Virus record (IMG/VR): IMGVR_UViG_3300027788_000004
Coordinates: 68,787-132,786 of that record
Length of the DNA: 64,000 nucleotides
Reading direction: 5' to 3' (one strand)
Origin: a virus
This document shows, piece after piece, positions 1 to 64,000 of this stretch (position 1 is its first letter; each line of letters begins with the position of its first letter). The notes beneath the pieces were generated by a model that was not told the DNA's origin, ran no database searches, and saw only the letters and a program-made list of their open reading frames with translations. The translations under genes were made by a program, and so were the position numbers.

Positions 1-2
1 AG

Positions 3-1235
3 TCGATAAAACAACAGTTTTTCGATAATGAAGAGCTTGGTTTAATGTATAAGGTATCTTCAGTTTTCTTTGAACGATTCAAAGAATCACCTTCCCAAGA
101 CCAAATAAAATTATTAACTAGACAAAAACAATTTAAGGAAAGATTAACAGAATCGTTAGTAGATCTTGTATTTGATCAGAATATGAAATCATATGACGAT
201 GAATGGTTGATGGAAACTACAGAAGCTTGGATACTATGGAAGAACTTAGATAAAACAATTGTTGATACAATTGAATATGTAAAATCAGCTAAAGTTACAC
301 CACAGAATATAAAAGAGATTGTAAGTAAAACTAAAGGTCTTTTTGTTGAAAATAATTCTATTGTTTTTGATGAATCTTTAGGACTTAATTTCTTTGATCC
401 AGAATCTCACAAAGTATCAAGTGAAAATAGAATAACATCAACACACAATTGGGTAGATGATCGAAGTTCTGGTGGATATTCAACCAAAACTTTAATTGTA
501 TATGCCGGTGAACAAAATATAGGAAAATCTATTTGGTTAGCTAATGATGCTGTTAAATATATTAAAGAAGGTATGGATGTTGCATTCATATCTGCAGAAA
601 TGGCTGAAGGTGATGTGGTTCAAAGAATAGGTGCAAATATGTTAAATATCCCTATGTCTAAATATGAACAATTTGCAAAGAATCCTGAAAAACTTAAAAA
701 GAAATTATCTGCGTTATCTGGTGCTATCATACCACCAGGAAATTTATATGTAAAGGAGTTTCCAACTTCTCAGGCAACCGTTGGAGATTTAGAAAGTTAC
801 TTACGAACATTGGAAGATTCCAAAGGTATTAAATTGAAAGTAATTATAGTTGATTACATCAATATACTAGCAAATCAACGAAATCCAAATACTGAAAATA
901 CATATATGAAGATTAAGCAAATTGCAGAAGATCTTCGAGCAATGGCACAAAGAAACGAATGGATAATAATCACAGGTACTCAAATTAACAGAAGTGGTTA
1001 TGATTCATCAGAAATTAACATGGGTAACATCGCTGAATCTGCAGGTTTATCTCACACTGCCGATATGATGTACGGTATTATACAAGATTCATCGATGCAT
1101 TTAGAAAATGAATACTGGTTAAAGATTCTAAAAATTAGAAAAGGATCAGGTAAAAATTCAAAATGTCGTTATCTAATAAATTATGATTATATGCGACTAG
1201 AAGAAACAGATGAGATATTAAATTCACTATTATAA
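3..1235 (+). CDS. gp41: DnaB-like replicative helicase (T4 gp41-like), 5' end truncated by window edge
   Basis: Walker A AGEQNIGKS, FISAEM, IIVDYINIL, TQINRSG and AESAGLSHTAD motifs; the frame is open upstream of Met at 45 to the window edge. Confidence 0.9.
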   Translation, partial: SIKQQFFDNEELGLMYKVSSVFFERFKESPSQDQIKLLTRQKQFKERLTESLVDLVFDQNMKSYDDEWLMETTEAWILWKNLDKTIVDTIEYVKSAKVTPQNIKEIVSKTKGLFVENNSIVFDESLGLNFFDPESHKVSSENRITSTHNWVDDRSSGGYSTKTLIVYAGEQNIGKSIWLANDAVKYIKEGMDVAFISAEMAEGDVVQRIGANMLNIPMSKYEQFAKNPEKLKKKLSALSGAIIPPGNLYVKEFPTSQATVGDLESYLRTLEDSKGIKLKVIIVDYINILANQRNPNTENTYMKIKQIAEDLRAMAQRNEWIIITGTQINRSGYDSSEINMGNIAESAGLSHTADMMYGIIQDSSMHLENEYWLKILKIRKGSGKNSKCRYLINYDYMRLEETDEILNSLL

Positions 1236-1245
1236 AACAAACATT

Positions 1246-1767
1246 ATGAGTATATTCGAAGACGAAGAAAATCCAGACATAGAGCCTGCAAAATCACAGA
1301 CTCCTGATCCACTAGATCAAACAACTGATTTACAAAAAGATAAGATATTCAATAATAATTATGAATCAACTGATATTGACACAACTCCGATAAAATTCAA
1401 AGTATCTGATGATTATCAAGGAGGAGCTTCTAATTTATCTTTTGAGGATAGATTAGAACAAGATATGGCGTTTGAGGTTATATCAGCGATTTTAGATAAA
1501 AGCAAATTCACTGCATATAATAAACCAGATTCTGAAGGAAGTTTTAAGAAATTAAATAAACTACAGATCAACGAAGTATATTCATTCACTGCAATGCAAT
1601 TACCAAATTTTTCTAGAATTAAAATGTTTTCGATATTACAAGAATACTTCGATGTAAATTCTAATAAGTTCTACGATTCTCTATCAAATACATTCAAAAA
1701 GGAATTAGTTGAAGAATTAAGAGCAGACGGATATTTAGAAGATAAATTAGGCGGACCTTTATTTTAG
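1246..1767 (+). CDS. hypothetical protein
   Basis: 173-aa ORF tightly packed between helicase and gp47; acidic N-terminus. Confidence 0.7.
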   Translation: MSIFEDEENPDIEPAKSQTPDPLDQTTDLQKDKIFNNNYESTDIDTTPIKFKVSDDYQGGASNLSFEDRLEQDMAFEVISAILDKSKFTAYNKPDSEGSFKKLNKLQINEVYSFTAMQLPNFSRIKMFSILQEYFDVNSNKFYDSLSNTFKKELVEELRADGYLEDKLGGPLF

Positions 1768-1769
1768 AT

Positions 1770-2846
1770 ATGACTGAAAATAAAAACGCAAAACGAGTTT
1801 GGATCATATCCGATTCACATTTCGGAGCTAGAAATAATAGTGTAGAATGGTTAGAGCGAATGATATCGTATTTTGAAGATTTTTTCATTCCTACTGTTAA
1901 AGAACATTATAAACCAGGAGATATACTTATTCATTGTGGAGATGTTTACGATAATAGACAATCGATTAATTTATTAGTATTACATAAAACGTTATCTCTT
2001 TTCGAAAGCTTTACTAAGTTATTTGAAGATGGTGTTTATGTTATCGCAGGTAATCATGATATAATGAGAAAGAATTCTAATGATATTTGTTCTCTAGATA
2101 GTTTGAAATATATTCCTGGTGTAAATATACATAAAGAACCAATAACTCTAAAAACTAATTATGCAGATTGTTTATTAATGCCATGGAGAAAATCAGAGGC
2201 TGATGAATCTGTGGTAGTTAACGGCTCTAACGCAGATTATTTATTTTGCCACACTACAATAATGGGTGCTAAATTCGATAAGTATAGACATAGTGGTGCA
2301 GGTATTGATTCAACTGAATGCAAACAGTTTAAGAAAGTTTATACTGGACATATTCATACATCACAAGATTATAAGAATATATGTTATGTAGGTAATCCTT
2401 ACCAAATGACTCGATCAGATACTAACAATATGAAAGGATTTAGATGCTTAGATTTAGAATCAGGAAAAGAACTATTTTTTGAAAATACATACTCACCAAA
2501 GTTCGTAAAAATATACGTAAATAAAGCATTAGAAAATACTACTGAGGATATAGTTAAAGTATCTAATAATAACTTTGTTGATGTGTATGTGCCTAATGAT
2601 TATTTAATGAAATATCAGGTAACTCCTTTAATAGACGAAATTAGTAAAGTATCAAAACGATTGGATGTTATTCCATTTGAATTAGACGAAGAATCTAATA
2701 TGCAAGAATATGATATTGATTACGATAAAACTTTAGATACCTATAATTTATGTGAAAAATTTGTAGGTGGTATGAGTTTAGATGATGGAACAAAAAAGAA
2801 GGTGCTAAAAAAACTTAAACAAGCTTATTTAGAAGCGTTAAAATAA
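1770..2846 (+). CDS. gp47: recombination nuclease, Mre11/SbcD-like (T4 gp47)
   Basis: Metallophosphoesterase motifs SDSHFG, CGDVYD, AGNHD, FCH, TGHIH; adjacent to an SMC-like ATPase. Confidence 0.92.
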   Translation: MTENKNAKRVWIISDSHFGARNNSVEWLERMISYFEDFFIPTVKEHYKPGDILIHCGDVYDNRQSINLLVLHKTLSLFESFTKLFEDGVYVIAGNHDIMRKNSNDICSLDSLKYIPGVNIHKEPITLKTNYADCLLMPWRKSEADESVVVNGSNADYLFCHTTIMGAKFDKYRHSGAGIDSTECKQFKKVYTGHIHTSQDYKNICYVGNPYQMTRSDTNNMKGFRCLDLESGKELFFENTYSPKFVKIYVNKALENTTEDIVKVSNNNFVDVYVPNDYLMKYQVTPLIDEISKVSKRLDVIPFELDEESNMQEYDIDYDKTLDTYNLCEKFVGGMSLDDGTKKKVLKKLKQAYLEALK

Positions 2847-2847
2847 T

Positions 2848-4518
2848 ATGAGAATACAAAGTATAGAATGGAAAAATTTTAATGGCTATGGTAACATAGC
2901 ACAACATATAGATTTTTCTAAAGATGGACAACTATATTTATTAGTTGGACAAAACGGAGCTGGTAAGAGTACAATTGCAGAAGTAATCACATACGGCTTA
3001 TATGGTAAAGTTGAAGGTAAACGTTTAGGCGACTTAGCTAATAGAATAAACAAGGGTATGGAAGTTGTTATCAATGTAAAATGTAAAGGAAAAGACGTTA
3101 CATTAAAACGTGGTATTGGCCCAAATTATTTTGAAGCATTTATTGACGGAAAACAATATGATCAAGCTGGTAATAAAAATGTTCAAGAGTATTTAGAAAC
3201 AGAATTATATGATATACCATATCAAGTCTTTAAGAATATAATTATATTATCTGTTAATGATTTCAAATCGTTTTTAACAATGAACAGTCATGATAAACGA
3301 AATATCGTTGATAGATTATTCGGATTCACAGTTATCAATCATATGCGAGAATCAATACGAGAAAATCGTAGAGAAGTTAAACAACACATAAGAACTTTAT
3401 ACGATGAGCTTAATATATTAGATGATACTGTTATTTCTATCAACGAAAAGATAGATTTATTAAAGAAGGAAAAGAAAGTAGATCAGAAAAAACTGATAAA
3501 AGAATATGAAGAAAAACTTACTCAGGTAAGATCAAAACATATAGAAACGTCAGAGAAATTGAAAAACCTCAATAATAAATATATCGAATTCGAAAACATC
3601 GTTCAAGAGAAGTCACCGCTTGAATCAAATTTAGTCACTAATTTGAAAGATACTAAACGTCGCTTAGATTTGTTTGAAAAAGACTGTTGTCCTACATGTG
3701 GAGGCATTTTCGATATGGCTGGTGAACATGGCCATATTAAAGAAAATTTAATCAAAGGCGCTAAAGACGATAAAAAGATTCTATTAAGCGTTCGAGAAGA
3801 AATCAAATCAGCTAGAACGAATCTAAATAAATGTGATGGTTATGTTAGAACATGTAAAGATTCTATAACTAGATTAGAAACATTAATTGGTCAATATCAA
3901 TTTGAGTTAGATGGTATAATATCTAAATCAGAAAAGAAAGACTTTCAATACTTAAAACAACTCATTTCAGAAAATACTACAACAACAAAATCTAAATCAA
4001 AGGAAAAATATAAAGAAGAAAATAACGATAAATTCCTAGAAGTAGTTGAAACGATATTAGGAGAAGATGGTGTAAAAAACTTAGCATTAAAAACTATACT
4101 GCCTCCATTAAACGCATCAATAGACTCTATGGTTAAACAAATGCACATACCACATAGAATTAGATTTGATGAAAAGTTTAATTGTAAAGTTACTGCACTT
4201 GGAGAGGAAATCAACCCTAAAACAATGAGTACAGGTGAACGCAAAAAAACAGACTTTATTATTATCATTGCAATGATCAAATTGTTAAAGGTTAGATATC
4301 CAAGTATTAACCTTCTTTTCTTAGATGAAATTTTCTCATCAATCGATGGAGCTGGGATACATGAAATAATTGCAATTCTTAAAGAAACTATTAACGATAC
4401 AAAATTAAATACATGGGTAATTAATCATTCTGAATTACCAGTTAATTTATTTGATATCAAAGCAGAAGCCTATAAAGAAGGCGGATTCTCCAAATTATCT
4501 TTGGAGACGATATCTTAA
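2848..4518 (+). CDS. gp46: recombination ATPase, Rad50/SbcC-like (T4 gp46)
   Basis: GQNGAGKST Walker A, coiled coil with CPTCG zinc hook, MSTGE signature, FLDE Walker B. Confidence 0.93.
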   Translation: MRIQSIEWKNFNGYGNIAQHIDFSKDGQLYLLVGQNGAGKSTIAEVITYGLYGKVEGKRLGDLANRINKGMEVVINVKCKGKDVTLKRGIGPNYFEAFIDGKQYDQAGNKNVQEYLETELYDIPYQVFKNIIILSVNDFKSFLTMNSHDKRNIVDRLFGFTVINHMRESIRENRREVKQHIRTLYDELNILDDTVISINEKIDLLKKEKKVDQKKLIKEYEEKLTQVRSKHIETSEKLKNLNNKYIEFENIVQEKSPLESNLVTNLKDTKRRLDLFEKDCCPTCGGIFDMAGEHGHIKENLIKGAKDDKKILLSVREEIKSARTNLNKCDGYVRTCKDSITRLETLIGQYQFELDGIISKSEKKDFQYLKQLISENTTTTKSKSKEKYKEENNDKFLEVVETILGEDGVKNLALKTILPPLNASIDSMVKQMHIPHRIRFDEKFNCKVTALGEEINPKTMSTGERKKTDFIIIIAMIKLLKVRYPSINLLFLDEIFSSIDGAGIHEIIAILKETINDTKLNTWVINHSELPVNLFDIKAEAYKEGGFSKLSLETIS

Positions 4519-4520
4519 TG

Positions 4521-4529
4521 GATATATAA
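4521..4529 (+). promoter_or_regulatory. putative late promoter GATATATAA (one of ~18 RATATATA[A/G/C] copies)
   Basis: Same motif upstream of structural or late ORFs at 5449, 7232, 10415, 12047, 15703, 18578, 25007, 25321, 29764, 33432, 34239, 39730, 47471, 48289, 50315, 53038, 56516. Confidence 0.75.
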
Positions 4530-4547
4530 AAAAACTACAAATTATAG

Positions 4548-5423
4548 ATGGCTCAATTATATGACTTAGAATTTAATAAAAACGATGTTGTCTTACGGAA
4601 TATCTTAGTTGGTGTATTAGCTACATTAAACAACAGGATGTACTGGTATAATCAAATTTCTCAAACGGAAAAGAAGAAAATCAACGTACCTTTTTATTTT
4701 AGCACTACCGGTGATGAACGATTCTTAATGGATTCTTTTATGAACGATGTTGCATACGAAGATCCGACATTACCGAGTGGTAAAGCTGAAGGACCTTATA
4801 ATAAAATACCTAGAGGAATTATACAATTAGATGGAATCAATATAGACGCAGGTTCTATGACTAATAAATTTGTAAGAGCCTTTTATCAAAGAGTTCAAGC
4901 AGATGGAACATTAAAAACATTAAATTCTGAAGTATTTATGATACCATTAAAACTTCCATTTTCGTGTGAAATTTATGTGGATTCTAATTTAGATATATTT
5001 AAGGCTATTCAGAGAGTTATTGAAATTTTCTATAAACATCAGGTTTTTCAAGTAGATATAGACGGAACTAGAATACCAGCAATGGCAAGCTTACCAGAAG
5101 ATTACGAAAAGGAAAGACCATTAGAATATACTTTTAGCGATAAAAAAACATGGAAAGTTTCGTTTGCTATAGAAGTAAACACATTTATGCCTATATTCAA
5201 AAATGAAGAAAATGGATTTACTGGTGCTGCTAATACAGAAATGGATGCATCTAATATAGTTCAAGCATGGAATTTGAGTACAAATGTAACAGGAAGTACA
5301 CAGGGCATAAAAAATACTCTTGCAACAAGTCCTTATATTGGAGAAGATGCTTGGCCAATCAATCCACCTGGTGGATCTAATCCACTTCATCCAACTGGTG
5401 GATCGCATTCTAAGAACCCTTAA
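4548..5423 (+). CDS. gp15: tail sheath stabilizer / tail terminator (T4 gp15-like)
   Basis: INVPFYF, KIPRGII, PLKLPFSCEIYVD..LDIFKAIQRVIEIF pattern resembling the gp15 family; late promoter upstream. Confidence 0.65.
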   Translation: MAQLYDLEFNKNDVVLRNILVGVLATLNNRMYWYNQISQTEKKKINVPFYFSTTGDERFLMDSFMNDVAYEDPTLPSGKAEGPYNKIPRGIIQLDGINIDAGSMTNKFVRAFYQRVQADGTLKTLNSEVFMIPLKLPFSCEIYVDSNLDIFKAIQRVIEIFYKHQVFQVDIDGTRIPAMASLPEDYEKERPLEYTFSDKKTWKVSFAIEVNTFMPIFKNEENGFTGAANTEMDASNIVQAWNLSTNVTGSTQGIKNTLATSPYIGEDAWPINPPGGSNPLHPTGGSHSKNP

Positions 5424-5478
5424 TAAAATAGTATGCAAACAATAGATAAATATATAAACAAAATAAAACTACAGAAAA

Positions 5479-7215
5479 ATGGCTAAAATTAAAAGCTTTG
5501 ATGAGTTTGTAAACGAGAACTTGGTACTCCAAGGTAATTATAGATATTTCGGACCTGGTTCACTAGACCCGATAATTCAACAATTACTAGGTGAAGGTAA
5601 AAATGTATCAATTATACGTTCATATTTAACATCAATAGGTGTTGATGCTCAGCGAATAAATAAAGCAATGGCAAAATTCGAAATGGAATTAGCTATCGGC
5701 GAAAAGAAAGTAAATGAAAAATCAGTTAATGAAGGTCCTGATTATGATGAAGCAAAATATCAAATGGATAAAATCTTCGGAGATGATCAAGAATCTATTG
5801 AGAAGTTTCAAGATATCGAAGATAACGGAAACGTTAAAGATATGATCGAGTATATAAATGGATATGGAGATGAGGATAGATTAGCTGACTATGGCATAAA
5901 AACTAATGCTCATGTTAAAGGTTTTGCTAAACGTATAATGGAAAGCAAACCAGTTACTGAAGGTAAGGTTTGGACATTAGTATCTAGCGGAAATGGTTTC
6001 TATGGAGGAAGTGGAACGAGTAGAACTGAAACTACACATGACTTAAAACTTGCTATGAAATTTAAGAACATAAAACAAGCTACAAAGGTTTCTAAAGAAC
6101 TTGCTAAGGAAGGTTTTCCTAATATGGTTCATGTAATGAATGAATCAGAAGTAAATGAAGGAATTGTTAAAAAAGACAAAGATAAAGAATCTGCGGCTAA
6201 AGGCGGTGCCGATGTTTATGTTGATGGAAACGATGTTGATTTTGTAGAAGCATTCCAATATAAAGAATGGAATAAAAAAGAAAAGGATTTAGATCCTACA
6301 AATGCTAATAAATATAAAGCTGGTTCAAACGACATAGTTTTTGCTGTAAGCAATATAGATAATGGCGATATAACTTTTTATCCTGGTAATGCACTAGAAG
6401 TTGTAGAATCTAAAAAAGTAAAATCTACTTTTGAAGAAAATGCTACTAAACTTCTAAAGGATATAAACGAAGAAGAAGAGCCTAAAAAAGCTGCATTTGA
6501 AGAAGTTGCTGATAAATTCTTAAAAACTCTTAATGAAGATGATGATGAAAAGGTTGAAGAGAAATTAAATAAAAAAACTCTTCAAGTTGAAGCTGACGGA
6601 GAAGATATCGATGATATGATCGACGATTTAGTTGATGGCGATGAAGATGAAACTCAAGGACCTGACGATGATGCACCTGATGATTCTCCAGAAGAAAAAA
6701 TTAAAGATGGTGAATCTCCAGCTGATGCAGTTGAAGGTGACGAAGATGATAATGCATCACCAAGCGATAAACTTCAAAATGCTGCTAAGGAATTAGCTAA
6801 AGATTCTAAAAAATTAGAGAAGATTAAAAAACTTTTAGGAGAGGCTAACGAACTTATTGAAGCAGATACTATAGAATTGGATGACGACGGAGAAGAGGTT
6901 GAAGATGCTGAAAATATGGAAGTTGCTGATAACGGTGATGAGGTTGAGGTGATGAAGATGAAAAAAGGACCTAAACTAACTAAAGAATCTGATGAATGGA
7001 GCGACGATGTAAAAACTAAATGGACTCCACCTGCAGGATTATTTACAGAACCAGCTACTAAGATCGCAACCGTTTTAGCTGATGCAAGTAAAGATTTAGA
7101 CCAAGCAATGTCGAGAATAGATTTCTATATAAACAGAGCTGGTAAATTACTTAAACCTAAGGATAAACAAAACTTAGAAGCAGTTAAACCTTTATTGAGA
7201 AAAAAGTTCGCTTAA
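5479..7215 (+). CDS. putative internal head protein or polyprotein with capsid-targeting N-terminus
   Basis: Starts MAKIKSFDEFVNE; recurrent internal VNE/VTE/INE/LNE motifs; acidic low-complexity region; late promoter at 5449. Confidence 0.6.
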   Translation: MAKIKSFDEFVNENLVLQGNYRYFGPGSLDPIIQQLLGEGKNVSIIRSYLTSIGVDAQRINKAMAKFEMELAIGEKKVNEKSVNEGPDYDEAKYQMDKIFGDDQESIEKFQDIEDNGNVKDMIEYINGYGDEDRLADYGIKTNAHVKGFAKRIMESKPVTEGKVWTLVSSGNGFYGGSGTSRTETTHDLKLAMKFKNIKQATKVSKELAKEGFPNMVHVMNESEVNEGIVKKDKDKESAAKGGADVYVDGNDVDFVEAFQYKEWNKKEKDLDPTNANKYKAGSNDIVFAVSNIDNGDITFYPGNALEVVESKKVKSTFEENATKLLKDINEEEEPKKAAFEEVADKFLKTLNEDDDEKVEEKLNKKTLQVEADGEDIDDMIDDLVDGDEDETQGPDDDAPDDSPEEKIKDGESPADAVEGDEDDNASPSDKLQNAAKELAKDSKKLEKIKKLLGEANELIEADTIELDDDGEEVEDAENMEVADNGDEVEVMKMKKGPKLTKESDEWSDDVKTKWTPPAGLFTEPATKIATVLADASKDLDQAMSRIDFYINRAGKLLKPKDKQNLEAVKPLLRKKFA

Positions 7216-7270
7216 TCAAAATAGGGTTGAAGATATATAATAAATAATAATAAAAAAAACTATTCAAAAA

Positions 7271-8749
7271 ATGTCAAAAGCGATTAAAGATCTAGATTTG
7301 AGATCAAGACTAGAAAACCTTTACGGATCATTAAGTGATGCAAATGGTTCTTCTAAAGCTATTGTTGAAAAATATATAGGACAGATTGATCTTGCAAGTG
7401 ATTACTTCATAATGAGAGATATTTGTTTTGAAATGAAACAATACGATTGGATTCCTAGTGTAGATGCATTTATTAATGAAACCGTTACTTATGTACGAGA
7501 AAATGCGGTCTCTATTGGTGTTTCTAATACTTTAGAAAATCTAAGAAAAGATAAAAATCATCGTTCTTATATAGGAGCGATAAACACTCTAGAAGAATTA
7601 AAGGATTTAAGTGAATCCGATCTTCAAAAGAGATTACCAAACAAAATGAGAACTCATGCATGGGTTCCAGGTATTAAAGAATTAGTTTCTGAAACAGAAG
7701 CTCTTTTAGGAAACAACGATACCAGTGATAAACGATTTACTCACAAATCTCCAATTTCTCCTATCATGGAATGCGAACAAGGTAACACATTATTTTGTGT
7801 AGGAAATAGAGTTTATTCAATGAATGAAGCTGAGGAATTAAGATTAGCTAGCAGAGATGAAGTTAGTGATAAATTCTTAAGTCTAGTTGGTTTATCAGAA
7901 AACTTTACTGCAACAGAAAATGGATTACGTTTAACAACACATAATAAAATTGTAGACTTAATCATTTCTGAATCTGAAGGTGTGAAATCAATTTCAGTAG
8001 AATTAGACGGAGCTAAAATAAATGAAAATCATTTATCAGCGGCTTTAATGTCAAGTGGAAAATTTAGAACAGATGAATATAGTTCAATACGAGTTTTAGA
8101 ACATGCAGTATCTGAATATAAAAACTTATATGAATTAGATTTTGTAGATACAATTACTTCTAATGTCTATGAAGGCGTTCAAGTAAATGTTATCAAAACC
8201 GATAATGGAGTTTATATCAACAAGATAAATTCACACATGAACGAAAATACATTAATCAAACCAGATTCTACAAGAGATGCAATTAATTTAGTTTCTGAAT
8301 TCGTTGATTATGATATTACTAATAGCGTACAAGATTTACTTGAGGCTGAGAAAACTGAAGATGAAGCTAAAGAGCAACAAGAAACTGATGTTTATGAAAG
8401 AATCGATCATATTAAAAATGAAATTTCTAAATTATCTTCTTTAGATATGGAAGATATGCAAGAAATTAAAGAAGCTAAAAAACTTCTTAACGATGCATTA
8501 CTTAAAGAACAAGATAGATTAAACACAATGTTCAAATCTAAAAACGTTGTAATGCACGAAGATTCTTCTGATGGTGATTATGTACCTGGTGAAATAAAAA
8601 TTAAAGTTGATACTTTTGGTCCTGGAACTAAAGTACAGGTTTCTGCTGGACAATATGCTGAAAGAGGCGCTAAAGATTCTATAGCAATTATTTTACCAGA
8701 TAATAAAATGGAAAACATTCAAAAGAAATATCTTTCTGTTGAAATCTAA
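7271..8749 (+). CDS. putative prohead core/scaffold-associated protein
   Basis: Late promoter at 7232; many hydrophobic-x-E motifs (INET, LSES, VSET, MNEA, ISES, INEN, VYEG, LLEA); close to the head genes. Confidence 0.45.
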   Translation: MSKAIKDLDLRSRLENLYGSLSDANGSSKAIVEKYIGQIDLASDYFIMRDICFEMKQYDWIPSVDAFINETVTYVRENAVSIGVSNTLENLRKDKNHRSYIGAINTLEELKDLSESDLQKRLPNKMRTHAWVPGIKELVSETEALLGNNDTSDKRFTHKSPISPIMECEQGNTLFCVGNRVYSMNEAEELRLASRDEVSDKFLSLVGLSENFTATENGLRLTTHNKIVDLIISESEGVKSISVELDGAKINENHLSAALMSSGKFRTDEYSSIRVLEHAVSEYKNLYELDFVDTITSNVYEGVQVNVIKTDNGVYINKINSHMNENTLIKPDSTRDAINLVSEFVDYDITNSVQDLLEAEKTEDEAKEQQETDVYERIDHIKNEISKLSSLDMEDMQEIKEAKKLLNDALLKEQDRLNTMFKSKNVVMHEDSSDGDYVPGEIKIKVDTFGPGTKVQVSAGQYAERGAKDSIAIILPDNKMENIQKKYLSVEI

Positions 8750-8784
8750 GAATTGAATATAAATTTTAGATATAATATAAATAG

Positions 8785-8816
8785 AATCGAGGTCTCTGGC
8801 CTCGATTTTGTTGTTT
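8785..8816 (+). terminator. intrinsic terminator
   Basis: AATCGAGGT-ctctg-GCCTCGATT hairpin followed by TTGTTGTTT. Confidence 0.7.
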
Positions 8817-8829
8817 CTGGCTAAGGAAT

Positions 8830-8857
8830 GAAACAATTCTTTTGGATCTGCATATAA
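8830..8857 (+). promoter_or_regulatory. putative middle promoter GAAAC-N16-CATATAA upstream of the late sigma gene
   Basis: Same bipartite motif and spacing at 21388, 22493, 39747, 44312, 54996, 61501 (N16) and 45235 (N15). Confidence 0.8.
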
Positions 8858-8885
8858 TATATAACTAATAAAAACATCGGACCAC

Positions 8886-9245
8886 ATGGCAAAAGTATAT
8901 TTAAGAAACAAAGATTTATTAGCAGAAATAATCTTATCAAAAGAACAAGGCAAATTAACACCAGAAGGCGTTAGGATGTTAGTTTTATTATCGGAAAGAG
9001 CAATACGACGATTGCAATATAGAAACCCAGATGATCGAGATGATTGTTTAGCATTTGCACAGTTAGATCTATTTAAGTATTGGGATCGTTTCAAACCTGA
9101 AAAATCCACAAATGCATTTGCATATTTTACACAAATTGCAAAAAAAGGATATGCAAAAGGATGGAATAAATTATATCCAAAAAAATACTCAAATACCATT
9201 AGATTATCAGGATCCAGCGATGATGGTGGTATTTATTCTCTATAA
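8886..9245 (+). CDS. gp55: late transcription sigma factor (T4 gp55-like, short)
   Basis: YLRNKDLLAEI N-terminus and FKPEKSTNAFAYFTQIA motif typical of the gp55 family. Confidence 0.82.
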   Translation: MAKVYLRNKDLLAEIILSKEQGKLTPEGVRMLVLLSERAIRRLQYRNPDDRDDCLAFAQLDLFKYWDRFKPEKSTNAFAYFTQIAKKGYAKGWNKLYPKKYSNTIRLSGSSDDGGIYSL

Positions 9246-9250
9246 TCTGC

Positions 9251-9724
9251 TTGATGGATATTAAAAACAATAAACCTAAAAAGAACTCAGGATTTAGTCA
9301 AGGCTATTTTCCTTTGAATGAATGTAAAAAATATGTCGGTAAAGGACCTATTATTTATAGATCTTCATGGGAAAGAAAGTTTTGTATGTATTGTGAATCA
9401 AATCCATCCGTTATGCATTGGTCATCGGAACCTTGTAAAATTGAGTATATAAATTCTTTAGATGGTAGAAAACATAATTACTTTCCTGATTATTATATGA
9501 AATTGGATAGCGGTAAAGAATATCTTATAGAAGTTAAGCCATCTGCTCAATTAAAAAAACCAACCCATCCTAAAAGAAAAACTACTAAAGCAGTTAAAAA
9601 TTATAAGTATGCATATGAAATGTATGTAACAAATATGTGTAAAGCTTCTTACGCAGAAGAGTATTGTAGAAAACGAGGATGGCAATATAAGATAGTAACC
9701 GAAGCATTTTTCAAAACACTTTAA
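9251..9724 (+). CDS. gp4: head completion nuclease (T4 gp4-like, TnsA-type)
   Basis: KYVGKGPIIYRSSWERKFC, WSSE, YFPDY, LIEVKP motifs. Confidence 0.88.
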   Translation: MMDIKNNKPKKNSGFSQGYFPLNECKKYVGKGPIIYRSSWERKFCMYCESNPSVMHWSSEPCKIEYINSLDGRKHNYFPDYYMKLDSGKEYLIEVKPSAQLKKPTHPKRKTTKAVKNYKYAYEMYVTNMCKASYAEEYCRKRGWQYKIVTEAFFKTL

Positions 9725-9727
9725 GAT

Positions 9728-10414
9728 ATGGCAGATAATTACGTCGGAAGAGCTTTTGCAGAATTACCAGAACTAAGTGAAATCAACAGAGATTTCGAAG
9801 GGTATGTTAATAATTGGGAAAAGAAATATGGTGGTGGTAAACAAGCTGAGCAATATGCATTAACGTGGTTTGAAGAGGCATTAGCTGATAAAGATGAAAC
9901 TGCTGTAGAAGAATTTTCAGATAGAGAATTAACATGGGGTAAAATGTTTCATTTCGAATATGATCCTGTTACTGCAGATCGATTAGCGTATTGGGACAAA
10001 TCTCCTATGGTTATTTCATTAGGACGTCACCCAAATGGAAACATATTAGGAATGAACATAAATTTCTTACCAAAGACCGTTAGATACTGGATGGTAGGTA
10101 AGGTGTTTCAGGTATATGAAGGTATGATTATTGCTGCAGCTGCAGGAAAGAATTATAGAAGAGCAACTGCACAACAACAAGTACAAATCGATTATGAGAC
10201 AATTAAAAGATGGTTGGGTAAATTTGGTTTAGACTTTTGTGTTAGACAATATCACATAAATAAAATGAGTAAATTAGCAGTAATTTGCTATGAAGATTGG
10301 GTTAGAGCCGTTATGATAAATTGGAATGACTTTCATCCTATACAAGAAAATGAATTAAAACGTCTTTACGATGAATACTTACAAAAGGTTAGAAAACCAA
10401 AGAAAAAACGTTAA
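9728..10414 (+). CDS. gp2: DNA end protector protein (T4 gp2-like)
   Basis: GKMFHFEYDP...LAYWDKSPMV...GMNINFLP..R pattern; follows gp4. Confidence 0.75.
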   Translation: MADNYVGRAFAELPELSEINRDFEGYVNNWEKKYGGGKQAEQYALTWFEEALADKDETAVEEFSDRELTWGKMFHFEYDPVTADRLAYWDKSPMVISLGRHPNGNILGMNINFLPKTVRYWMVGKVFQVYEGMIIAAAAGKNYRRATAQQQVQIDYETIKRWLGKFGLDFCVRQYHINKMSKLAVICYEDWVRAVMINWNDFHPIQENELKRLYDEYLQKVRKPKKKR

Positions 10415-10444
10415 GATATATAAACTAATAAAAATAAAAATGAA

Positions 10445-12028
10445 ATGGCTGGATTTGTAGAAAGAGGCGATTCAAACGCAGGTAACCGATTTGTTGCTTC
10501 AGGTGCGTTAAAACAATTAAGTTCGTTTGGAATGAAGTACGATGATATGGTACTTCGAAATTCTCAAGCGGTTGGTATAGTTGAAGATCAATTTGGTTGG
10601 ACTTACGATCCAAGAGGGTTAGTTGGTGGAGATTATGATGATTATGCATTATTTGCTAACTTAGCATTATCTGATATAGCACTTAAAAAATCAATATCAG
10701 TATTTGATAAATCATATCCTAAGAAACGAGAAGAACTTCGTAGATTTGCGGTACAAGATGAAATTGAAGAAATTCTAGATACTTTGTGTGATGAATGTAT
10801 TGTATATGATGATAAAAACTATTTTGCAGATCCTTTATTATTTGATGATGATTTATTAGCAAACGATAAAGTAGATGAAATTAGAGGAGCTATTTCTATA
10901 AACTTCAAACGAATTTATCAGTACTTTGGTTTTAATAATGATATCACAGCATGGTCATACTTTAGAAAATTTTTAGTTGATGGATATCTTGCGTTTGAGA
11001 TTATATTTGATAATGAACAAAGAAACATTATCGGTTTCAAAGAATTAGATCCAATTTCTTTAGAACCTGGAATTGATGATCAAGGAAAACGAGTATGGAA
11101 ACAATTCAAAGATATTCCAGCAAAAGCTAGAACCTTATATGATTCACAAATTATATACCTATCGTATGCAAACTTAAATTCGCCAACTAGAATTTCTTAT
11201 GTTGAACGTCTTATTAGATCTTTTAATCTTCTTAGAATTATGGAACATTCTAGAATTATATGGTCGGTGGTTAATTCATCATTCAAAACTAAATTTATTA
11301 TACCTGTAGGTGGTAAGTCAAAAACAAGAGCAAAACAATCTCTTGGTGTTCTTATGCAAAACTATCGAGAACAAGTTGACTTTAACTTTGATTCTGGAGA
11401 ATTAAAAACTAATGGACGTCCGATGATGCCATTTAATAAAGAATATTGGTTACCTGAAGGTGATGCTGGTTCTCCACAAATAGAAACAATTGGTGGAGAT
11501 GGACCAGATTTATCAGATACAGATTCTCTAAATTACTTCAAAGAAAATTTACGTAGAGTATCTAAAATACCTATGAATAGATTCGATGTTGAAAATCCTC
11601 CATCATGGGAAATCAATGCAGAAGGAATGACTAGAGATGAAATCAAATTTGGTAGATTCATTAATAGACTTAGATCTGTATTTCAAGAAATCATAGTAAA
11701 ACCACTATGGATTCAAATGACTTTAGATTATCCAGATCTTATGAATGATGATTCATTCAAAGCTCAAGTCGGTGTTAAATTTAATAAATATAACATCTTC
11801 GAGGAAATGAAGGAAATGGAATTATTGCAGAAACGAATTGACTTTGTAACTGCAATGAAAGATGGACTTGTCGATTACGATCCTAATGGAAATGAAATTA
11901 AATACTTCTCTTCCGAATGGTTAATTCGACGATTTATGGGACTTAACGAAGAAGAAATCAAGTCAAATGATCTTATGAAGAAAAAGGAACAAGATCATTT
12001 AGATCAGATGGCCGACGAAGAAATGTAA
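10445..12028 (+). CDS. gp20: portal protein (T4 gp20-like)
   Basis: FRKFLVDGYLAF, EYWLPEGD..PQIETIGG, KIPMNRF, RDEIKFGRFINRLR motifs; synteny with protease and capsid. Confidence 0.93.
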   Translation: MAGFVERGDSNAGNRFVASGALKQLSSFGMKYDDMVLRNSQAVGIVEDQFGWTYDPRGLVGGDYDDYALFANLALSDIALKKSISVFDKSYPKKREELRRFAVQDEIEEILDTLCDECIVYDDKNYFADPLLFDDDLLANDKVDEIRGAISINFKRIYQYFGFNNDITAWSYFRKFLVDGYLAFEIIFDNEQRNIIGFKELDPISLEPGIDDQGKRVWKQFKDIPAKARTLYDSQIIYLSYANLNSPTRISYVERLIRSFNLLRIMEHSRIIWSVVNSSFKTKFIIPVGGKSKTRAKQSLGVLMQNYREQVDFNFDSGELKTNGRPMMPFNKEYWLPEGDAGSPQIETIGGDGPDLSDTDSLNYFKENLRRVSKIPMNRFDVENPPSWEINAEGMTRDEIKFGRFINRLRSVFQEIIVKPLWIQMTLDYPDLMNDDSFKAQVGVKFNKYNIFEEMKEMELLQKRIDFVTAMKDGLVDYDPNGNEIKYFSSEWLIRRFMGLNEEEIKSNDLMKKKEQDHLDQMADEEM

Positions 12029-12089
12029 TTTCAATAGAATCCCAAAGATATATAATTAAAATAATACAAAAATAAAATAATCTTTCAAA

Positions 12090-13847
12090 ATGAATGAAGC
12101 AAATTTATTAGTACTGGAAAGATCTACCTGTGTACTAGAAGCAAACGGAACTGGTGACGACAAGTACGTTTTAGAAGGAACTTTTTCAGAGATCGGAAAG
12201 AAGAATAAGAATAATCGTATTTACGATGAGAAAGAACTTATTCCTCATATCGACGAGTTACAGGAAAAAATCAAAAGCGGAAAGCTATTAGGGGAATTAG
12301 ATCACCCGAAACAATTTGACATATCGTTAAAGAACGTATCCCATGTTATAGAAGAAATCAAATACGATAAAGCTAATAAAAAAGTTACTGGAAAGATTCG
12401 ATTATTAGATACTGATGCTGGAAAGCAAGCTAAGGCTTTAGTTGATGGAGGTATCCCTATTCACATATCTAGCAGAGCTGCTGGTGTTGTAGAAAGCAAC
12501 GGTCATGTAAAAATTAAGAAACTATTTACTTATGATTTAGTTGCAGATCCTGGTTTTGAGAATGCAGAACTAAAACGTGTTAACGAATCATTTGGTTTTG
12601 ATAATCACGGTGATATACAGATATATGAGTTGAATGGATATATAGAACAGAATAACAAAGAAATTCAAAAAGAATTAACTACCATGGAAAAAAACGATAC
12701 ATCTATAAATGAATCAACTGGCAATTATGTTACAGTAGATGATTTTAACGAATACTCAAAAATTATTAAAGAAGAAATCGAAAAGGCTAAAGGCGAATTA
12801 ATTGACTTATCCGAATCTTCTAAAAATGATGATCTTGTAAAATACTCAGAGCAAATCGCGTCGAGAGTAAATAAAATATCTGAATATGTTGAAGGTGTTG
12901 CTGAAAACGTAGATAATCTTATTTCACATAACGATTATATTATAGAGAACCTTTCTAAAGTTAAAGATTACGCAGAATATGTGGGATTAAAAACAGATCA
13001 AAATATAGAATACTCTAAACATATTGCTGAGAACGTTAATACAAGAACATCTTATCAAGATTATGTTAATGAACATGTTGATAAAGTAATAGATTACCAA
13101 AACTATATAGTTGAAGGTCTTGATGCTACAACAAATTATGCAGAATATCTAAAAGAAAATTTAGAAAAACTTGGTAATTATACAGATTATGTAGTTTCTT
13201 CATTAAACGAAACGAAAGTTGAAGATAATAAAGAAGAAACTAAAGAAACAATAAATGAATCAGAAACAGTTGAATCAACTAACGTTGAAGAACTAGTTAC
13301 TGAAAACGAAACATTCAAATCAGAATTAAACGAAAAAATTACAGCGTTGGTCGAATCAGCTAAGAAGCAAAAAGTTGAAGAAACATCTGTAAATACACAT
13401 TTCTTACATTTCTTGAATGAAGATCGCAGATCTAACTATAAGGATTTAGACGATGAGGCTAAGGCGAAAGTCATTAGAGCTTATGAATCTACCGATTGGT
13501 TTGGATCTAACGATGCTTCAGGAATATGGGAAAGTGTATTCGCCGAACCTATAAAAAAAATCGATTGGTTAGAAAGTAGACCTGAGAAATTCGATAGTCT
13601 TTGGGAGTCCTTAAATGAGGATTCTAAAAATTCTATCAAAGCTCAAGCAACTATGAGAGATCTTGATACACAGTACAAGATCGATCACTTCTGGGCAACA
13701 CGAGATTTAAGAGGTTCAAACCCATCTGAACAAATTGATGAATCTAAGAAAATGGTTAACGAAAGTGAATCATCTACTTATGAAACACAAGGTGTTTACA
13801 TGGACTCTGTTACAGAGGGGCTTAAAAAACGCTTTAACAGAAGTTAA
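12090..13847 (+). CDS. gp21: prohead protease (gp21-like) fused to scaffold/core protein (gp22-like)
   Basis: N-terminal NKNNRIY, LLGELDHP, ISSRAAG, YDLVADPGF protease motifs; long acidic helical C-terminal part with many x-x-E sites. Confidence 0.85.
   Translation: MNEANLLVLERSTCVLEANGTGDDKYVLEGTFSEIGKKNKNNRIYDEKELIPHIDELQEKIKSGKLLGELDHPKQFDISLKNVSHVIEEIKYDKANKKVTGKIRLLDTDAGKQAKALVDGGIPIHISSRAAGVVESNGHVKIKKLFTYDLVADPGFENAELKRVNESFGFDNHGDIQIYELNGYIEQNNKEIQKELTTMEKNDTSINESTGNYVTVDDFNEYSKIIKEEIEKAKGELIDLSESSKNDDLVKYSEQIASRVNKISEYVEGVAENVDNLISHNDYIIENLSKVKDYAEYVGLKTDQNIEYSKHIAENVNTRTSYQDYVNEHVDKVIDYQNYIVEGLDATTNYAEYLKENLEKLGNYTDYVVSSLNETKVEDNKEETKETINESETVESTNVEELVTENETFKSELNEKITALVESAKKQKVEETSVNTHFLHFLNEDRRSNYKDLDDEAKAKVIRAYESTDWFGSNDASGIWESVFAEPIKKIDWLESRPEKFDSLWESLNEDSKNSIKAQATMRDLDTQYKIDHFWATRDLRGSNPSEQIDESKKMVNESESSTYETQGVYMDSVTEGLKKRFNRS
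12637..12645 (+). promoter_or_regulatory. candidate internal late promoter for a nested scaffold transcript
   Basis: GATATATAG followed by an A-rich leader and in-frame ATG at 12684 (Met199), just after the protease domain. Confidence 0.5.
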
Positions 13848-13890
13848 AAACTTCAACAAACCAAACCCAATAAAAAATAATTAGACAATT

Positions 13891-15615
13891 ATGAATTTAA
13901 TTAATGAATCTGAAATTTTTTCTAAGTGGACTCCGATTATCGAGAGCACTACTGGAATTGAAGACAGATCTAAACTAGAATGGATGTCTAAGTATTGTCA
14001 TAACCATGAGTTGTACGAGAATAATTCGACTGCAACTGTAGGTTCTGTTAATGGTATGGGTGCCGTACGTTTCCCAGCTCCTCCTGGAGCTCAGACTGCG
14101 TTCGCTACTCAAACTACTGGATCTGGTGATAAGCCTTACACTTTGCTTCCTCTTGCTATGCAAGTTGCTGCTCAGACTGTAGGTTTAGACCTTGTACCAG
14201 TTGTACCAATGAATGGACCAATGGGAGTGCTTACTTATTTAGACTTCGTCTACGGCGGTGGTAAAGTACCACAAACCGGACAAACTGCTGCATTTAACGC
14301 TACAACAGCTGGAGATGCACCAAACATGCCACTACTTATTAAAGTAGACTGGCCGACGGGAGCTTCTTCTTTTGGAAGTGTACCTAAAGGAACAGTTGGT
14401 GGACTTAATGCTGTAGGTAACGTTCCTGGTGGAACTGTTACTTTTGTAGGACAATCAAGAATTGACGGTTACCCAATCTTCAAAGTTGACTCTCTTACTG
14501 CAGGATTATCAATCGCTGACTTATTCGGAACTGCAACTGGTGTAACTTTCTCTGGAGGTATTGCAACTGCCGGTATCGGTAGTGTAGCAATTTCTGTAGG
14601 AAATGCAACATTAGTAAAAGCTCTTGAAGATCATGTTCAAGGATTCTCATCTAACGATTACACTGGTTCTACTGAGCCAATGTCAAGAGTACAAGGTGAG
14701 GGTACTGTAGATAACGTAATGAATTTAAGTTTATTCAACAAATCTGTTGAAGCACAAACTTTCCAAGTTGCTGCTGCAGTAACTAGAGAGCAAGTACAAG
14801 ACTTAAAACAATTCGGTATCGATGCTGTTGCTCAAGTTGAATCAGTTCTTATTAACGAATTGACTCAATCAATTAACAGAAACATCTTAGGAAGAGTAAG
14901 AAGATTAGGTTATTCTAATGCTCAAGGTATTTTTGCTTCACAAGGTGTACAATTCAACCTATGGGTTGGATCTATATTAGGTGCTACAACTTATTCGACT
15001 GTATATGGAACTTACGGTGCTAGTGCAACTGCATTAGATACTGCTCAAGGTAACGGACTACAAGCGTTTGGTATTGGTGCATCTTCTAATCCTGTTATAA
15101 ACAACTCTGAAACTAATTCTAACGCAGAGAACTTACATACTAGACAACGTAAAGTAATGTCTAAATGTTTAGCTGCTGCAAATATGATTGCGATCAGAGG
15201 TAGAAGAGGTCCTGCTACTTTCGTAGTAACTAACGGACAACTTGGTACTGCACTTCAAGATTGTGCTGGATTCGTTCCTGCACCATTGATGAATACACTA
15301 AACCAACAAACTGGCTCATTATACCCTATCGGTACTTTAGCTGGATTGGTTGTTTACGTAGATCCATTAATGTCATGGGGTGATACTCGAGTGACTGTAG
15401 GTAGAAAAGGTGACGGAAACTCTCCAGGTATTGTATTTATGCCATACTTAATGGCTGAATCAGTACAAACTATTGCTGAAGGAACAATGGCGCCGAAAAT
15501 CGCTGTGAAATCTAGATATGCATTAGTTGAGGCTGGATTCCATCCTGAAACTATGTACTTATCATTCGGTGTTGTTTATGGTGATAATATCTTAGCTGGT
15601 GGTGGTCTTGCGTAA
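13891..15615 (+). CDS. gp23: major capsid protein (T4 gp23-like)
   Basis: DLVPVVPMNGPMG, TREQVQDLK, INELTQSINR, FMPY, PKIAVKSRYAL motifs; strongly biased codon usage. Confidence 0.95.
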   Translation: MNLINESEIFSKWTPIIESTTGIEDRSKLEWMSKYCHNHELYENNSTATVGSVNGMGAVRFPAPPGAQTAFATQTTGSGDKPYTLLPLAMQVAAQTVGLDLVPVVPMNGPMGVLTYLDFVYGGGKVPQTGQTAAFNATTAGDAPNMPLLIKVDWPTGASSFGSVPKGTVGGLNAVGNVPGGTVTFVGQSRIDGYPIFKVDSLTAGLSIADLFGTATGVTFSGGIATAGIGSVAISVGNATLVKALEDHVQGFSSNDYTGSTEPMSRVQGEGTVDNVMNLSLFNKSVEAQTFQVAAAVTREQVQDLKQFGIDAVAQVESVLINELTQSINRNILGRVRRLGYSNAQGIFASQGVQFNLWVGSILGATTYSTVYGTYGASATALDTAQGNGLQAFGIGASSNPVINNSETNSNAENLHTRQRKVMSKCLAAANMIAIRGRRGPATFVVTNGQLGTALQDCAGFVPAPLMNTLNQQTGSLYPIGTLAGLVVYVDPLMSWGDTRVTVGRKGDGNSPGIVFMPYLMAESVQTIAEGTMAPKIAVKSRYALVEAGFHPETMYLSFGVVYGDNILAGGGLA

Positions 15616-15662
15616 TTGAGCAATCAATAACGTAATACATCATTACACTAATTTACATTATG

Positions 15663-15696
15663 CAAAAGGTCTCCTTCGGGAGACCTTTTGTTTTTT
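15663..15696 (+). terminator. intrinsic terminator after the major capsid gene
   Basis: Perfect 12-bp stem CAAAAGGTCTCC-TTCG-GGAGACCTTTTG with cUUCGg loop and T tract. Confidence 0.92.
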
Positions 15697-15736
15697 GTAA
15701 CGAATATATAGTAATATAAAACAAAAAAGACATTCA

Positions 15737-18121
15737 ATGAAAATTATTTCTAGAAATTCATTCAATCATATAAATGAAGCGGTTTTTGGTGTACGTTTAT
15801 CAGGATATTCAAAAGAAGATTTTGAAAGACTTAATCATACCGAACTATCAGATGCACTTAAACAGATATTATTACTATCAGGCGGAGGATTCACGACCGA
15901 ATCCATTTCATGTCTAAAACAATCTTTACTAAAACATAATTTATTAGAAGAATCAAGATTTGATAAAGTTATTTTTGATAAATCAGTCAATGAAGAAAAC
16001 CTTAATGAGGATGACCATTTAGCAATGATTGATGATCTTATTAAAGGTACTGCAGCAATTGGACTAGCTGGTGCTGTTGGTATGGGAGCATACATAAACT
16101 TTTTAGGTAAAAAGAAAAAGATCAAAAAGGCTTGGACTAATGTATATAAAGCAAAGGGAGATGAATCTGATATTGATTTAGAAACGTGGCAAGAGAAACA
16201 AGCGTTAAAAGCTGAATTAACTAAAGATGAAGTTACTGATAAGACAGGACAAGTTGAAACAACTATAACTAATAAGAAAGAAGAATTAACGAACGTTGAT
16301 AAAACATGGGATGAAGATAAAAAGGAAGCTAAGCAAAAACTTGATGATACTAAGAAGTTATTATATGAATTAGATCCTAAAACATATAACGACCCAGAAG
16401 CAAAATCTTCAGTAAAACCAGCAAAGGAAAGTTTGAAAGAAGAAGAAACCGAAAAGGAAGATAAAAAGGATGATGGACCTGAAGGAGATTTACAAAAAGC
16501 ACAAAACGCAGTTAAAGATGCAAGACCTGATGAAAAGGAAATAGAAAAGGAATTAATACCAATTGATAAACAAATTCAAGGAGGTATTGATAAAATGGCA
16601 GATTTCAAAGGAGATAAGAAAGAAAAGGCTGCGGCTGGTAAAAAATGGGCAAAAGAAAAATCTAAATTACAAGATAATAAAGAAAAGATTAAAGATGGAT
16701 CTTCTAATAAAAAATTACAAGCTGCTAAAAAGGAGTTAGAAGGAATAAAAAAACAACTCGAATCTGAACAAAAGAGATTAGAAAAAAGAAAGGCAGATTA
16801 CGCAGAATACGCTGATGGATCTACTAAAGAAACGAAATCAAAATTAAAGGACGAGATAGATGATCTTCGAGGAGAAATTGATAAGATAAAGGAAAGAGGC
16901 CAACCAAAGGGAGATGCTAGTGATGTTCAAAAAATAGATGATATCGGTAAGCAAAAGAAAGAGAACGTTAAGCAAGAAATTCAAGCTTTAGCAGATGAGG
17001 CTGATCGAGTAAGTGGAACTAAAGATGGAGGTAAGGAGGCTGCTGGTTTAGCTGGTAAAGCTCTTGGTATGAAATCAGGATTTACTAAAAAGGTAAAAGG
17101 TGAATTAGAAAAGGATCTAATAAAACAGAAAAAGTCTAACATTGAAAAAATGGGAGATGATAAACGAGCAGAATCATTAGATATATTAGCTAAAGAAGCC
17201 GATAAAAAAGCTGCAGAAGGAGATAAAAAATTCCAAGACGAAAAGAAAAAGGTTGATGCATCTGATAAAGAAAAGCAAGAAGCTGAGGATAAGGTGGCTG
17301 CAAAATTAGCTAAAGATGCTGAGGATAAAAAAGCAAAGAATACGGAAAAGACCGCTGAGTTAAATAAAGAAATCGCTAATTTACAATCAGGCGATTCAAA
17401 GGGTAAGGAAGAACAAATTGCTAATCTACAAACTCAGATTAATAAATTACAAACAGAACACCGTTCGGTTACAACAAAATTCAAAATTGCAATTTTAGAA
17501 GCTGAGCTTAGGAAAATAACGGAAGAAGATAAAGATGCAAAAAGTAGTAATGATAATACATTATTAAACAAAACGGTTATACTGAGTGATCTCTCAGGAA
17601 CCGATATGAGTCATCTAGATGGAGCTGAGGGAGTTGTTACTAAGTCTTTCAAAGAAGGCGAACGAGAACCTGAAGGAGATATGCCAAGAAGATCAGGAGA
17701 TCCTGAATTATTCAAAATAGAATTAAAGGATCCTCAAGATCCTATGTATCCAGATGTTAACTTACCAGCAAAAAACATAAAAATTCTTGATAAAAAGGCT
17801 GATGATAGTGAAGAAGAAGAAACAAAAACCGAAGAAAGTTTTAGATCTAAATTTAATTCGGCAATGAACGAAGAGAATAATAAGATGAATCATCAAGCTG
17901 AACTCGAACAAAGTGCAGATAATAATAAAGAATTAGCAGAACTTAAAAAGTATAAGCAAAGATTATATGATTCTGGAGAATCTGCAGCGGTTAGTACTTG
18001 GGAATCGTTTGAAAAACGAGTTATAGGTAAAGATGGCACATGGGAGCTTGCACCTACACAATCATATGCAAAAGCTATAACACAACTAAAAGATCTTATA
18101 GGTAAATATAGTATAAAATGA
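15737..18121 (+). CDS. large Lys/Glu-rich coiled-coil protein, putative internal head protein
   Basis: N-terminus MKIISRNSFNHINE; late motif at 15703; one hydrophobic segment then a long K/E/D-rich helix. Confidence 0.55.
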   Translation: MKIISRNSFNHINEAVFGVRLSGYSKEDFERLNHTELSDALKQILLLSGGGFTTESISCLKQSLLKHNLLEESRFDKVIFDKSVNEENLNEDDHLAMIDDLIKGTAAIGLAGAVGMGAYINFLGKKKKIKKAWTNVYKAKGDESDIDLETWQEKQALKAELTKDEVTDKTGQVETTITNKKEELTNVDKTWDEDKKEAKQKLDDTKKLLYELDPKTYNDPEAKSSVKPAKESLKEEETEKEDKKDDGPEGDLQKAQNAVKDARPDEKEIEKELIPIDKQIQGGIDKMADFKGDKKEKAAAGKKWAKEKSKLQDNKEKIKDGSSNKKLQAAKKELEGIKKQLESEQKRLEKRKADYAEYADGSTKETKSKLKDEIDDLRGEIDKIKERGQPKGDASDVQKIDDIGKQKKENVKQEIQALADEADRVSGTKDGGKEAAGLAGKALGMKSGFTKKVKGELEKDLIKQKKSNIEKMGDDKRAESLDILAKEADKKAAEGDKKFQDEKKKVDASDKEKQEAEDKVAAKLAKDAEDKKAKNTEKTAELNKEIANLQSGDSKGKEEQIANLQTQINKLQTEHRSVTTKFKIAILEAELRKITEEDKDAKSSNDNTLLNKTVILSDLSGTDMSHLDGAEGVVTKSFKEGEREPEGDMPRRSGDPELFKIELKDPQDPMYPDVNLPAKNIKILDKKADDSEEEETKTEESFRSKFNSAMNEENNKMNHQAELEQSADNNKELAELKKYKQRLYDSGESAAVSTWESFEKRVIGKDGTWELAPTQSYAKAITQLKDLIGKYSIK

Positions 18122-18597
18122 AAATAACAAGAAGTAAGGCTGGTAAAAATCCAACTAGACATGGTATTGTTTTACGTGGACTTAAACCAACTTATAAAGA
18201 GGTATTAAAGAAACATGAATTTATAAAGGACCATTGTAAAGATGATAATTTTGTACATCTTTTATTTAGTCTTATTGATAGAGAAAATATACAAAAAAAT
18301 AAAAGCAAATACTTTATAGATCCTACTGATGGAGAAGTTAAAGATAGAAAAATTCTTATAGATGAAATAAAAATAGTTCCTTGGAAATGTTCTTATTGTG
18401 AATGTAAAATAAAATCTAAAATGGAAGATTTTTCTACAAAGAATTTTACATGTAAAAAATGCTATAAGGCATACGTTAAAGATGAGAAAAAAATAAGTCA
18501 ATTAGTTTTAGAAAATTCAGTAGAATTTGCTGAACTTTGTAAAAGATTAATAAATAGAGATAGAAAAACATTCCTTAAATATATACAAAATAAATGA
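18118..18597 (+). CDS. hypothetical zinc-finger protein
   Basis: CSYC...CKKC pair; start overlaps the upstream ORF's end. Confidence 0.6.
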   Translation: MKITRSKAGKNPTRHGIVLRGLKPTYKEVLKKHEFIKDHCKDDNFVHLLFSLIDRENIQKNKSKYFIDPTDGEVKDRKILIDEIKIVPWKCSYCECKIKSKMEDFSTKNFTCKKCYKAYVKDEKKISQLVLENSVEFAELCKRLINRDRKTFLKYIQNK

Positions 18598-20060
18598 AAC
18601 ACTTCGAAAAATACCAAATGATAACAGAAGCCTTATCATTGAATAAAGTTCAAGTAGTTATCTTGTCTAATTTAGACTCGAAATCTACAACAGTAGACTC
18701 TATAAAATCTGAATGCAATAAGCGAGGAATTCCTTGTAATGCATTAGATGTTAAAACATCTCATATAAAAGAATACGTAAATAAGAGAAACGATATTAAG
18801 ATAGGCGATGCTAAAACAAAACCATTCGCAATTAATAGATTAAACACTGTTGTAATAGCAAGAAGAGGAGTAGTATCTACAACATACACTCAAAAATTAT
18901 TACAAGATTTAGAAAAGGCAAACTTCTTTTGTGTAAATGGCCTTGAACCTACAATGATTTGTGAAAATAAAAATACAACTAATACTATATTAGAAGCTGC
19001 TGGATTACCAACACCAAAAAACACAATCATTAGCGATGTCGAAGGAGTTGATTTAGCGCTTAAAACTATTGGTGGAAAATTTCCAGTTATTGTAAAACTT
19101 CTTTCAGGATCTCAAGGTATAGGAGTTTCTCAGGTAGATTCTTACGAATCGTTGGTTTCTGTATTACAAACTTTATGGAAAGCTAGCGGAAAGAATGAAG
19201 TACTCTTACAAGAAAAGGTACCTGCAGATGGTGATGTTAGAATCCAAGTATTATCTAGGAAATTCTTTAGTCCCGATGATGAATCTTCTGAAATAGTTGC
19301 AGCGATGAAAAGAACTTCAGCTAAAAAAGATTTTAGAACTAATTATTCTATTGGTGGAGGCGTTAAAAAGATTAAGTTAACTAAAGAAATGGAAGAAATA
19401 TCTAAAGGTGCCGCTAAAGCAGTTGACTGTGCATGGTGTGCAGTAGATTTAATTATAGACAAAGAAACTAAAAAACCATATATATTAGAAGTTAACGCTT
19501 CACCAGGAACTAAAGGTATTACAGAAGCAACTGGTATTAATGTTGTTGGAGAAGTTATGGACTATGTATTAAATAAAGATAATTGGACTTATCCAACTAT
19601 CAATTGTGGTTATAGAGAATGTTTAACATTACCTGGAGTTGGAGAATTGGTGGTAAAGATGGATACCGGTAATGGTGCTAAAGGGATGGCATTTCATGGA
19701 GATAAAATTGAAGAAGATGGTAAATATCTTAATTGGGAAATTGGAGATAATAAATTCAGAGATAAAATAGTTGGATATTCAGAGCCTATGGATACTCATG
19801 GTGAGACAATGAAAAGACCGATAATAGAAAGGGATTTAGTATTTGCTGGAAAACTAGTTCCTAAAGTTCCTATTTCAATTGTAGATAGAACGGCTAAAAG
19901 CACACCAGTATTAGCAAATAGAAAATTCATGGATAGACTAGGTATTGTTGTGAGTCCTTCTAAAGCCTTTAAGGCTACTCAATTCACTGGAGAATTTGAT
20001 TGGTCTAAATCTCAAGGTGATAAACACGGCGGAATAAATTTTGACACCAAAGAGAAATAA
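18594..20060 (+). CDS. rimK: RimK-family ATP-grasp ligase fused to a C-terminal retropepsin-like (RimB-type) peptidase domain
   Basis: GLPTPKN, PVIVKLLSGSQGIGV, DFRTNYSIGG, AVDLI, ILEVNASPG (RimK); GYRE...VKMDTGN...RPII...DR...PVLANR (RimK-associated protease). Confidence 0.85.
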   Translation: MKHFEKYQMITEALSLNKVQVVILSNLDSKSTTVDSIKSECNKRGIPCNALDVKTSHIKEYVNKRNDIKIGDAKTKPFAINRLNTVVIARRGVVSTTYTQKLLQDLEKANFFCVNGLEPTMICENKNTTNTILEAAGLPTPKNTIISDVEGVDLALKTIGGKFPVIVKLLSGSQGIGVSQVDSYESLVSVLQTLWKASGKNEVLLQEKVPADGDVRIQVLSRKFFSPDDESSEIVAAMKRTSAKKDFRTNYSIGGGVKKIKLTKEMEEISKGAAKAVDCAWCAVDLIIDKETKKPYILEVNASPGTKGITEATGINVVGEVMDYVLNKDNWTYPTINCGYRECLTLPGVGELVVKMDTGNGAKGMAFHGDKIEEDGKYLNWEIGDNKFRDKIVGYSEPMDTHGETMKRPIIERDLVFAGKLVPKVPISIVDRTAKSTPVLANRKFMDRLGIVVSPSKAFKATQFTGEFDWSKSQGDKHGGINFDTKEK

Positions 20061-20152
20061 ACCCAAAACAAAGATTATAACTAATCCTCTTATCGATCCA
20101 GATAAGTGGTCTAGGGATAAGCAAGGTAATCTTATACCTAAGAAGAAAATAG

Positions 20153-20230
20153 TTGTTAATAAGTTTTTGAAAAATAAGTGATCAAAAGTTTTTTTATTCC
20201 ACTTATTTTTATTATATTTATATTATAATA
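20153..20230 (+). repeat. ~78-bp conserved intergenic repeat, copy 1 (putative early promoter)
   Basis: TTGTTAATAA..TTTGAAAAATAAGTGATCAAAAGTTTTT...TATTATATTTATATTATAATA; five copies in the window. Confidence 0.85.
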
Positions 20231-20255
20231 ACAATAACACAATAAACAAAACACT

Positions 20256-20702
20256 ATGGCTAAAATCAAATCACTAATCACCGATGTAATAGTCGATGTT
20301 CATTGCATAACTTCATACCCTAAACATATTGTAAATGCCGATCAATATCTTGATATTATCGATGCAATCTCAGAGTACAAAAAATCTAACGAATGGATTT
20401 CGGCAGAAAAACCTGATTATATGTATTATGAAGGAAGGAGATTCAATGATAATGAACGTATATGCGATGCTATACTAGGTAATATAAGACTCGGTATAAA
20501 CAAATCTATATTTGATGGAAATAAACATGCAGATATTTCCGATCCACTTAAACAACAAATTATGGAAGATTCCTTCTTAGTTTATCTTCAATACTTAATT
20601 TGTGCTAATGATCTTCAAAAACTTAACGAATGGATCAAATCCTCACTTCTTTATTCAGCAGGAAGCGATTACTGGTACAAATACGAAAAAGATTGGAATT
20701 AA
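20256..20702 (+). CDS. hypothetical early protein
   Basis: ORF directly after repeat copy 1 with an A-rich leader. Confidence 0.7.
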   Translation: MAKIKSLITDVIVDVHCITSYPKHIVNADQYLDIIDAISEYKKSNEWISAEKPDYMYYEGRRFNDNERICDAILGNIRLGINKSIFDGNKHADISDPLKQQIMEDSFLVYLQYLICANDLQKLNEWIKSSLLYSAGSDYWYKYEKDWN

Positions 20703-20709
20703 CATTCAA

Positions 20710-20786
20710 TTGTTAATAACTTTTGAAAAATAAGTGATCAAAAGTTTTTATTTACCACCAAAAAGTATTATATTTATATTATAATA
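20710..20786 (+). repeat. conserved intergenic repeat, copy 2 (putative early promoter)
   Basis: Near-identical to copies at 20153, 40628, 62148, 63825. Confidence 0.85.
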
Positions 20787-20811
20787 ATTAAAACAATAAA
20801 AAACAAATTTT

Positions 20812-21030
20812 ATGAATTCAGCTTATCAAAATCTTTTAACACTCATCGGAGGAATCTTCTCAATTTACATTGCATATTTAACAGCGCAAGGAATTTTACA
20901 AAATTACATATCTTTCCAAGATCCACTTAACGAAATGGCATTCTTTATGTGTGCTTTATTCATGGGAGTATCTTGTATTTACATAGGTATTCCACAAAGG
21001 CATTGGAATAAACTTAACCCATTCTCATAA
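20812..21030 (+). CDS. small two-TM membrane protein (early)
   Basis: Two hydrophobic segments; follows repeat copy 2. Confidence 0.65.
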   Translation: MNSAYQNLLTLIGGIFSIYIAYLTAQGILQNYISFQDPLNEMAFFMCALFMGVSCIYIGIPQRHWNKLNPFS

Positions 21031-21056
21031 TAACAATAAAACAAAAACAACAAATC

Positions 21057-21380
21057 ATGAAAAAAACAATTTCAACAATCATCAATCTTTCTCACACTTC
21101 CTTCTTAGGAGGTTATCTTCAATTTGGTATAAATTACAATCCCGATAATATGACATGCGGTGGAGGTACAAAATGCTCGAGATTTGCACTTGCACTAGGA
21201 TTCATTACATTAGAGTTTTACGCAAACACAAAAACGTTTAAGCAATTATCATTCAAATTAAACGGAACTGATAAAGAAATTCAAATCGAGTTCGGATGGA
21301 AAAACATCATGTATAATTACAGAAAAATGGAGCAAGGTAATTACAATCACAAATGTGAATTACTTTATTCTTGGAGCTAA
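21057..21380 (+). CDS. hypothetical protein
   Basis: 107-aa ORF with A-rich leader. Confidence 0.65.
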   Translation: MKKTISTIINLSHTSFLGGYLQFGINYNPDNMTCGGGTKCSRFALALGFITLEFYANTKTFKQLSFKLNGTDKEIQIEFGWKNIMYNYRKMEQGNYNHKCELLYSWS

Positions 21381-21387
21381 TAACACT

Positions 21388-21415
21388 GAAACAATTGAAA
21401 AAGTTTAACATATAA
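21388..21415 (+). promoter_or_regulatory. putative middle promoter GAAAC-N16-CATATAA
   Basis: Exact motif upstream of the clamp-loader unit. Confidence 0.8.
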
Positions 21416-21432
21416 TAATTAAAGTAAATAAC

Positions 21433-21537
21433 ATGGACACAATAATAATAATAAGCGGAATTCTATGGTGCGTAATATGTGTATCCGCTGCAGTAGGAGC
21501 TATGATTTGCTACATAGAAAATAAATACAAAAAATAA
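21433..21537 (+). CDS. 34-aa single-TM peptide (not in ORF track)
   Basis: MDTIIIISGILWCVICVSAAVGAMICYIENKYKK; fills the gap between the middle promoter and gp44. Confidence 0.55.
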   Translation: MDTIIIISGILWCVICVSAAVGAMICYIENKYKK

Positions 21538-21539
21538 AT

Positions 21540-22493
21540 ATGACTCATTTAGAAACACTTTTATGGACCGAGCGATATCGGCCAAAAGAATTAAAGGACT
21601 TAATTGTTCCAGAAAGAATATACAAAAAATTAGATAAAGGAGTCTATCAAAACTTGCTCTTTTATGGTGGTCCTGGTAGTGGAAAAACTTCTTCTGCAAA
21701 AATACTTGCAAATGGCCATCCATATATGTACATTAATTGTTCTAGCGAAACTGGTGTAGATACGGTTAGAACTAAGATATCAGAGTTTTGTTCTACTCTA
21801 TCTCTACTTGATGGCGAACGTAAATTAAAAGTAGTTATATTAGATGAGTTCGATGGAGTATCTGATGCATATATGAAAGCGCTTAGAGGAACTATCGAAC
21901 AATTTCATATGAGTGCAAGATTCATAGCAACTTGTAATTATTTTAATAAGATTCCAGATAATATACAATCTAGATTTGAATGTATAAATTTTGACTTTAC
22001 TGATGTTGAAGAAACAGAAATTCTTAAAATGTATCTTAGGCGAATTTACGAAATCTGCAAACTAGAAGGAATGGAAATCGAAAAGGATGCTTTATTAGAA
22101 TTAGTTAAAAGGAAGTTTCCAGATCTAAGAAATACAATTAATGTATTACAAGGATATCACGCTCAAGGAATAAGCAAAATATCATTAACCGATGTAACTA
22201 CATTCCATGGAGTATTTAAGGATTTGTTCGATATGATATTTTCTGAAATGGCATCATCTCATAAAAATTATCAGTATTTAGTAGGAACATATGGTCATAG
22301 AGTTGATGATGTAATTAAATCATTAGGAAGTGATTTTGTAGAATATATTCAAACCGAACATCCTGCAAAAATTAAAAATTTAGGTGAAATATGTTATGAA
22401 GTAAACAAACATTCATACGAATCTAGATTTGCAATTGATCCAGTAGTAACTATGTTATCATTGGTTTATAAATTACAACAGATCGTTAAATAG
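21540..22493 (+). CDS. gp44: clamp loader large subunit (T4 gp44 / RFC-like)
   Basis: LWTERYRPK, GGPGSGKTS, VILDEFD, SRF, FPDLR motifs. Confidence 0.93.
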   Translation: MTHLETLLWTERYRPKELKDLIVPERIYKKLDKGVYQNLLFYGGPGSGKTSSAKILANGHPYMYINCSSETGVDTVRTKISEFCSTLSLLDGERKLKVVILDEFDGVSDAYMKALRGTIEQFHMSARFIATCNYFNKIPDNIQSRFECINFDFTDVEETEILKMYLRRIYEICKLEGMEIEKDALLELVKRKFPDLRNTINVLQGYHAQGISKISLTDVTTFHGVFKDLFDMIFSEMASSHKNYQYLVGTYGHRVDDVIKSLGSDFVEYIQTEHPAKIKNLGEICYEVNKHSYESRFAIDPVVTMLSLVYKLQQIVK

Positions 22494-22520
22494 AAACTTT
22501 TGCAAAACTTCGTCATATAA
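22493..22520 (+). promoter_or_regulatory. putative middle promoter GAAAC-N16-CATATAA
   Basis: Exact motif upstream of RNase H. Confidence 0.8.
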
Positions 22521-22538
22521 AATTAAAATAACATTATA

Positions 22539-23735
22539 ATGAAAAGGTATACTTTAATAGTAGATGGTAATTATTTCTTACATAAGACATTCTTTATTTC
22601 TGGTAGAATTAAAGGAAATAAAGGTGCACTAAATTTTATCGATGATCCAGAAAAGGATGCAGATATTTTAATAAACAAATTAGCAACTGACTTTGCATAC
22701 GAAGTTAGGCGATTTGCTCCAGTATTAGATGGAATTGTTTATTGCATAGATTCATCTTCATGGCGAAAGGATTTTTATCCAGAATCTAATGAATCTCCAA
22801 ATGCGGTATCTAAGGAATATAAAGGCCAACGTAAACGAGATAACACTATAAATTGGAAAGCTATATATGATGTACATGATAAATTCGCAGCATCTCTTAA
22901 AAAATTAGGTTGTACTATTTCTCGAGTTAGTGGAGCCGAAGCCGATGATCTTATATTCGCATGGTCAGCTTATCTTAATATGAACGAAAAAAATTCTTTA
23001 ATCTTTTCTGGTGATAACGATTTAATTCAATTAGTTTGTAATAACGAATCAAACGATACAAATACAGTATATTACAATAAATTTTCAAAGCGATTATATT
23101 CTCCATTAGGTTTTAGCGAATGGCTATCACAAACAACTACAGAAACTATCGATATATTTGATCAACCTTTAGATCTAACTAGTAATACTAAAATAGGTTT
23201 ACAAGGTGTTTTACGTGGTGTAGAAATTGCGGAAGTAGATACATTAGAATTTGTTTTCAAAAAGATTTTAACCGGCGATTCAGGTGATAATGTTTCTCCT
23301 TTACATCAATTCGTTAAAAAGTTAAAAACTGGAAAAACAAGAGTTTATGGAATAACCGATAAAAAAGCTACTATGATTCTAGAAAAATTCACAAGTAAAA
23401 ATGGCGATCTAACAGAATCAACATTCTTTAATCAAAAAACAATTAACGAAATATGTCAAATAACTAGAGATACTTTAGGTATTCATAATAAAACTTTACC
23501 AGAACTAGTTGAAAAATACGAAGCTAATAGAAACTTAATGTATTTACATAACCGAGCTTTACCTGCTGCAATTATGGATGTTATGTTAAAATCTATCGAA
23601 GATGCAAAACATACTACAATACATGCGATAGATCAAATAAATAAAACAAACATATCTACACCAATTTTGAATAACGAAAAAAACATAACTACCACTAACG
23701 AAGCTTCATTCTTTGGTGGAATAAAATTCGACTAA
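22539..23735 (+). CDS. rnh: 5'-3' exonuclease / T4 RNase H-like flap nuclease
   Basis: LIVDGN, SWRK..Y..YKGQR, EADD, SGDNDLIQL, GDSGDNV motifs. Confidence 0.88.
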   Translation: MKRYTLIVDGNYFLHKTFFISGRIKGNKGALNFIDDPEKDADILINKLATDFAYEVRRFAPVLDGIVYCIDSSSWRKDFYPESNESPNAVSKEYKGQRKRDNTINWKAIYDVHDKFAASLKKLGCTISRVSGAEADDLIFAWSAYLNMNEKNSLIFSGDNDLIQLVCNNESNDTNTVYYNKFSKRLYSPLGFSEWLSQTTTETIDIFDQPLDLTSNTKIGLQGVLRGVEIAEVDTLEFVFKKILTGDSGDNVSPLHQFVKKLKTGKTRVYGITDKKATMILEKFTSKNGDLTESTFFNQKTINEICQITRDTLGIHNKTLPELVEKYEANRNLMYLHNRALPAAIMDVMLKSIEDAKHTTIHAIDQINKTNISTPILNNEKNITTTNEASFFGGIKFD

Positions 23736-23737
23736 TT

Positions 23738-23920
23738 ATGAGCACACCAGACTTCCACAAAACACCAATGGGTAAAAAATACTATGAGTATGATTTACCT
23801 CGTCTAATTGAATCTAATCAACAACTAGCCAAAGAATTAAAAAGACAGAATGATCTAAACGAAAAGATATCAAGGAAAAAGAAACCTGCTCAAGAACTTA
23901 AGAGAGGAAGGAATCTATAA
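23738..23920 (+). CDS. hypothetical protein
   Basis: 60-aa ORF (FHKTPMGKKYY) tightly packed after rnh. Confidence 0.6.
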   Translation: MSTPDFHKTPMGKKYYEYDLPRLIESNQQLAKELKRQNDLNEKISRKKKPAQELKRGRNL

Positions 23921-23948
23921 ACAATTTTTTTCATATAATAAATAAACT

Positions 23949-24371
23949 ATGCAACTATTCGATTTAGTTAGGGTTATGTTTACAAATCCTAAAAAGTATT
24001 CAGATATTAAAAACTCAGATAAGGCTAAAAATCATTTTATGATTCAGCGCTTTATGTCTATAAATTATCCTGCACAAGCTCAACAATTAAATAGAAACGG
24101 TATTAATGGTGTAGGTGTTATTGATACTTGGCAATTTATTACATCAAGATTCAAACGTGTCCCTGGTTGGATATATACTAAAACAAAGAAAACTAAAAAA
24201 CAACAGGCTAAGGAATTTACATATTCTCCTGAATTAGTAGATTTGTATATAAGTAAAAACGAAACTTCTAAAAAGGATTTCGATATCTTAACCAAACTTT
24301 ATCCTAGCGAAATGCAATCGTATTTCACGAAGCTAAGAAAACAATATGACACTTATGTTAGAAACGAATAA
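23949..24371 (+). CDS. putative clamp loader small subunit (gp62-like)
   Basis: Size, LFD N-terminus, FMIQRFMS and W-x-x-x-K pattern reminiscent of gp62; variant middle promoter GAATC-N16-CATATAA at 23911. Confidence 0.45.
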   Translation: MQLFDLVRVMFTNPKKYSDIKNSDKAKNHFMIQRFMSINYPAQAQQLNRNGINGVGVIDTWQFITSRFKRVPGWIYTKTKKTKKQQAKEFTYSPELVDLYISKNETSKKDFDILTKLYPSEMQSYFTKLRKQYDTYVRNE

Positions 24372-25008
24372 CCAATATCCTTTAGTTGTAGAAGTTACTA
24401 TGTATCGCCATAATTGGACAGATAATAAAATACTTAATGAAATCAAACGTAGTGCAAGGCTTAATAAGGTAGGTAGTTCTAATTCTCATTTTTTTGTTTC
24501 TACTAAAGATATTAAACAAATACTAAATAATAAATTTAGCGAAGATATAGAATATCAAGGAGGATTAACCCAAGAAAAGCTAGTTAAGAATATAACTTCT
24601 CCATTCTTCTTACATAGTGTTGTGCATACATTTTCAAATTTACGATTTGTAAAATTTAATGTTTCTAATGATAAAGATTATACTAGAAAATCTGGTGATA
24701 CAGTAACCTTTGATTATAAAATTTTACATGCAAGAATAAATTTACCAGAATTAGTAGAATCTAAAACTGAACTTAAGCAATTTCAAAAGTTATTTAAGTT
24801 TATTAAATTTTGGAGTCCTAATAAATTTAATCCTGTTCCATATATTGAAGTGTCTTCTAGGGATCTAATATCTACTATAAATTATCATGAAGGTATGGGA
24901 GAAGATTTTGTAAAGACCTATGCAGATACTATAAACAAATTACTACAATACATAGATCTTAAATTAGAAAGCGATAATTCAGCGCTTCATATTATTTTAC
25001 TAGATTGA
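24346..25008 (+). CDS. hypothetical protein
   Basis: 220-aa ORF overlapping the previous gene. Confidence 0.65.
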   Translation: MTLMLETNNQYPLVVEVTMYRHNWTDNKILNEIKRSARLNKVGSSNSHFFVSTKDIKQILNNKFSEDIEYQGGLTQEKLVKNITSPFFLHSVVHTFSNLRFVKFNVSNDKDYTRKSGDTVTFDYKILHARINLPELVESKTELKQFQKLFKFIKFWSPNKFNPVPYIEVSSRDLISTINYHEGMGEDFVKTYADTINKLLQYIDLKLESDNSALHIILLD

Positions 25009-25035
25009 TATATAGTTAAAAATAACCTTTTAATT

Positions 25036-25311
25036 ATGTCAAACAATACGAAAACAGGATTTGTCCACAATATGTTAAGCAAAAATGGAAAAGTCTCTAG
25101 TAAGAGATTCTGTACATTTACTTGTTTATTCTTTATGATGATTGGGTATATAGCTAATTTATTCTGGGGATTTGAAGTACAAGAACATTTGTTTAATTCT
25201 TTACAATGGATCGTTATGGCTGGACTAGGATTTACTGCATCAGAAAACTTTGCTCCAAACAATACTGAATCAGACAAAACAAAAGATGAATTCCCATCAG
25301 ATAGTGTATAA
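25036..25311 (+). CDS. small two-TM membrane protein, holin candidate
   Basis: SSKRF followed by two TM segments and a charged C-terminus; late motif at 25007. Confidence 0.5.
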   Translation: MSNNTKTGFVHNMLSKNGKVSSKRFCTFTCLFFMMIGYIANLFWGFEVQEHLFNSLQWIVMAGLGFTASENFAPNNTESDKTKDEFPSDSV

Positions 25312-25347
25312 TTTTGTTTGAATATATAATAAAACAAACAACGTAAT

Positions 25348-27327
25348 ATGGCTACTGAAACCATTAAGATAGACTTTACTACGAACAACATTACATATAA
25401 AGATGGAGATTCTCTCATCATTACGTTTAATGGTGCATTTAATAAAGTCGATAAATTCTTATCTTATACAGAGACACAATCACCTAGTGTGTCATCTACT
25501 GATTATTTAATGACTAACGTTCGATGGTCTAGTGATGATCAAGTATGGTCTGCTTGGCAGCAAATGCCGATCGATTCAGCAGGAAATAAAACATTACCAT
25601 CTGCGTTAACTACACCAGACTTTACTACAGGATCAAACATATCTTTACAATTTAAGTATATAAGAGTTCAACAAAACCCAGATCCATCTATATCAATAAA
25701 TAGAACCTTAGATTCAATTGAGATAAGTTTATCTCCAAGTGCACCAGAAACACCATACAAAGCTCCATCAAGTCAAATATGTCCTACTGGAGATTATTTC
25801 AAAGGAATAAATGTTGATTGTGATGGTGGACTTTTTAGAGTTTATGATTTAATGGCTCCGGCAATAGATCTTAATAGAGAATTGGCTTTAGCAGTTAGCG
25901 AAATGTTTGGACATCAAGTATGTTATTTCAAAACTACTGCAGATCAACGATCTAAAGACTTTATCTTAAAAGAATACTCGTTATATGACGTAACCGATGT
26001 AAAAAATGTTAGAATTGTAGTACCTGATAATGTATTCCCTGATAATGCTATTCAGTTCACACCTTTTGACATGGATTTTGAAGCACCATTTGAAGTTCAG
26101 ATTGTTAAAGAAGATTTTGAAAAGGCCTTTGGTTATTGTGTAAGACCAGAAGAACGAGATTATCTTTTCTTTCCTTTAGAAAATAGATTATACGAAATAC
26201 AATCGGCTTACTTATTCAAAGACTTTATGAGAAGCGCAACATATTATAAAGTTGCATTATGGAAATGGCAAGATAAAGATAATGTAATGAGACCTGCTGG
26301 TAGTACTGCACAAACACTTACCGATAGTCTTACTGAAAATTTCGATGATTTATTTAAGGAATCCAATGAATTAGAATTCAAACAAATAACAAAGCCTTTA
26401 CAATATAATACTATAAACATTGGTGATTGGGATTTTGTTAGATCAGAAATTGATGCAAAATTAGATATTAGAAAACATGATATCAATAATTATTTTACGA
26501 TAGTTGCAAAATATGCATATGACCTTAATACAGTAAACTATAACGATAATGCTATTGTGTATAAAACTCCAGTAAGTATCGGAGCTACCGAAGATAGAGT
26601 TTATATAACTTGGTTTAGGGCTAATAGAACTTCGTTTGTTAACCGAGATTTAGGTCCAACTTCTATAAATGAATATCCAACTGGTAGTACAATGCATGGA
26701 CTAAAATATGATACGATTTTAGATGGTTGGGTTGACGGAATACCTGGAACAACAGGACCGAATCCATCTAAAGGAGTTCAAATAAATTTACAGTATGGAC
26801 CTACTTCTATAGGATCTACTAGTACATATTCTACACAAGGTATTGAAGTAAAGGTTAATGATGATATATTTAGATTTAATACTAATTACCTAGAAGCATG
26901 GCCAGGAAATGTATTTCCAGATTTATTAGTTGATGCAAAACAATATAACAAAACAGTATTAGAAGATTCTAGAAAATGGTATGCATTAGTACTTAATGTT
27001 TCTAATACACACGGAACTATAAATTGCAATGTATGGGAAATGGAATTTGATGCAACTAAACCAGCATACACACAACAAACTACGCAATTAAAATTAGTGT
27101 TTGGAGAAACTAAAACGTTTAATAAACAAATAGTAGATTCAGGATCTTTTTATCAATTAAAGGGAGTACCGTTAGAGGTAACAAACCTTAGAATACTAAC
27201 TGAACTAATAAACGAAGAAAACCAACCATTGATGTTAAATAGATACACAGTCAGAGATAATCAATACGCAGAAATGATCGATAACGCATTACCACCACTT
27301 CGAATGACTAGAGAAAGCGGCAGGTAA
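25348..27327 (+). CDS. neck/head-closure protein (gp14-like core with extensions)
   Basis: MFGHQVCYFK...DFILKEY and RPEERDYLFFPLENRLYEI resemble gp14-type neck proteins; late motif at 25321. Confidence 0.6.
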   Translation: MATETIKIDFTTNNITYKDGDSLIITFNGAFNKVDKFLSYTETQSPSVSSTDYLMTNVRWSSDDQVWSAWQQMPIDSAGNKTLPSALTTPDFTTGSNISLQFKYIRVQQNPDPSISINRTLDSIEISLSPSAPETPYKAPSSQICPTGDYFKGINVDCDGGLFRVYDLMAPAIDLNRELALAVSEMFGHQVCYFKTTADQRSKDFILKEYSLYDVTDVKNVRIVVPDNVFPDNAIQFTPFDMDFEAPFEVQIVKEDFEKAFGYCVRPEERDYLFFPLENRLYEIQSAYLFKDFMRSATYYKVALWKWQDKDNVMRPAGSTAQTLTDSLTENFDDLFKESNELEFKQITKPLQYNTINIGDWDFVRSEIDAKLDIRKHDINNYFTIVAKYAYDLNTVNYNDNAIVYKTPVSIGATEDRVYITWFRANRTSFVNRDLGPTSINEYPTGSTMHGLKYDTILDGWVDGIPGTTGPNPSKGVQINLQYGPTSIGSTSTYSTQGIEVKVNDDIFRFNTNYLEAWPGNVFPDLLVDAKQYNKTVLEDSRKWYALVLNVSNTHGTINCNVWEMEFDATKPAYTQQTTQLKLVFGETKTFNKQIVDSGSFYQLKGVPLEVTNLRILTELINEENQPLMLNRYTVRDNQYAEMIDNALPPLRMTRESGR

Positions 27328-27341
27328 TTAAAAATTTAGAT

Positions 27342-27941
27342 ATGAAAGACGAAAACAAAGACGACGCAAGAGAATCAATTAAAGACCTTTTACAAGATGA
27401 TGGTATGAACTTACCGATAGTTAAAGAAGGAGATTTACCATCATTTCATCAAGTAGATAGTTATGATTATATGGATAATCAAACTAAGTCAATAGCAAAG
27501 GCTAAGAAAATGATGGATTCTGTTATGAAATTATATTTGAGTGCAGAAATAATTGAGAAGAATGAATACGTAAAAATGAAACAACGTATTGGTGAAATGC
27601 AATTATCTACTTTACTTACTCAGATGAATCAAATGCAACATTCAATAGAAACCTTAATGAGAACCATCGATAGTGGAGAATTATCTCCAAGAATGTTTGA
27701 GGTTTTAGGTGGCTTACAAAAGACTATGTTAGAAATCAATAAACATACAACTTTACATATAATGGCTGCTGAAGAGAACACTAAAAAATTAAAGCATGAT
27801 ATAGATGTATATAGTAATATGACAACGATATCAAATAGCCAAAAGGATAAAGGAAAGACTGCTAGAGGTAATCGTGACTTTATGAAAGATATTCAAGAAG
27901 AAATACAAGATATAGATTTTAACGACGATAACGATGAGTAG
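27342..27941 (+). CDS. gp16: terminase small subunit (gp16-like)
   Basis: SPRMFEVLGGL motif; overlaps the TerL start. Confidence 0.6.
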   Translation: MKDENKDDARESIKDLLQDDGMNLPIVKEGDLPSFHQVDSYDYMDNQTKSIAKAKKMMDSVMKLYLSAEIIEKNEYVKMKQRIGEMQLSTLLTQMNQMQHSIETLMRTIDSGELSPRMFEVLGGLQKTMLEINKHTTLHIMAAEENTKKLKHDIDVYSNMTTISNSQKDKGKTARGNRDFMKDIQEEIQDIDFNDDNDE

Positions 27942-29742
27942 TATAGTAAAGAAATTTCAAGATCCTAGCGAAAATGATGATAATAGAATTGTATGGGACT
28001 CAGATAAGGTTCAACATGCAATCGAAGCTATGGAGAAGGGTTATCAAATTCCAAATGCACCATTTTACGAAGGAGATATAAATTATAGAAAGGGTAATAC
28101 CGTCTATGATTTTTCTGATGAGGAAATATCAGAAATTAAAAAGTGTGCAAGGGATATTGTATATTTTGCTAATAACTATTGCCATGCAATGACCGATGAA
28201 GGTGTTAGAAAGATAACAGTTAGAGATTATCAAGCGGATATGCTTAGACAATATCAACAAAATCGATGGAATGTTTGTTTAGCTGCAAGACAAATTGGTA
28301 AAACAATATGTTCAGGTATTTTTATAGCTTGGTATTCTTTATTTAATTTTGATAAGAATGCGATGATTATGTCTAATAAAGGAGCTACAACAAAAGAGAT
28401 CCTTATGAAGACTAAACATATATATGAGAATCTTCCTTTCTTTTTGAAACCAGGTGTTATGAAAAAGGATGTAATGGAGATGAGGTTTGATAATGGCTGT
28501 AGAGTTATCGGACAGAACACAACTAAAACTGGTGGTATATCATTTACTATTCATTTATTATACTTAGATGAGTTTGCTCATATTATGCCTAGTATTATTA
28601 ACCCTTTTTACGAGAACGTTTATCCAACGTTATCATCATCTAAGATATCCAGAGTTATCATAACTTCTACGCCTAATGGGTATAATAAGTTCCATGAAAT
28701 TTATCAAGGAGCTTCTGAAGGAATTAACGAATATGCACCATTTCGAGTAGATTGGTGGCAAGTTCCTGGTAGAGACGAAGATTGGAAAAAACAGGAAGTT
28801 GCTAATTTAGGTTCTATCGAAGCATTTAATCAACAATATGGTAATCAATTCTTATCGGCATCTGCTTTATTGTTAAGTTCTATTGAAATGAAAAAAATTA
28901 AAAATACAGAGAAAGAATTTGTATTTAGAGAATTCGATGATTTGGATGACTTAGGTTTAGATTATTCTTGTTTAAGATGGGATCCTGATGTGGATGTCGA
29001 TATGTTAGATGGAAAACAAGATTTTTATTTATTTTCAATTGATTTGGCAGAGGGTGTAGGTAAAGATTATTCAGTTATCAATATATTCAAAATCGTACCT
29101 ACTGATCTTAAATTTCATAGAGATCTTATTTCACCTAGTGATATAACAGATTTTTTTAGGATGGAACAAATAGGTGTGTTTAGATCTAACGTACATTCAT
29201 TAAAAGATTTTAGTATGATTCTATATGAATTATGTGTAAACATCTTTAATCAAGAAAATTTAAGAAATATAATTGAATATAATGCGTTTGGTCAAGAAGT
29301 TATAAATAATTTAATAGCTTTATATCCTACACGAAACGATTTTGATGAAGAGACTTTAGTAAGGTATGCACACAGAGTTGGTAGTACTATAAAGAAGCCT
29401 GGAATAAAGATAAATAGAGACAATAAAAGAATACTAACAACTAAGGTTAAAAATTACATAAGAACTAGTAGAGTTATACTTAAAGATAAGAACACTATTA
29501 GTGAAGCTTCTATGTTTTCTAGAAACGAAAATGGCACATATTCTGCACAATCAGGAAATGATGACTTAATGATGACTGTGGTTAATGCAACAAGCTTTTT
29601 TGATACCGTTGATTATTCTGAAACAGTAGAAGAACTTTTTGATTACATTCCTCAAATATATAAAGATAAAATAGAAGAAACATTAGAGAGGAGTGGAAAC
29701 CTATCTGGTGATTCATTTAACATTTACGACATAATCGACTAG
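27934..29742 (+). CDS. gp17: terminase large subunit (T4 gp17-like)
   Basis: RDYQ, ARQIGKT, YLDEFAH, ITSTPNG, IDLAEGVGKDYS, NDDLMM motifs. Confidence 0.96.
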   Translation: MSSIVKKFQDPSENDDNRIVWDSDKVQHAIEAMEKGYQIPNAPFYEGDINYRKGNTVYDFSDEEISEIKKCARDIVYFANNYCHAMTDEGVRKITVRDYQADMLRQYQQNRWNVCLAARQIGKTICSGIFIAWYSLFNFDKNAMIMSNKGATTKEILMKTKHIYENLPFFLKPGVMKKDVMEMRFDNGCRVIGQNTTKTGGISFTIHLLYLDEFAHIMPSIINPFYENVYPTLSSSKISRVIITSTPNGYNKFHEIYQGASEGINEYAPFRVDWWQVPGRDEDWKKQEVANLGSIEAFNQQYGNQFLSASALLLSSIEMKKIKNTEKEFVFREFDDLDDLGLDYSCLRWDPDVDVDMLDGKQDFYLFSIDLAEGVGKDYSVINIFKIVPTDLKFHRDLISPSDITDFFRMEQIGVFRSNVHSLKDFSMILYELCVNIFNQENLRNIIEYNAFGQEVINNLIALYPTRNDFDEETLVRYAHRVGSTIKKPGIKINRDNKRILTTKVKNYIRTSRVILKDKNTISEASMFSRNENGTYSAQSGNDDLMMTVVNATSFFDTVDYSETVEELFDYIPQIYKDKIEETLERSGNLSGDSFNIYDIID

Positions 29743-29797
29743 AATAAAACTATATAGTCGAGAGATATATAATTAAAATAAAAAAAACTAATTAAAA

Positions 29798-32700
29798 ATG
29801 GCTTTACCAGCGAATATACAACAATTCAAGTCAAGTGGCGTTTACCGTTTAGAGTTTGATAAGAGTCAACTGATAAACATACCAGCTGAAACTATCAGAT
29901 TGGTAATTGGTTATTCAAATAAAGGACCTTTCAATACACCTATTTTCTGTGAGGATGCTAACTTCTTTAACGAAGTTTATGGCGGAATCGACACTGGATT
30001 GGAATTAAAAGGATCTTACTTTCATAGATCATGTTTAACTGCTTTAGATAGAGGACCTATCCTTGCGTTAAACTTATGGAACATTACGGAGACCGTTACT
30101 GCAGACTTCAGAGCATTAAGTGCAGAATCAAATCTTGCAAACAGAGCAGTTAATTCAACTTCTCCAGTTTCAAAATTCTTTAACCAAGATAAATTCTGGT
30201 TTATTGATGACGATGCAGTAATATCTGCAATCAACACATATCAAGGTACTTGGGATGCACAATCTGCACCTAATGGATCTTCGATATTTAATTTAGCAAA
30301 TACAGGAAAGAAAACAATTTCAGTATTTGTAGTAAAATCCGATATGTCAGGTTACGATGCAACGGCAGAGGTATGGTACGGAACTGGAAAGGTACCTCCA
30401 TATTTAGATAAATCAAGTTTAATTTCTGACTTTAATGTTAGAGTACTAATTATTCAAGGAGACTTTAGTAATTACAGCGCGTTAGCAATTGACCCTGTTT
30501 ATGGAGCATACTTCGATTCAAAAGGACTTAAATCTACATACACAGATGCATTTGGAAATACAACTGATGGAATAACTGCTTTATTGCAACTTCCTGAAGT
30601 TACTGCACTTGCAGAATACCATGGTTCTTTACTACCAGAATTTGTAGATAAAGACGGAACAAACTTATTTATTGAAGATATAATAAATAACGAAACTTCT
30701 AGAACTGGTCTTGTTTGTGCAATGAACGATGAATGGTTCTACGATAATCCAGCCGGATCTACAAAAATAGTTGATGGTTTACAAATCGACTTAATTGGTC
30801 ATGGATTGGAAGAAAATGAACATGGAATCTCAGTAATAGATTTCTTATCTTATTACGGAGCATTAAATGCATATCAACCATACAGACAACGAGTATATAA
30901 TAATAACTTAGGCCTCACGGGTGTTACCGGTTCAACTGCATTAAACCCATATATCTTCGAAGGATACAGTGGAGCAGTAGGTGCTTCTCAATTTGAATTA
31001 GAGCAATCATCTACATATTCAACTGCTGCAATGGTTGGATGTTACGATATCTTAAATATCTATGGACCTAACCATCCATATGTTTTAGGTGGAACTGCCG
31101 GTTCTTATTGGGCATCAGGAACTACTGCCGGACAATCTGCATTCGAAACTTTTGCTGGAGCAATAGTTGCAAACAACTCTTATGTAAGTGTAGGTGTTTC
31201 AGGTGCTTCTTCTTCAGCAGCTGCTGCTGGAGCTTCCGGTTATGAAGGTTGGCTACTTGGTGGAACCGCTGCTAGATACTCTTATGCAAAAGTAACATCA
31301 GTAACTACAGTATCTACAGTTAATCAGAAAGATTTACTTAAAATACAAATTGCACACACAGATGAAGCTGCAAATACAGGTATTGCTTTACCAGGTCCAA
31401 GTGCTGGAGGATTAGGTCAATGCTTTACATTAGGTTACAAACAAGGATTTGCTGGAAGTACATGGTTCGCTGCGGTAGGAACTACAAGTTCTGCAGTAAA
31501 AATTGAGGTTATTCCAAGCATTAACTATTGTGTTAATCCGGTTGGAATAGGCGCTTCTCATAATACAATGTATGGAGGTCCTGCTTCTCAATTAGGAGTA
31601 GATACAACTTCTGGAACTATTACTACTGGAGATAAAATACAAGGTATCAATACATCTACATGGAACTTTGCTCAAATACAAGCAGTTAATGCATTCGATT
31701 TACGAACTGTAGCTGCTGGACCTACATGGGGTATGGGTGCTGGAGTTGATGGATCGATGGCCGGTGGAGATGCATTTAATGCTTCTTCGGTTAATATGGT
31801 ACTATCACACCAAGTTGCAAATGCAAGAGTAATATCTTATTCAGATGAAACTTATTCAACTGGAGCATCTATTGGAATTCTACCAGGAATGACTGGTTTC
31901 GTAGATCAATTTCTTTCGATACCTCAAAACGGTGCAACCGGTGCTACTTATAACGAAACGGTTTCTATTAGTACTTTCACTGGAGATATTAACGAAGTAT
32001 TCCCTACACCTGCAAATGCATTAACAGCAGTTAATACAGTTATACTAGGTAATGGAACTACAGGAGGTGCAACAGCATACACTGGAAAAATCGAAGTTGG
32101 ACAATATCTTGTAAGAGGTTTTGAAACGGTTGCTGGAAGTGGTGATTACAATAGTAAAATTGATCCTAGAACCGACACAACACGTTTAACTAGAATTAAC
32201 AAAGCAATTGTTCAATCTGGCGCAACACCATATTTTGAAATTACGACGGAAGATCCTATATATGTTTATCCAAATGTATCAGGTAATCCAACAGCGGTTG
32301 AAAGATATAAAAGTTTGAATGGATTTATTTCTAACTATACAGTGAGTGCACTTACAGGTTATACGGTTCCACTTACCGGAACTAAACCTGATGGTTCAAA
32401 CATACAAATGAATAAGATTCTCGATGTAATGTATAATACTAACATCGCAGCAACCTTAACAGATAGAGATGCAATTACATTTAGATATATCGTTGATACA
32501 TTTAATAATGGAATTGAACCTTCATCTAAATCAAGGTTATCTAAAATATGTAAAAATAGACAAAATGCATTTGCGATACTTAATGCTCCTTCAATTAAGG
32601 AGTTTAAGAATTCAACAAATCCATTATTCAAATTGAATTCTACTTCTACATTCAATCCACAATATATAGCAACTGGTGGTAATATGTCACTTAACCCTAG

Positions 32701-33373
32701 TAATATCTACTCATTACCTGGAATTGCTGATGGAGCTAATTACTGTGGATTCTATACACCAAACCTTAGAATAAGAGAAAACGGTGCTACAAAGTTTGTT
32801 CCACCGGCTGCTCATATTTCTAACCTATACATCGACAAATACCAAATGGCTTTACCATGGTCGATCGTTGCAGGACCTAGGAGAGGTGTAGTGAGTGGAA
32901 CAGGAGTTGCAGGTCTTGAGTATAATTATGATAGAACTGATTTAGATAACGTTGAACCATTTGGACTAAATGCAATTGTTAATAAGAGAGGATTTGGATT
33001 AGTGATTAATGCTAATCAAACTGCTCAACAAAATGTACAATCTGCATTATCTCAAATTCATGTTAGAGAATTACTTATCTACATTGAAGATGGAATCGCT
33101 GAAATTCTTAAGAATTACAGATGGGAGTTCAATACTGCACAAAACAGATTAGAAATTAAAACATTATGTGATAACTTCTTATCTCAAATCCTAAACGATG
33201 GAGGTCTTTATGATTTCCAAAACATTATGGATTCATCTAACAATACATCAGAAGTTATTGATAGTAACATTGGAATTATCGACACTTACGTAGAACCAGT
33301 AAGAGGAATGGGTATCTTGGTTAATCGAGTAACTATTCTAAAAACCGGTGATATACAAGCTGGAAACTTCTAA
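29798..33373 (+). CDS. gp18: contractile tail sheath protein (gp18-like) with a large G/A/S/T-rich insertion
   Basis: SGVYRLEFDKS, KGPFNTP at the N-terminus; PWSIVAGPRRG, IHVRELLI, WEFN, EPVRGM at the C-terminus. Confidence 0.93.
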   Translation: MALPANIQQFKSSGVYRLEFDKSQLINIPAETIRLVIGYSNKGPFNTPIFCEDANFFNEVYGGIDTGLELKGSYFHRSCLTALDRGPILALNLWNITETVTADFRALSAESNLANRAVNSTSPVSKFFNQDKFWFIDDDAVISAINTYQGTWDAQSAPNGSSIFNLANTGKKTISVFVVKSDMSGYDATAEVWYGTGKVPPYLDKSSLISDFNVRVLIIQGDFSNYSALAIDPVYGAYFDSKGLKSTYTDAFGNTTDGITALLQLPEVTALAEYHGSLLPEFVDKDGTNLFIEDIINNETSRTGLVCAMNDEWFYDNPAGSTKIVDGLQIDLIGHGLEENEHGISVIDFLSYYGALNAYQPYRQRVYNNNLGLTGVTGSTALNPYIFEGYSGAVGASQFELEQSSTYSTAAMVGCYDILNIYGPNHPYVLGGTAGSYWASGTTAGQSAFETFAGAIVANNSYVSVGVSGASSSAAAAGASGYEGWLLGGTAARYSYAKVTSVTTVSTVNQKDLLKIQIAHTDEAANTGIALPGPSAGGLGQCFTLGYKQGFAGSTWFAAVGTTSSAVKIEVIPSINYCVNPVGIGASHNTMYGGPASQLGVDTTSGTITTGDKIQGINTSTWNFAQIQAVNAFDLRTVAAGPTWGMGAGVDGSMAGGDAFNASSVNMVLSHQVANARVISYSDETYSTGASIGILPGMTGFVDQFLSIPQNGATGATYNETVSISTFTGDINEVFPTPANALTAVNTVILGNGTTGGATAYTGKIEVGQYLVRGFETVAGSGDYNSKIDPRTDTTRLTRINKAIVQSGATPYFEITTEDPIYVYPNVSGNPTAVERYKSLNGFISNYTVSALTGYTVPLTGTKPDGSNIQMNKILDVMYNTNIAATLTDRDAITFRYIVDTFNNGIEPSSKSRLSKICKNRQNAFAILNAPSIKEFKNSTNPLFKLNSTSTFNPQYIATGGNMSLNPSNIYSLPGIADGANYCGFYTPNLRIRENGATKFVPPAAHISNLYIDKYQMALPWSIVAGPRRGVVSGTGVAGLEYNYDRTDLDNVEPFGLNAIVNKRGFGLVINANQTAQQNVQSALSQIHVRELLIYIEDGIAEILKNYRWEFNTAQNRLEIKTLCDNFLSQILNDGGLYDFQNIMDSSNNTSEVIDSNIGIIDTYVEPVRGMGILVNRVTILKTGDIQAGNF

Positions 33374-33389
33374 AAAATAATTTTCGAGA

Positions 33390-33417
33390 TTCTTAAGGAG
33401 AGCAATCTCCTTAAGAA
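33390..33417 (+). other. perfect 12-bp hairpin with GCAA tetraloop between sheath and tube genes
   Basis: TTCTTAAGGAGA-GCAA-TCTCCTTAAGAA; no clear U tract follows. Confidence 0.7.
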
Positions 33418-33479
33418 ATCTTGAGATTAGAGATATATAAATTATAATAAATAAAGAAAACAAACAAAAGATATAAATT

Positions 33480-34037
33480 ATGCCTGGATTACCACACTTT
33501 ACAAATAGTTTAGCGGCTACTAAGTATTACGAACCATTTTATCAGAACTTGTTCGAAGTTAGTATCCTTCCTCCTTCTGCAGTTTCTGGAGGAGAAATTC
33601 TACTAGAGCATGTAAGAAAAATTGGTGGACTTACCAATGAAAAAATGGAAGCTGTAGTTGAACAAAAATATAAGTTCGCTACTAGATCTTATGCGAAATC
33701 TGCACCAGATTCTACTACAGTAGATTTGGCTATTGGATTTAGTTTGAACCTTAACGATGCAAACGAATTATACGTTTACAAAACTCTGAGAGATTGGAAT
33801 AGACTTATCTATAACAATTTAACGGGTGAACAAGGTCTTAAAAAAGATTATGTAGGAACTATCGTTGTTTCAAATTATAATAGAGCAGGCGATATATTCT
33901 GGCAAAGAACCTTTTATGGTTGCTTCCCTACTGGCTCCGAAATGGCCGCTGCAGCAGAGCTGAGTTACGACACAGCTGAACCAGCTGAGTTGGAAATGAC
34001 ATGGAGAGCGGATTGGTGGTCAGAAGATATGGTTTAA
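33480..34037 (+). CDS. gp19: tail tube protein (gp19-like)
   Basis: NLFEV, W..LIYN..TG....KKDY, GCFPT, ELSYD, W.ADWW pattern; follows the sheath gene. Confidence 0.88.
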   Translation: MPGLPHFTNSLAATKYYEPFYQNLFEVSILPPSAVSGGEILLEHVRKIGGLTNEKMEAVVEQKYKFATRSYAKSAPDSTTVDLAIGFSLNLNDANELYVYKTLRDWNRLIYNNLTGEQGLKKDYVGTIVVSNYNRAGDIFWQRTFYGCFPTGSEMAAAAELSYDTAEPAELEMTWRADWWSEDMV

Positions 34038-34070
34038 TTGCTTCAATTTTAACTCCTTAATATAACCCAT

Positions 34071-34110
34071 AAAGGTACTCATTATAATAATGGGTACCTT
34101 TTGTTGTTTG
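34071..34110 (+). terminator. intrinsic terminator after the tail tube gene
   Basis: AAAGGTACTCATTA-taa-TAATGGGTACCTTT followed by TGTTGTTTG. Confidence 0.75.
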
Positions 34111-34264
34111 TATGGTACATATAAGATCAATAGATACACCATCTATAATAGTACATATAAATACTTAATACAAATATGCACATTACTCAACATACTATAT
34201 ATGATTCAAATCTGCTGTAAATTACTCGATGGATCTTAGATATATAATCTAATACTACTATAAT

Positions 34265-34540
34265 ATGTTAATACAAAAAAATAATTTCATTATGGCAAGG
34301 GACAAAAAAATCCAAGTCCTTCTTAATGGAGATGATGAACTAAGATTAAATAGAATAATAACGTCGGCTTCGATGCATACCGGTAGATTGATCGCAACGT
34401 CGACATACGTTAGAGACTTAATTTTACATCATATTCAAAATTACGAAGGCGAACAAAAATCGTTCGTTAACGAACACGTTAAAAAAATCTTAAAAGATTT
34501 CAAATCAAAAACAAACCTAAAAACTACAAACAATGAGTAA
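34265..34540 (+). CDS. small putative ribbon-helix-helix DNA-binding protein (start may be 34292)
   Basis: RDKKIQVLL beta-strand pattern then helices, S-x-YVR-x-LI. Confidence 0.45.
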   Translation: MLIQKNNFIMARDKKIQVLLNGDDELRLNRIITSASMHTGRLIATSTYVRDLILHHIQNYEGEQKSFVNEHVKKILKDFKSKTNLKTTNNE

Positions 34541-35552
34541 AGAAAACGAAAACAATTTCGAAGATGCCGCTAAAAAGGCACTAACCGAAAAAGAATCTGA
34601 AAGCGGATTGTTTAATAAAGCTGCAGAAGAGACAGAAAAAAACAATCCAGTTACTGCTGGTGAAGCTGCACCAACTACATTGGGTAAAAGCTCTGATTGG
34701 CAAAAAAAGAACGAAGATCATGGTGAAGAATATAAAATGGGATGGCATATTGTAAATCCTGCAGGTTTTCCATCTAAAGGAGTCTTTTATCCAGAAGGAA
34801 CTAAAGTTTCTATTAGACCAGCTACCGTTAAGGAGATTAGACAATTTTCTATTGTACAAGATGATGATCCATTTTCGATAGATGAGGCGATGAATCATAT
34901 CATGTCTTCATGTGTAAATGTTAATATACCTGGAAAAATTTCTAACTTTAAGGATTTGTTAGAGGAAGATAGAATACATGCAGTTTTATCTGTTAGAGAA
35001 TTGACTTTCGTTAAAGGTGAAAATAAACTAAACGTTCCTTGTGAATGTGAAGAATGTGGAGCTGCTAATGGAATAGACTTCTCTAATGAAAATTTAAGAC
35101 CTGGAGAGGTTGATGATAAAATCATGAAGTATTTTGATTATGATACTAAGGAATTTAATGTACTAACTAAAAGTTCTGGAGGTTTAAGACTTAGACCACC
35201 GACAATTGGTGTTATGAGAGTTATTACGAAATATATCCAAGACAGAACACAAACACCAGGTCAACGAAAAAAGTTAGATCAAGGATTCGTTAAGATTTTG
35301 CCATATATCGTAGAATCTTGGAGAGGCTTTAATACCGAAAAGATACAAGAGTTAGAAGTAGAATTTCAACGTTGGGATGCAACTAAGTATTCAACGTATT
35401 TCTCATTAGTAGATATGATAAGAGTTGGGGTAGATGAAAAAGTGCACTCAACTTGCACGACTTGTGGAGCGGAGATCCATGCACCAATATCATTTCCCAG
35501 AGGAATCAAGTCTCTTTTCGTTGTTTCAGATATCGCTGGAGAACTACTTTAA
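34533..35552 (+). CDS. baseplate hub / tail assembly chaperone (gp26-like)
   Basis: PSKG..Y, IRPATVKE, CEECG, LRPPTI, CTTCG; lies between tube and tape measure genes. Confidence 0.7.
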   Translation: MSKENENNFEDAAKKALTEKESESGLFNKAAEETEKNNPVTAGEAAPTTLGKSSDWQKKNEDHGEEYKMGWHIVNPAGFPSKGVFYPEGTKVSIRPATVKEIRQFSIVQDDDPFSIDEAMNHIMSSCVNVNIPGKISNFKDLLEEDRIHAVLSVRELTFVKGENKLNVPCECEECGAANGIDFSNENLRPGEVDDKIMKYFDYDTKEFNVLTKSSGGLRLRPPTIGVMRVITKYIQDRTQTPGQRKKLDQGFVKILPYIVESWRGFNTEKIQELEVEFQRWDATKYSTYFSLVDMIRVGVDEKVHSTCTTCGAEIHAPISFPRGIKSLFVVSDIAGELL

Positions 35553-35853
35553 GACCATTACTCAACTGTTATATCACTTGAGATTACAACCAAGTGAAGT
35601 CATGGTAATGCCGTATTATGAATATGAATATATACTACAGAATCTAATAGATATATTAGAGAAAAAGAAAGATGCAGAAGAAGGACAAGGTGAACAACAG
35701 AAAGAAGAACAGAGCTCTATGATGGCTAAATCAAGGTCTATGATGCCAAGCAATATGCCACAAGGTGGTAATATGTCTAGCGGAAGTATGCCTAAAATGC
35801 CTAATATGAGTTCACCTTCATTCCCATCGATGCCTTCTAACTTAAAAATATAG
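35434..35853 (+). CDS. gp51-like baseplate hub assembly protein (true start uncertain: TTG 35521 or frameshift fusion)
   Basis: SLENYFKT...HL...SEVMVMPYYE motif in the +1 frame overlapping the gp26-like C-terminus. Confidence 0.6.
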   Translation: MKKCTQLARLVERRSMHQYHFPEESSLFSLFQISLENYFKTITQLLYHLRLQPSEVMVMPYYEYEYILQNLIDILEKKKDAEEGQGEQQKEEQSSMMAKSRSMMPSNMPQGGNMSSGSMPKMPNMSSPSFPSMPSNLKI

Positions 35854-35865
35854 TATAATGACTAA

Positions 35866-38800
35866 ATGGCTCAGCAACAGAATATAAACACTGCTATTTT
35901 AGGAACTCTCCAAAACATCGAAAGTCTTTTGGAGACTGGAGAAGTAAGAGGACAAAAACTAGAAACCGACTTAGCCGGAATGAGCGAAACCGGTGTAGTT
36001 GGTGCTAGTGAATGGAAAGACTTTTCTAAATTCTTCGGTGAAATGGCTAAAGGGATATCTGCTTTAGTAAAATCTGCTGAGAAAATGTCACCTAAGGCTG
36101 CTAAAAACATTAAAAGTTTATTAGTCGGTATTGGTGAAGCTATTCAAGGATTTTTTGAGGAGGTTTCTGTAAAAGAAGCACAAACCTTTACTATGTTATT
36201 AAAAGGATTAGCTAGTAATATATTAAAGTTCGCAATAAGCATCGTGATAGCAATACCATTCTTATTAATAGCTCCAATAGGAGCATTATTATTTGGTTTT
36301 ACTGTTAGGTTACTAATGTGGGCAATGGGAGCTGTTGGTAGAGGAGCAAGAAAACAAGCAAAAGCAATAAGAGCTATATTATCATTGGCTAGAGGTATAT
36401 TTTTATTCTCACTAGCTATGGTTGCAGTAACACTTTTAGCTCCATTTATTTTAATTGGTGCAGTGGTATTTGCGTTAACTTTATTTATATTAAGTATAGG
36501 ACTTAGATTTGTTTCTAATAGAAAAACTAAACAAGGTATGAGATCTTTACTAGGTATGACCCTAGTAATTTTATTATTAGGACTTACTGTGTATTTCTTA
36601 GGTCAATTACTTACATGGAAGGCTATTGCTTTAGTTACAGTATTAGTTATTGGATTAGCTCTTGCATTCTTCGTTGCTGGTATATTCAAATCCCAGATTA
36701 TGGGAGGTTCTTTAGCGATGCTATTAGGAGCTATCGCAGTTATATTCTTAGCGTTTGCAATGACTATATGGAAAAGTGCAAAAGTCGGATGGATGGATAT
36801 TGCAATGGTCGGTGCTTTAATTTTAGGTCTTGGTATAGTATTTGCATTAGCTGGAATACCAGTTGTAGCTGGATTTATTGCATTAGGTGCTGCGGTAATG
36901 ATGCTGGCTGCTTTACCAATTATTATGATATCCGGTGCTTTACTTATATTTAAGACAGCAAATTGGCAGAAAAAAGATGGAGCATTATTAGAAGGTGCGT
37001 TAGGATCTATAGTTACTGGTTTCTTAGGTGGTCCTATGCCTGGAGGTATAATGTCCGGAATTAAATTTGCTGCTAAGCTAGCTGCTAGAACAGCGTTCAT
37101 GTTTATTGCAATCCCTGCTTTTATACTAGCATCCGTAGCGTTATTACCAATTTCACTTGCATTATTAACATTCAAAAAAGCAAATTTCCAAAAGAAAGAT
37201 GGAAAGGCTTTAGAATTCGTAATGGGTTCTATAATAAGTGCATTTGGTTTAGTTGGTGATAAAAAACGTCAAAAGAAAATGGGTATAGATGTTGATCCTT
37301 GGGAATTATACTTAGGTACTATATCTTTAAGTAGAGCAGGAAACACACTTGCTAATTTAGCAGAAGGTATACAAGCTTTTGCTAATTTGAATGTACCTAT
37401 ATATGAATTTAATGAATCTAAAGGTGAATTAGTAGTTGTTGAAAAACGACCAATGACCGAATCCGATTTTGATATGGCTGCTTATGGAATGGGAAAAGTT
37501 ATTAGTTCTATTGCCGAACCATTTGCATTCGTAGGAAAATTAGATAAAGGAGAATCTAGTGGTAATTCTTTTTATGATGCAATTTTTGGTGGTGGACTTA
37601 TTAAACGAGGTGTTAAATCGCTTCAAGGAGCTGGAGAAGTATTAGTTGGTTTAGCAAAAGGAGTTAAAGATTTTGCAAATTTAACTATTTCTCAATGGGA
37701 AATGAGAGAGGTTGATGGAAAGATGACAATGGTTGAAATTGCTCGTACTCCTATGACAGAAGGAGACTTCACATCGGCAACAAATAATATAAGACGCGTT
37801 GTATCTAACGTTGCAGATGTATTTGCAGCAGTTGGTAAAGCTGAGGCTGATGGTGGATGGTTCTTTTCAAATAACTATACCAGAAAAGGTGTAGCAGCGT
37901 TAGCTGGTTCTGGACAAATAATATCACAATTATCTATAGGATTAAAAAACTTTGCAAATCTTACCGTTTCTACATACGGTATGGTGAAGAATAAAGATGG
38001 AGTAATGGAGTTAAAAGAAATCAGTAGAAAAACACTGACTAATTCAGATTTTAAGAAAGCTACTCAAAACATGAGAAAGGTTATAAATGTAGCTGCTGGT
38101 ATATTTGGTGATGTTGGTGAGGCTCAAGCAAAAGGAACCTGGTTCTTTGCTAATAATTATACACAGAAAGGTATTAAAGCAGTATCCGGTGCTGGTGATG
38201 TTATGGTTGCATTGGCTAAAGGTATACAATCAATGGCTAATTTAACCTTTCCTACATACGAAGTTAGAAGGGGTAAAATGGTAATGACTGGAGTAACGAC
38301 TATAACTGGTGGAGGTCTTGCAAAAGCTGGTGCATCTATTAGATCTATTATTACAACATCAGTGAGTGGAATTACATTTGCGGCAATGATGATTGCTGGA
38401 CAAGAGAAAAATATGAAACTTGTTTATGAAAATGCACCTAAAATTTCAAAGGCATTAGTAGATATAGCTAAAGGCTTCTCAAAGGCATATAAAGCAGGTA
38501 TAGATCCAAATATGTTAGTCCCTATGGCAGTTCTTATGAGATCTTGGAGATTTGTTATCGATGGTTTAGTTAGATCTGCTTGGCAAATGGGATTTGCACA
38601 AGAACACCTACCAACATTGTATGAGCATACACCTCAGATATTAAAGAATTTACAATCAATTGCAAGAGGCTTTAATAAGATGGTTAAAATAGGAGTAGAT
38701 CCTATGTTAATGATGCATACCCGAATTCTTACTTGGTCTTGGTCTCTTGTTGTAAAAACATTTACGAAGGCTGCATTAAAGGTTGCTATATTCCAAAGAC

Positions 38801-39729
38801 ATCTTATGATACTTTATAGACATACTCCTATTATACTTGCAAAATTAGCAGAAATAACTGAAGGATTTAAGACTGCCTTTTCTAAAGGATGGTCTAACTA
38901 TACAGGAAGATTAGTAATAACACTTAGAATGTTTAACATTACTTTACAGTATTTCAGAGAGTATTCGCTTCAAATCATGGATAACTTAGATGCTATGGTT
39001 AATGTTTATCATCATATACCAATCGTATCTAAAATGTTAGTTATTATGTCTAAATCATTTAGAAAATGGATGGATCTTAAAATGACTGATAAAGTGGTTC
39101 AAACATTTACTAATTGGCATATGGCTTTAGCTAATTTGTTTAATCCAAGAGTTTATAAAGGAGCTTGGCAACAAAGTAGATTATTTGGTAAATTTACTAA
39201 AAATGTAGAAGCTCTTGCAAGAGTAGCTCCTATGTGGAAACTGATGGCTAAAGGAATGAACGATACTGCTACCGGTATGGAACGTTACGCAGTGGCTGTT
39301 AATAGTTTTAATCCAGAAAAATTACAAATGGTTGAAGGACTTATGGCTCACTTAGCTGCAATTAGTAAAAGGAATTATAGTATGGATATGATGGGTAAAA
39401 ATTTAGGTGATGGAATTGAACGAGGATTTGAGTTACTTGCAGAAAAGGTTATGGAGATAATACAAGAACAACAAAACAATTTAACTGTTTTAGAAAAGGT
39501 TGGAAACGCTCTTTTACCTGGAGATCCATTTGGAAAAGCTAACGATTATAGCGGTGATGGAAAGGCACAAACAGGAACTGAGAAAAAAGGTGGTGGTGGT
39601 AATCAAATGGCTAAATCTATTGCAAGTGCGGTAGGAAAAGCGGTGAGTAAATCAATGAATGAACTTACTACAAAAACGTTAACTGTTAAATCTGCTAGTC
39701 AGTATGGCGGAGATAAAGTTACGTTCTAA
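35866..39729 (+). CDS. tape measure protein
   Basis: 1287 aa, Ala/Gly-rich and helical, multi-TM N-terminal half, internal repeats; downstream of tube and chaperones. Confidence 0.75.
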   Translation: MAQQQNINTAILGTLQNIESLLETGEVRGQKLETDLAGMSETGVVGASEWKDFSKFFGEMAKGISALVKSAEKMSPKAAKNIKSLLVGIGEAIQGFFEEVSVKEAQTFTMLLKGLASNILKFAISIVIAIPFLLIAPIGALLFGFTVRLLMWAMGAVGRGARKQAKAIRAILSLARGIFLFSLAMVAVTLLAPFILIGAVVFALTLFILSIGLRFVSNRKTKQGMRSLLGMTLVILLLGLTVYFLGQLLTWKAIALVTVLVIGLALAFFVAGIFKSQIMGGSLAMLLGAIAVIFLAFAMTIWKSAKVGWMDIAMVGALILGLGIVFALAGIPVVAGFIALGAAVMMLAALPIIMISGALLIFKTANWQKKDGALLEGALGSIVTGFLGGPMPGGIMSGIKFAAKLAARTAFMFIAIPAFILASVALLPISLALLTFKKANFQKKDGKALEFVMGSIISAFGLVGDKKRQKKMGIDVDPWELYLGTISLSRAGNTLANLAEGIQAFANLNVPIYEFNESKGELVVVEKRPMTESDFDMAAYGMGKVISSIAEPFAFVGKLDKGESSGNSFYDAIFGGGLIKRGVKSLQGAGEVLVGLAKGVKDFANLTISQWEMREVDGKMTMVEIARTPMTEGDFTSATNNIRRVVSNVADVFAAVGKAEADGGWFFSNNYTRKGVAALAGSGQIISQLSIGLKNFANLTVSTYGMVKNKDGVMELKEISRKTLTNSDFKKATQNMRKVINVAAGIFGDVGEAQAKGTWFFANNYTQKGIKAVSGAGDVMVALAKGIQSMANLTFPTYEVRRGKMVMTGVTTITGGGLAKAGASIRSIITTSVSGITFAAMMIAGQEKNMKLVYENAPKISKALVDIAKGFSKAYKAGIDPNMLVPMAVLMRSWRFVIDGLVRSAWQMGFAQEHLPTLYEHTPQILKNLQSIARGFNKMVKIGVDPMLMMHTRILTWSWSLVVKTFTKAALKVAIFQRHLMILYRHTPIILAKLAEITEGFKTAFSKGWSNYTGRLVITLRMFNITLQYFREYSLQIMDNLDAMVNVYHHIPIVSKMLVIMSKSFRKWMDLKMTDKVVQTFTNWHMALANLFNPRVYKGAWQQSRLFGKFTKNVEALARVAPMWKLMAKGMNDTATGMERYAVAVNSFNPEKLQMVEGLMAHLAAISKRNYSMDMMGKNLGDGIERGFELLAEKVMEIIQEQQNNLTVLEKVGNALLPGDPFGKANDYSGDGKAQTGTEKKGGGGNQMAKSIASAVGKAVSKSMNELTTKTLTVKSASQYGGDKVTF

Positions 39730-39774
39730 GATATATAATAAAATATGAAACAAAGTTGATTTGTGTTCATATAA
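39730..39774 (+). promoter_or_regulatory. tandem late (GATATATAA, 39730) and middle (GAAAC-N16-CATATAA, 39747) promoter motifs
   Basis: Both motifs exact and adjacent in an 87-bp intergenic gap. Confidence 0.7.
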
Positions 39775-39816
39775 CTATAAAGTTAATAAAGTAATCAAGG
39801 TTAAAACGTCTATTTA

Positions 39817-40125
39817 ATGGCAAAAGAACATTTCACTACAATGGAGTTAAAGTCTCCATCAGGATTTTCATATTGTGCATACGACAATATAAAGGATTCG
39901 TCTATACTTAAGGGCGAACATATTGGCAAAAGAGTTATGGTCGCTGGTTATAAAACCACGTCCAAATTTTATTTGAAGAGCTGCCATAATAAAGGAGATC
40001 AATACCATCCAACAAATAATGCATATACAGTAAAGACTAACACAGGAATGGAAAGGGTTTTTTACTCAGAACAATGTAGATTGCATCCAGCAGAATACAG
40101 AAAAGGTAAAAGATGGCAACGATGA
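39817..40125 (+). CDS. hypothetical protein
   Basis: 102-aa ORF downstream of the dual promoter. Confidence 0.65.
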   Translation: MAKEHFTTMELKSPSGFSYCAYDNIKDSSILKGEHIGKRVMVAGYKTTSKFYLKSCHNKGDQYHPTNNAYTVKTNTGMERVFYSEQCRLHPAEYRKGKRWQR

Positions 40126-40634
40126 TATATGTAATCTCAGATACTTTTTTTGGAAGGTACTCTAAAGCTAAAGAGCGTGGTTTTGATAATACTCACGATA
40201 TGCAAAAACATCTTATAGAAGCATGGAATGCTAAAGTAAACCCTAACGATATAGTATATCATTTGGGTAATTTTGCATGGGATATTATTTCGGCAGAACA
40301 TGCATTACTTAATCTTAATGGCAATATAAACTTCTTACCATCAACTTATGATTCAGCTTTAATGGAAACTGTAGATGTTTTTGATAATCTAAAAGTTATC
40401 GATAATAGTATATATGTTATAGAAAGTTTAGAATGGGTACTTTCTCCATGGCCATTAAAAGATTGGCCAGGTAAGAAACATGGAGCTATGCATGTACATG
40501 GAGGAGATAAACGATACAAAGCTCAGTTGCAAAAAGAATTAAGATTTAATTCAAATTGTGATTTATGGAGTTATGCTCCAGTATCATTAGAATCATTAAC
40601 TGAAGTGATAGAGATGGCAAAAGAAAATTGTTAA
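40113..40634 (+). CDS. calcineurin-like phosphoesterase homolog with degenerate metal ligands
   Basis: ISDTFFG, WN..V...DIVYHLGNF, LNG.I, W.G...G..HVHG scaffold of phage metallophosphoesterases. Confidence 0.7.
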   Translation: MATMIYVISDTFFGRYSKAKERGFDNTHDMQKHLIEAWNAKVNPNDIVYHLGNFAWDIISAEHALLNLNGNINFLPSTYDSALMETVDVFDNLKVIDNSIYVIESLEWVLSPWPLKDWPGKKHGAMHVHGGDKRYKAQLQKELRFNSNCDLWSYAPVSLESLTEVIEMAKENC

Positions 40635-40714
40635 TAACTTTTGAAAAATAAATGAAAAATAAGTGACTAAAAGTTTTTTTATTCCACCAAAAAGTATTAT
40701 ATTTATATTATAAT
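40628..40714 (+). repeat. conserved intergenic repeat, copy 3 (with duplicated TGAAAAATAA)
   Basis: Matches the other copies; lies directly upstream of the sigma gene. Confidence 0.85.
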
Positions 40715-40748
40715 AATTAAAACAATAATAAACAAAAACAAAAACAGT

Positions 40749-41363
40749 ATGACATTAAAAACATTAGGATTAGAATTCGCCGAAACAAAATCAGAAAAGA
40801 TTTACAACGATCTTTATCATCGAATTAAACCAGGATTAAAAAATTATATCAATCAAATAGTTAAAGATAATCAAGCATCCGATGATTTATTCTCTATGAC
40901 AATGGCTATTGTATATAATAAAATAGAACAATATAAACCAGAATTTCATATATCTACTTGGATTTATCGTATAGCATACCATGAAGCTATCATGCACTTA
41001 AGGAGAAAAAAACGAGCAGCAACTACACCATTCTCCGTTTTCGATTCATATTATGATGGTGATAATTCAAGAGCATCCGAAACGTTAATTTTTAATAATA
41101 CAGATCAAGAACCTTTTGAAGATGATTTTCTAACAAGAGAAGAAAAAGAAAAGGAACAAGAAATAGTTCAAATCGCAATTAAAGAAGCGATATCTAATCT
41201 AGATCCTTTATATAAAGAAATTGTAGAAGATCGTTTATTAAACGAAATGAAATATAACGCAATTTCTCTTAAACATAAATTACCTTTACATACAATTAAA
41301 AATAGAATTGCGAGAGGTAAACGAATTTTACAATCAGGACTTAAAAACTATCAGAATATATAA
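40749..41363 (+). CDS. ECF-like sigma-70 family RNA polymerase sigma factor
   Basis: Region 2 (DDLFS...YKPEFHISTWIYRIAYH) and region 4 HTH (LDPLYKEIV...MKYNAIS....PLHTIKNRIARGK). Confidence 0.88.
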   Translation: MTLKTLGLEFAETKSEKIYNDLYHRIKPGLKNYINQIVKDNQASDDLFSMTMAIVYNKIEQYKPEFHISTWIYRIAYHEAIMHLRRKKRAATTPFSVFDSYYDGDNSRASETLIFNNTDQEPFEDDFLTREEKEKEQEIVQIAIKEAISNLDPLYKEIVEDRLLNEMKYNAISLKHKLPLHTIKNRIARGKRILQSGLKNYQNI

Positions 41364-41378
41364 TTAAATTACAAAACT

Positions 41379-41906
41379 ATGGCACAAAAAGATAACGCAT
41401 TTTTCGACTTTTTCAAATGGCTAATCCGACCTTTCGATTGGCCTAAATCAACTTACCAAGAATTAAAAGATTGGTATATTATGAAGAACGTTTGTAAGGA
41501 AGTAGGGATACAACAAATGTTTAAGAAGAACGATCCAGAAATTAGATATGATAAACTTTATAGACTATATACAGTTATTAACATACCCGAAGAATTATAT
41601 GACAAACAACATGAACAAGCTAGACAAACATTTTTAATCGATCAATTAAGAAAAATTGATGAATTTACAGTGTCTTTAGGTATTAGCGAAATCTTATACC
41701 CAGAGTATAATATCATTACCGATGTTCCAGATTCCTTTGCTTATTTATTAACATTAGAAACTGATAAAGAAAGTTTAACCATTTGGAAATTTTTAGGATG
41801 GATATTAAAATTATCTATATGGACAATCATTTATTTAGCTATCAATTCTATTATTTTTAATACTACAGGAAATTCAATCATCGGTTGGATATCCTCTTTA
41901 ATATAA
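41379..41906 (+). CDS. hypothetical protein with C-terminal TM segment
   Basis: Hydrophobic C-terminal helix. Confidence 0.65.
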   Translation: MAQKDNAFFDFFKWLIRPFDWPKSTYQELKDWYIMKNVCKEVGIQQMFKKNDPEIRYDKLYRLYTVINIPEELYDKQHEQARQTFLIDQLRKIDEFTVSLGISEILYPEYNIITDVPDSFAYLLTLETDKESLTIWKFLGWILKLSIWTIIYLAINSIIFNTTGNSIIGWISSLI

Positions 41907-41910
41907 TTAT

Positions 41911-42642
41911 ATGAAAACAACTACAGGGCCTAACGGTAAGGGCAGATATTATATCATAAACAAAGATATTCAATTACCATCAGTAACAACGATATTAGGA
42001 GAAATGACTGATAAATCAGGCATAGAACGTTGGAAAAAACGAGTAGGAGAAGAAAAGGCAAACGAAATTTCAAAGAATGGGTGTGATAGAGGAACATTTA
42101 TGCACGAATTAAATGAGCGTTATCAGTACCTCTTAGTGAATGAAAAGGATGATAGTGGTATATTAAAGAAAACATTCGAAGATGTACTAGCCAATCCTGA
42201 AATGTCCAAGATTAGTCCAGAAAACAAAGAGAGAGGTAAAAATTTATTCGTAAAAATGCTTAATTACGGGTTGTTTAATCGAGTAGAAAAATTAGAATTA
42301 CAAGAAGAAGCAGTGTGGTCAGGACGTGGAGGAGGTTATGCAGGTAGATTAGATAAAGCCGCTAGAATAGATGGAAAATTAAAAATTGTAGATTATAAAA
42401 GTTCTAGCAAACCTAAACGAGAAGAATGGATAGAAAATTATAAAATGCAAGGAGCTGCTTATAGCGTAGCTTATTTTGATCGTTATGGAGAGATGCCAGA
42501 TGGATTTGAAATATGGATTGCAAATGATGTTCAAGATAAGCCACAAGTATTCAAAGGAAATCAACAAGATATAAGAAAGTATTTCAAAATGTTCCACGAC
42601 TTAGTAATAGAATATCATTCACTTAACACAGTTAGTAATTAA
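41911..42642 (+). CDS. PD-(D/E)xK exonuclease (Cas4-like phage family)
   Basis: LPSVTTIL, W..RVG, RGT..H, YAGRLD, IVDYKSS, Q..AY motifs. Confidence 0.88.
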   Translation: MKTTTGPNGKGRYYIINKDIQLPSVTTILGEMTDKSGIERWKKRVGEEKANEISKNGCDRGTFMHELNERYQYLLVNEKDDSGILKKTFEDVLANPEMSKISPENKERGKNLFVKMLNYGLFNRVEKLELQEEAVWSGRGGGYAGRLDKAARIDGKLKIVDYKSSSKPKREEWIENYKMQGAAYSVAYFDRYGEMPDGFEIWIANDVQDKPQVFKGNQQDIRKYFKMFHDLVIEYHSLNTVSN

Positions 42643-43278
42643 ATGAAGTACACATTTGGGTATATAAAACATAACAAAGAAATAAATGAATATCATTTAG
42701 GTGCGTGTTTAGATAATTTAGACGGAGACTATTCTATAATAACAACATCAGATAAGAAATTTCCTGCAGAAAACTATAATGATATCTTAGAACAATGCAC
42801 AACAGATTACTTAATACTTTCCCATGAAGATGTAACATTACCAAAAGATTTCTTAAAAAAATTAGAAATAACTATTAAACATGTGCCAGACTTTGGTTGT
42901 TTAGGTATGGTTGGCGTAGATAATAATAGAAACTATCATTGGTCTCAAAGCGATAATTTATTTGAAGTTGATACTCTTGATTGTTGCTTCTTAGTAATAA
43001 ATATGAAAAACTTAAATGGAGCAAAATTCGATACAGAATCGTTTGGTGAATATCATTTATATGTAGAAGATTTTTGTGCACAAATGAATAGAATCAATAA
43101 GAAAACTAACTACACCATCGCAGTAAATGCAAGCGAAAAACCTCTTTATATGACTGATGATTTATCTTCAATGGGCCATCATAGTGCAACAGTAAAAGAA
43201 CGTGGATACTGTTGGGGAAGATATCAAGAATTTAGAACCGTCTTAGAAAACAAATGGCCAAATATAAAAACTACATAA
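42643..43278 (+). CDS. glycosyltransferase family 2-like protein
   Basis: YN......DYLILSHEDV, GMVG, VDTLD, YHLYVEDFC. Confidence 0.72.
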   Translation: MKYTFGYIKHNKEINEYHLGACLDNLDGDYSIITTSDKKFPAENYNDILEQCTTDYLILSHEDVTLPKDFLKKLEITIKHVPDFGCLGMVGVDNNRNYHWSQSDNLFEVDTLDCCFLVINMKNLNGAKFDTESFGEYHLYVEDFCAQMNRINKKTNYTIAVNASEKPLYMTDDLSSMGHHSATVKERGYCWGRYQEFRTVLENKWPNIKTT

Positions 43279-43279
43279 A

Positions 43280-43585
43280 ATGACTTATAGACCACTTCCG
43301 TATTATCTAACAATCAAAGAATCCAAAGTAGAAGGACTTGGCTTATTTACAAAAGATGATTGCACAATTGCAAATGGTGTTTTCTTAGGAACCACACATA
43401 TTAAAAATGAAGATTTTGAAAACGGATATATTAGAACTCCTTTAGGTGGATTCATAAATCACTCGGAAACTCCTAATTGCGAAAAAATAGAATCTACTGA
43501 TACTGTTTCAATAAGGACTATTAAAAAAGTAAAGGCTAACGAAGAATTAACCTTAAAATATACATGGTATAATACAAACAAATAA
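43280..43585 (+). CDS. SET-domain protein (putative lysine methyltransferase)
   Basis: GLGLF, GGFINHSETPNC, EELTLKY signature. Confidence 0.88.
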   Translation: MTYRPLPYYLTIKESKVEGLGLFTKDDCTIANGVFLGTTHIKNEDFENGYIRTPLGGFINHSETPNCEKIESTDTVSIRTIKKVKANEELTLKYTWYNTNK

Positions 43586-43588
43586 ATT

Positions 43589-44305
43589 ATGACAAGACAT
43601 CTTGCACACGATAAAATTAAAGGTTATGAAGTTGATATGGTTATTATTAGCTGGGCTAAAACCGATGCATTAAGAAAGGTTACCGAAGATGGTATTCTAT
43701 CTTGTATTGAATCTGATAAATTAGTTAAATTTAACTTTTTTGTAGTTGAAACAAATAAAGATGTTACTTATGATTTACCAAACACAGAAACAATCCACCC
43801 CGAAGTAAGTTATGGATATCATAGATACTTAAATATAGGAAGAAAGGCTGGTAATTCTAAATATGTTTGTTTATGTAATAACGATCTAACTTATGAAAAT
43901 ATATGGTCAACCGAAATAATGGACTTTATGGAATCTAGACCTGATATAAAATCTGCGAGTCCTTGGTGCCCACAAACTCAAGGATCTAATATAGAACATA
44001 CTGACAAAGCTTATGTAGGTTATCAAGTACGTGGAGAATTAGCTGGTTGGTGTATATTTCAACAACGAAGTATATATGAAACCATTGGAGATCTTGATGA
44101 GCGATTTGAATTTTGGTATTGTGATAATGATTATGGAAAGACTTTAGAATCTAAAAAAATACTACATGCACTAATCCCACCGTCAGTAGTTAATCATCAT
44201 GCAGAAATGATAGGAGAAACTGGTAAAACATTAGACGAATCTTCTAAAACCGATATGACTATCGGTCAAACGGATGTATTTAACAAAAAATGGAATATAC
44301 AATAA
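43589..44305 (+). CDS. glycosyltransferase family 2
   Basis: LNIG...YVCLCNNDL, GWCIF, IGDLDERFEFWYCDND, V.HH. Confidence 0.82.
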   Translation: MTRHLAHDKIKGYEVDMVIISWAKTDALRKVTEDGILSCIESDKLVKFNFFVVETNKDVTYDLPNTETIHPEVSYGYHRYLNIGRKAGNSKYVCLCNNDLTYENIWSTEIMDFMESRPDIKSASPWCPQTQGSNIEHTDKAYVGYQVRGELAGWCIFQQRSIYETIGDLDERFEFWYCDNDYGKTLESKKILHALIPPSVVNHHAEMIGETGKTLDESSKTDMTIGQTDVFNKKWNIQ

Positions 44306-44311
44306 AAAATG

Positions 44312-44339
44312 GAAACTTTTTTTATCATAATTCATATAA
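44312..44339 (+). promoter_or_regulatory. putative middle promoter GAAAC-N16-CATATAA
   Basis: Exact motif. Confidence 0.8.
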
Positions 44340-44355
44340 TATCTAAAATAACATT

Positions 44356-45246
44356 ATGGGTATAACAGATACTACAAAAATCTTAGTTACAGGTGGAGCT
44401 GGTTATGTTGGTTCTAATCTTATAAAAACATTACTTGACACCGATCCAGATATACGTATAATATCTTTTGATAACTATTCTACTGGATTGCGTTCTAATC
44501 ATATCGATAACCCAAAGATAACATATCTAGAAGGTGATTGTAAAGATTTACGTAGTATGAGAATTCTTAGAGATGTTAAAACCGTATTTCATTTTGGTGA
44601 ATACTCTAGAATAACTACATCATTTGAAGATATCAAAACGGTTGCAGATTCGAATATGCAAGGAACGTTTAATGTTCTTGAATTTTGTAGAGAAAACAAA
44701 TGTAATCTTATTTATTCTGCATCAAGCTCAAAATTTGGTGATGGTAATGAAAACCTTTCTCCATACGCTTGGATGAAATCAAAGAATGTAGAACTAATAA
44801 AAAATTATAATACATGGTTTGATCTTCAATATGATATAGCATACTTCTATAATGTATATGGAAAGAACCATATAAAAACAGGAAAGTACGCAACGGTAAT
44901 TGGTATATTTGAAAACGCAGTAGAAAATAATGAACCAATTCCTATCATCGGAGATGGAGATCAAGAACGAGACTTTACTCATGTTGATGATATTACATTA
45001 GGATTGTACAAGATCTATAAAAAAAGTTTACGGAACAAAGAATACTTTTTAGGAACCGGAGAGAATCATACGATACTCAAGGTTGCACTAATGTTTTCTA
45101 ATAATATAAAACACTTACCGAAAAAGGTTGGTGAGAGAAAATCATCTATCATACCATCAAATAAAAATAATCAAAAAATTGGATGGAAAAGCCAAATAAA
45201 ACTAAAAGAATATATAAAACAATTGAAAGTGAGTGAAACTTTCTAA
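44356..45246 (+). CDS. NAD-dependent nucleotide-sugar epimerase/dehydratase
   Basis: TGGAGYVGS, SASSS, YAWMK (YxxxK), YNVYG, GDGDQERDFTHV. Confidence 0.9.
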   Translation: MGITDTTKILVTGGAGYVGSNLIKTLLDTDPDIRIISFDNYSTGLRSNHIDNPKITYLEGDCKDLRSMRILRDVKTVFHFGEYSRITTSFEDIKTVADSNMQGTFNVLEFCRENKCNLIYSASSSKFGDGNENLSPYAWMKSKNVELIKNYNTWFDLQYDIAYFYNVYGKNHIKTGKYATVIGIFENAVENNEPIPIIGDGDQERDFTHVDDITLGLYKIYKKSLRNKEYFLGTGENHTILKVALMFSNNIKHLPKKVGERKSSIIPSNKNNQKIGWKSQIKLKEYIKQLKVSETF

Positions 45247-45261
45247 AAACTATTCATATAA
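45235..45261 (+). promoter_or_regulatory. putative middle promoter GAAAC-N15-CATATAA
   Basis: Motif with a spacer one base shorter. Confidence 0.7.
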
Positions 45262-45287
45262 TTATTAAATAAAAAAACAAAACTAAT

Positions 45288-45866
45288 ATGGAAAAGACTA
45301 CAATGAATGTAATCAAAAATGACGGTCCTATATCAGCTGACCAAGTAAAAACTCAGGGATTAACTGAGAATAACGAAAAAGCTATGAAATTTGAAGAAGA
45401 AATGGTTGAGAAACAAAAAGAACTTACCAAAAAGAAATACAAAGTAAAAACTACAGAAAGCACTGTAAAATACCTTACTGGAGACTTTTATAATAATGTT
45501 GAATGGAACGGTTATGAGTGTTATGCTATTAGTGAAACAAACTCAGTTATTACTAAGATGGTATCTAAACTTAAACCATCTAAAACCGGTAAAGTAACGC
45601 TTTCATTTACACCAGATATTTTACAAGCGGTATTTCACTTTATGAAAGGTCATAAAGGAACTGGAATTCAAACTGCACAAAATCACAGATTGTTATGCGA
45701 AGATTTTTCATCTGCAATGGCTGACCTAAACGGCGATCATAAATTAGTAAGAGATCTTGCTGTTGAAGCTGAAGCTGCTAAACACGGAATTACAACCGAT
45801 GAGTATGAAAGAATGGCTGCAGAAAACGCTCCACAACAACCAAACGGTGGAAGAATGCCTTCATAA
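45288..45866 (+). CDS. hypothetical protein
   Basis: 192-aa ORF after the middle promoter. Confidence 0.7.
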   Translation: MEKTTMNVIKNDGPISADQVKTQGLTENNEKAMKFEEEMVEKQKELTKKKYKVKTTESTVKYLTGDFYNNVEWNGYECYAISETNSVITKMVSKLKPSKTGKVTLSFTPDILQAVFHFMKGHKGTGIQTAQNHRLLCEDFSSAMADLNGDHKLVRDLAVEAEAAKHGITTDEYERMAAENAPQQPNGGRMPS

Positions 45867-45881
45867 AAATAAATAAGTATA

Positions 45882-46166
45882 ATGAATAAAATTATTAAAT
45901 ATGTAATTCCAGGAATTGCTTTCTTTACTTTAATGTGTTTCTTTCAAACATGTGGATCTAAAGGTATCTCACGAGATATTAAAAAACAAAACATCGAATT
46001 TCAATCTAAGATAGATTCATTAACTAACATAATAAATTCTAAACCTTCTATTGAAGACGTAGAATATACAATGGAACAAGTTATGTATAAGTATCTTATT
46101 TACGAAGATGATTTAGATAGAGGAAAGATAAGTTTATCTGCGATAAAAAACCGAATAGATGAGTAA
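45882..46166 (+). CDS. small membrane-anchored or lipoprotein-like protein
   Basis: N-terminal hydrophobic helix ending in Cys, then coiled coil. Confidence 0.55.
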   Translation: MNKIIKYVIPGIAFFTLMCFFQTCGSKGISRDIKKQNIEFQSKIDSLTNIINSKPSIEDVEYTMEQVMYKYLIYEDDLDRGKISLSAIKNRIDE

Positions 46167-46512
46167 TATACAAACTCTAGTAATGGGGTTATTGTTATTT
46201 GCATTAGGACAATCATTAATTTGGATACAAACAAACGGACAATTCGTATGGAAGTGGGTTGATAAGAACCCACTTCTAATGTCCATTGGTTTAGGAATAC
46301 CAATTTCTTATATGTTTATTAAAGCTACTAGATTTACAGTAGATTATTTTGATGGATCTTTATGGCCATCCAGATTTATAGGTTTTGCAATCGGTATATT
46401 TTGTTTTACTTTACTTACATATTTTTTTAAGGATGAAGGTATAAATTACAAAACTGCTACTTGTTTATTATTAGCATTGTCTATAATTATAATACAATTA
46501 TTTTGGAAATAA
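46159..46512 (+). CDS. four-TM small membrane protein (SMR/DMT-like topology)
   Basis: Four hydrophobic helices in 117 aa. Confidence 0.6.
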   Translation: MSNIQTLVMGLLLFALGQSLIWIQTNGQFVWKWVDKNPLLMSIGLGIPISYMFIKATRFTVDYFDGSLWPSRFIGFAIGIFCFTLLTYFFKDEGINYKTATCLLLALSIIIIQLFWK

Positions 46513-47492
46513 AAAAGAAAATTTTAATCACAGGTGAATCAGGGTTTATTGGTTCGCATGTAATAACTCACTTTGTTAATAAATATCCTAACTATGATAT
46601 ACATGGTATGGATTGTTTAACGTATGCTGCTGATAAAGCTTTTACCGATAATTTACAAGAAAAACCAAATTATTTTTTCTCTAAAGTAGATATTAGAGAT
46701 CGTCAAAAATTAACAGAGTTATTTGCAAGTGAAAAATATACAGATGTGATTCATTTAGCTGCAGAATCTCATGTAGATAACTCAATAGAAAATCCACTGA
46801 TTTTTGCAGAGACTAATGTTTTAGGAACTCTTAATTTACTTGATGCATTTAGAAAACATAGTACAGGAAGATTTCATCACGTTTCAACCGATGAAGTTTA
46901 TGGAGATCTAGAAATGGATGATCCGGCTTTTGAAGAAACTACACCATACGATCCAAGTTCTCCATATTCTGCATCTAAAGCGGCATCAGATCATTTTGTT
47001 AGAGCATATCACAGAACCTTTAATATAGATGTTACGATTACTAATTGTTCTAATAACTTCGGACCTCATCAACATCATGAAAAATTTATACCTACTATCA
47101 TAAGATCTATAATAGAAGGAAAACAAATTCCTATTTATGGAAATGGTGAAAATGTTAGAGATTGGTTATATGTTCAAGATCATGCAGAGGCTATTGATAA
47201 AGTATTCCATGAAGGTAAGAATGGAGAAACATATAATGTAGGCGGTGATAATGAATTAACGAATATCGATATAGTGTATGCTATATGTGATAGTATGGAA
47301 TGGTCTATACAAAGGGATCCTAGAAAACTAATCTCGTTTGTTAATGATAGAGCAGGTCATGATTTAAGGTATGCAATCAATGGTGAAAAACTTCGTAAAA
47401 ATTTAGGATGGTGTGCTGATACAAATATGTTTAGCGACAACCTTTCAAAAACTATTGATTGGTATGTACAAATATATAATAAAACAAACTAA
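46503..47492 (+). CDS. rmlB: dTDP-glucose 4,6-dehydratase (likely TTG start at 46503)
   Basis: TGESGFIGS, LTYAA, HLAAESHVD, HVSTDEVYG, PSSPYSASKA, RDWLYV, DRAGHDLRY. Confidence 0.93.
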   Translation: MEIKKKILITGESGFIGSHVITHFVNKYPNYDIHGMDCLTYAADKAFTDNLQEKPNYFFSKVDIRDRQKLTELFASEKYTDVIHLAAESHVDNSIENPLIFAETNVLGTLNLLDAFRKHSTGRFHHVSTDEVYGDLEMDDPAFEETTPYDPSSPYSASKAASDHFVRAYHRTFNIDVTITNCSNNFGPHQHHEKFIPTIIRSIIEGKQIPIYGNGENVRDWLYVQDHAEAIDKVFHEGKNGETYNVGGDNELTNIDIVYAICDSMEWSIQRDPRKLISFVNDRAGHDLRYAINGEKLRKNLGWCADTNMFSDNLSKTIDWYVQIYNKTN

Positions 47493-47499
47493 TTAAATT

Positions 47500-48297
47500 A
47501 TGGAAACAAACAAAAATAGATTAGTACATTTAGGAATAATTACAGTCTTTTGTAGCTTATATTTTCTAGTTGCTACGATTTCAATGATAAATTCTGTTGC
47601 ATTTTTTGATTTAGCGCATCAAGGAGCTATGAATTGGTCGTTAGCAATAGGATTTGAATTAGGTGCTGCAGCTTCGTTAGCTGCTATTATCATATTAGAT
47701 AAAACAAATCGGTTTATGGTTTGGTCTTTATTTTTACTCTTAACTGCATTTCAAATGATGGCAAATTCATATCATGCATTTATTAACTTAGAGGCTTATA
47801 TGGGTTGGATAGAATTATTTGGATTAGAAGAAATGGAACCATTAGCTCAAAAACGTATACTAGCAATTGTAAGTGGTGCAGTTCTTCCTATCATTGCATT
47901 AGGCTTTATAAAATCTCTAGTTGATTACATTAGGCCAGAAACTGCAGTAGATACACTCCGTGAAGAAAAAGTATTTAACTATCTTAACGAAAATGATAAA
48001 GACGTTAATGATTTTTTGAGTCACCCTGATAATAATAAAGAACCTCACGAAATGGGAGATACACTCCATACAGTTGGTGGTTTAACTAATGACAAAGACG
48101 GTGACTTTATGAAATTCCAAGACAAAATAGAAAAGGATCAACCAACTCAAATAGCTAAAGATAAACCTCATGCAGGATATCCAACTGAACAGCAATCTCC
48201 ATCAATTAAAGAAGATTTAGGTAATGTTGTTGATGTAGTAGTTAAAGATAATACAACTTATGTTACTACAAGACCTAAAACGGAAGAGGATATATAA
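47500..48297 (+). CDS. multi-TM membrane protein with disordered C-terminus
   Basis: About four TM helices in the N-terminal half; late-type motif at 47471. Confidence 0.65.
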   Translation: METNKNRLVHLGIITVFCSLYFLVATISMINSVAFFDLAHQGAMNWSLAIGFELGAAASLAAIIILDKTNRFMVWSLFLLLTAFQMMANSYHAFINLEAYMGWIELFGLEEMEPLAQKRILAIVSGAVLPIIALGFIKSLVDYIRPETAVDTLREEKVFNYLNENDKDVNDFLSHPDNNKEPHEMGDTLHTVGGLTNDKDGDFMKFQDKIEKDQPTQIAKDKPHAGYPTEQQSPSIKEDLGNVVDVVVKDNTTYVTTRPKTEEDI

Positions 48298-48316
48298 TTA
48301 AAATAAAAAATGTATA

Positions 48317-48865
48317 ATGGCTACTAATTTAACATGTACTAATAGTGATAACCGCTTCATCTTAGAATTTATAGGATGTGATCTTGTGGTTGTGCAAAAT
48401 TCAGAAACGGTTTTCAAAGCAAAAGGACTTTCTTTATGTCCGTGGTTTGATGAAGTTTGTGATTACTGTTATTGCAAACACACAATCGCAAAAAACGGTA
48501 CTATATCAGTAGCCGGTCCATTAAATGCTAATTTTATTTATATGCAGATTGAATGGCCATCACATTTAGCAGAATCTAAAAGAAGAGCGGCAATACAATT
48601 ACCGAAATTTAATATAATTAACGGAGTATTTACAGATCAAGGTCTTGGAAAATATGACGATCATACATATCCATTACAAGATTTATTTATGATAAACTCG
48701 GTAGATCAATATGAAGAATATAAATTACATAATTATTCAGATGAAACAATAGTTGTTCATGTTATTACTGCAACACATTGTGATTCTACTGCTGGTATTG
48801 GTACCAGTGGAGCAACCGGTAATTATCCAACCGGAGGTACATCAGTACCAGATTACATAGGATAG
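48317..48865 (+). CDS. hypothetical late (likely virion) protein
   Basis: Late promoter at 48289; beta-rich; GTSGATG tail. Confidence 0.6.
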   Translation: MATNLTCTNSDNRFILEFIGCDLVVVQNSETVFKAKGLSLCPWFDEVCDYCYCKHTIAKNGTISVAGPLNANFIYMQIEWPSHLAESKRRAAIQLPKFNIINGVFTDQGLGKYDDHTYPLQDLFMINSVDQYEEYKLHNYSDETIVVHVITATHCDSTAGIGTSGATGNYPTGGTSVPDYIG

Positions 48866-48902
48866 AAACTAATAAATAATTAACAATTCAAATTAAAGAA
48901 AG

Positions 48903-49139
48903 ATGACTAAAGAAAAATCAGACGTTACAAATATCGGAGAAGCAATCTCAGTATTAGTACAAGGAGTAAATATAGCTCAGGCTAAAGGAATTTATACATT
49001 TGGAGATTCTGCAAAAATTGCATCAGCACTAGACTTTATAGATGCAGCACAAGTAGCAGCTAAAGCAGAAATGGATAAAGGACCTGTTGGTCCTGCAACT
49101 ACGATTGAAGTAGATAAAACGGTAAAGAAAAAAAAATAA
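48903..49139 (+). CDS. hypothetical protein
   Basis: 78-aa ORF with A-rich leader. Confidence 0.65.
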   Translation: MTKEKSDVTNIGEAISVLVQGVNIAQAKGIYTFGDSAKIASALDFIDAAQVAAKAEMDKGPVGPATTIEVDKTVKKKK

Positions 49140-49147
49140 ATGAATAG

Positions 49148-49882
49148 ATGGATATTATACCTTCATTCACAGCATTCTTAAACGAAGCTGACGGATCGTA
49201 CAAACCAGGAAATATATCAGTTCCTGATGCATATAACATTAAATGGACTATTACCGACTTAGACTTAGGTAAAGGAATTTTTGCTAAGAAATACGATTTC
49301 GAATTCAAATTAGTTATTGAAGGATCTTCTATTGCAGGAGAAACAATTAAACAATCTGCTATTATGTCTATATCAAATGATTCTACTGGAGTTTTTGCTT
49401 TAGGTGATGATGTTGCAAAGTTTTCAGGACTAACTCTTAAGGATGCCAAGGCATATAAAGAAACTCCTGATGATGCATATATTTATGGATTAGTTAATAT
49501 CATGAATGGAGGTAAGGATATGTACTTCTGGACAAACGGTAAACGATTAAGTGGAGCTGCAAAAGCAGTAAGTTCTATGTCTGCAGTGATTGAACAACTT
49601 GCACATGAAGTAGGAGTTCATTTTACAAGACAACTTTTAGTTAAAATGGTTGCACAAAAACTCGACGTTGATATCACAAACGAAGATTGGATCACATATG
49701 ATTATGGGTCTGGTGAATATATGTGGCCAGCGGTTGGTGATCCTGATGATGATAAAAATCCTATGGTCATGATCGACGAAGAAACATTTGCTACGGCTGG
49801 ATCAGCTATGATATCTATGCTTACCGATGGGTTCTTTGAGATGGCAACTAATTACTTACCAAACTTACCTAAATTAAAATAA
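49148..49882 (+). CDS. tagged putative head-packaged protein with zincin-like motif
   Basis: N-terminus IPSFTAFLNE; LAHEVGVH plus downstream EE. Confidence 0.55.
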   Translation: MDIIPSFTAFLNEADGSYKPGNISVPDAYNIKWTITDLDLGKGIFAKKYDFEFKLVIEGSSIAGETIKQSAIMSISNDSTGVFALGDDVAKFSGLTLKDAKAYKETPDDAYIYGLVNIMNGGKDMYFWTNGKRLSGAAKAVSSMSAVIEQLAHEVGVHFTRQLLVKMVAQKLDVDITNEDWITYDYGSGEYMWPAVGDPDDDKNPMVMIDEETFATAGSAMISMLTDGFFEMATNYLPNLPKLK

Positions 49883-49890
49883 TCAGACCA

Positions 49891-50313
49891 ATGGATAATC
49901 AAAACCCTGGAAAAGAAAATAAAAACTTAGATGCTATAAGGCACTTCAAAGGTACTTGGAAAGATTTTGAAGATTTTTGGAAATCAAAAGGAGCTAGAAT
50001 GTCTCCATGGGAAGAATGGGAACAAGAGTATCCTAAGAAAAAGAAAATGGTAAGTAAGAATCCAGTCAATATGTATAAAACATTTGATGATGAATCTAAA
50101 GTAAAGGAATCTAATGATATAGATTTTTTATCATTTGCTGCATTTATAGGAGAGGATAATTTAGTTGCTTTAGGTGGTAGTTCTCAAGACAATCCACCAA
50201 TACAAAAACCATTTGTTCTAAAGACAAATAAACGTAAAGGTAGTAATGAGGATGATGACGACGATACTGAAGAAGTAGCAGATGTGAATACGGTAGGAAT
50301 CGGAACACGATAG
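49891..50313 (+). CDS. hypothetical protein
   Basis: Internal KESND..FLSFAAFIGE tag-like segment. Confidence 0.6.
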   Translation: MDNQNPGKENKNLDAIRHFKGTWKDFEDFWKSKGARMSPWEEWEQEYPKKKKMVSKNPVNMYKTFDDESKVKESNDIDFLSFAAFIGEDNLVALGGSSQDNPPIQKPFVLKTNKRKGSNEDDDDDTEEVADVNTVGIGTR

Positions 50314-50359
50314 AGATATATAATAAAATAACAAACTAAATTAAACATAATAATTAAAA

Positions 50360-51280
50360 ATGAAAAATTTTAGATCAATTAAACCTAATGTTATGGGTGG
50401 TCAAAAGGCTAATCCTACAACAAATAGTAATTCAAATTGGATCAACGAATCATTGTCTAAACCAGGTACAGTTAATCATGATAAAAGATTATTCGAAGCG
50501 AATGATTTAACTTCAGATTCTTCTATGGGAACTCAATCTGGTGGTCTTATTGGAGCAGAATGGACATCGAGTTTAACTGCAGTAACTACTACACAAACAA
50601 GAACCGGTGATGCTGATTGGAATACAGTAAGAGCTGCAGCTGCATCTACTGCACAATCAGCTACTGTTGCAAATATAGATTCAATGCATGCAAATGCTCC
50701 TCATACACTTGCAAGATTAGGACTATCTTTCGATATGTATGCTGCTGGAATAAGAGCGGATCTTCACGAAATAACTTCGGCTAAAATAATTTTCTCACCT
50801 TCTACAAGTCAAGAAGTATTTGGTTGGACTAAACAAGCAGCAGGAGCTACAGCATATGCATCTAGTGGATGTTATGTAGTTAATGGATTTGTAGATAATA
50901 CTGCAATGACTTCATCTGCTAAGTATAACGATCCTTATGCACATTCTCCATCTATGGAAGAAGCGGTATCAGGAAAAGTTATGTTACCAGGTGCAACTGC
51001 AATATCTTATTGGGGAATGAATGCTAACGATCCTGCTAATCTTACTTACGAAATGCAATTAAATACTGCAGGTCTTGCGAATTTAATATCAACTGGTTAT
51101 GATAGTTCTGGTTATACTGTTCAATTTTGGGTAGTAACTCCACAAGATAAAACAGATTCTAGACTTGATTGGGACAGACACTATTCAACATTTGGCGATG
51201 TAAGTGCAAGTGGTGGAACTGTTACTTTAGATATTTCTTATAAAGTAAAGAATTCTCCATTTGAACCATTATCTAGATAA
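50360..51280 (+). CDS. putative virion structural protein
   Basis: Late promoter at 50315; A/S/T-rich; WINE and LFE sites near the N-terminus. Confidence 0.55.
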   Translation: MKNFRSIKPNVMGGQKANPTTNSNSNWINESLSKPGTVNHDKRLFEANDLTSDSSMGTQSGGLIGAEWTSSLTAVTTTQTRTGDADWNTVRAAAASTAQSATVANIDSMHANAPHTLARLGLSFDMYAAGIRADLHEITSAKIIFSPSTSQEVFGWTKQAAGATAYASSGCYVVNGFVDNTAMTSSAKYNDPYAHSPSMEEAVSGKVMLPGATAISYWGMNANDPANLTYEMQLNTAGLANLISTGYDSSGYTVQFWVVTPQDKTDSRLDWDRHYSTFGDVSASGGTVTLDISYKVKNSPFEPLSR

Positions 51281-51301
51281 TAAAAATAAACATATAATAA
51301 A

Positions 51302-51748
51302 ATGTCGAAAGAAATTAAAAAATACAATGATTTTGTAAACGAAAATTATTACGAAACGTCACCAACCGTAGTACCTGGTGCTGGAGTTGGTGGTGGTTTA
51401 TTCCATAATGTCGGAGGAGCTAAAGTTAAACAAGATCTTTATGAAAAGGATGTTCCTCAAATAGGAGCTAACGGTATTGCTAACGATCCTGATTACGTTC
51501 CACCAGCACAAAACACACATGCTACATGGATGGGACAAATTGCTTTAGCAGATATGGTAGAAGACGTAAACCCAGAATGTAAATTCAAAGGTTCTATGGG
51601 TAAGGTAATAGGAATTCTTGGATCTGGTGATTTGGCACAAGTACAATACTTAATTGCAAACGAAGGAGATGGATGGGGAGTTGGAGAAGTTGCAAAAGTA
51701 TCTGCAACATCATTACAACTACTTAAAAAACATCAAATGAACGCATAA
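51302..51748 (+). CDS. tagged putative internal head protein
   Basis: N-terminus EIKKYNDFVNE; SH3/KOW-like C-terminal pattern. Confidence 0.6.
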   Translation: MSKEIKKYNDFVNENYYETSPTVVPGAGVGGGLFHNVGGAKVKQDLYEKDVPQIGANGIANDPDYVPPAQNTHATWMGQIALADMVEDVNPECKFKGSMGKVIGILGSGDLAQVQYLIANEGDGWGVGEVAKVSATSLQLLKKHQMNA

Positions 51749-52071
51749 TGCAATTCAAGAAATTTCAAAAATTCGTTAATGAAGATTTATCATTTCTTCC
51801 TTCTGATAGCGCTGAAAGAGTTAGAAAATTTAATAATATCCAATTAGGATATAATAAAGATGCTGTTAGTGCAGAACCTAGTGTAGGAGAAGATGGACCT
51901 ACTATGTTATCGAAGAGATTAGGTGATATTGAACCAGTTCTCGATGATAATGGAAATCCTGAAATGTTTCCTAGTTCTTTAGGACAGGTTAAACAAATAA
52001 CGCAACCAGGAACTACAATAGTTTCTCATGATAATATGAGAGGCGAACCAATGTTAACTAAAACAAACTAA
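51748..52071 (+). CDS. tagged putative internal head protein
   Basis: N-terminus MQFKKFQKFVNE. Confidence 0.6.
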   Translation: MQFKKFQKFVNEDLSFLPSDSAERVRKFNNIQLGYNKDAVSAEPSVGEDGPTMLSKRLGDIEPVLDDNGNPEMFPSSLGQVKQITQPGTTIVSHDNMRGEPMLTKTN

Positions 52072-52073
52072 TT

Positions 52074-52280
52074 ATGTCACAATCAAAAGGCCTTGGAGAT
52101 AGTATAGATAAGTTTACTACAGCAACTGGTATTAAGAAAGTTGTAGAAGCTGTATCAGGTGGAGGTTGTGGATGTAATAAAAGAAAGGAAACTCTTAATA
52201 CAATGTTTCCGTATTCTCAAAATTCAACAGGTAAATCTATCCCAAAGGATCGTACAGTTGGTGGTATAACTAAAACATAA
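52074..52280 (+). CDS. small conserved phage protein (GLGD...TGIK...CGC..RK..LN type)
   Basis: SKGLGDSIDKFTTATGIKK...GCGCNKRKETLN pattern seen in many phage genomes; function unknown. Confidence 0.7.
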   Translation: MSQSKGLGDSIDKFTTATGIKKVVEAVSGGGCGCNKRKETLNTMFPYSQNSTGKSIPKDRTVGGITKT

Positions 52281-52289
52281 ATTTAAGAT

Positions 52290-52577
52290 ATGGACCATCC
52301 ATTTTTCGGCGATTGGGAAAAACGCAAAAAACCTACAATGTCTCAAGGAGCTGCAGATTTTTGTAACGGAGTATCCCTTAACTCACAAAATATATCTGAT
52401 AATGATAGTTTAATTGAAGACTTTCAAGATAAGAAAAAAGCATTAAAAGAAATGGAAAGATCATTATCTCCAGAAGATCTTAAGATAATGGCACAATCTA
52501 TGGGAATGGGTGGAACCGATCCTCAAAATTCTGTTTCATCAAGATTTAGACAAGCCTTAAATAATAAACAACAATAA
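52290..52577 (+). CDS. hypothetical protein
   Basis: 95-aa ORF in a tight operon. Confidence 0.6.
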   Translation: MDHPFFGDWEKRKKPTMSQGAADFCNGVSLNSQNISDNDSLIEDFQDKKKALKEMERSLSPEDLKIMAQSMGMGGTDPQNSVSSRFRQALNNKQQ

Positions 52578-53032
52578 TGAGCTTTAAGAAATTTAATACA
52601 TTTGTTAACGAAACTATTGGAACTGTTAATGCTCCAGTACATGGTGAGGCTCCTGAAGAATTTCCAGAAATTGCTCTTGAATCAGAAACTAAATATATTA
52701 AAGAAATAACGTTAATACTAAAAGAATTATATACATCGGCATTGGGTTGTGGTTGTGATGCAGTTAAATTAAAAGAAACATTATTTCCTAAATATAAAAA
52801 TACTAAGTATAAAATGAACGTTACCGAAGATGGTGATTTTCGATTAGATACTTTTGGTAAATATCCAGATGTTCACATTAACTTATCTAATATGAAAAAA
52901 GGTAATCATAATAAAGAATCCATTAAGGAAGAGATTAAAACCCAGATTAAAAAAATACAAGAGAGAATGCCAGGAATGCCATCTATATCACAAATTTCTA
53001 GTTTCTCTAGTGCACCTAATCTTCCAGGTTAA
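52577..53032 (+). CDS. tagged putative internal head protein
   Basis: N-terminus MSFKKFNTFVNE. Confidence 0.6.
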   Translation: MSFKKFNTFVNETIGTVNAPVHGEAPEEFPEIALESETKYIKEITLILKELYTSALGCGCDAVKLKETLFPKYKNTKYKMNVTEDGDFRLDTFGKYPDVHINLSNMKKGNHNKESIKEEIKTQIKKIQERMPGMPSISQISSFSSAPNLPG

Positions 53033-53065
53033 GATTAAATATATAACTAAAATACAATTCAACAG

Positions 53066-54991
53066 ATGACACTAATAAAAAAATTCGATAACTTTATTAA
53101 CGAAGCTTATAAAGGAGATCCAAAGAAATATAAACAATGGTGGGACAAAGGACCTGAAACTCAAATACGAAGAACATTTGGTAAAGAATATGAAAAGGCT
53201 ATTGATAATAGAGTTAAGTTATTATTAACGTTAGTTGATGATCCAGATAAAGCAGAAGAATATGCAGAAATGGACTTTCTTTCTTTACCTAACGGAATAT
53301 CAACTCAATTAGTAAATATGGACCCAAAGGAATTACATACTATATTAGATGAATCAGTTACTGAAGCTAAAGGTGAATCAAACGAAGAACTCATGTTTAA
53401 CTTTCTAGAAGCATTAAGAGCTTCTGGCGCAACTAATATGTTTGGTGCTGCTCCTTATTTACAAGACTCATTTGGCCTTAGTAAAAGTGAAGCTAAAAAA
53501 GTATTGATTAAATGGATGAAATCATATGAATCTGTTGCTGAAGGTCATGAATTCAAACACATTAATAAAGATGAGCATAAGATTAAACTTGCAATAAAGG
53601 ATGTTGAGAAAAAGGTTAAGTTAAAAGCTAATCGAGGCAACCCAATAGAATACGATCAACTATCTCTTAATAAAATTATGTTATCTAAAGTGCTTGGTCG
53701 AGGAAAGTTAGATAAAGAACATCAAGATGCATGGGAAAAATTAAAGAAAGAATACGATCTTAAGGAATCTATTAACGAAGCAAGGGCAAATACTGCTAAA
53801 GAGGCTTTAAGAAATGCATCTGATGCATTAACACAAACAATACCAGGTAGTAAATTAAACAAATCTTATGTTAAAGATTATCTTAAGTCTTTAGAAAGAA
53901 TGGCTAAAAAGGCTCCTCAATTATTTGTTAAACAATACGGAGACTTTACTATAAATGATTATCTCGAAGATGTTGAATATAATATGGCTAACGAATCTGT
54001 TAATGAAGCTAAAAAAGATCTAAAGATCGGAGATACTGGTGTTGACTATAACGACAATACAGTAGAGGTTATAGAAATTGGTAATTTTAACAAAGTATCA
54101 AAAAGCTTCAAAAAGCAAATGAAAGCAGATGCTGAAGATTATGGATATGAAAAATCATCAGGTGATTTCTATCTTACTAAAAACATTGAAGCAACCGAAG
54201 GTAACGTTGGTGATTTAGCAATATATCCAGTAAAATATGATATGGCTAATTATTGGGGACTTGAACCAATTAAAGAATCTCTAGTTACTGAAGCTAAAGT
54301 TACTGAAAAAACTATCGACGGTCTAACTAATAAATTAGCTAAAATAGTAAAGGAATTAAAAGAGAATTTTCTATTGTATAAAGGTGCTAAAAACGATGCA
54401 GATAAAAAGAAATGGACTAAAAGAGCAGGAGAGCTTACGAAATTGAAACAACTAGTAGATAGTGAATTAGAACAAGCTATACAATCATTTCATAAAGATA
54501 TTGAATATGATGAAGCTTATGAAACCTTTTCATACTATGAATCTCTTTTAGAAAGTACTATTGGTATAAAAACCGATGGTACTGCTTCTGTTAAAGGAAT
54601 CCAAAAACTGAGAGATGATTTAGACAAAGCAAAAATTAAACATAAGTTTAATAGATTATCAATGACTTTATCAGTAATAGATACGGATAAAAAATTCTTT
54701 GCCGATGCTAAGAAGATTGTAGATGATTCAGGTTTTGCAATTTTAATGGCTAAAGAATCTAAGGATGGTGTATATTCTTTTGATGAATTTTTAGAAGAGG
54801 GTAGCTTTTCCGATTGGGAAGTTTCGTTCAAATCAATGAATTTATCAGGCACTAAATTGAATCCTAAAAATGTATATAAAGTAAAAGCAAGAGGAACTGC
54901 CGAAGCAATTAAAAAAGCTGCTAAAGACGCTGGAGTAAAGGATGATATGTGGATTGCTACTGAAACTAATTCGATTAAGAAAATTAGTTAA
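53066..54991 (+). CDS. tagged modular putative polyprotein (about 8 modules joined by ES-[VIL]-x-E linkers)
   Basis: MTLIKKFDNFINE tag; ESVTE, ESVAE, ESINE, ESVNE, ESLVTE, ESLLE, FDEFLEE spaced 60-95 aa apart; late motif at 53038. Confidence 0.7.
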   Translation: MTLIKKFDNFINEAYKGDPKKYKQWWDKGPETQIRRTFGKEYEKAIDNRVKLLLTLVDDPDKAEEYAEMDFLSLPNGISTQLVNMDPKELHTILDESVTEAKGESNEELMFNFLEALRASGATNMFGAAPYLQDSFGLSKSEAKKVLIKWMKSYESVAEGHEFKHINKDEHKIKLAIKDVEKKVKLKANRGNPIEYDQLSLNKIMLSKVLGRGKLDKEHQDAWEKLKKEYDLKESINEARANTAKEALRNASDALTQTIPGSKLNKSYVKDYLKSLERMAKKAPQLFVKQYGDFTINDYLEDVEYNMANESVNEAKKDLKIGDTGVDYNDNTVEVIEIGNFNKVSKSFKKQMKADAEDYGYEKSSGDFYLTKNIEATEGNVGDLAIYPVKYDMANYWGLEPIKESLVTEAKVTEKTIDGLTNKLAKIVKELKENFLLYKGAKNDADKKKWTKRAGELTKLKQLVDSELEQAIQSFHKDIEYDEAYETFSYYESLLESTIGIKTDGTASVKGIQKLRDDLDKAKIKHKFNRLSMTLSVIDTDKKFFADAKKIVDDSGFAILMAKESKDGVYSFDEFLEEGSFSDWEVSFKSMNLSGTKLNPKNVYKVKARGTAEAIKKAAKDAGVKDDMWIATETNSIKKIS

Positions 54992-54995
54992 AAAG

Positions 54996-55023
54996 GAAAC
55001 ATTTTTGAATCGTATACATATAA
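54996..55023 (+). promoter_or_regulatory. putative middle promoter GAAAC-N16-CATATAA
   Basis: Exact motif upstream of the GT2-TPR gene. Confidence 0.8.
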
Positions 55024-55051
55024 TAATTACTAACACTTTAACACATATTAA

Positions 55052-56272
55052 ATGAAGGAAAATGAATTACCATTTTTAGGGTTAAACATAATCGTTAAAA
55101 ATGAAGAAAAGGTAATCGCAAGAATGCTGGAAACAGTAGCGCCTTTAATCGATTGGTACACTATCGTTGATACCGGTTCCACAGATCGTACAAAAGAAAT
55201 CTGCAAGGAAGTTATGGATAAACATGGCATTCCTGGTGAGATTATCGATCATAAATGGGAGAACTTTTGTGCTGCTAGAAACGCTGCATTACAAGCGGCT
55301 AAAGGTAAATGCGAATTTGCATTTTGGATAGACGCTGATGAACAACTAATATGGCCAGATAAATTCTCTAAAGATAAACTTATTACTGGACTTAAGAATT
55401 TTGATGCAGGTGCAATAACTGTAAATTACGGAAGTCAAACTTATTTTAGAACTCAATTTATGAGAGTATCTTGTCCATGGGAATGGAGAGGTGCTGTTCA
55501 CGAAATACAATTACCTAAGGAAGGATCTGACTTTAATCCTAGAGGAACACAAGTTGGAGGTCTTAGTGTATTAGTAACTCCAGATGGTGCTTCGTGGGGA
55601 GATGGATCAGATCCAAAGGCTGCTCAAGAAGCGAAGTATAGAGAACATGCAGAAATGTTACATGAGTATATTAAAACAGATAGTGATATTAGATGGATAT
55701 TCTATTTAGCTCAATCTTATAGAGATTCGTTTCAATGGGAATTAGCTGAAAAATACTATCAACAAAGAACCGATAGTGAAGAAGGTTATTGGGAAGAACG
55801 TTATTTTTCTGCGTTAATGGTTGCTTCTATGAGATCTAATCAAGGTAAACCAGTAAATGAAATAATGGAAGCTTACGCATATTGTTCTAGATTTGACTAT
55901 CGTAGAGCTGAGCATTTTATTCCTATCATAAGATATTATCAAGGATTGCAAAACTGGCCAATGGCTTACTCGTTATCTAAATATGTTATTGATAATTGCT
56001 CTAAAAATCCTTTCCCAACATCATCACTATTTATAGATAAAGCAACATATGATTGGCAATGTTTAGATCTACATTGTATATCAGCATTTTATATGGGTAA
56101 ATTACCTGAAGCAAAAAAGATCTATAATAAATTAAGAAAGGCAATTAACGCAGGATTAGTACCAGAATCAGAACATAAGAGAATTATAGATAATGATAAG
56201 TGGTATAAGCAAGCAGCTAAGGATAAATCATCGGCACCGAGTCCTAATGTTATTCCTATTCTTAAAAAATAA
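55052..56272 (+). CDS. glycosyltransferase family 2 with C-terminal TPR repeats
   Basis: IVKNEE, VDTGSTD, NF..ARN, WIDADE, W.G.VHE; FYLAQSYRD TPR-like helices. Confidence 0.88.
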   Translation: MKENELPFLGLNIIVKNEEKVIARMLETVAPLIDWYTIVDTGSTDRTKEICKEVMDKHGIPGEIIDHKWENFCAARNAALQAAKGKCEFAFWIDADEQLIWPDKFSKDKLITGLKNFDAGAITVNYGSQTYFRTQFMRVSCPWEWRGAVHEIQLPKEGSDFNPRGTQVGGLSVLVTPDGASWGDGSDPKAAQEAKYREHAEMLHEYIKTDSDIRWIFYLAQSYRDSFQWELAEKYYQQRTDSEEGYWEERYFSALMVASMRSNQGKPVNEIMEAYAYCSRFDYRRAEHFIPIIRYYQGLQNWPMAYSLSKYVIDNCSKNPFPTSSLFIDKATYDWQCLDLHCISAFYMGKLPEAKKIYNKLRKAINAGLVPESEHKRIIDNDKWYKQAAKDKSSAPSPNVIPILKK

Positions 56273-56514
56273 TGGAACTATCCGTTAAAAAAAATATCAG
56301 AGCTTCGGTATACGTTAACAATCAACGTTTAATAGATTTAGAAAATTCATCGGTTTATTCCAAGGTTGAGAACGACGAAATCTTTATTTTTATTAAACAT
56401 GCTAAAACTGGACAATCTGTTAAATTAGTTATCCAACAATGTGCAGAAGAGTTAGATAATGGATCTACTGGTTCTACTGGAGTTGCTGGATCTACTGGTT
56501 CTACAGGAATGTAA
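56272..56514 (+). CDS. small protein with (GST)n tail
   Basis: C-terminal GSTGSTGVAGSTGSTG; start overlaps the GT2-TPR stop. Confidence 0.6.
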   Translation: MELSVKKNIRASVYVNNQRLIDLENSSVYSKVENDEIFIFIKHAKTGQSVKLVIQQCAEELDNGSTGSTGVAGSTGSTGM

Positions 56515-56542
56515 GGATATATAATTAAACAAATTCGCTTAA

Positions 56543-57856
56543 ATGAAATACTTCAAATTATTTGAAAATTGGAATGGTGATAATTTATTAGAGGCATCTT
56601 TATCAGGTCCTAATAGAAGTGACAACTTCAATCCAAAAGTTCTACAAACCTTTCATCGGTATGTAGAGTTAAATGATAAGCATGATCCTCAAAGTCGTGA
56701 ACTACCTACTGTAGATTTTTCAACAGAGAACAAAGCAGAATTATATAAGATTGGTTTAGAAGATAATAAAGCTATTCAGGCAGGTGTACAACTTCCTAAA
56801 AATACAGATGGAATAACAATAATCGTTAAAAATACTACTGATTTAGTTCAAGTACCTGTTTTTAAGAAGAATGGAGATCTTTCAAGTAGTAGTCCTAAGT
56901 ATTATGTTCCTATTAAATATAAAGGTAAAGAATACTTAATATCATTAAAGGATCTTAGAAAACCAACTGGTAAAGCAGTAGAGGAATGGAATCCAGATTT
57001 ATCTAAGAGTAAAACTCAACAAGGTGTTGTTAGACCATTTACCGCAGGTCATCCACAAGAACAGCAAATTTGTGAGATGTTTGTTGCTAATACAAACAAA
57101 GATTGGCAATTCAAATTCAACGATTATATATACGAAGTAACTTTAGTTGGTGGTGCTAACTATAGAGGAAAGGGTCATCCAAAAACCGATATCGAATTAA
57201 GATTATCTTGTATTACTGATCCAACTCATATTCTAAAAAATAAGAGCAAAATACAAAATGAGGTAAAGAATGGTCAATATAAAGTCAGCCTTAAAGATAA
57301 GAGTGCTAATTTCGTTGAAGGTTGGTTAGGACCTAAAAGAGCTCATGATATTTTTGGCGATGATTTAGGAGAACAAGTACAAAAGATTTGGAATAGTATT
57401 AAAAACGCAGATCCAAAAACTCTAAAAGGGTTTAAGAAACGAGGTATAACTGGTAATACAATCATTTTATTTATAGGTGTTAAAAATTCAGGATATTTCA
57501 ATTGGGAAGGTAAAAAACATTCTAGCGGTGTAGATACATGGAAACTCAGTCCAACATCGTTAATGGAAGCTTATGCTGGTGAAACTAAATTTGGAGATAT
57601 GGGTCAACCAGATGCAATTGCAAATTGCTTTTACAAAGGATCTACGCCAAAGACTCCAGGAGAATTTTTAGAAGAGTTGATTCCAGTAAACAAATCTACT
57701 GTTAAACGATATATGGAACCTCTTTATATACAACCTCAAGGAAGGAATAACCCATCTGCAAAATCTTCTATATTATTTAGAAAAGATAAAAAGGGAGTAT
57801 GGACAATAAATAATGAATGGCTAGCTCAGGCAGGATTAGCTGGTAAAATTAAATAA
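56543..57856 (+). CDS. late protein with putative PD-(D/E)xK-type nuclease domain
   Basis: Late promoter at 56516; MKYFKLFE..LLE N-terminus; PKTDI...VSLK motif. Confidence 0.5.
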   Translation: MKYFKLFENWNGDNLLEASLSGPNRSDNFNPKVLQTFHRYVELNDKHDPQSRELPTVDFSTENKAELYKIGLEDNKAIQAGVQLPKNTDGITIIVKNTTDLVQVPVFKKNGDLSSSSPKYYVPIKYKGKEYLISLKDLRKPTGKAVEEWNPDLSKSKTQQGVVRPFTAGHPQEQQICEMFVANTNKDWQFKFNDYIYEVTLVGGANYRGKGHPKTDIELRLSCITDPTHILKNKSKIQNEVKNGQYKVSLKDKSANFVEGWLGPKRAHDIFGDDLGEQVQKIWNSIKNADPKTLKGFKKRGITGNTIILFIGVKNSGYFNWEGKKHSSGVDTWKLSPTSLMEAYAGETKFGDMGQPDAIANCFYKGSTPKTPGEFLEELIPVNKSTVKRYMEPLYIQPQGRNNPSAKSSILFRKDKKGVWTINNEWLAQAGLAGKIK

Positions 57857-57875
57857 TAAAACGATAAAGAAAATC

Positions 57876-58139
57876 ATGGGATCAAAATCATTAATGGAAA
57901 AAAGAGGCCATCACATTTGTAGAGTTGGTGGATACGAGATTAGACAAAGAATAACTAATGCTACACAAAAAAGTGGAGGTAGTAGTGAAATCACAATTTA
58001 TAAAGGTAAAAAACTTATTGAAGGAAAACTTCCTTCTGTAATAGTAGCAGCACAATCAGCGTACGATATGCAAAAAAAGAATGGAACTACACCTATTCTT
58101 GCAAAGAAGATCGTAACAAAATATAAAATAAAATTATGA
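57876..58139 (+). CDS. hypothetical basic protein
   Basis: 87-aa ORF. Confidence 0.6.
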   Translation: MGSKSLMEKRGHHICRVGGYEIRQRITNATQKSGGSSEITIYKGKKLIEGKLPSVIVAAQSAYDMQKKNGTTPILAKKIVTKYKIKL

Positions 58140-58315
58140 GCAAACTAAACTGGATAAATGGATTTGATGCAGGTAACAAAAAGGAAAAATATAGTATAAC
58201 TATACGAATAGGAACATTTACTTTACTAGAAATTAAGTATTGTCCGTGTGATAAAACAACATGCAAATGTAGTAAATTTAGATTTATGATTTGTAATTTA
58301 GGATTAGAACTTTAG
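58136..58315 (+). CDS. 59-aa Cys-rich protein (not in ORF track)
   Basis: MSKLNWING...YCPCDKTTCKC...FRFMICNLGLEL; ATGA overlap upstream; exactly fills the gap. Confidence 0.6.
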   Translation: MSKLNWINGFDAGNKKEKYSITIRIGTFTLLEIKYCPCDKTTCKCSKFRFMICNLGLEL

Positions 58316-58319
58316 AATT

Positions 58320-59042
58320 ATGAAAAGAATTACAGATTGGCATAAACTTTTTATCGGTAGATGGCAAAACATATTAAGAATTGATAACTATCAAACATTA
58401 TGGGTTAGTTTTGTTAAAGGCCTTTTACTAGGTTATATCATTTGTTCTCTTGTTAGTTGTACTGTAACTTATGAATATGCAAATACTCCGATATATGAAG
58501 ATAGGGAACATTCTACTGAATTATATTTTTGGACAGATAATGAATTAGGCGGATCTCCATATTGGGGATATTATACAGGATTCTATTATTATTATGGAAC
58601 TCCTCACTACTATCCTTGGTGGTATTACTATCAAGCGATTCCTCCGCATCATCACCATACTCATACTCATGTATATGTTAATTGTGATAATGGATATTAT
58701 GTTTATGGACATCGTGGAAATATGTTTAACAATACGAATGGAGGTAATTATATTGCAACCACTAAGCCAAGAACTAATAGAACAAAAACTAACGTATTTC
58801 CATATACTTGGAAGTCTAGTAATTCTTCTATAAACGTTAAACAAAATGATAATAGGATATATGTAAAACCTAATACACAGCATAACACGACACCAGTCAT
58901 CATCAAGAATAACAATACGAACACAAATAGATCCAACGTTAATACTAATCGATCTAACACAAAACCAAATAAAAACCAAAACAATACTAGGATAAATAAT
59001 AAAGTAACAAAGACTAATAAAATAAATAAAAAACCACGATGA
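58320..59042 (+). CDS. putative lipoprotein, Tyr/Trp-rich with Asn/Thr/Lys-rich tail
   Basis: Hydrophobic stretch ending LVSC (lipobox-like). Confidence 0.5.
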   Translation: MKRITDWHKLFIGRWQNILRIDNYQTLWVSFVKGLLLGYIICSLVSCTVTYEYANTPIYEDREHSTELYFWTDNELGGSPYWGYYTGFYYYYGTPHYYPWWYYYQAIPPHHHHTHTHVYVNCDNGYYVYGHRGNMFNNTNGGNYIATTKPRTNRTKTNVFPYTWKSSNSSINVKQNDNRIYVKPNTQHNTTPVIIKNNNTNTNRSNVNTNRSNTKPNKNQNNTRINNKVTKTNKINKKPR

Positions 59043-59377
59043 AAACATTCAAAAACTTTAGAGAATCTCTTCTACCAGTTAACGAAGCTAAGTATAAAGG
59101 AAAGGACATTCTTCCTAATTGGTTAACAAAGGATGATTTTGGATCTCTAGTAAAGAACATACGAGATCTTAAAGAAGGAGAAAAATATATCATTTGGGAA
59201 GGTGGAATGGATACCTGGAATGGTGAATATGAATACTCATTTGATAAAATTGCAAAAGAATACTTATTTGATGATGTTTCTACTCCAGGAGCTGCAGACC
59301 CTTACTCTCAAATGACTTTTACAAAAGACGAAATGGAAGATTATATCAAGAATAAGCTAATTCTAAAACAAAATTAA
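59039..59377 (+). CDS. tagged putative internal head protein
   Basis: N-terminus MKTFKNFRESLLPVNE. Confidence 0.6.
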   Translation: MKTFKNFRESLLPVNEAKYKGKDILPNWLTKDDFGSLVKNIRDLKEGEKYIIWEGGMDTWNGEYEYSFDKIAKEYLFDDVSTPGAADPYSQMTFTKDEMEDYIKNKLILKQN

Positions 59378-59385
59378 ATAACCAA

Positions 59386-59739
59386 ATGAAAAATGTAAAA
59401 GATTTTACAGAATTCTTAAATGAATCAAACGAACTTAATGAAAATCAAGGTCGTAAAGAATACAAAAAGCTAAGAAAAAATCCACCGGAATTAAAAGTAG
59501 AAAAAAATCCTAAGGAAGTAATAGTGAATACCGTAGATAGAGATGGTAATAAATTCAGGCTTCTGTTTAACAAGAAGGGTGGTGGTTTTGGATTCTCTGC
59601 AGATGGTTGGAGTATAAAGAATTGGGACTTTGGTTACAAAGCTAAAGATATAGAATGGAAAGCCGATGAAGGTGATTGGGATTCTGTATTTGATATGATA
59701 CTAAAAGACCTTGCAATCGAAGATGTTTCGAGTAGATAA
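59386..59739 (+). CDS. tagged putative internal head protein
   Basis: N-terminus MKNVKDFTEFLNESNELNE. Confidence 0.62.
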   Translation: MKNVKDFTEFLNESNELNENQGRKEYKKLRKNPPELKVEKNPKEVIVNTVDRDGNKFRLLFNKKGGGFGFSADGWSIKNWDFGYKAKDIEWKADEGDWDSVFDMILKDLAIEDVSSR

Positions 59740-59753
59740 AATAAAAATAACAA

Positions 59754-60158
59754 ATGAAAAATATAAAAGATTTTGATGCTTTCTTAAATGAAACTGTTAT
59801 AAGAATACCAGTTGGTAAAGATAGAGATAATAACATACGAGTTAATGGTATAGGTAACAAAATATATTTAGAAAATTTTGAAACCAATATGGAACCAGCT
59901 GAAACTAAAAAGTTCTTATCATTTATAAAGGAAAAGTACGCACATTTAATAACAAATATAACACATCATTTAGGAGATCTAGTAATAACTTATTCTTTGT
60001 ATATCAATAAAGAAATAGCAGATACGCTATCAAGTATACTTAACGATATTTTTACAGCACGAGCTGAGAATAATATGGAAACATCAGAACCTGATAAAAT
60101 GAAAGAACCTAAAGGTGTTTTAGATGGTGAAACAGCAAACAAAAACAAGAAGGAATAA
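59754..60158 (+). CDS. tagged putative internal head protein
   Basis: N-terminus MKNIKDFDAFLNE. Confidence 0.62.
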   Translation: MKNIKDFDAFLNETVIRIPVGKDRDNNIRVNGIGNKIYLENFETNMEPAETKKFLSFIKEKYAHLITNITHHLGDLVITYSLYINKEIADTLSSILNDIFTARAENNMETSEPDKMKEPKGVLDGETANKNKKE

Positions 60159-60159
60159 C

Positions 60160-61134
60160 ATGGCTTTAGTTAAAAAAGGAAGTAAAGGCGATTCAGTTAA
60201 AGAGATACAAAAGGCATTAGGCATTGCTGCCGATGGAATCTTTGGATCTGGTACAGAATCTCATGTAAAGGATTTTCAAACAAAAAACGGTTTGACTTCC
60301 GATGGTGTTGTTGGTAGAAAAACACTTGAAGCTCTTGGAATCTTAGATGCTGATACTGATATGAATGGCTCAGCTAAACCAGATACAGATAATAAACTTA
60401 ATTATTTAGGAACATATGAAACTAAGGGAGGCTTAACTATTGATAGAGCTTATATGGATGAAGATGAATATGTTAGAGACTATGGTAAGATCGAACCATT
60501 AGGTTTCTTTATACATCACACAGCAGGTTGGGATAATCCTTATAATGTTATCAATAGTTGGAATAGAGATACTCGAGGAAGAGTTGGTACTCAGTATTGT
60601 ATTGGTGGATCTAATATAAAAGGACAAACTAAATACGATGGTGTTGTTGTTGAATGTTTTCCAAACAATTATTTAGGTTGGCATTTAGGTAAGGTCGGTA
60701 AATTTGCAATTTCTAAATTTTCAGGTGGAGTTGAATTAAATAACTTTGGGTACCTTACTCAAAAGAATGGCAAATTCTATAATTATGTAAACGTTGAGGT
60801 TCCTCCTCAATATGTTTGTGACTTAGGTTACGAGTTTAGAGGTTATAGGTATTGGCATGAATACTCAGAAAAACAAATCGAAAGTCTTAGATTATTACTA
60901 AATCATTTACAAGACATCTATCCTAAGATGGATTTGCTAAATGGTATTCCGAAATTATTACATGAAGGTGTAGATCCTAAAGACGCTTTTGAATTTAATA
61001 AAGATGCATATAACGCTAAACAATTCGGGTTATGGTCACATACTAGTGTACGAAAAGATAAGTTCGATTGCTTTCCACAAAAGGAATTAGTTAAAATGCT
61101 TAAGAATTTTTATAAGGAAAATGCAAAAATCTAA
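60160..61134 (+). CDS. endolysin: peptidoglycan-binding domain plus N-acetylmuramoyl-L-alanine amidase
   Basis: KKGSKG.SVKEIQ..L...DGIFG..T...V..FQ..GL..DGVVG (PG-binding); IHHTAG, WHLG, GVELNN, SH...RKDK.D (amidase_2); likely start ATG 60160. Confidence 0.88.
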   Translation: MALVKKGSKGDSVKEIQKALGIAADGIFGSGTESHVKDFQTKNGLTSDGVVGRKTLEALGILDADTDMNGSAKPDTDNKLNYLGTYETKGGLTIDRAYMDEDEYVRDYGKIEPLGFFIHHTAGWDNPYNVINSWNRDTRGRVGTQYCIGGSNIKGQTKYDGVVVECFPNNYLGWHLGKVGKFAISKFSGGVELNNFGYLTQKNGKFYNYVNVEVPPQYVCDLGYEFRGYRYWHEYSEKQIESLRLLLNHLQDIYPKMDLLNGIPKLLHEGVDPKDAFEFNKDAYNAKQFGLWSHTSVRKDKFDCFPQKELVKMLKNFYKENAKI

Positions 61135-61501
61135 AGTTCAAAAGATAGTAGATACTGTATATCCTCAAATCATAAAAGATCTAGGACCTGGAATAAAAGG
61201 AATAGCTCCTATAGAATTACATAAAGATATTTATGCAAGAATAAGCGGCATTAAAGGAGCTAGAGGTGAAGCTTCTAAATCTACTAAGGCTCAGTATGAT
61301 TGGGATAATAATGAGATATACATATACTATCCTAATATGAAAAACGAAGAAGATGTTTTACGTTCTATATTACATGAATATACTCATACTAAACAAGATC
61401 ATAAAAAGGAAAAGAAGTATAGAGAGCTAGGATATAAAAACAATCCACATGAAATAGAAGCTCTTAAAGCCGAAGATCAATGGAAATCCTATAGAAGTTA
61501 G
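61121..61501 (+). CDS. small zincin-like metallopeptidase
   Basis: ILHEYTH..Q and Y..NPHEIEA motifs. Confidence 0.72.
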   Translation: MQKSKVQKIVDTVYPQIIKDLGPGIKGIAPIELHKDIYARISGIKGARGEASKSTKAQYDWDNNEIYIYYPNMKNEEDVLRSILHEYTHTKQDHKKEKKYRELGYKNNPHEIEALKAEDQWKSYRS

Positions 61502-61528
61502 AAACTTTTTCATTATTTCGTCATATAA
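61501..61528 (+). promoter_or_regulatory. putative middle promoter GAAAC-N16-CATATAA
   Basis: Exact motif. Confidence 0.8.
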
Positions 61529-61554
61529 TATCTATAAACCATTACTTAAATTAT

Positions 61555-62109
61555 ATGAGTATGAAGTCCTACCTAGTGTTATCTACACTAATAATTCCTA
61601 TCGTTTCAACGACACCCTCCACATCTACATTTCCTGAAAACCTACCTACACCAGAACCAGTAATAGAATCAATACCGGAACCTGAAATAATAGTTTCTTA
61701 TGAGCTTACTATTAACGATCTTATTGATGCATTAATCTTTATAGAAAGTAGTGGTAGAGAAAATGCAATCGGAGATACTAATTTAAGAACACCATCTATT
61801 GGAGTATTACAAATTAGACAAAACTTAGTAAAGGATGTTAATCGTATACAAAAACGAAACAAACGACCTTTAAGATATACTTATGATGATCGTTTTAGTA
61901 GAGAAAAATCTATCGAAATGTTCATGATATGGCATAATCACTATCATACAAATTCAAATTTTGAAAAAATAGCAAGGTGTTGGAACGGAGGTCCACGAGG
62001 ATGGAAGAAAAACCAAACTATTCAATATTGGATAAAGGTGAACAAAGAGTTGAATTTTCCACCACCAGAATTGATGGTTTCTGACAACATCGATGATGGA
62101 TCTATATAA
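61555..62109 (+). CDS. lysozyme-like / lytic transglycosylase with N-terminal signal and Pro-rich linker
   Basis: ALIFIESSG, GVLQI, ARCWNGGP motifs. Confidence 0.78.
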   Translation: MSMKSYLVLSTLIIPIVSTTPSTSTFPENLPTPEPVIESIPEPEIIVSYELTINDLIDALIFIESSGRENAIGDTNLRTPSIGVLQIRQNLVKDVNRIQKRNKRPLRYTYDDRFSREKSIEMFMIWHNHYHTNSNFEKIARCWNGGPRGWKKNQTIQYWIKVNKELNFPPPELMVSDNIDDGSI

Positions 62110-62147
62110 ATACACACCAAAAAATATCACCTTTTTTGACTAAATAA

Positions 62148-62226
62148 TTGTTAATAACTATTGAAAAATAAGTGTCCAAAAGTTTTTATTTACCACTAAA
62201 AAGTATTATATTTATATATTAAATAA
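62148..62226 (+). repeat. conserved intergenic repeat, copy 4 (putative early promoter)
   Basis: Matches the other copies. Confidence 0.85.
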
Positions 62227-62242
62227 TTAAAACAAAAACAAT

Positions 62243-62980
62243 ATGAACAAAATTTTCGAAGTCGGTGGGTGTGTGAGAGATGAGATCCTAGGAGTACACA
62301 CAAATGATATAGACTTTACATTCGTACTAGGTAATACCAATCAAACGGTAGAGCAAGGATGGAATCAAATGGTTAAACATCTTGAAGATCAAGGTTTTAA
62401 GATATTCTTAAAAAACTTTGATTGCTTTACCGTAAGAGCAATGTTTCCTAAAGGACATCAACATGAAGGTTTAGTCGCAGATTTCGTAATGGCGAGAAAA
62501 GAGGTTGGAGTTATCGAAGGAACTAGAAAACCTATACTTGAACTTGGAACCTTGGAAGATGATCTACTTAGGAGAGACTTTACATTAAATGCTCTCGCAA
62601 AAGATTTAGATGGAACTATAATCGATCTTTTCGAAGGAAGAAAACATCTAAAAGAAAACATCTTAATAACTCCACTCGATCCTGAAAAAACTTTTATGGA
62701 CGATCCATTAAGGATGATAAGAGCTTTAAGGTTTTCAATAACTAGAGGATTCGAAATACATGAATCTCTTTGGAAAGAGATGTTCAAACCAGAATTACTC
62801 GATAAATTACAAGAAGTAGTTTCACAAGAGAGAATACAAGGAGAACTAACTAAAATGTTAAAACATGATACAGTTAAAACATTAAGGTTCTTACAAGAAA
62901 TCGATAATATAGAGCCACGTCTATTAGAGATAATGTTTGAAGGCGCAATGTGGTTAATGCCTACTAATAAATTAAAATAA
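62243..62980 (+). CDS. cca: class II tRNA nucleotidyltransferase (CCA-adding / poly(A) polymerase family)
   Basis: VGGCVRD, DIDF, DLLRRDFTLNALA, DDPLRMIRALRF, SQERI. Confidence 0.88.
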   Translation: MNKIFEVGGCVRDEILGVHTNDIDFTFVLGNTNQTVEQGWNQMVKHLEDQGFKIFLKNFDCFTVRAMFPKGHQHEGLVADFVMARKEVGVIEGTRKPILELGTLEDDLLRRDFTLNALAKDLDGTIIDLFEGRKHLKENILITPLDPEKTFMDDPLRMIRALRFSITRGFEIHESLWKEMFKPELLDKLQEVVSQERIQGELTKMLKHDTVKTLRFLQEIDNIEPRLLEIMFEGAMWLMPTNKLK

Positions 62981-62981
62981 T

Positions 62982-63224
62982 ATGAAACAAGAAGAATGGA
63001 GAAAATTCGGAGAGATACAATATATCCGAGGAAGATTAGATGAGTTATTTAAGTTAGATACAATGGTTGATTTAGATATGACTGGTATGCGAAAATTAGA
63101 TGCTAGAATATCTAAATACTTTCAAAAATTAGAAAAACTTGATCCTATGGCTTATGAATTATATCACATAGAAAGAGAAAACATCAAACATACAATTGAA
63201 AGAAGCGCTAATGTTAAAGATTGA
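62982..63224 (+). CDS. hypothetical protein
   Basis: 80-aa ORF. Confidence 0.6.
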   Translation: MKQEEWRKFGEIQYIRGRLDELFKLDTMVDLDMTGMRKLDARISKYFQKLEKLDPMAYELYHIERENIKHTIERSANVKD

Positions 63225-63831
63225 AAAAAGATTACGTAACATTAAAGGACATATATTCGCAACTAAATTTTTAGATCAACGTGGAATTGCTTCTTTAATA
63301 GAACATCATATACAGGGTGAATTTGCAAACGATGAGGTGTTTGAGTATACAGAGCCTGAATCAGTTAGATCTATCGATGACTTTACGTTAGTTAAGGATG
63401 GACACACATATTTAATGGATGTAAAAACTCATGATACAGATAGAAAATTTTCTATGCCAAATCTAATATCAGTTGAACGATTATATAAATTATATAAGTC
63501 AAATCCTGATACATCGTTTTGTTTAATCATTGCAAAATATAGAGAGTTTGGTAACGATCAAAAGATAATTAACGATGTTAGTGTATTACCTATTGAAAAC
63601 ATTAGTTGGGAATCTTTATCCGTACAGAACCTAGGTAACGGCCAAATACAAATAACTAATTTGAATAAGCCTATACTAAAATTCAAAGGTACTAGAAAAC
63701 AATGGATGGCAGAATTTACTTTACAAACAGTGAAGTTTAATGAACGATTGAAAAATAAATTAGAACAAAGAACAAAGAAATGGATAGAACGAAGCGGAAT
63801 AACTTTATTAGAATGTGCAAATAATTGTTAA
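63211..63831 (+). CDS. restriction-endonuclease-like PD-(D/E)xK protein (likely start ATG 63211)
   Basis: E..I...RSIDDF...MDVKT...MPNLISV pattern. Confidence 0.55.
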   Translation: MLKIEKRLRNIKGHIFATKFLDQRGIASLIEHHIQGEFANDEVFEYTEPESVRSIDDFTLVKDGHTYLMDVKTHDTDRKFSMPNLISVERLYKLYKSNPDTSFCLIIAKYREFGNDQKIINDVSVLPIENISWESLSVQNLGNGQIQITNLNKPILKFKGTRKQWMAEFTLQTVKFNERLKNKLEQRTKKWIERSGITLLECANNC

Positions 63832-63898
63832 TAACTATTGAAAAATAAGTGATCAAAAGTTTTTTATTTCATGTAAAAAGTATTATATTATAATATAA
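63825..63898 (+). repeat. conserved intergenic repeat, copy 5 (putative early promoter)
   Basis: Matches the other copies; followed by an ATG at 63928 whose frame runs off the window. Confidence 0.85.
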
Positions 63899-64000
63899 CA
63901 AATAAAAACAATATAAACATTTACAACATGAGTAACATCCATCATCAACACCAAGTTTTAATCGACGAGAAAATAAAAGAAAGATCAGAGTTATCGATAC

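Follow-up and report, generated by a model that had tools for sequence, protein, structure and literature searches.

The closest described counterparts of the locus reported here are the internal proteins of phage T4 (Ip1/IpI, Ip2, and Ip3) and Alt. As described in the available parts of the sources, each begins with a leader of about 10 residues that follows the pattern aromatic-x-x-F-I-x-E and ends at a Glu cleavage site (PMC9026906, PMC8442874, PMC12373910). The last seven residues of this capsid-targeting leader (CTS) are given as Y-Q-E-F-I-A-E in the accessible text of PMC8442874, and that of PMC9026906 assigns targeting to positions 4 and 7 and processing to positions 8 and 10. In the same portions, the internal proteins are basic (PMC9026906) and undergo a single cut, which lies beside the CTS (PMC8442874). 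One leader type is found on many unrelated proteins, their content is hypervariable between related phages, and the mature products are small, about 7-11 kDa. The gp21 protease (Peptidase S77), encoded by the same phage, cuts after L/I-x-E, as first seen at a Glu-Ala bond. Thomas et al. reportedly generalised the cleavage rule to S/A/G-x-E for giant phages.

The processing of polyproteins is characteristic of RNA viruses and retroviruses, in which a virus-encoded protease releases several mature proteins from one ORF at short conserved sites and in fixed stoichiometry. These polyproteins contain the machinery that is essential for replication and structure, in an order that is fixed. For tailed phages, no description of a cargo polyprotein was found in the open-access PMC and bioRxiv literature, and two other systems offer points of comparison. 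In the jumbo phages SPN3US, phiKZ, and 201phi2-1, a gp21-related protease cuts many head proteins after Glu, some of them at several sites (PMC10052503, PMC5694885). According to the available text of these two papers, all identified cuts besides protease self-cleavage yield N-terminal propeptides; long propeptides are cut several times and largely cleared to leave one mature product, and the P3 residue is small (AQE, ATE, ARE, SQE). The polyvalent proteins (Iyer et al. 2017, PMC5512222) combine 2-15 unrelated domains in one polypeptide, drawn from recognisable enzymatic and conflict domains; the accessible portion of their description predicts that they are packaged and that their delivery accompanies that of the DNA. 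Their processing was proposed to be autoproteolytic, by a Zincin-like MPTase within the protein.

The 64,000-nucleotide stretch of viral DNA analysed here (the window) contains, at 53066..54991 on the + strand, an ORF of 641 aa (1926 nt without a stop or frameshift) whose product is probably a polyprotein targeted to the capsid, in a variant form of the T4 internal-protein system. A sequence-only reading of the window had described it as about eight modules behind one packaging tag, separated by protease sites, and every in-frame site that it named is in place. Five are of the form ES[ILV]xE, namely ESVTE (53351), ESVAE (53528), ESINE (53765), ESVNE (53993), and ESLLE (54539); the other two are ESLVTE (54275) and the leader-like SFDEFLEE (54776-54799). 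The residues that follow the seven sites are, in order along the ORF, A, G, A, A, A, S, and G, all small, as claimed. A hydrophobic-x-Glu tripeptide fits the leader end and all seven joints, and the junction consensus is E-S-[VIL]-[NT]-E/[AGS] (the slash marks the predicted cut). When the same 641-aa protein was shuffled 20,000 times, ES[ILVM]xE occurred 0.073 times on average and three times at most, and no shuffle reached the five sites of the ORF. Elsewhere in the window this motif is present once in each of seven other ORFs (20,580 residues examined in all). The shorter [ILVMF]xE occurs at 18 sites in the ORF, of which 10 belong neither to the leader end nor to any of the seven joints, so this short motif alone is insufficient to define cleavage.

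The sites divide the chain behind the leader into modules of 87, 59, 79, 76, 95, 87, 82, and 63 aa, the sizes given earlier, with masses of 6.5-10.7 kDa and pI values that span 4.6 to 9.7. Their mutual dissimilarity was borne out, the eight modules belonging to eight different piece families, and internal tandem repeats were rejected for this reason. All lie on the + strand, and each recurs among 218 related proteins. Module A (53105..53365; aa 14-100, 10.1 kDa), which ends in the linker ESVTE/A, is found at varying positions in 26 of the 218. Module B (53366..53542; aa 101-159, 6.5 kDa; linker ESVAE/G) is present in nine and is fused to module H in one of them, P0148. Module C (53543..53779; aa 160-238, 9.3 kDa, pI 9.3; linker ESINE/A) and module D (53780..54007; aa 239-314, 8.6 kDa; linker ESVNE/A) occur in 39 and 30 relatives, respectively. 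The most widespread is module E (54008..54292; aa 315-409, 10.7 kDa), a small alpha/beta domain that ends in ESLVTE/A and is shared by 97. The helical module F (54293..54553; aa 410-496, 10.1 kDa; linker ESLLE/S) occurs in seven and is joined directly to module B in P0121. Module G (54554..54799; aa 497-578, 9.2 kDa) ends in the leader-like SFDEFLEE/G; it occurs in 22, and relatives align only to about aa 566. Module H, which with the stop codon occupies 54800..54991 (aa 579-641, 6.9 kDa, pI 9.7), has beta strands and a helix; it is found in 28 relatives and is C-terminal in 20 of 23 contexts.

The modules behave as autonomous, freely reordered units. The 218 relatives comprise 241 piece families in 156 architectures, which is the shuffling that had been predicted, and only one of 119 relatives listed is collinear with the ORF. 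The remaining relatives among those listed share one to three modules with it, at other positions, and the alignments end at linkers. Architectures differ even between syntenic relatives; in one of these (L003), module C is located in the neighbouring gene. Individual modules are kept at 60-98% identity across lineages. One- and two-module proteins were also found, in line with the prediction of stand-alone homologs. The free-standing form suggested for module 2 has a counterpart in P0187, in which module B stands directly behind an N-terminal leader with 84% identity to the ORF over query residues 98-154; this protein lies on a 951-base contig and may therefore be cut at its C-terminus. On a larger scale, a search of 1.84 billion cluster representatives returned 1446 matches at E ≤ 0.001, so that 1446 protein clusters have at least one module in common with this single ORF. 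Among 150 matches listed, the proteins measure 72-1404 aa, and the matched stretches again stop at module edges. A Pfam scan of ten relatives detected one domain in each of three (DUF7249, UPF0227, and a cytidylyltransferase-like domain) and no peptidase domain in any of the ten.

To define the piece families, proteins were divided at the motif, so that this analysis takes the motif for granted. For this reason, a junction test was added that used module cores stripped of their linker residues, which makes it non-circular, together with a random-window control. Immediately before the module core, the tripeptide [ILVMF]xE is present in 195 of 199 internal contexts and in 45 of 51 N-terminal contexts, compared with 29% of random 14-residue windows from the same proteins. 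All internal upstream contexts carry it for modules A (16/16), B (13/13), D (27/27), and H (34/34). The downstream edge of module G is the least well defined, with the motif in only 6 of 31 internal downstream contexts. At the start of module C, 43 of 48 contexts have E at P1 and not one has D; V, I, or L stands at P3 in 42 of these contexts, and 42 have A at P1'. Over boundary sites, P3 is V, L, or I at frequencies of 0.43, 0.32, and 0.19. The tripeptide of the internal linkers also ends the N-terminal leaders, and the spacing to the start of a given module is identical after a leader end and after an internal linker (P0187, P0192, P0122, P0126). Module boundaries thus coincide with the linker motif, in keeping with the proposal that modules are added or swapped there.

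Exchange at the linkers, also proposed in the sequence-only reading, is visible within natural populations. In metagenomic run X6, a 750-nt joint (53533>54284) connects linker B/C in frame with linker E/F; its shorter side has just 27 letters, fewer than the caution line of 30, and it is counted only because P0121 has the same joined form. In P0121, modules A-B at 98% identity are followed, at ESVTEA, by modules F-G at 71%. Together with the X6 joint, loose ends at 53357, 53549, 53769, and 54002 (four of 12 shown) place strain-level breakpoints inside linker codons. Uncovered stretches in runs X4, X5, and X6 carry no weight.

These breakpoints, and the drop in identity at the linker of P0121, also suit an alternative in which the ORF encodes a packaged or late multidomain protein that is uncut between its modules. 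The linker would then be mainly a recombination joint, based on short in-frame microhomology, and a flexible hinge, and the leader alone would be removed, if anything. Large uncleaved polyvalent phage proteins do exist, and the virion RNA polymerase of phage N4 is packaged unprocessed, as stated in the available part of PMC5512222. The linker is furthermore conserved as DNA within the ORF (GAA TCW GTT AMT GAA GCT). However, this genome is AT-rich and identical codons are expected for identical residues, so the DNA conservation does not separate the two readings, and part of the linker conservation could reflect recombination rather than proteolysis. What a hinge or a stretch of microhomology leaves unexplained is the strict Glu at P1, never replaced by Asp in the contexts of module C, the V, I, or L at P3, and the small P1' residue, as well as leaders that end in the same tripeptide. 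We therefore regard an uncut protein as unlikely.

Structure prediction bears on whether the chain is one integrated fold, which would count against the sequence-only reading. The full-length model, built from a 20-row alignment (A2), has a mean pLDDT of 57.9 and a pTM of 0.26, and the full-length ESM Atlas model has a pTM of 0.23. An earlier 42-row alignment (A1) was dropped, as its single-module C rows were misplaced at 16-24% identity. Module E folded alone reaches a pLDDT of 80.8 and a pTM of 0.73, against 0.26 for the whole chain; its last six residues, which are the linker, fall below 50 and form a tail predicted to be disordered. Within the full-length model, pLDDT is about 70-84 in module D, 65-90 over residues ~411-470 of module F, and 76-85 in module H. 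A single integrated fold is thus not predicted; the accompanying claim, that contacts between modules are absent, cannot be proven from a full-length model with a mean pLDDT of 57.9.

The predicted folds and the sequence searches assign no function to any module, whether in Pfam, PHROGs, NCBIfam, or, for module E, Foldseek. No Pfam family exceeds its cut-off on the ORF, the highest being DUF2026 at 16.5 bits against a cut-off of 25, and there is no match to the ORF in PHROGs, in NCBIfam, or by tblastn in 50,697 phage records. Homology of any module to a T4 internal protein was not found by Pfam, PHROGs, or tblastn against those 50,697 records, and PF12699 has no hit in the ORF in the Pfam search. 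The model of module E has no fold match at E ≤ 0.001 in a Foldseek search of PDB and BFVD. ESM Atlas rows for this module, with feature scores up to 0.78 and a TM of about 0.5 to small beta-barrel families (DUF1653, DUF2158, and YccV-like), are leads only.

The presumed processing enzyme is encoded at 12090..13847 on the + strand, where a 585-aa ORF joins a prohead protease to a scaffold-like region. The sequence-only reading had assumed a gp21-family protease here, and two profile searches agree with it: Peptidase_S77 (PF03420) matches at 42.6 bits (cut-off 27, E 6.2e-11) and PHROG 207, the head maturation protease, at E 4.2e-41. Of five related phage records that bear multi-module proteins as well, two have homologs with 49-53% identity. 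The nearest relatives of the capsid protein (MCP) are found in phages of Bacteroidota, and at the N-terminus of the MCP the conserved PIIE/S and LYE/N are candidate maturation sites only. The protease-scaffold ORF itself holds 15 [ILVMF]xE[AGS] sites.

That site density, similar to that of the polyprotein ORF, would fit a different role for the 641-aa product, as a component of the core, scaffold, or inner body that enters the prohead, is cut at its linkers like T4 gp22, gp67, and gp68, and whose pieces are mostly expelled or are structural in the head rather than acting in the host. The T4 core proteins are indeed substrates that are cut into multiple fragments, and large internal protein masses are described for jumbo phages in the available parts of PMC5694885 and PMC10052503. 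However, modules that are folded, conserved at 60-98% identity, unrelated, and freely exchanged are not expected of a size-determining scaffold, nor is a difference in architecture between syntenic relatives. A core or scaffold role accordingly appears improbable.

The case for a virion protein begins with the 13-residue N-terminal leader, MTLIKKFDNFINE (53066..53104, + strand, aa 1-13), which resembles the T4 capsid-targeting sequence and ends I-N-E/A. Its last seven residues, F-D-N-F-I-N-E, align with Y-Q-E-F-I-A-E of the T4 CTS in the common pattern aromatic-x-x-F-I-x-E, and by comparison with the T4 CTS it carries both the targeting residues and the hydrophobic-x-Glu processing residues of a CTS-type leader, a class about 10-19 residues long. 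A strict form, [FYW]xx[FYW][ILVM]xE within the first 22 residues, occurs in 11 of the 132 ORFs of the record, compared with two in a control stretch. Among relatives that start with M, the strict T4-like form in the first 22 residues is found in only 22 of 303 and a loose form in 70 of 303 (control stretch: 33 of 301); since the leader is rare, many relatives must have another leader, have none, or be fragments.

The region upstream of the gene is also suggestive of late expression. A late-promoter-like motif, AATATATAA (53038..53046, + strand), lies 28 nt upstream of the start codon. RATATATAA is present within 60 nt upstream of 24 ORFs in the 132.8-kb record, including the portal gene, the protease-scaffold gene, a 1191-aa ORF at 29798, and 53066..54991, and may act as a promoter. 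The polyprotein ORF thus has its upstream motif in common with head and tail genes. Its position, about 37 kb away from the head-gene cluster, speaks against the capsid-cargo reading. The adjoining gene encodes a glycosyltransferase. This neighbour, and the rarity of the strict leader in relatives (22/303), could suggest a late cytoplasmic protein outside the virion, in which the N-terminal motif and the linkers serve some other purpose, such as another protease or no processing at all. Yet the leader corresponds to the T4 CTS residue by residue and is enriched in the record, which also encodes a protease of the gp21 family with a known cleavage rule that suits the linkers, and structural genes share the upstream motif. 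A non-virion protein is therefore very unlikely.

The architecture itself is present in independent samples. In run X5, a metagenome from another study, contigs that cover 53192-53611, 53619-54070, and 54250-55049 bridge all seven joints with 0 mismatches; the exact 641-aa protein is present on seven contigs, and at least half of the sampled words are found in each of 11 runs. Five RNA runs hold small shares of these words (0.07-0.22), and in RNA run X16 three contigs are identical to 52800-52959, 53154-53427, and 54206-54418, although DNA can occur in RNA libraries, so that these contigs need not stem from transcripts. That the ORF is a chimera of metagenome assembly, or results from reading through several small genes, is barely credible: modules that recur in many co-occurring phages can mislead assemblers, and run X6 has alternative joints, but the independent X5 contigs over all seven joints led us to reject an assembly chimera, and the exact protein on seven contigs, the 11 runs, and the uninterrupted frame speak against an artefact of either kind.

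We consider it reasonably likely that the late 641-aa product of this uncultured marine jumbo phage, whose head is of the T4 type, is a cargo polyprotein targeted to the capsid. By analogy with T4, the 13-residue leader would bind the scaffolding core as the CTS does, so that the whole chain enters the prohead. There, the gp21-family protease would cut after Glu at the leader end (FINE/A) and at the seven inter-module linkers and would so free, in equal amounts, some eight unrelated proteins with masses of 6.5-10.7 kDa. The freed proteins would stay in the head and would probably be ejected with the DNA like T4 Ip1-3; they may act as effectors, possibly against host defences. The common short linker at module ends would allow modules to be gained, lost, or exchanged in frame and would so give rise to a large combinatorial family. 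More tentatively, the six-residue linker may be dual-purpose: as protein, a prohead-protease site that frees the modules, and as DNA, a short in-frame homology for insertion, deletion, and exchange, both from gene to gene and from phage to phage. With the leader, it could then form a cassette system for virion-delivered small proteins, most plausibly for counter-defence, in uncultured marine jumbo T4-like phages.

Measured against the described systems, the locus shares with the T4 internal proteins the leader pattern that ends at a Glu site, a gp21-family protease in the same phage, small (here predicted) products, one leader type on many unrelated proteins, and hypervariable content. Unlike the T4 proteins, which in the passages cited above are basic, single-module, and cut once to give one mature product, it places eight unrelated and not uniformly basic modules behind one leader, with seven further sites at which the modules recombine. 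Since the T4 proteins are cut once, beside the CTS, several internal cuts that leave several mature products would be without experimental precedent. The jumbo-phage substrates resemble it in their gp21-related protease and multiple cuts after Glu; however, each segment here is a conserved autonomous module rather than part of a cleared propeptide, and P3 is V, I, or L rather than small. Like the polyvalent proteins, as far as their available description goes, the ORF links unrelated domains (here eight) in combinatorial fashion, with predicted packaging and delivery. In contrast to them, it has no known domain in Pfam, PHROGs, or NCBIfam, its modules measure 59-95 aa, and the presumed cutter is a separate prohead protease that would act on a uniform linker. 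With the polyproteins of RNA viruses and retroviruses it has in common one ORF that is predicted to give several proteins at short conserved sites, whereas order and content are free here, the virus belongs to the tailed dsDNA phages, and what is released would seem to be accessory cargo.

If the polyprotein reading is true, a single leader and a single protease would deliver a freely reshuffled set of small proteins in fixed stoichiometry, which would allow fast variation of the arsenal that giant phages inject. The module pool, with at least 241 piece families among 218 relatives, would then be a large untapped catalogue of candidate injected proteins for host takeover or anti-defence. The junction rule (E-S-[VIL]-[NT]-E, then A, G, or S) would serve both as a simple finder for such proteins in metagenomes and as a predictor of their mature ends, and the leader-plus-linker design would be directly usable in T4-type phage engineering for the packaging of multiple cargoes.

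The ORF at 53066..54991 (+), which encodes 641 aa, is most likely a predicted capsid-targeted cargo polyprotein, a reading of moderate confidence. The sequence-only reading had placed seven linkers behind an N-terminal leader (aa 1-13), and all of them are found in frame: ESVTE at 53351, ESVAE at 53528, ESINE at 53765, ESVNE at 53993, ESLVTE at 54275, ESLLE at 54539, and SFDEFLEE at about 54776-54799. They delimit modules A-H of 87, 59, 79, 76, 95, 87, 82, and 63 aa, the sizes originally proposed, with masses of 6.5-10.7 kDa and pI values of 4.6-9.7. The residues directly after the linkers are, in order, A, G, A, A, A, S, and G. ES[ILVM]xE occurs five times in the ORF versus a mean of 0.073 and a maximum of 3 in 20,000 shuffles of the protein, so that five sites were reached in 0/20,000. 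Across the 20,580 residues examined in the window, the motif appears once each in seven other ORFs.

The N-terminus reads MTLIKKFDNFINE/A (slashes mark predicted cuts) and has the pattern printed for the T4 capsid-targeting sequence (CTS), aromatic-x-x-F-I-x-E (PMC8442874). CTS residues 4 and 7 serve targeting and residues 8 and 10 processing, while the T4 prohead protease gp21 cleaves after L/I-x-E, as first seen at a Glu-Ala bond (PMC9026906). Within the first 22 residues, [FYW]xx[FYW][ILVM]xE is present in 11 of the 132 ORFs of the 132.8-kb record versus 2 in a control stretch. Nine of these 11 leaders end in [VIL]-N-E, also the commonest form of the last three linker residues in the boundary logo. 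Because leaders and linkers end in one tripeptide, a module starts 1-2 residues after it, whether behind a leader or another module. Of the sequence arguments for a processing role of both sites, this common tripeptide is the strongest. The motif RATATATAA, which we infer to act as a promoter, lies 28 nt upstream of the polyprotein start codon and also precedes the portal gene, the protease gene, and 21 other ORFs.

The window carries a T4-type head module that includes a portal (PF07230, E 2.2e-70), a 585-aa protease-scaffold fusion at 12090-13847 (PF03420 Peptidase_S77, 42.6 bits, cut-off 27; PHROG 207, E 4.2e-41), and a Gp23-type major capsid protein at 13891-15615 (PF07068, E 8.7e-36). The scaffold-like region of the fusion contains 15 [ILVMF]xE[AGS] sites at roughly regular spacing (VAE/N, IIE/N, IAE/N, IVE/G, LKE/N), and judged by these sites the fusion resembles the multiply cut T4 core proteins. 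The capsid protein N-terminus (KWTPIIE/S, HELYE/N) is kept in two other jumbo-phage fragments, and its conserved Glu sites are candidate maturation cuts. The nearest database relatives of the capsid protein belong to an uncultured 462-kb phage (53% identity), other huge phages, and Lak megaphages of Prevotella (33-38%); further matches occur in phages of Tenacibaculum, Flavobacterium, Chryseobacterium, and Sphingomonas. Homologs of both the protease-scaffold fusion (49-53% identity) and the capsid protein are encoded on two of five related phage fragments with multi-module proteins; the remaining three are just 13-15% complete. The record itself (132,786 bases) has a CheckV completeness of 42%, putting the whole genome at about 300 kb. 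The window forms the final 64 kb of this record; it has a G+C content of about 30%, and nearly every gene is on the + strand.

Relatives of the polyprotein share its modules rather than its order. A word-indexed search returned 232 relatives of 352-1122 aa, and the 119 non-self proteins of the 120 listed were mapped back onto the query. Among these 119, only P0002 (702 aa, 46% identity) is collinear over the full query length. The remainder have one to three stretches in common with the query (32-89% identity), which differ in position and often in order. These stretches end at about q11-100, 101-161, 162-240, 238-318, 311-412, 409-492, 496-566, and 579-641, coinciding with the predicted joints. 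A search for shorter proteins gave 98 matches, including one- and two-module proteins: leader, A, and H (P0122, 7 contigs), G and H (P0126, 7 contigs), leader and H (P0183, 9 contigs, the longest 17 kb), H alone (P0191, complete according to its source), D alone (P0213, on a 21.8-kb contig), and C alone (P0166). Leader and B (P0187) and leader and C (P0192) lie on short contigs and may be cut. Thus, the stand-alone and shuffled homologs anticipated from the sequence do exist. Exhaustive phmmer against 1.84 billion cluster representatives gave 1446 matches at E <= 0.001 (195 at <= 1e-10, 41 at <= 1e-30); in the 150 listed (72-1404 aa), the best stretches stop at module edges. When 218 proteins were split at linker-like sites, a procedure that itself uses the motif, 1050 pieces formed 241 families and 156 distinct architectures. 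Modules A-H fall into eight separate families, present in 26, 9, 39, 30, 97, 7, 22, and 28 of the 218 proteins.

Module exchange is also visible in syntenic DNA and natural populations. In the syntenic relative L003, genes flanking the polyprotein are 47-87% identical to their window counterparts, and the polyprotein order is A-variant-D-25-B-F-G. Module C lies instead inside a neighbouring gene, whose window counterpart, ORF 52577, is a single tagged 151-aa protein. Spanning 428 aa with 8 linker-like sites, this L003 homolog (9758-11044) contains module C, indicating that modules move between adjoining genes. DNA around the polyprotein ORF is present in marine and seawater metagenome runs (20 rows, 14 studies); in 11 of the 20 rows, half or more of the sampled words from this stretch are present. 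Contigs from run X5, of a different study, match 53192-53611, 53619-54070, and 54250-55049 with 0 mismatches and together span all seven joints; the A-to-H order is therefore real. A contig from run X6 joins 53533 to 54284: both ends of the join lie within linkers (B/C and E/F), the reading frame is kept although 750 nt are skipped, and an intact linker is regenerated. The shorter side of this contig is just 27 letters. P0121 shows the same joined form: over residues 1-161 it matches the query at 98% identity, and at ESVTEA it passes into F-G at 71%. P0121 is a mosaic with its breakpoint at the linker. Among the 12 loose ends listed, four (53357, 53549, 53769, 54002) lie in or at most 7 nt from linker codons.

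In all-against-all BLAST, 48% of 4157 internal alignment starts fall within -7..+1 of [ILVM]xE versus 15% of random positions, and 47% of 3943 internal ends within -1..+5 versus 13%, percentages that are trends rather than independent counts since the proteins are redundant. The boundary logo (875 distinct contexts) is E-S-[V 0.43, L 0.32, I 0.19]-[N 0.32, T 0.17]-E, then S 0.31, A 0.30, G 0.12. Because the motif enters into both this analysis and the piece clustering, a motif-free test was added, in which module cores lacking six N-terminal and eight C-terminal residues were searched and the module start was extrapolated. [ILVMF]xE stands just upstream of that start in 195/199 distinct internal contexts (A 16/16, B 13/13, C 35/36, D 27/27, E 47/47, F 13/13, G 10/13, H 34/34) and in 45/51 N-terminal contexts; the control is 5818/20,000 random 14-residue windows of the same proteins (29%). 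Module C has the sharpest register: the column before its start is E in 43/48 contexts and D in 0, with V/I/L at P3 in 42/48, N at P2 in 35/48, and A at P1' in 42/48. Such exclusion of Asp would not be expected of a plain flexible spacer. The downstream edge of module G is the exception among joints, with the motif in just 6/31 contexts, and its end boundary is thus uncertain. Module H is C-terminal in 20/23 contexts.

In the full-length AlphaFold2 model (mean pLDDT 57.9, pTM 0.26), islands of good confidence occur within A, B, D, F, and H, with dips at 97-105, 155-170, and from 313; the ESM Atlas model has a pTM of 0.23. Modelled alone from 27 aligned rows, module E is a small alpha/beta domain (pLDDT 80.8, pTM 0.73), with pLDDT dropping under 50 over the final six residues, which form the linker. 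These predictions fit beads on a string, the full-length model being too weak to exclude inter-module contacts.

Other ORFs carry similar features. At 5479-7215, a 578-aa ORF that is probably a second such cargo polyprotein combines the leader MAKIKSFDEFVNE/N and 10 [ILVMF]xE[AGS] sites with a low-complexity, acidic middle part and, at its C-terminus, a match to DUF3175 (E 3.4e-07). A further candidate for a multi-module protein is a 376-aa ORF behind RATATATAA, about 16.9 kb before the window (G000:C1:51914-53044 of the full record), with 4 strict E-S-type linkers. Clusters of small single-module ORFs with the polyprotein-type leader at 49148-52577 and 59039-60158 (49148, 51302, 51748, 52577, 59386, 59754; looser at 59039) are, by sequence, its stand-alone counterpart. 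Directly after the capsid gene, a very Lys/Glu-rich 794-aa ORF (15737-18121) with a looser leader, SFNHINE/A, and no family match in Pfam and PHROG searches is a possible core or internal head component. Immediately downstream of the polyprotein lies a family-2 glycosyltransferase (55052-56514; PF00535, E 6.6e-14), followed by an 80-aa ORF with GSTGSTGVAGSTGSTG repeats at its end.

The closest known system is the T4 CTS and internal proteins (Ips). This phage has the same type of leader and protease family and sites whose sequence fits the T4 rule, but the polyprotein would depart from the single product of each T4 gene. Polyvalent proteins, as described in PMC5512222, follow a similar concept, being multi-domain, combinatorial, and predicted to be packaged; unlike the polyprotein, they have recognisable enzymatic domains of their own and a proposed built-in MPTase autoprotease. 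The SPN3US- and phiKZ-type substrates described in PMC10052503 and PMC5694885 lose N-terminal propeptides, and their reported cut sites have a small residue at P3. A tailed-phage cargo polyprotein cut by a prohead protease was not found in searches of open-access PMC and bioRxiv. Several observations count against the polyprotein reading: T4 Ips are cut just once, the ORF has 10 more [ILVMF]xE sites besides those at the leader end and the seven joints, not all modules are basic, a strict leader is present in only 22/303 relatives starting with M, and the gene is about 37 kb away from the head genes.

In the proposed polyprotein pathway, the leader would load the whole chain onto the scaffolding core, where the end of the leader and each of the seven linkers would be cut by the gp21-family protease. 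The products, some eight small proteins, would be retained inside the head and would probably reach the host along with the DNA. T4 Ip1 is described as sufficiently small to traverse the portal (roughly 30 Å) in its folded state (PMC9026906), and the predicted module size fits this precedent. All three T4 Ips inhibit GmrSD-type restriction enzymes (PMC12373910). By analogy with the T4 Ips alone, the modules are putative counter-defence proteins.
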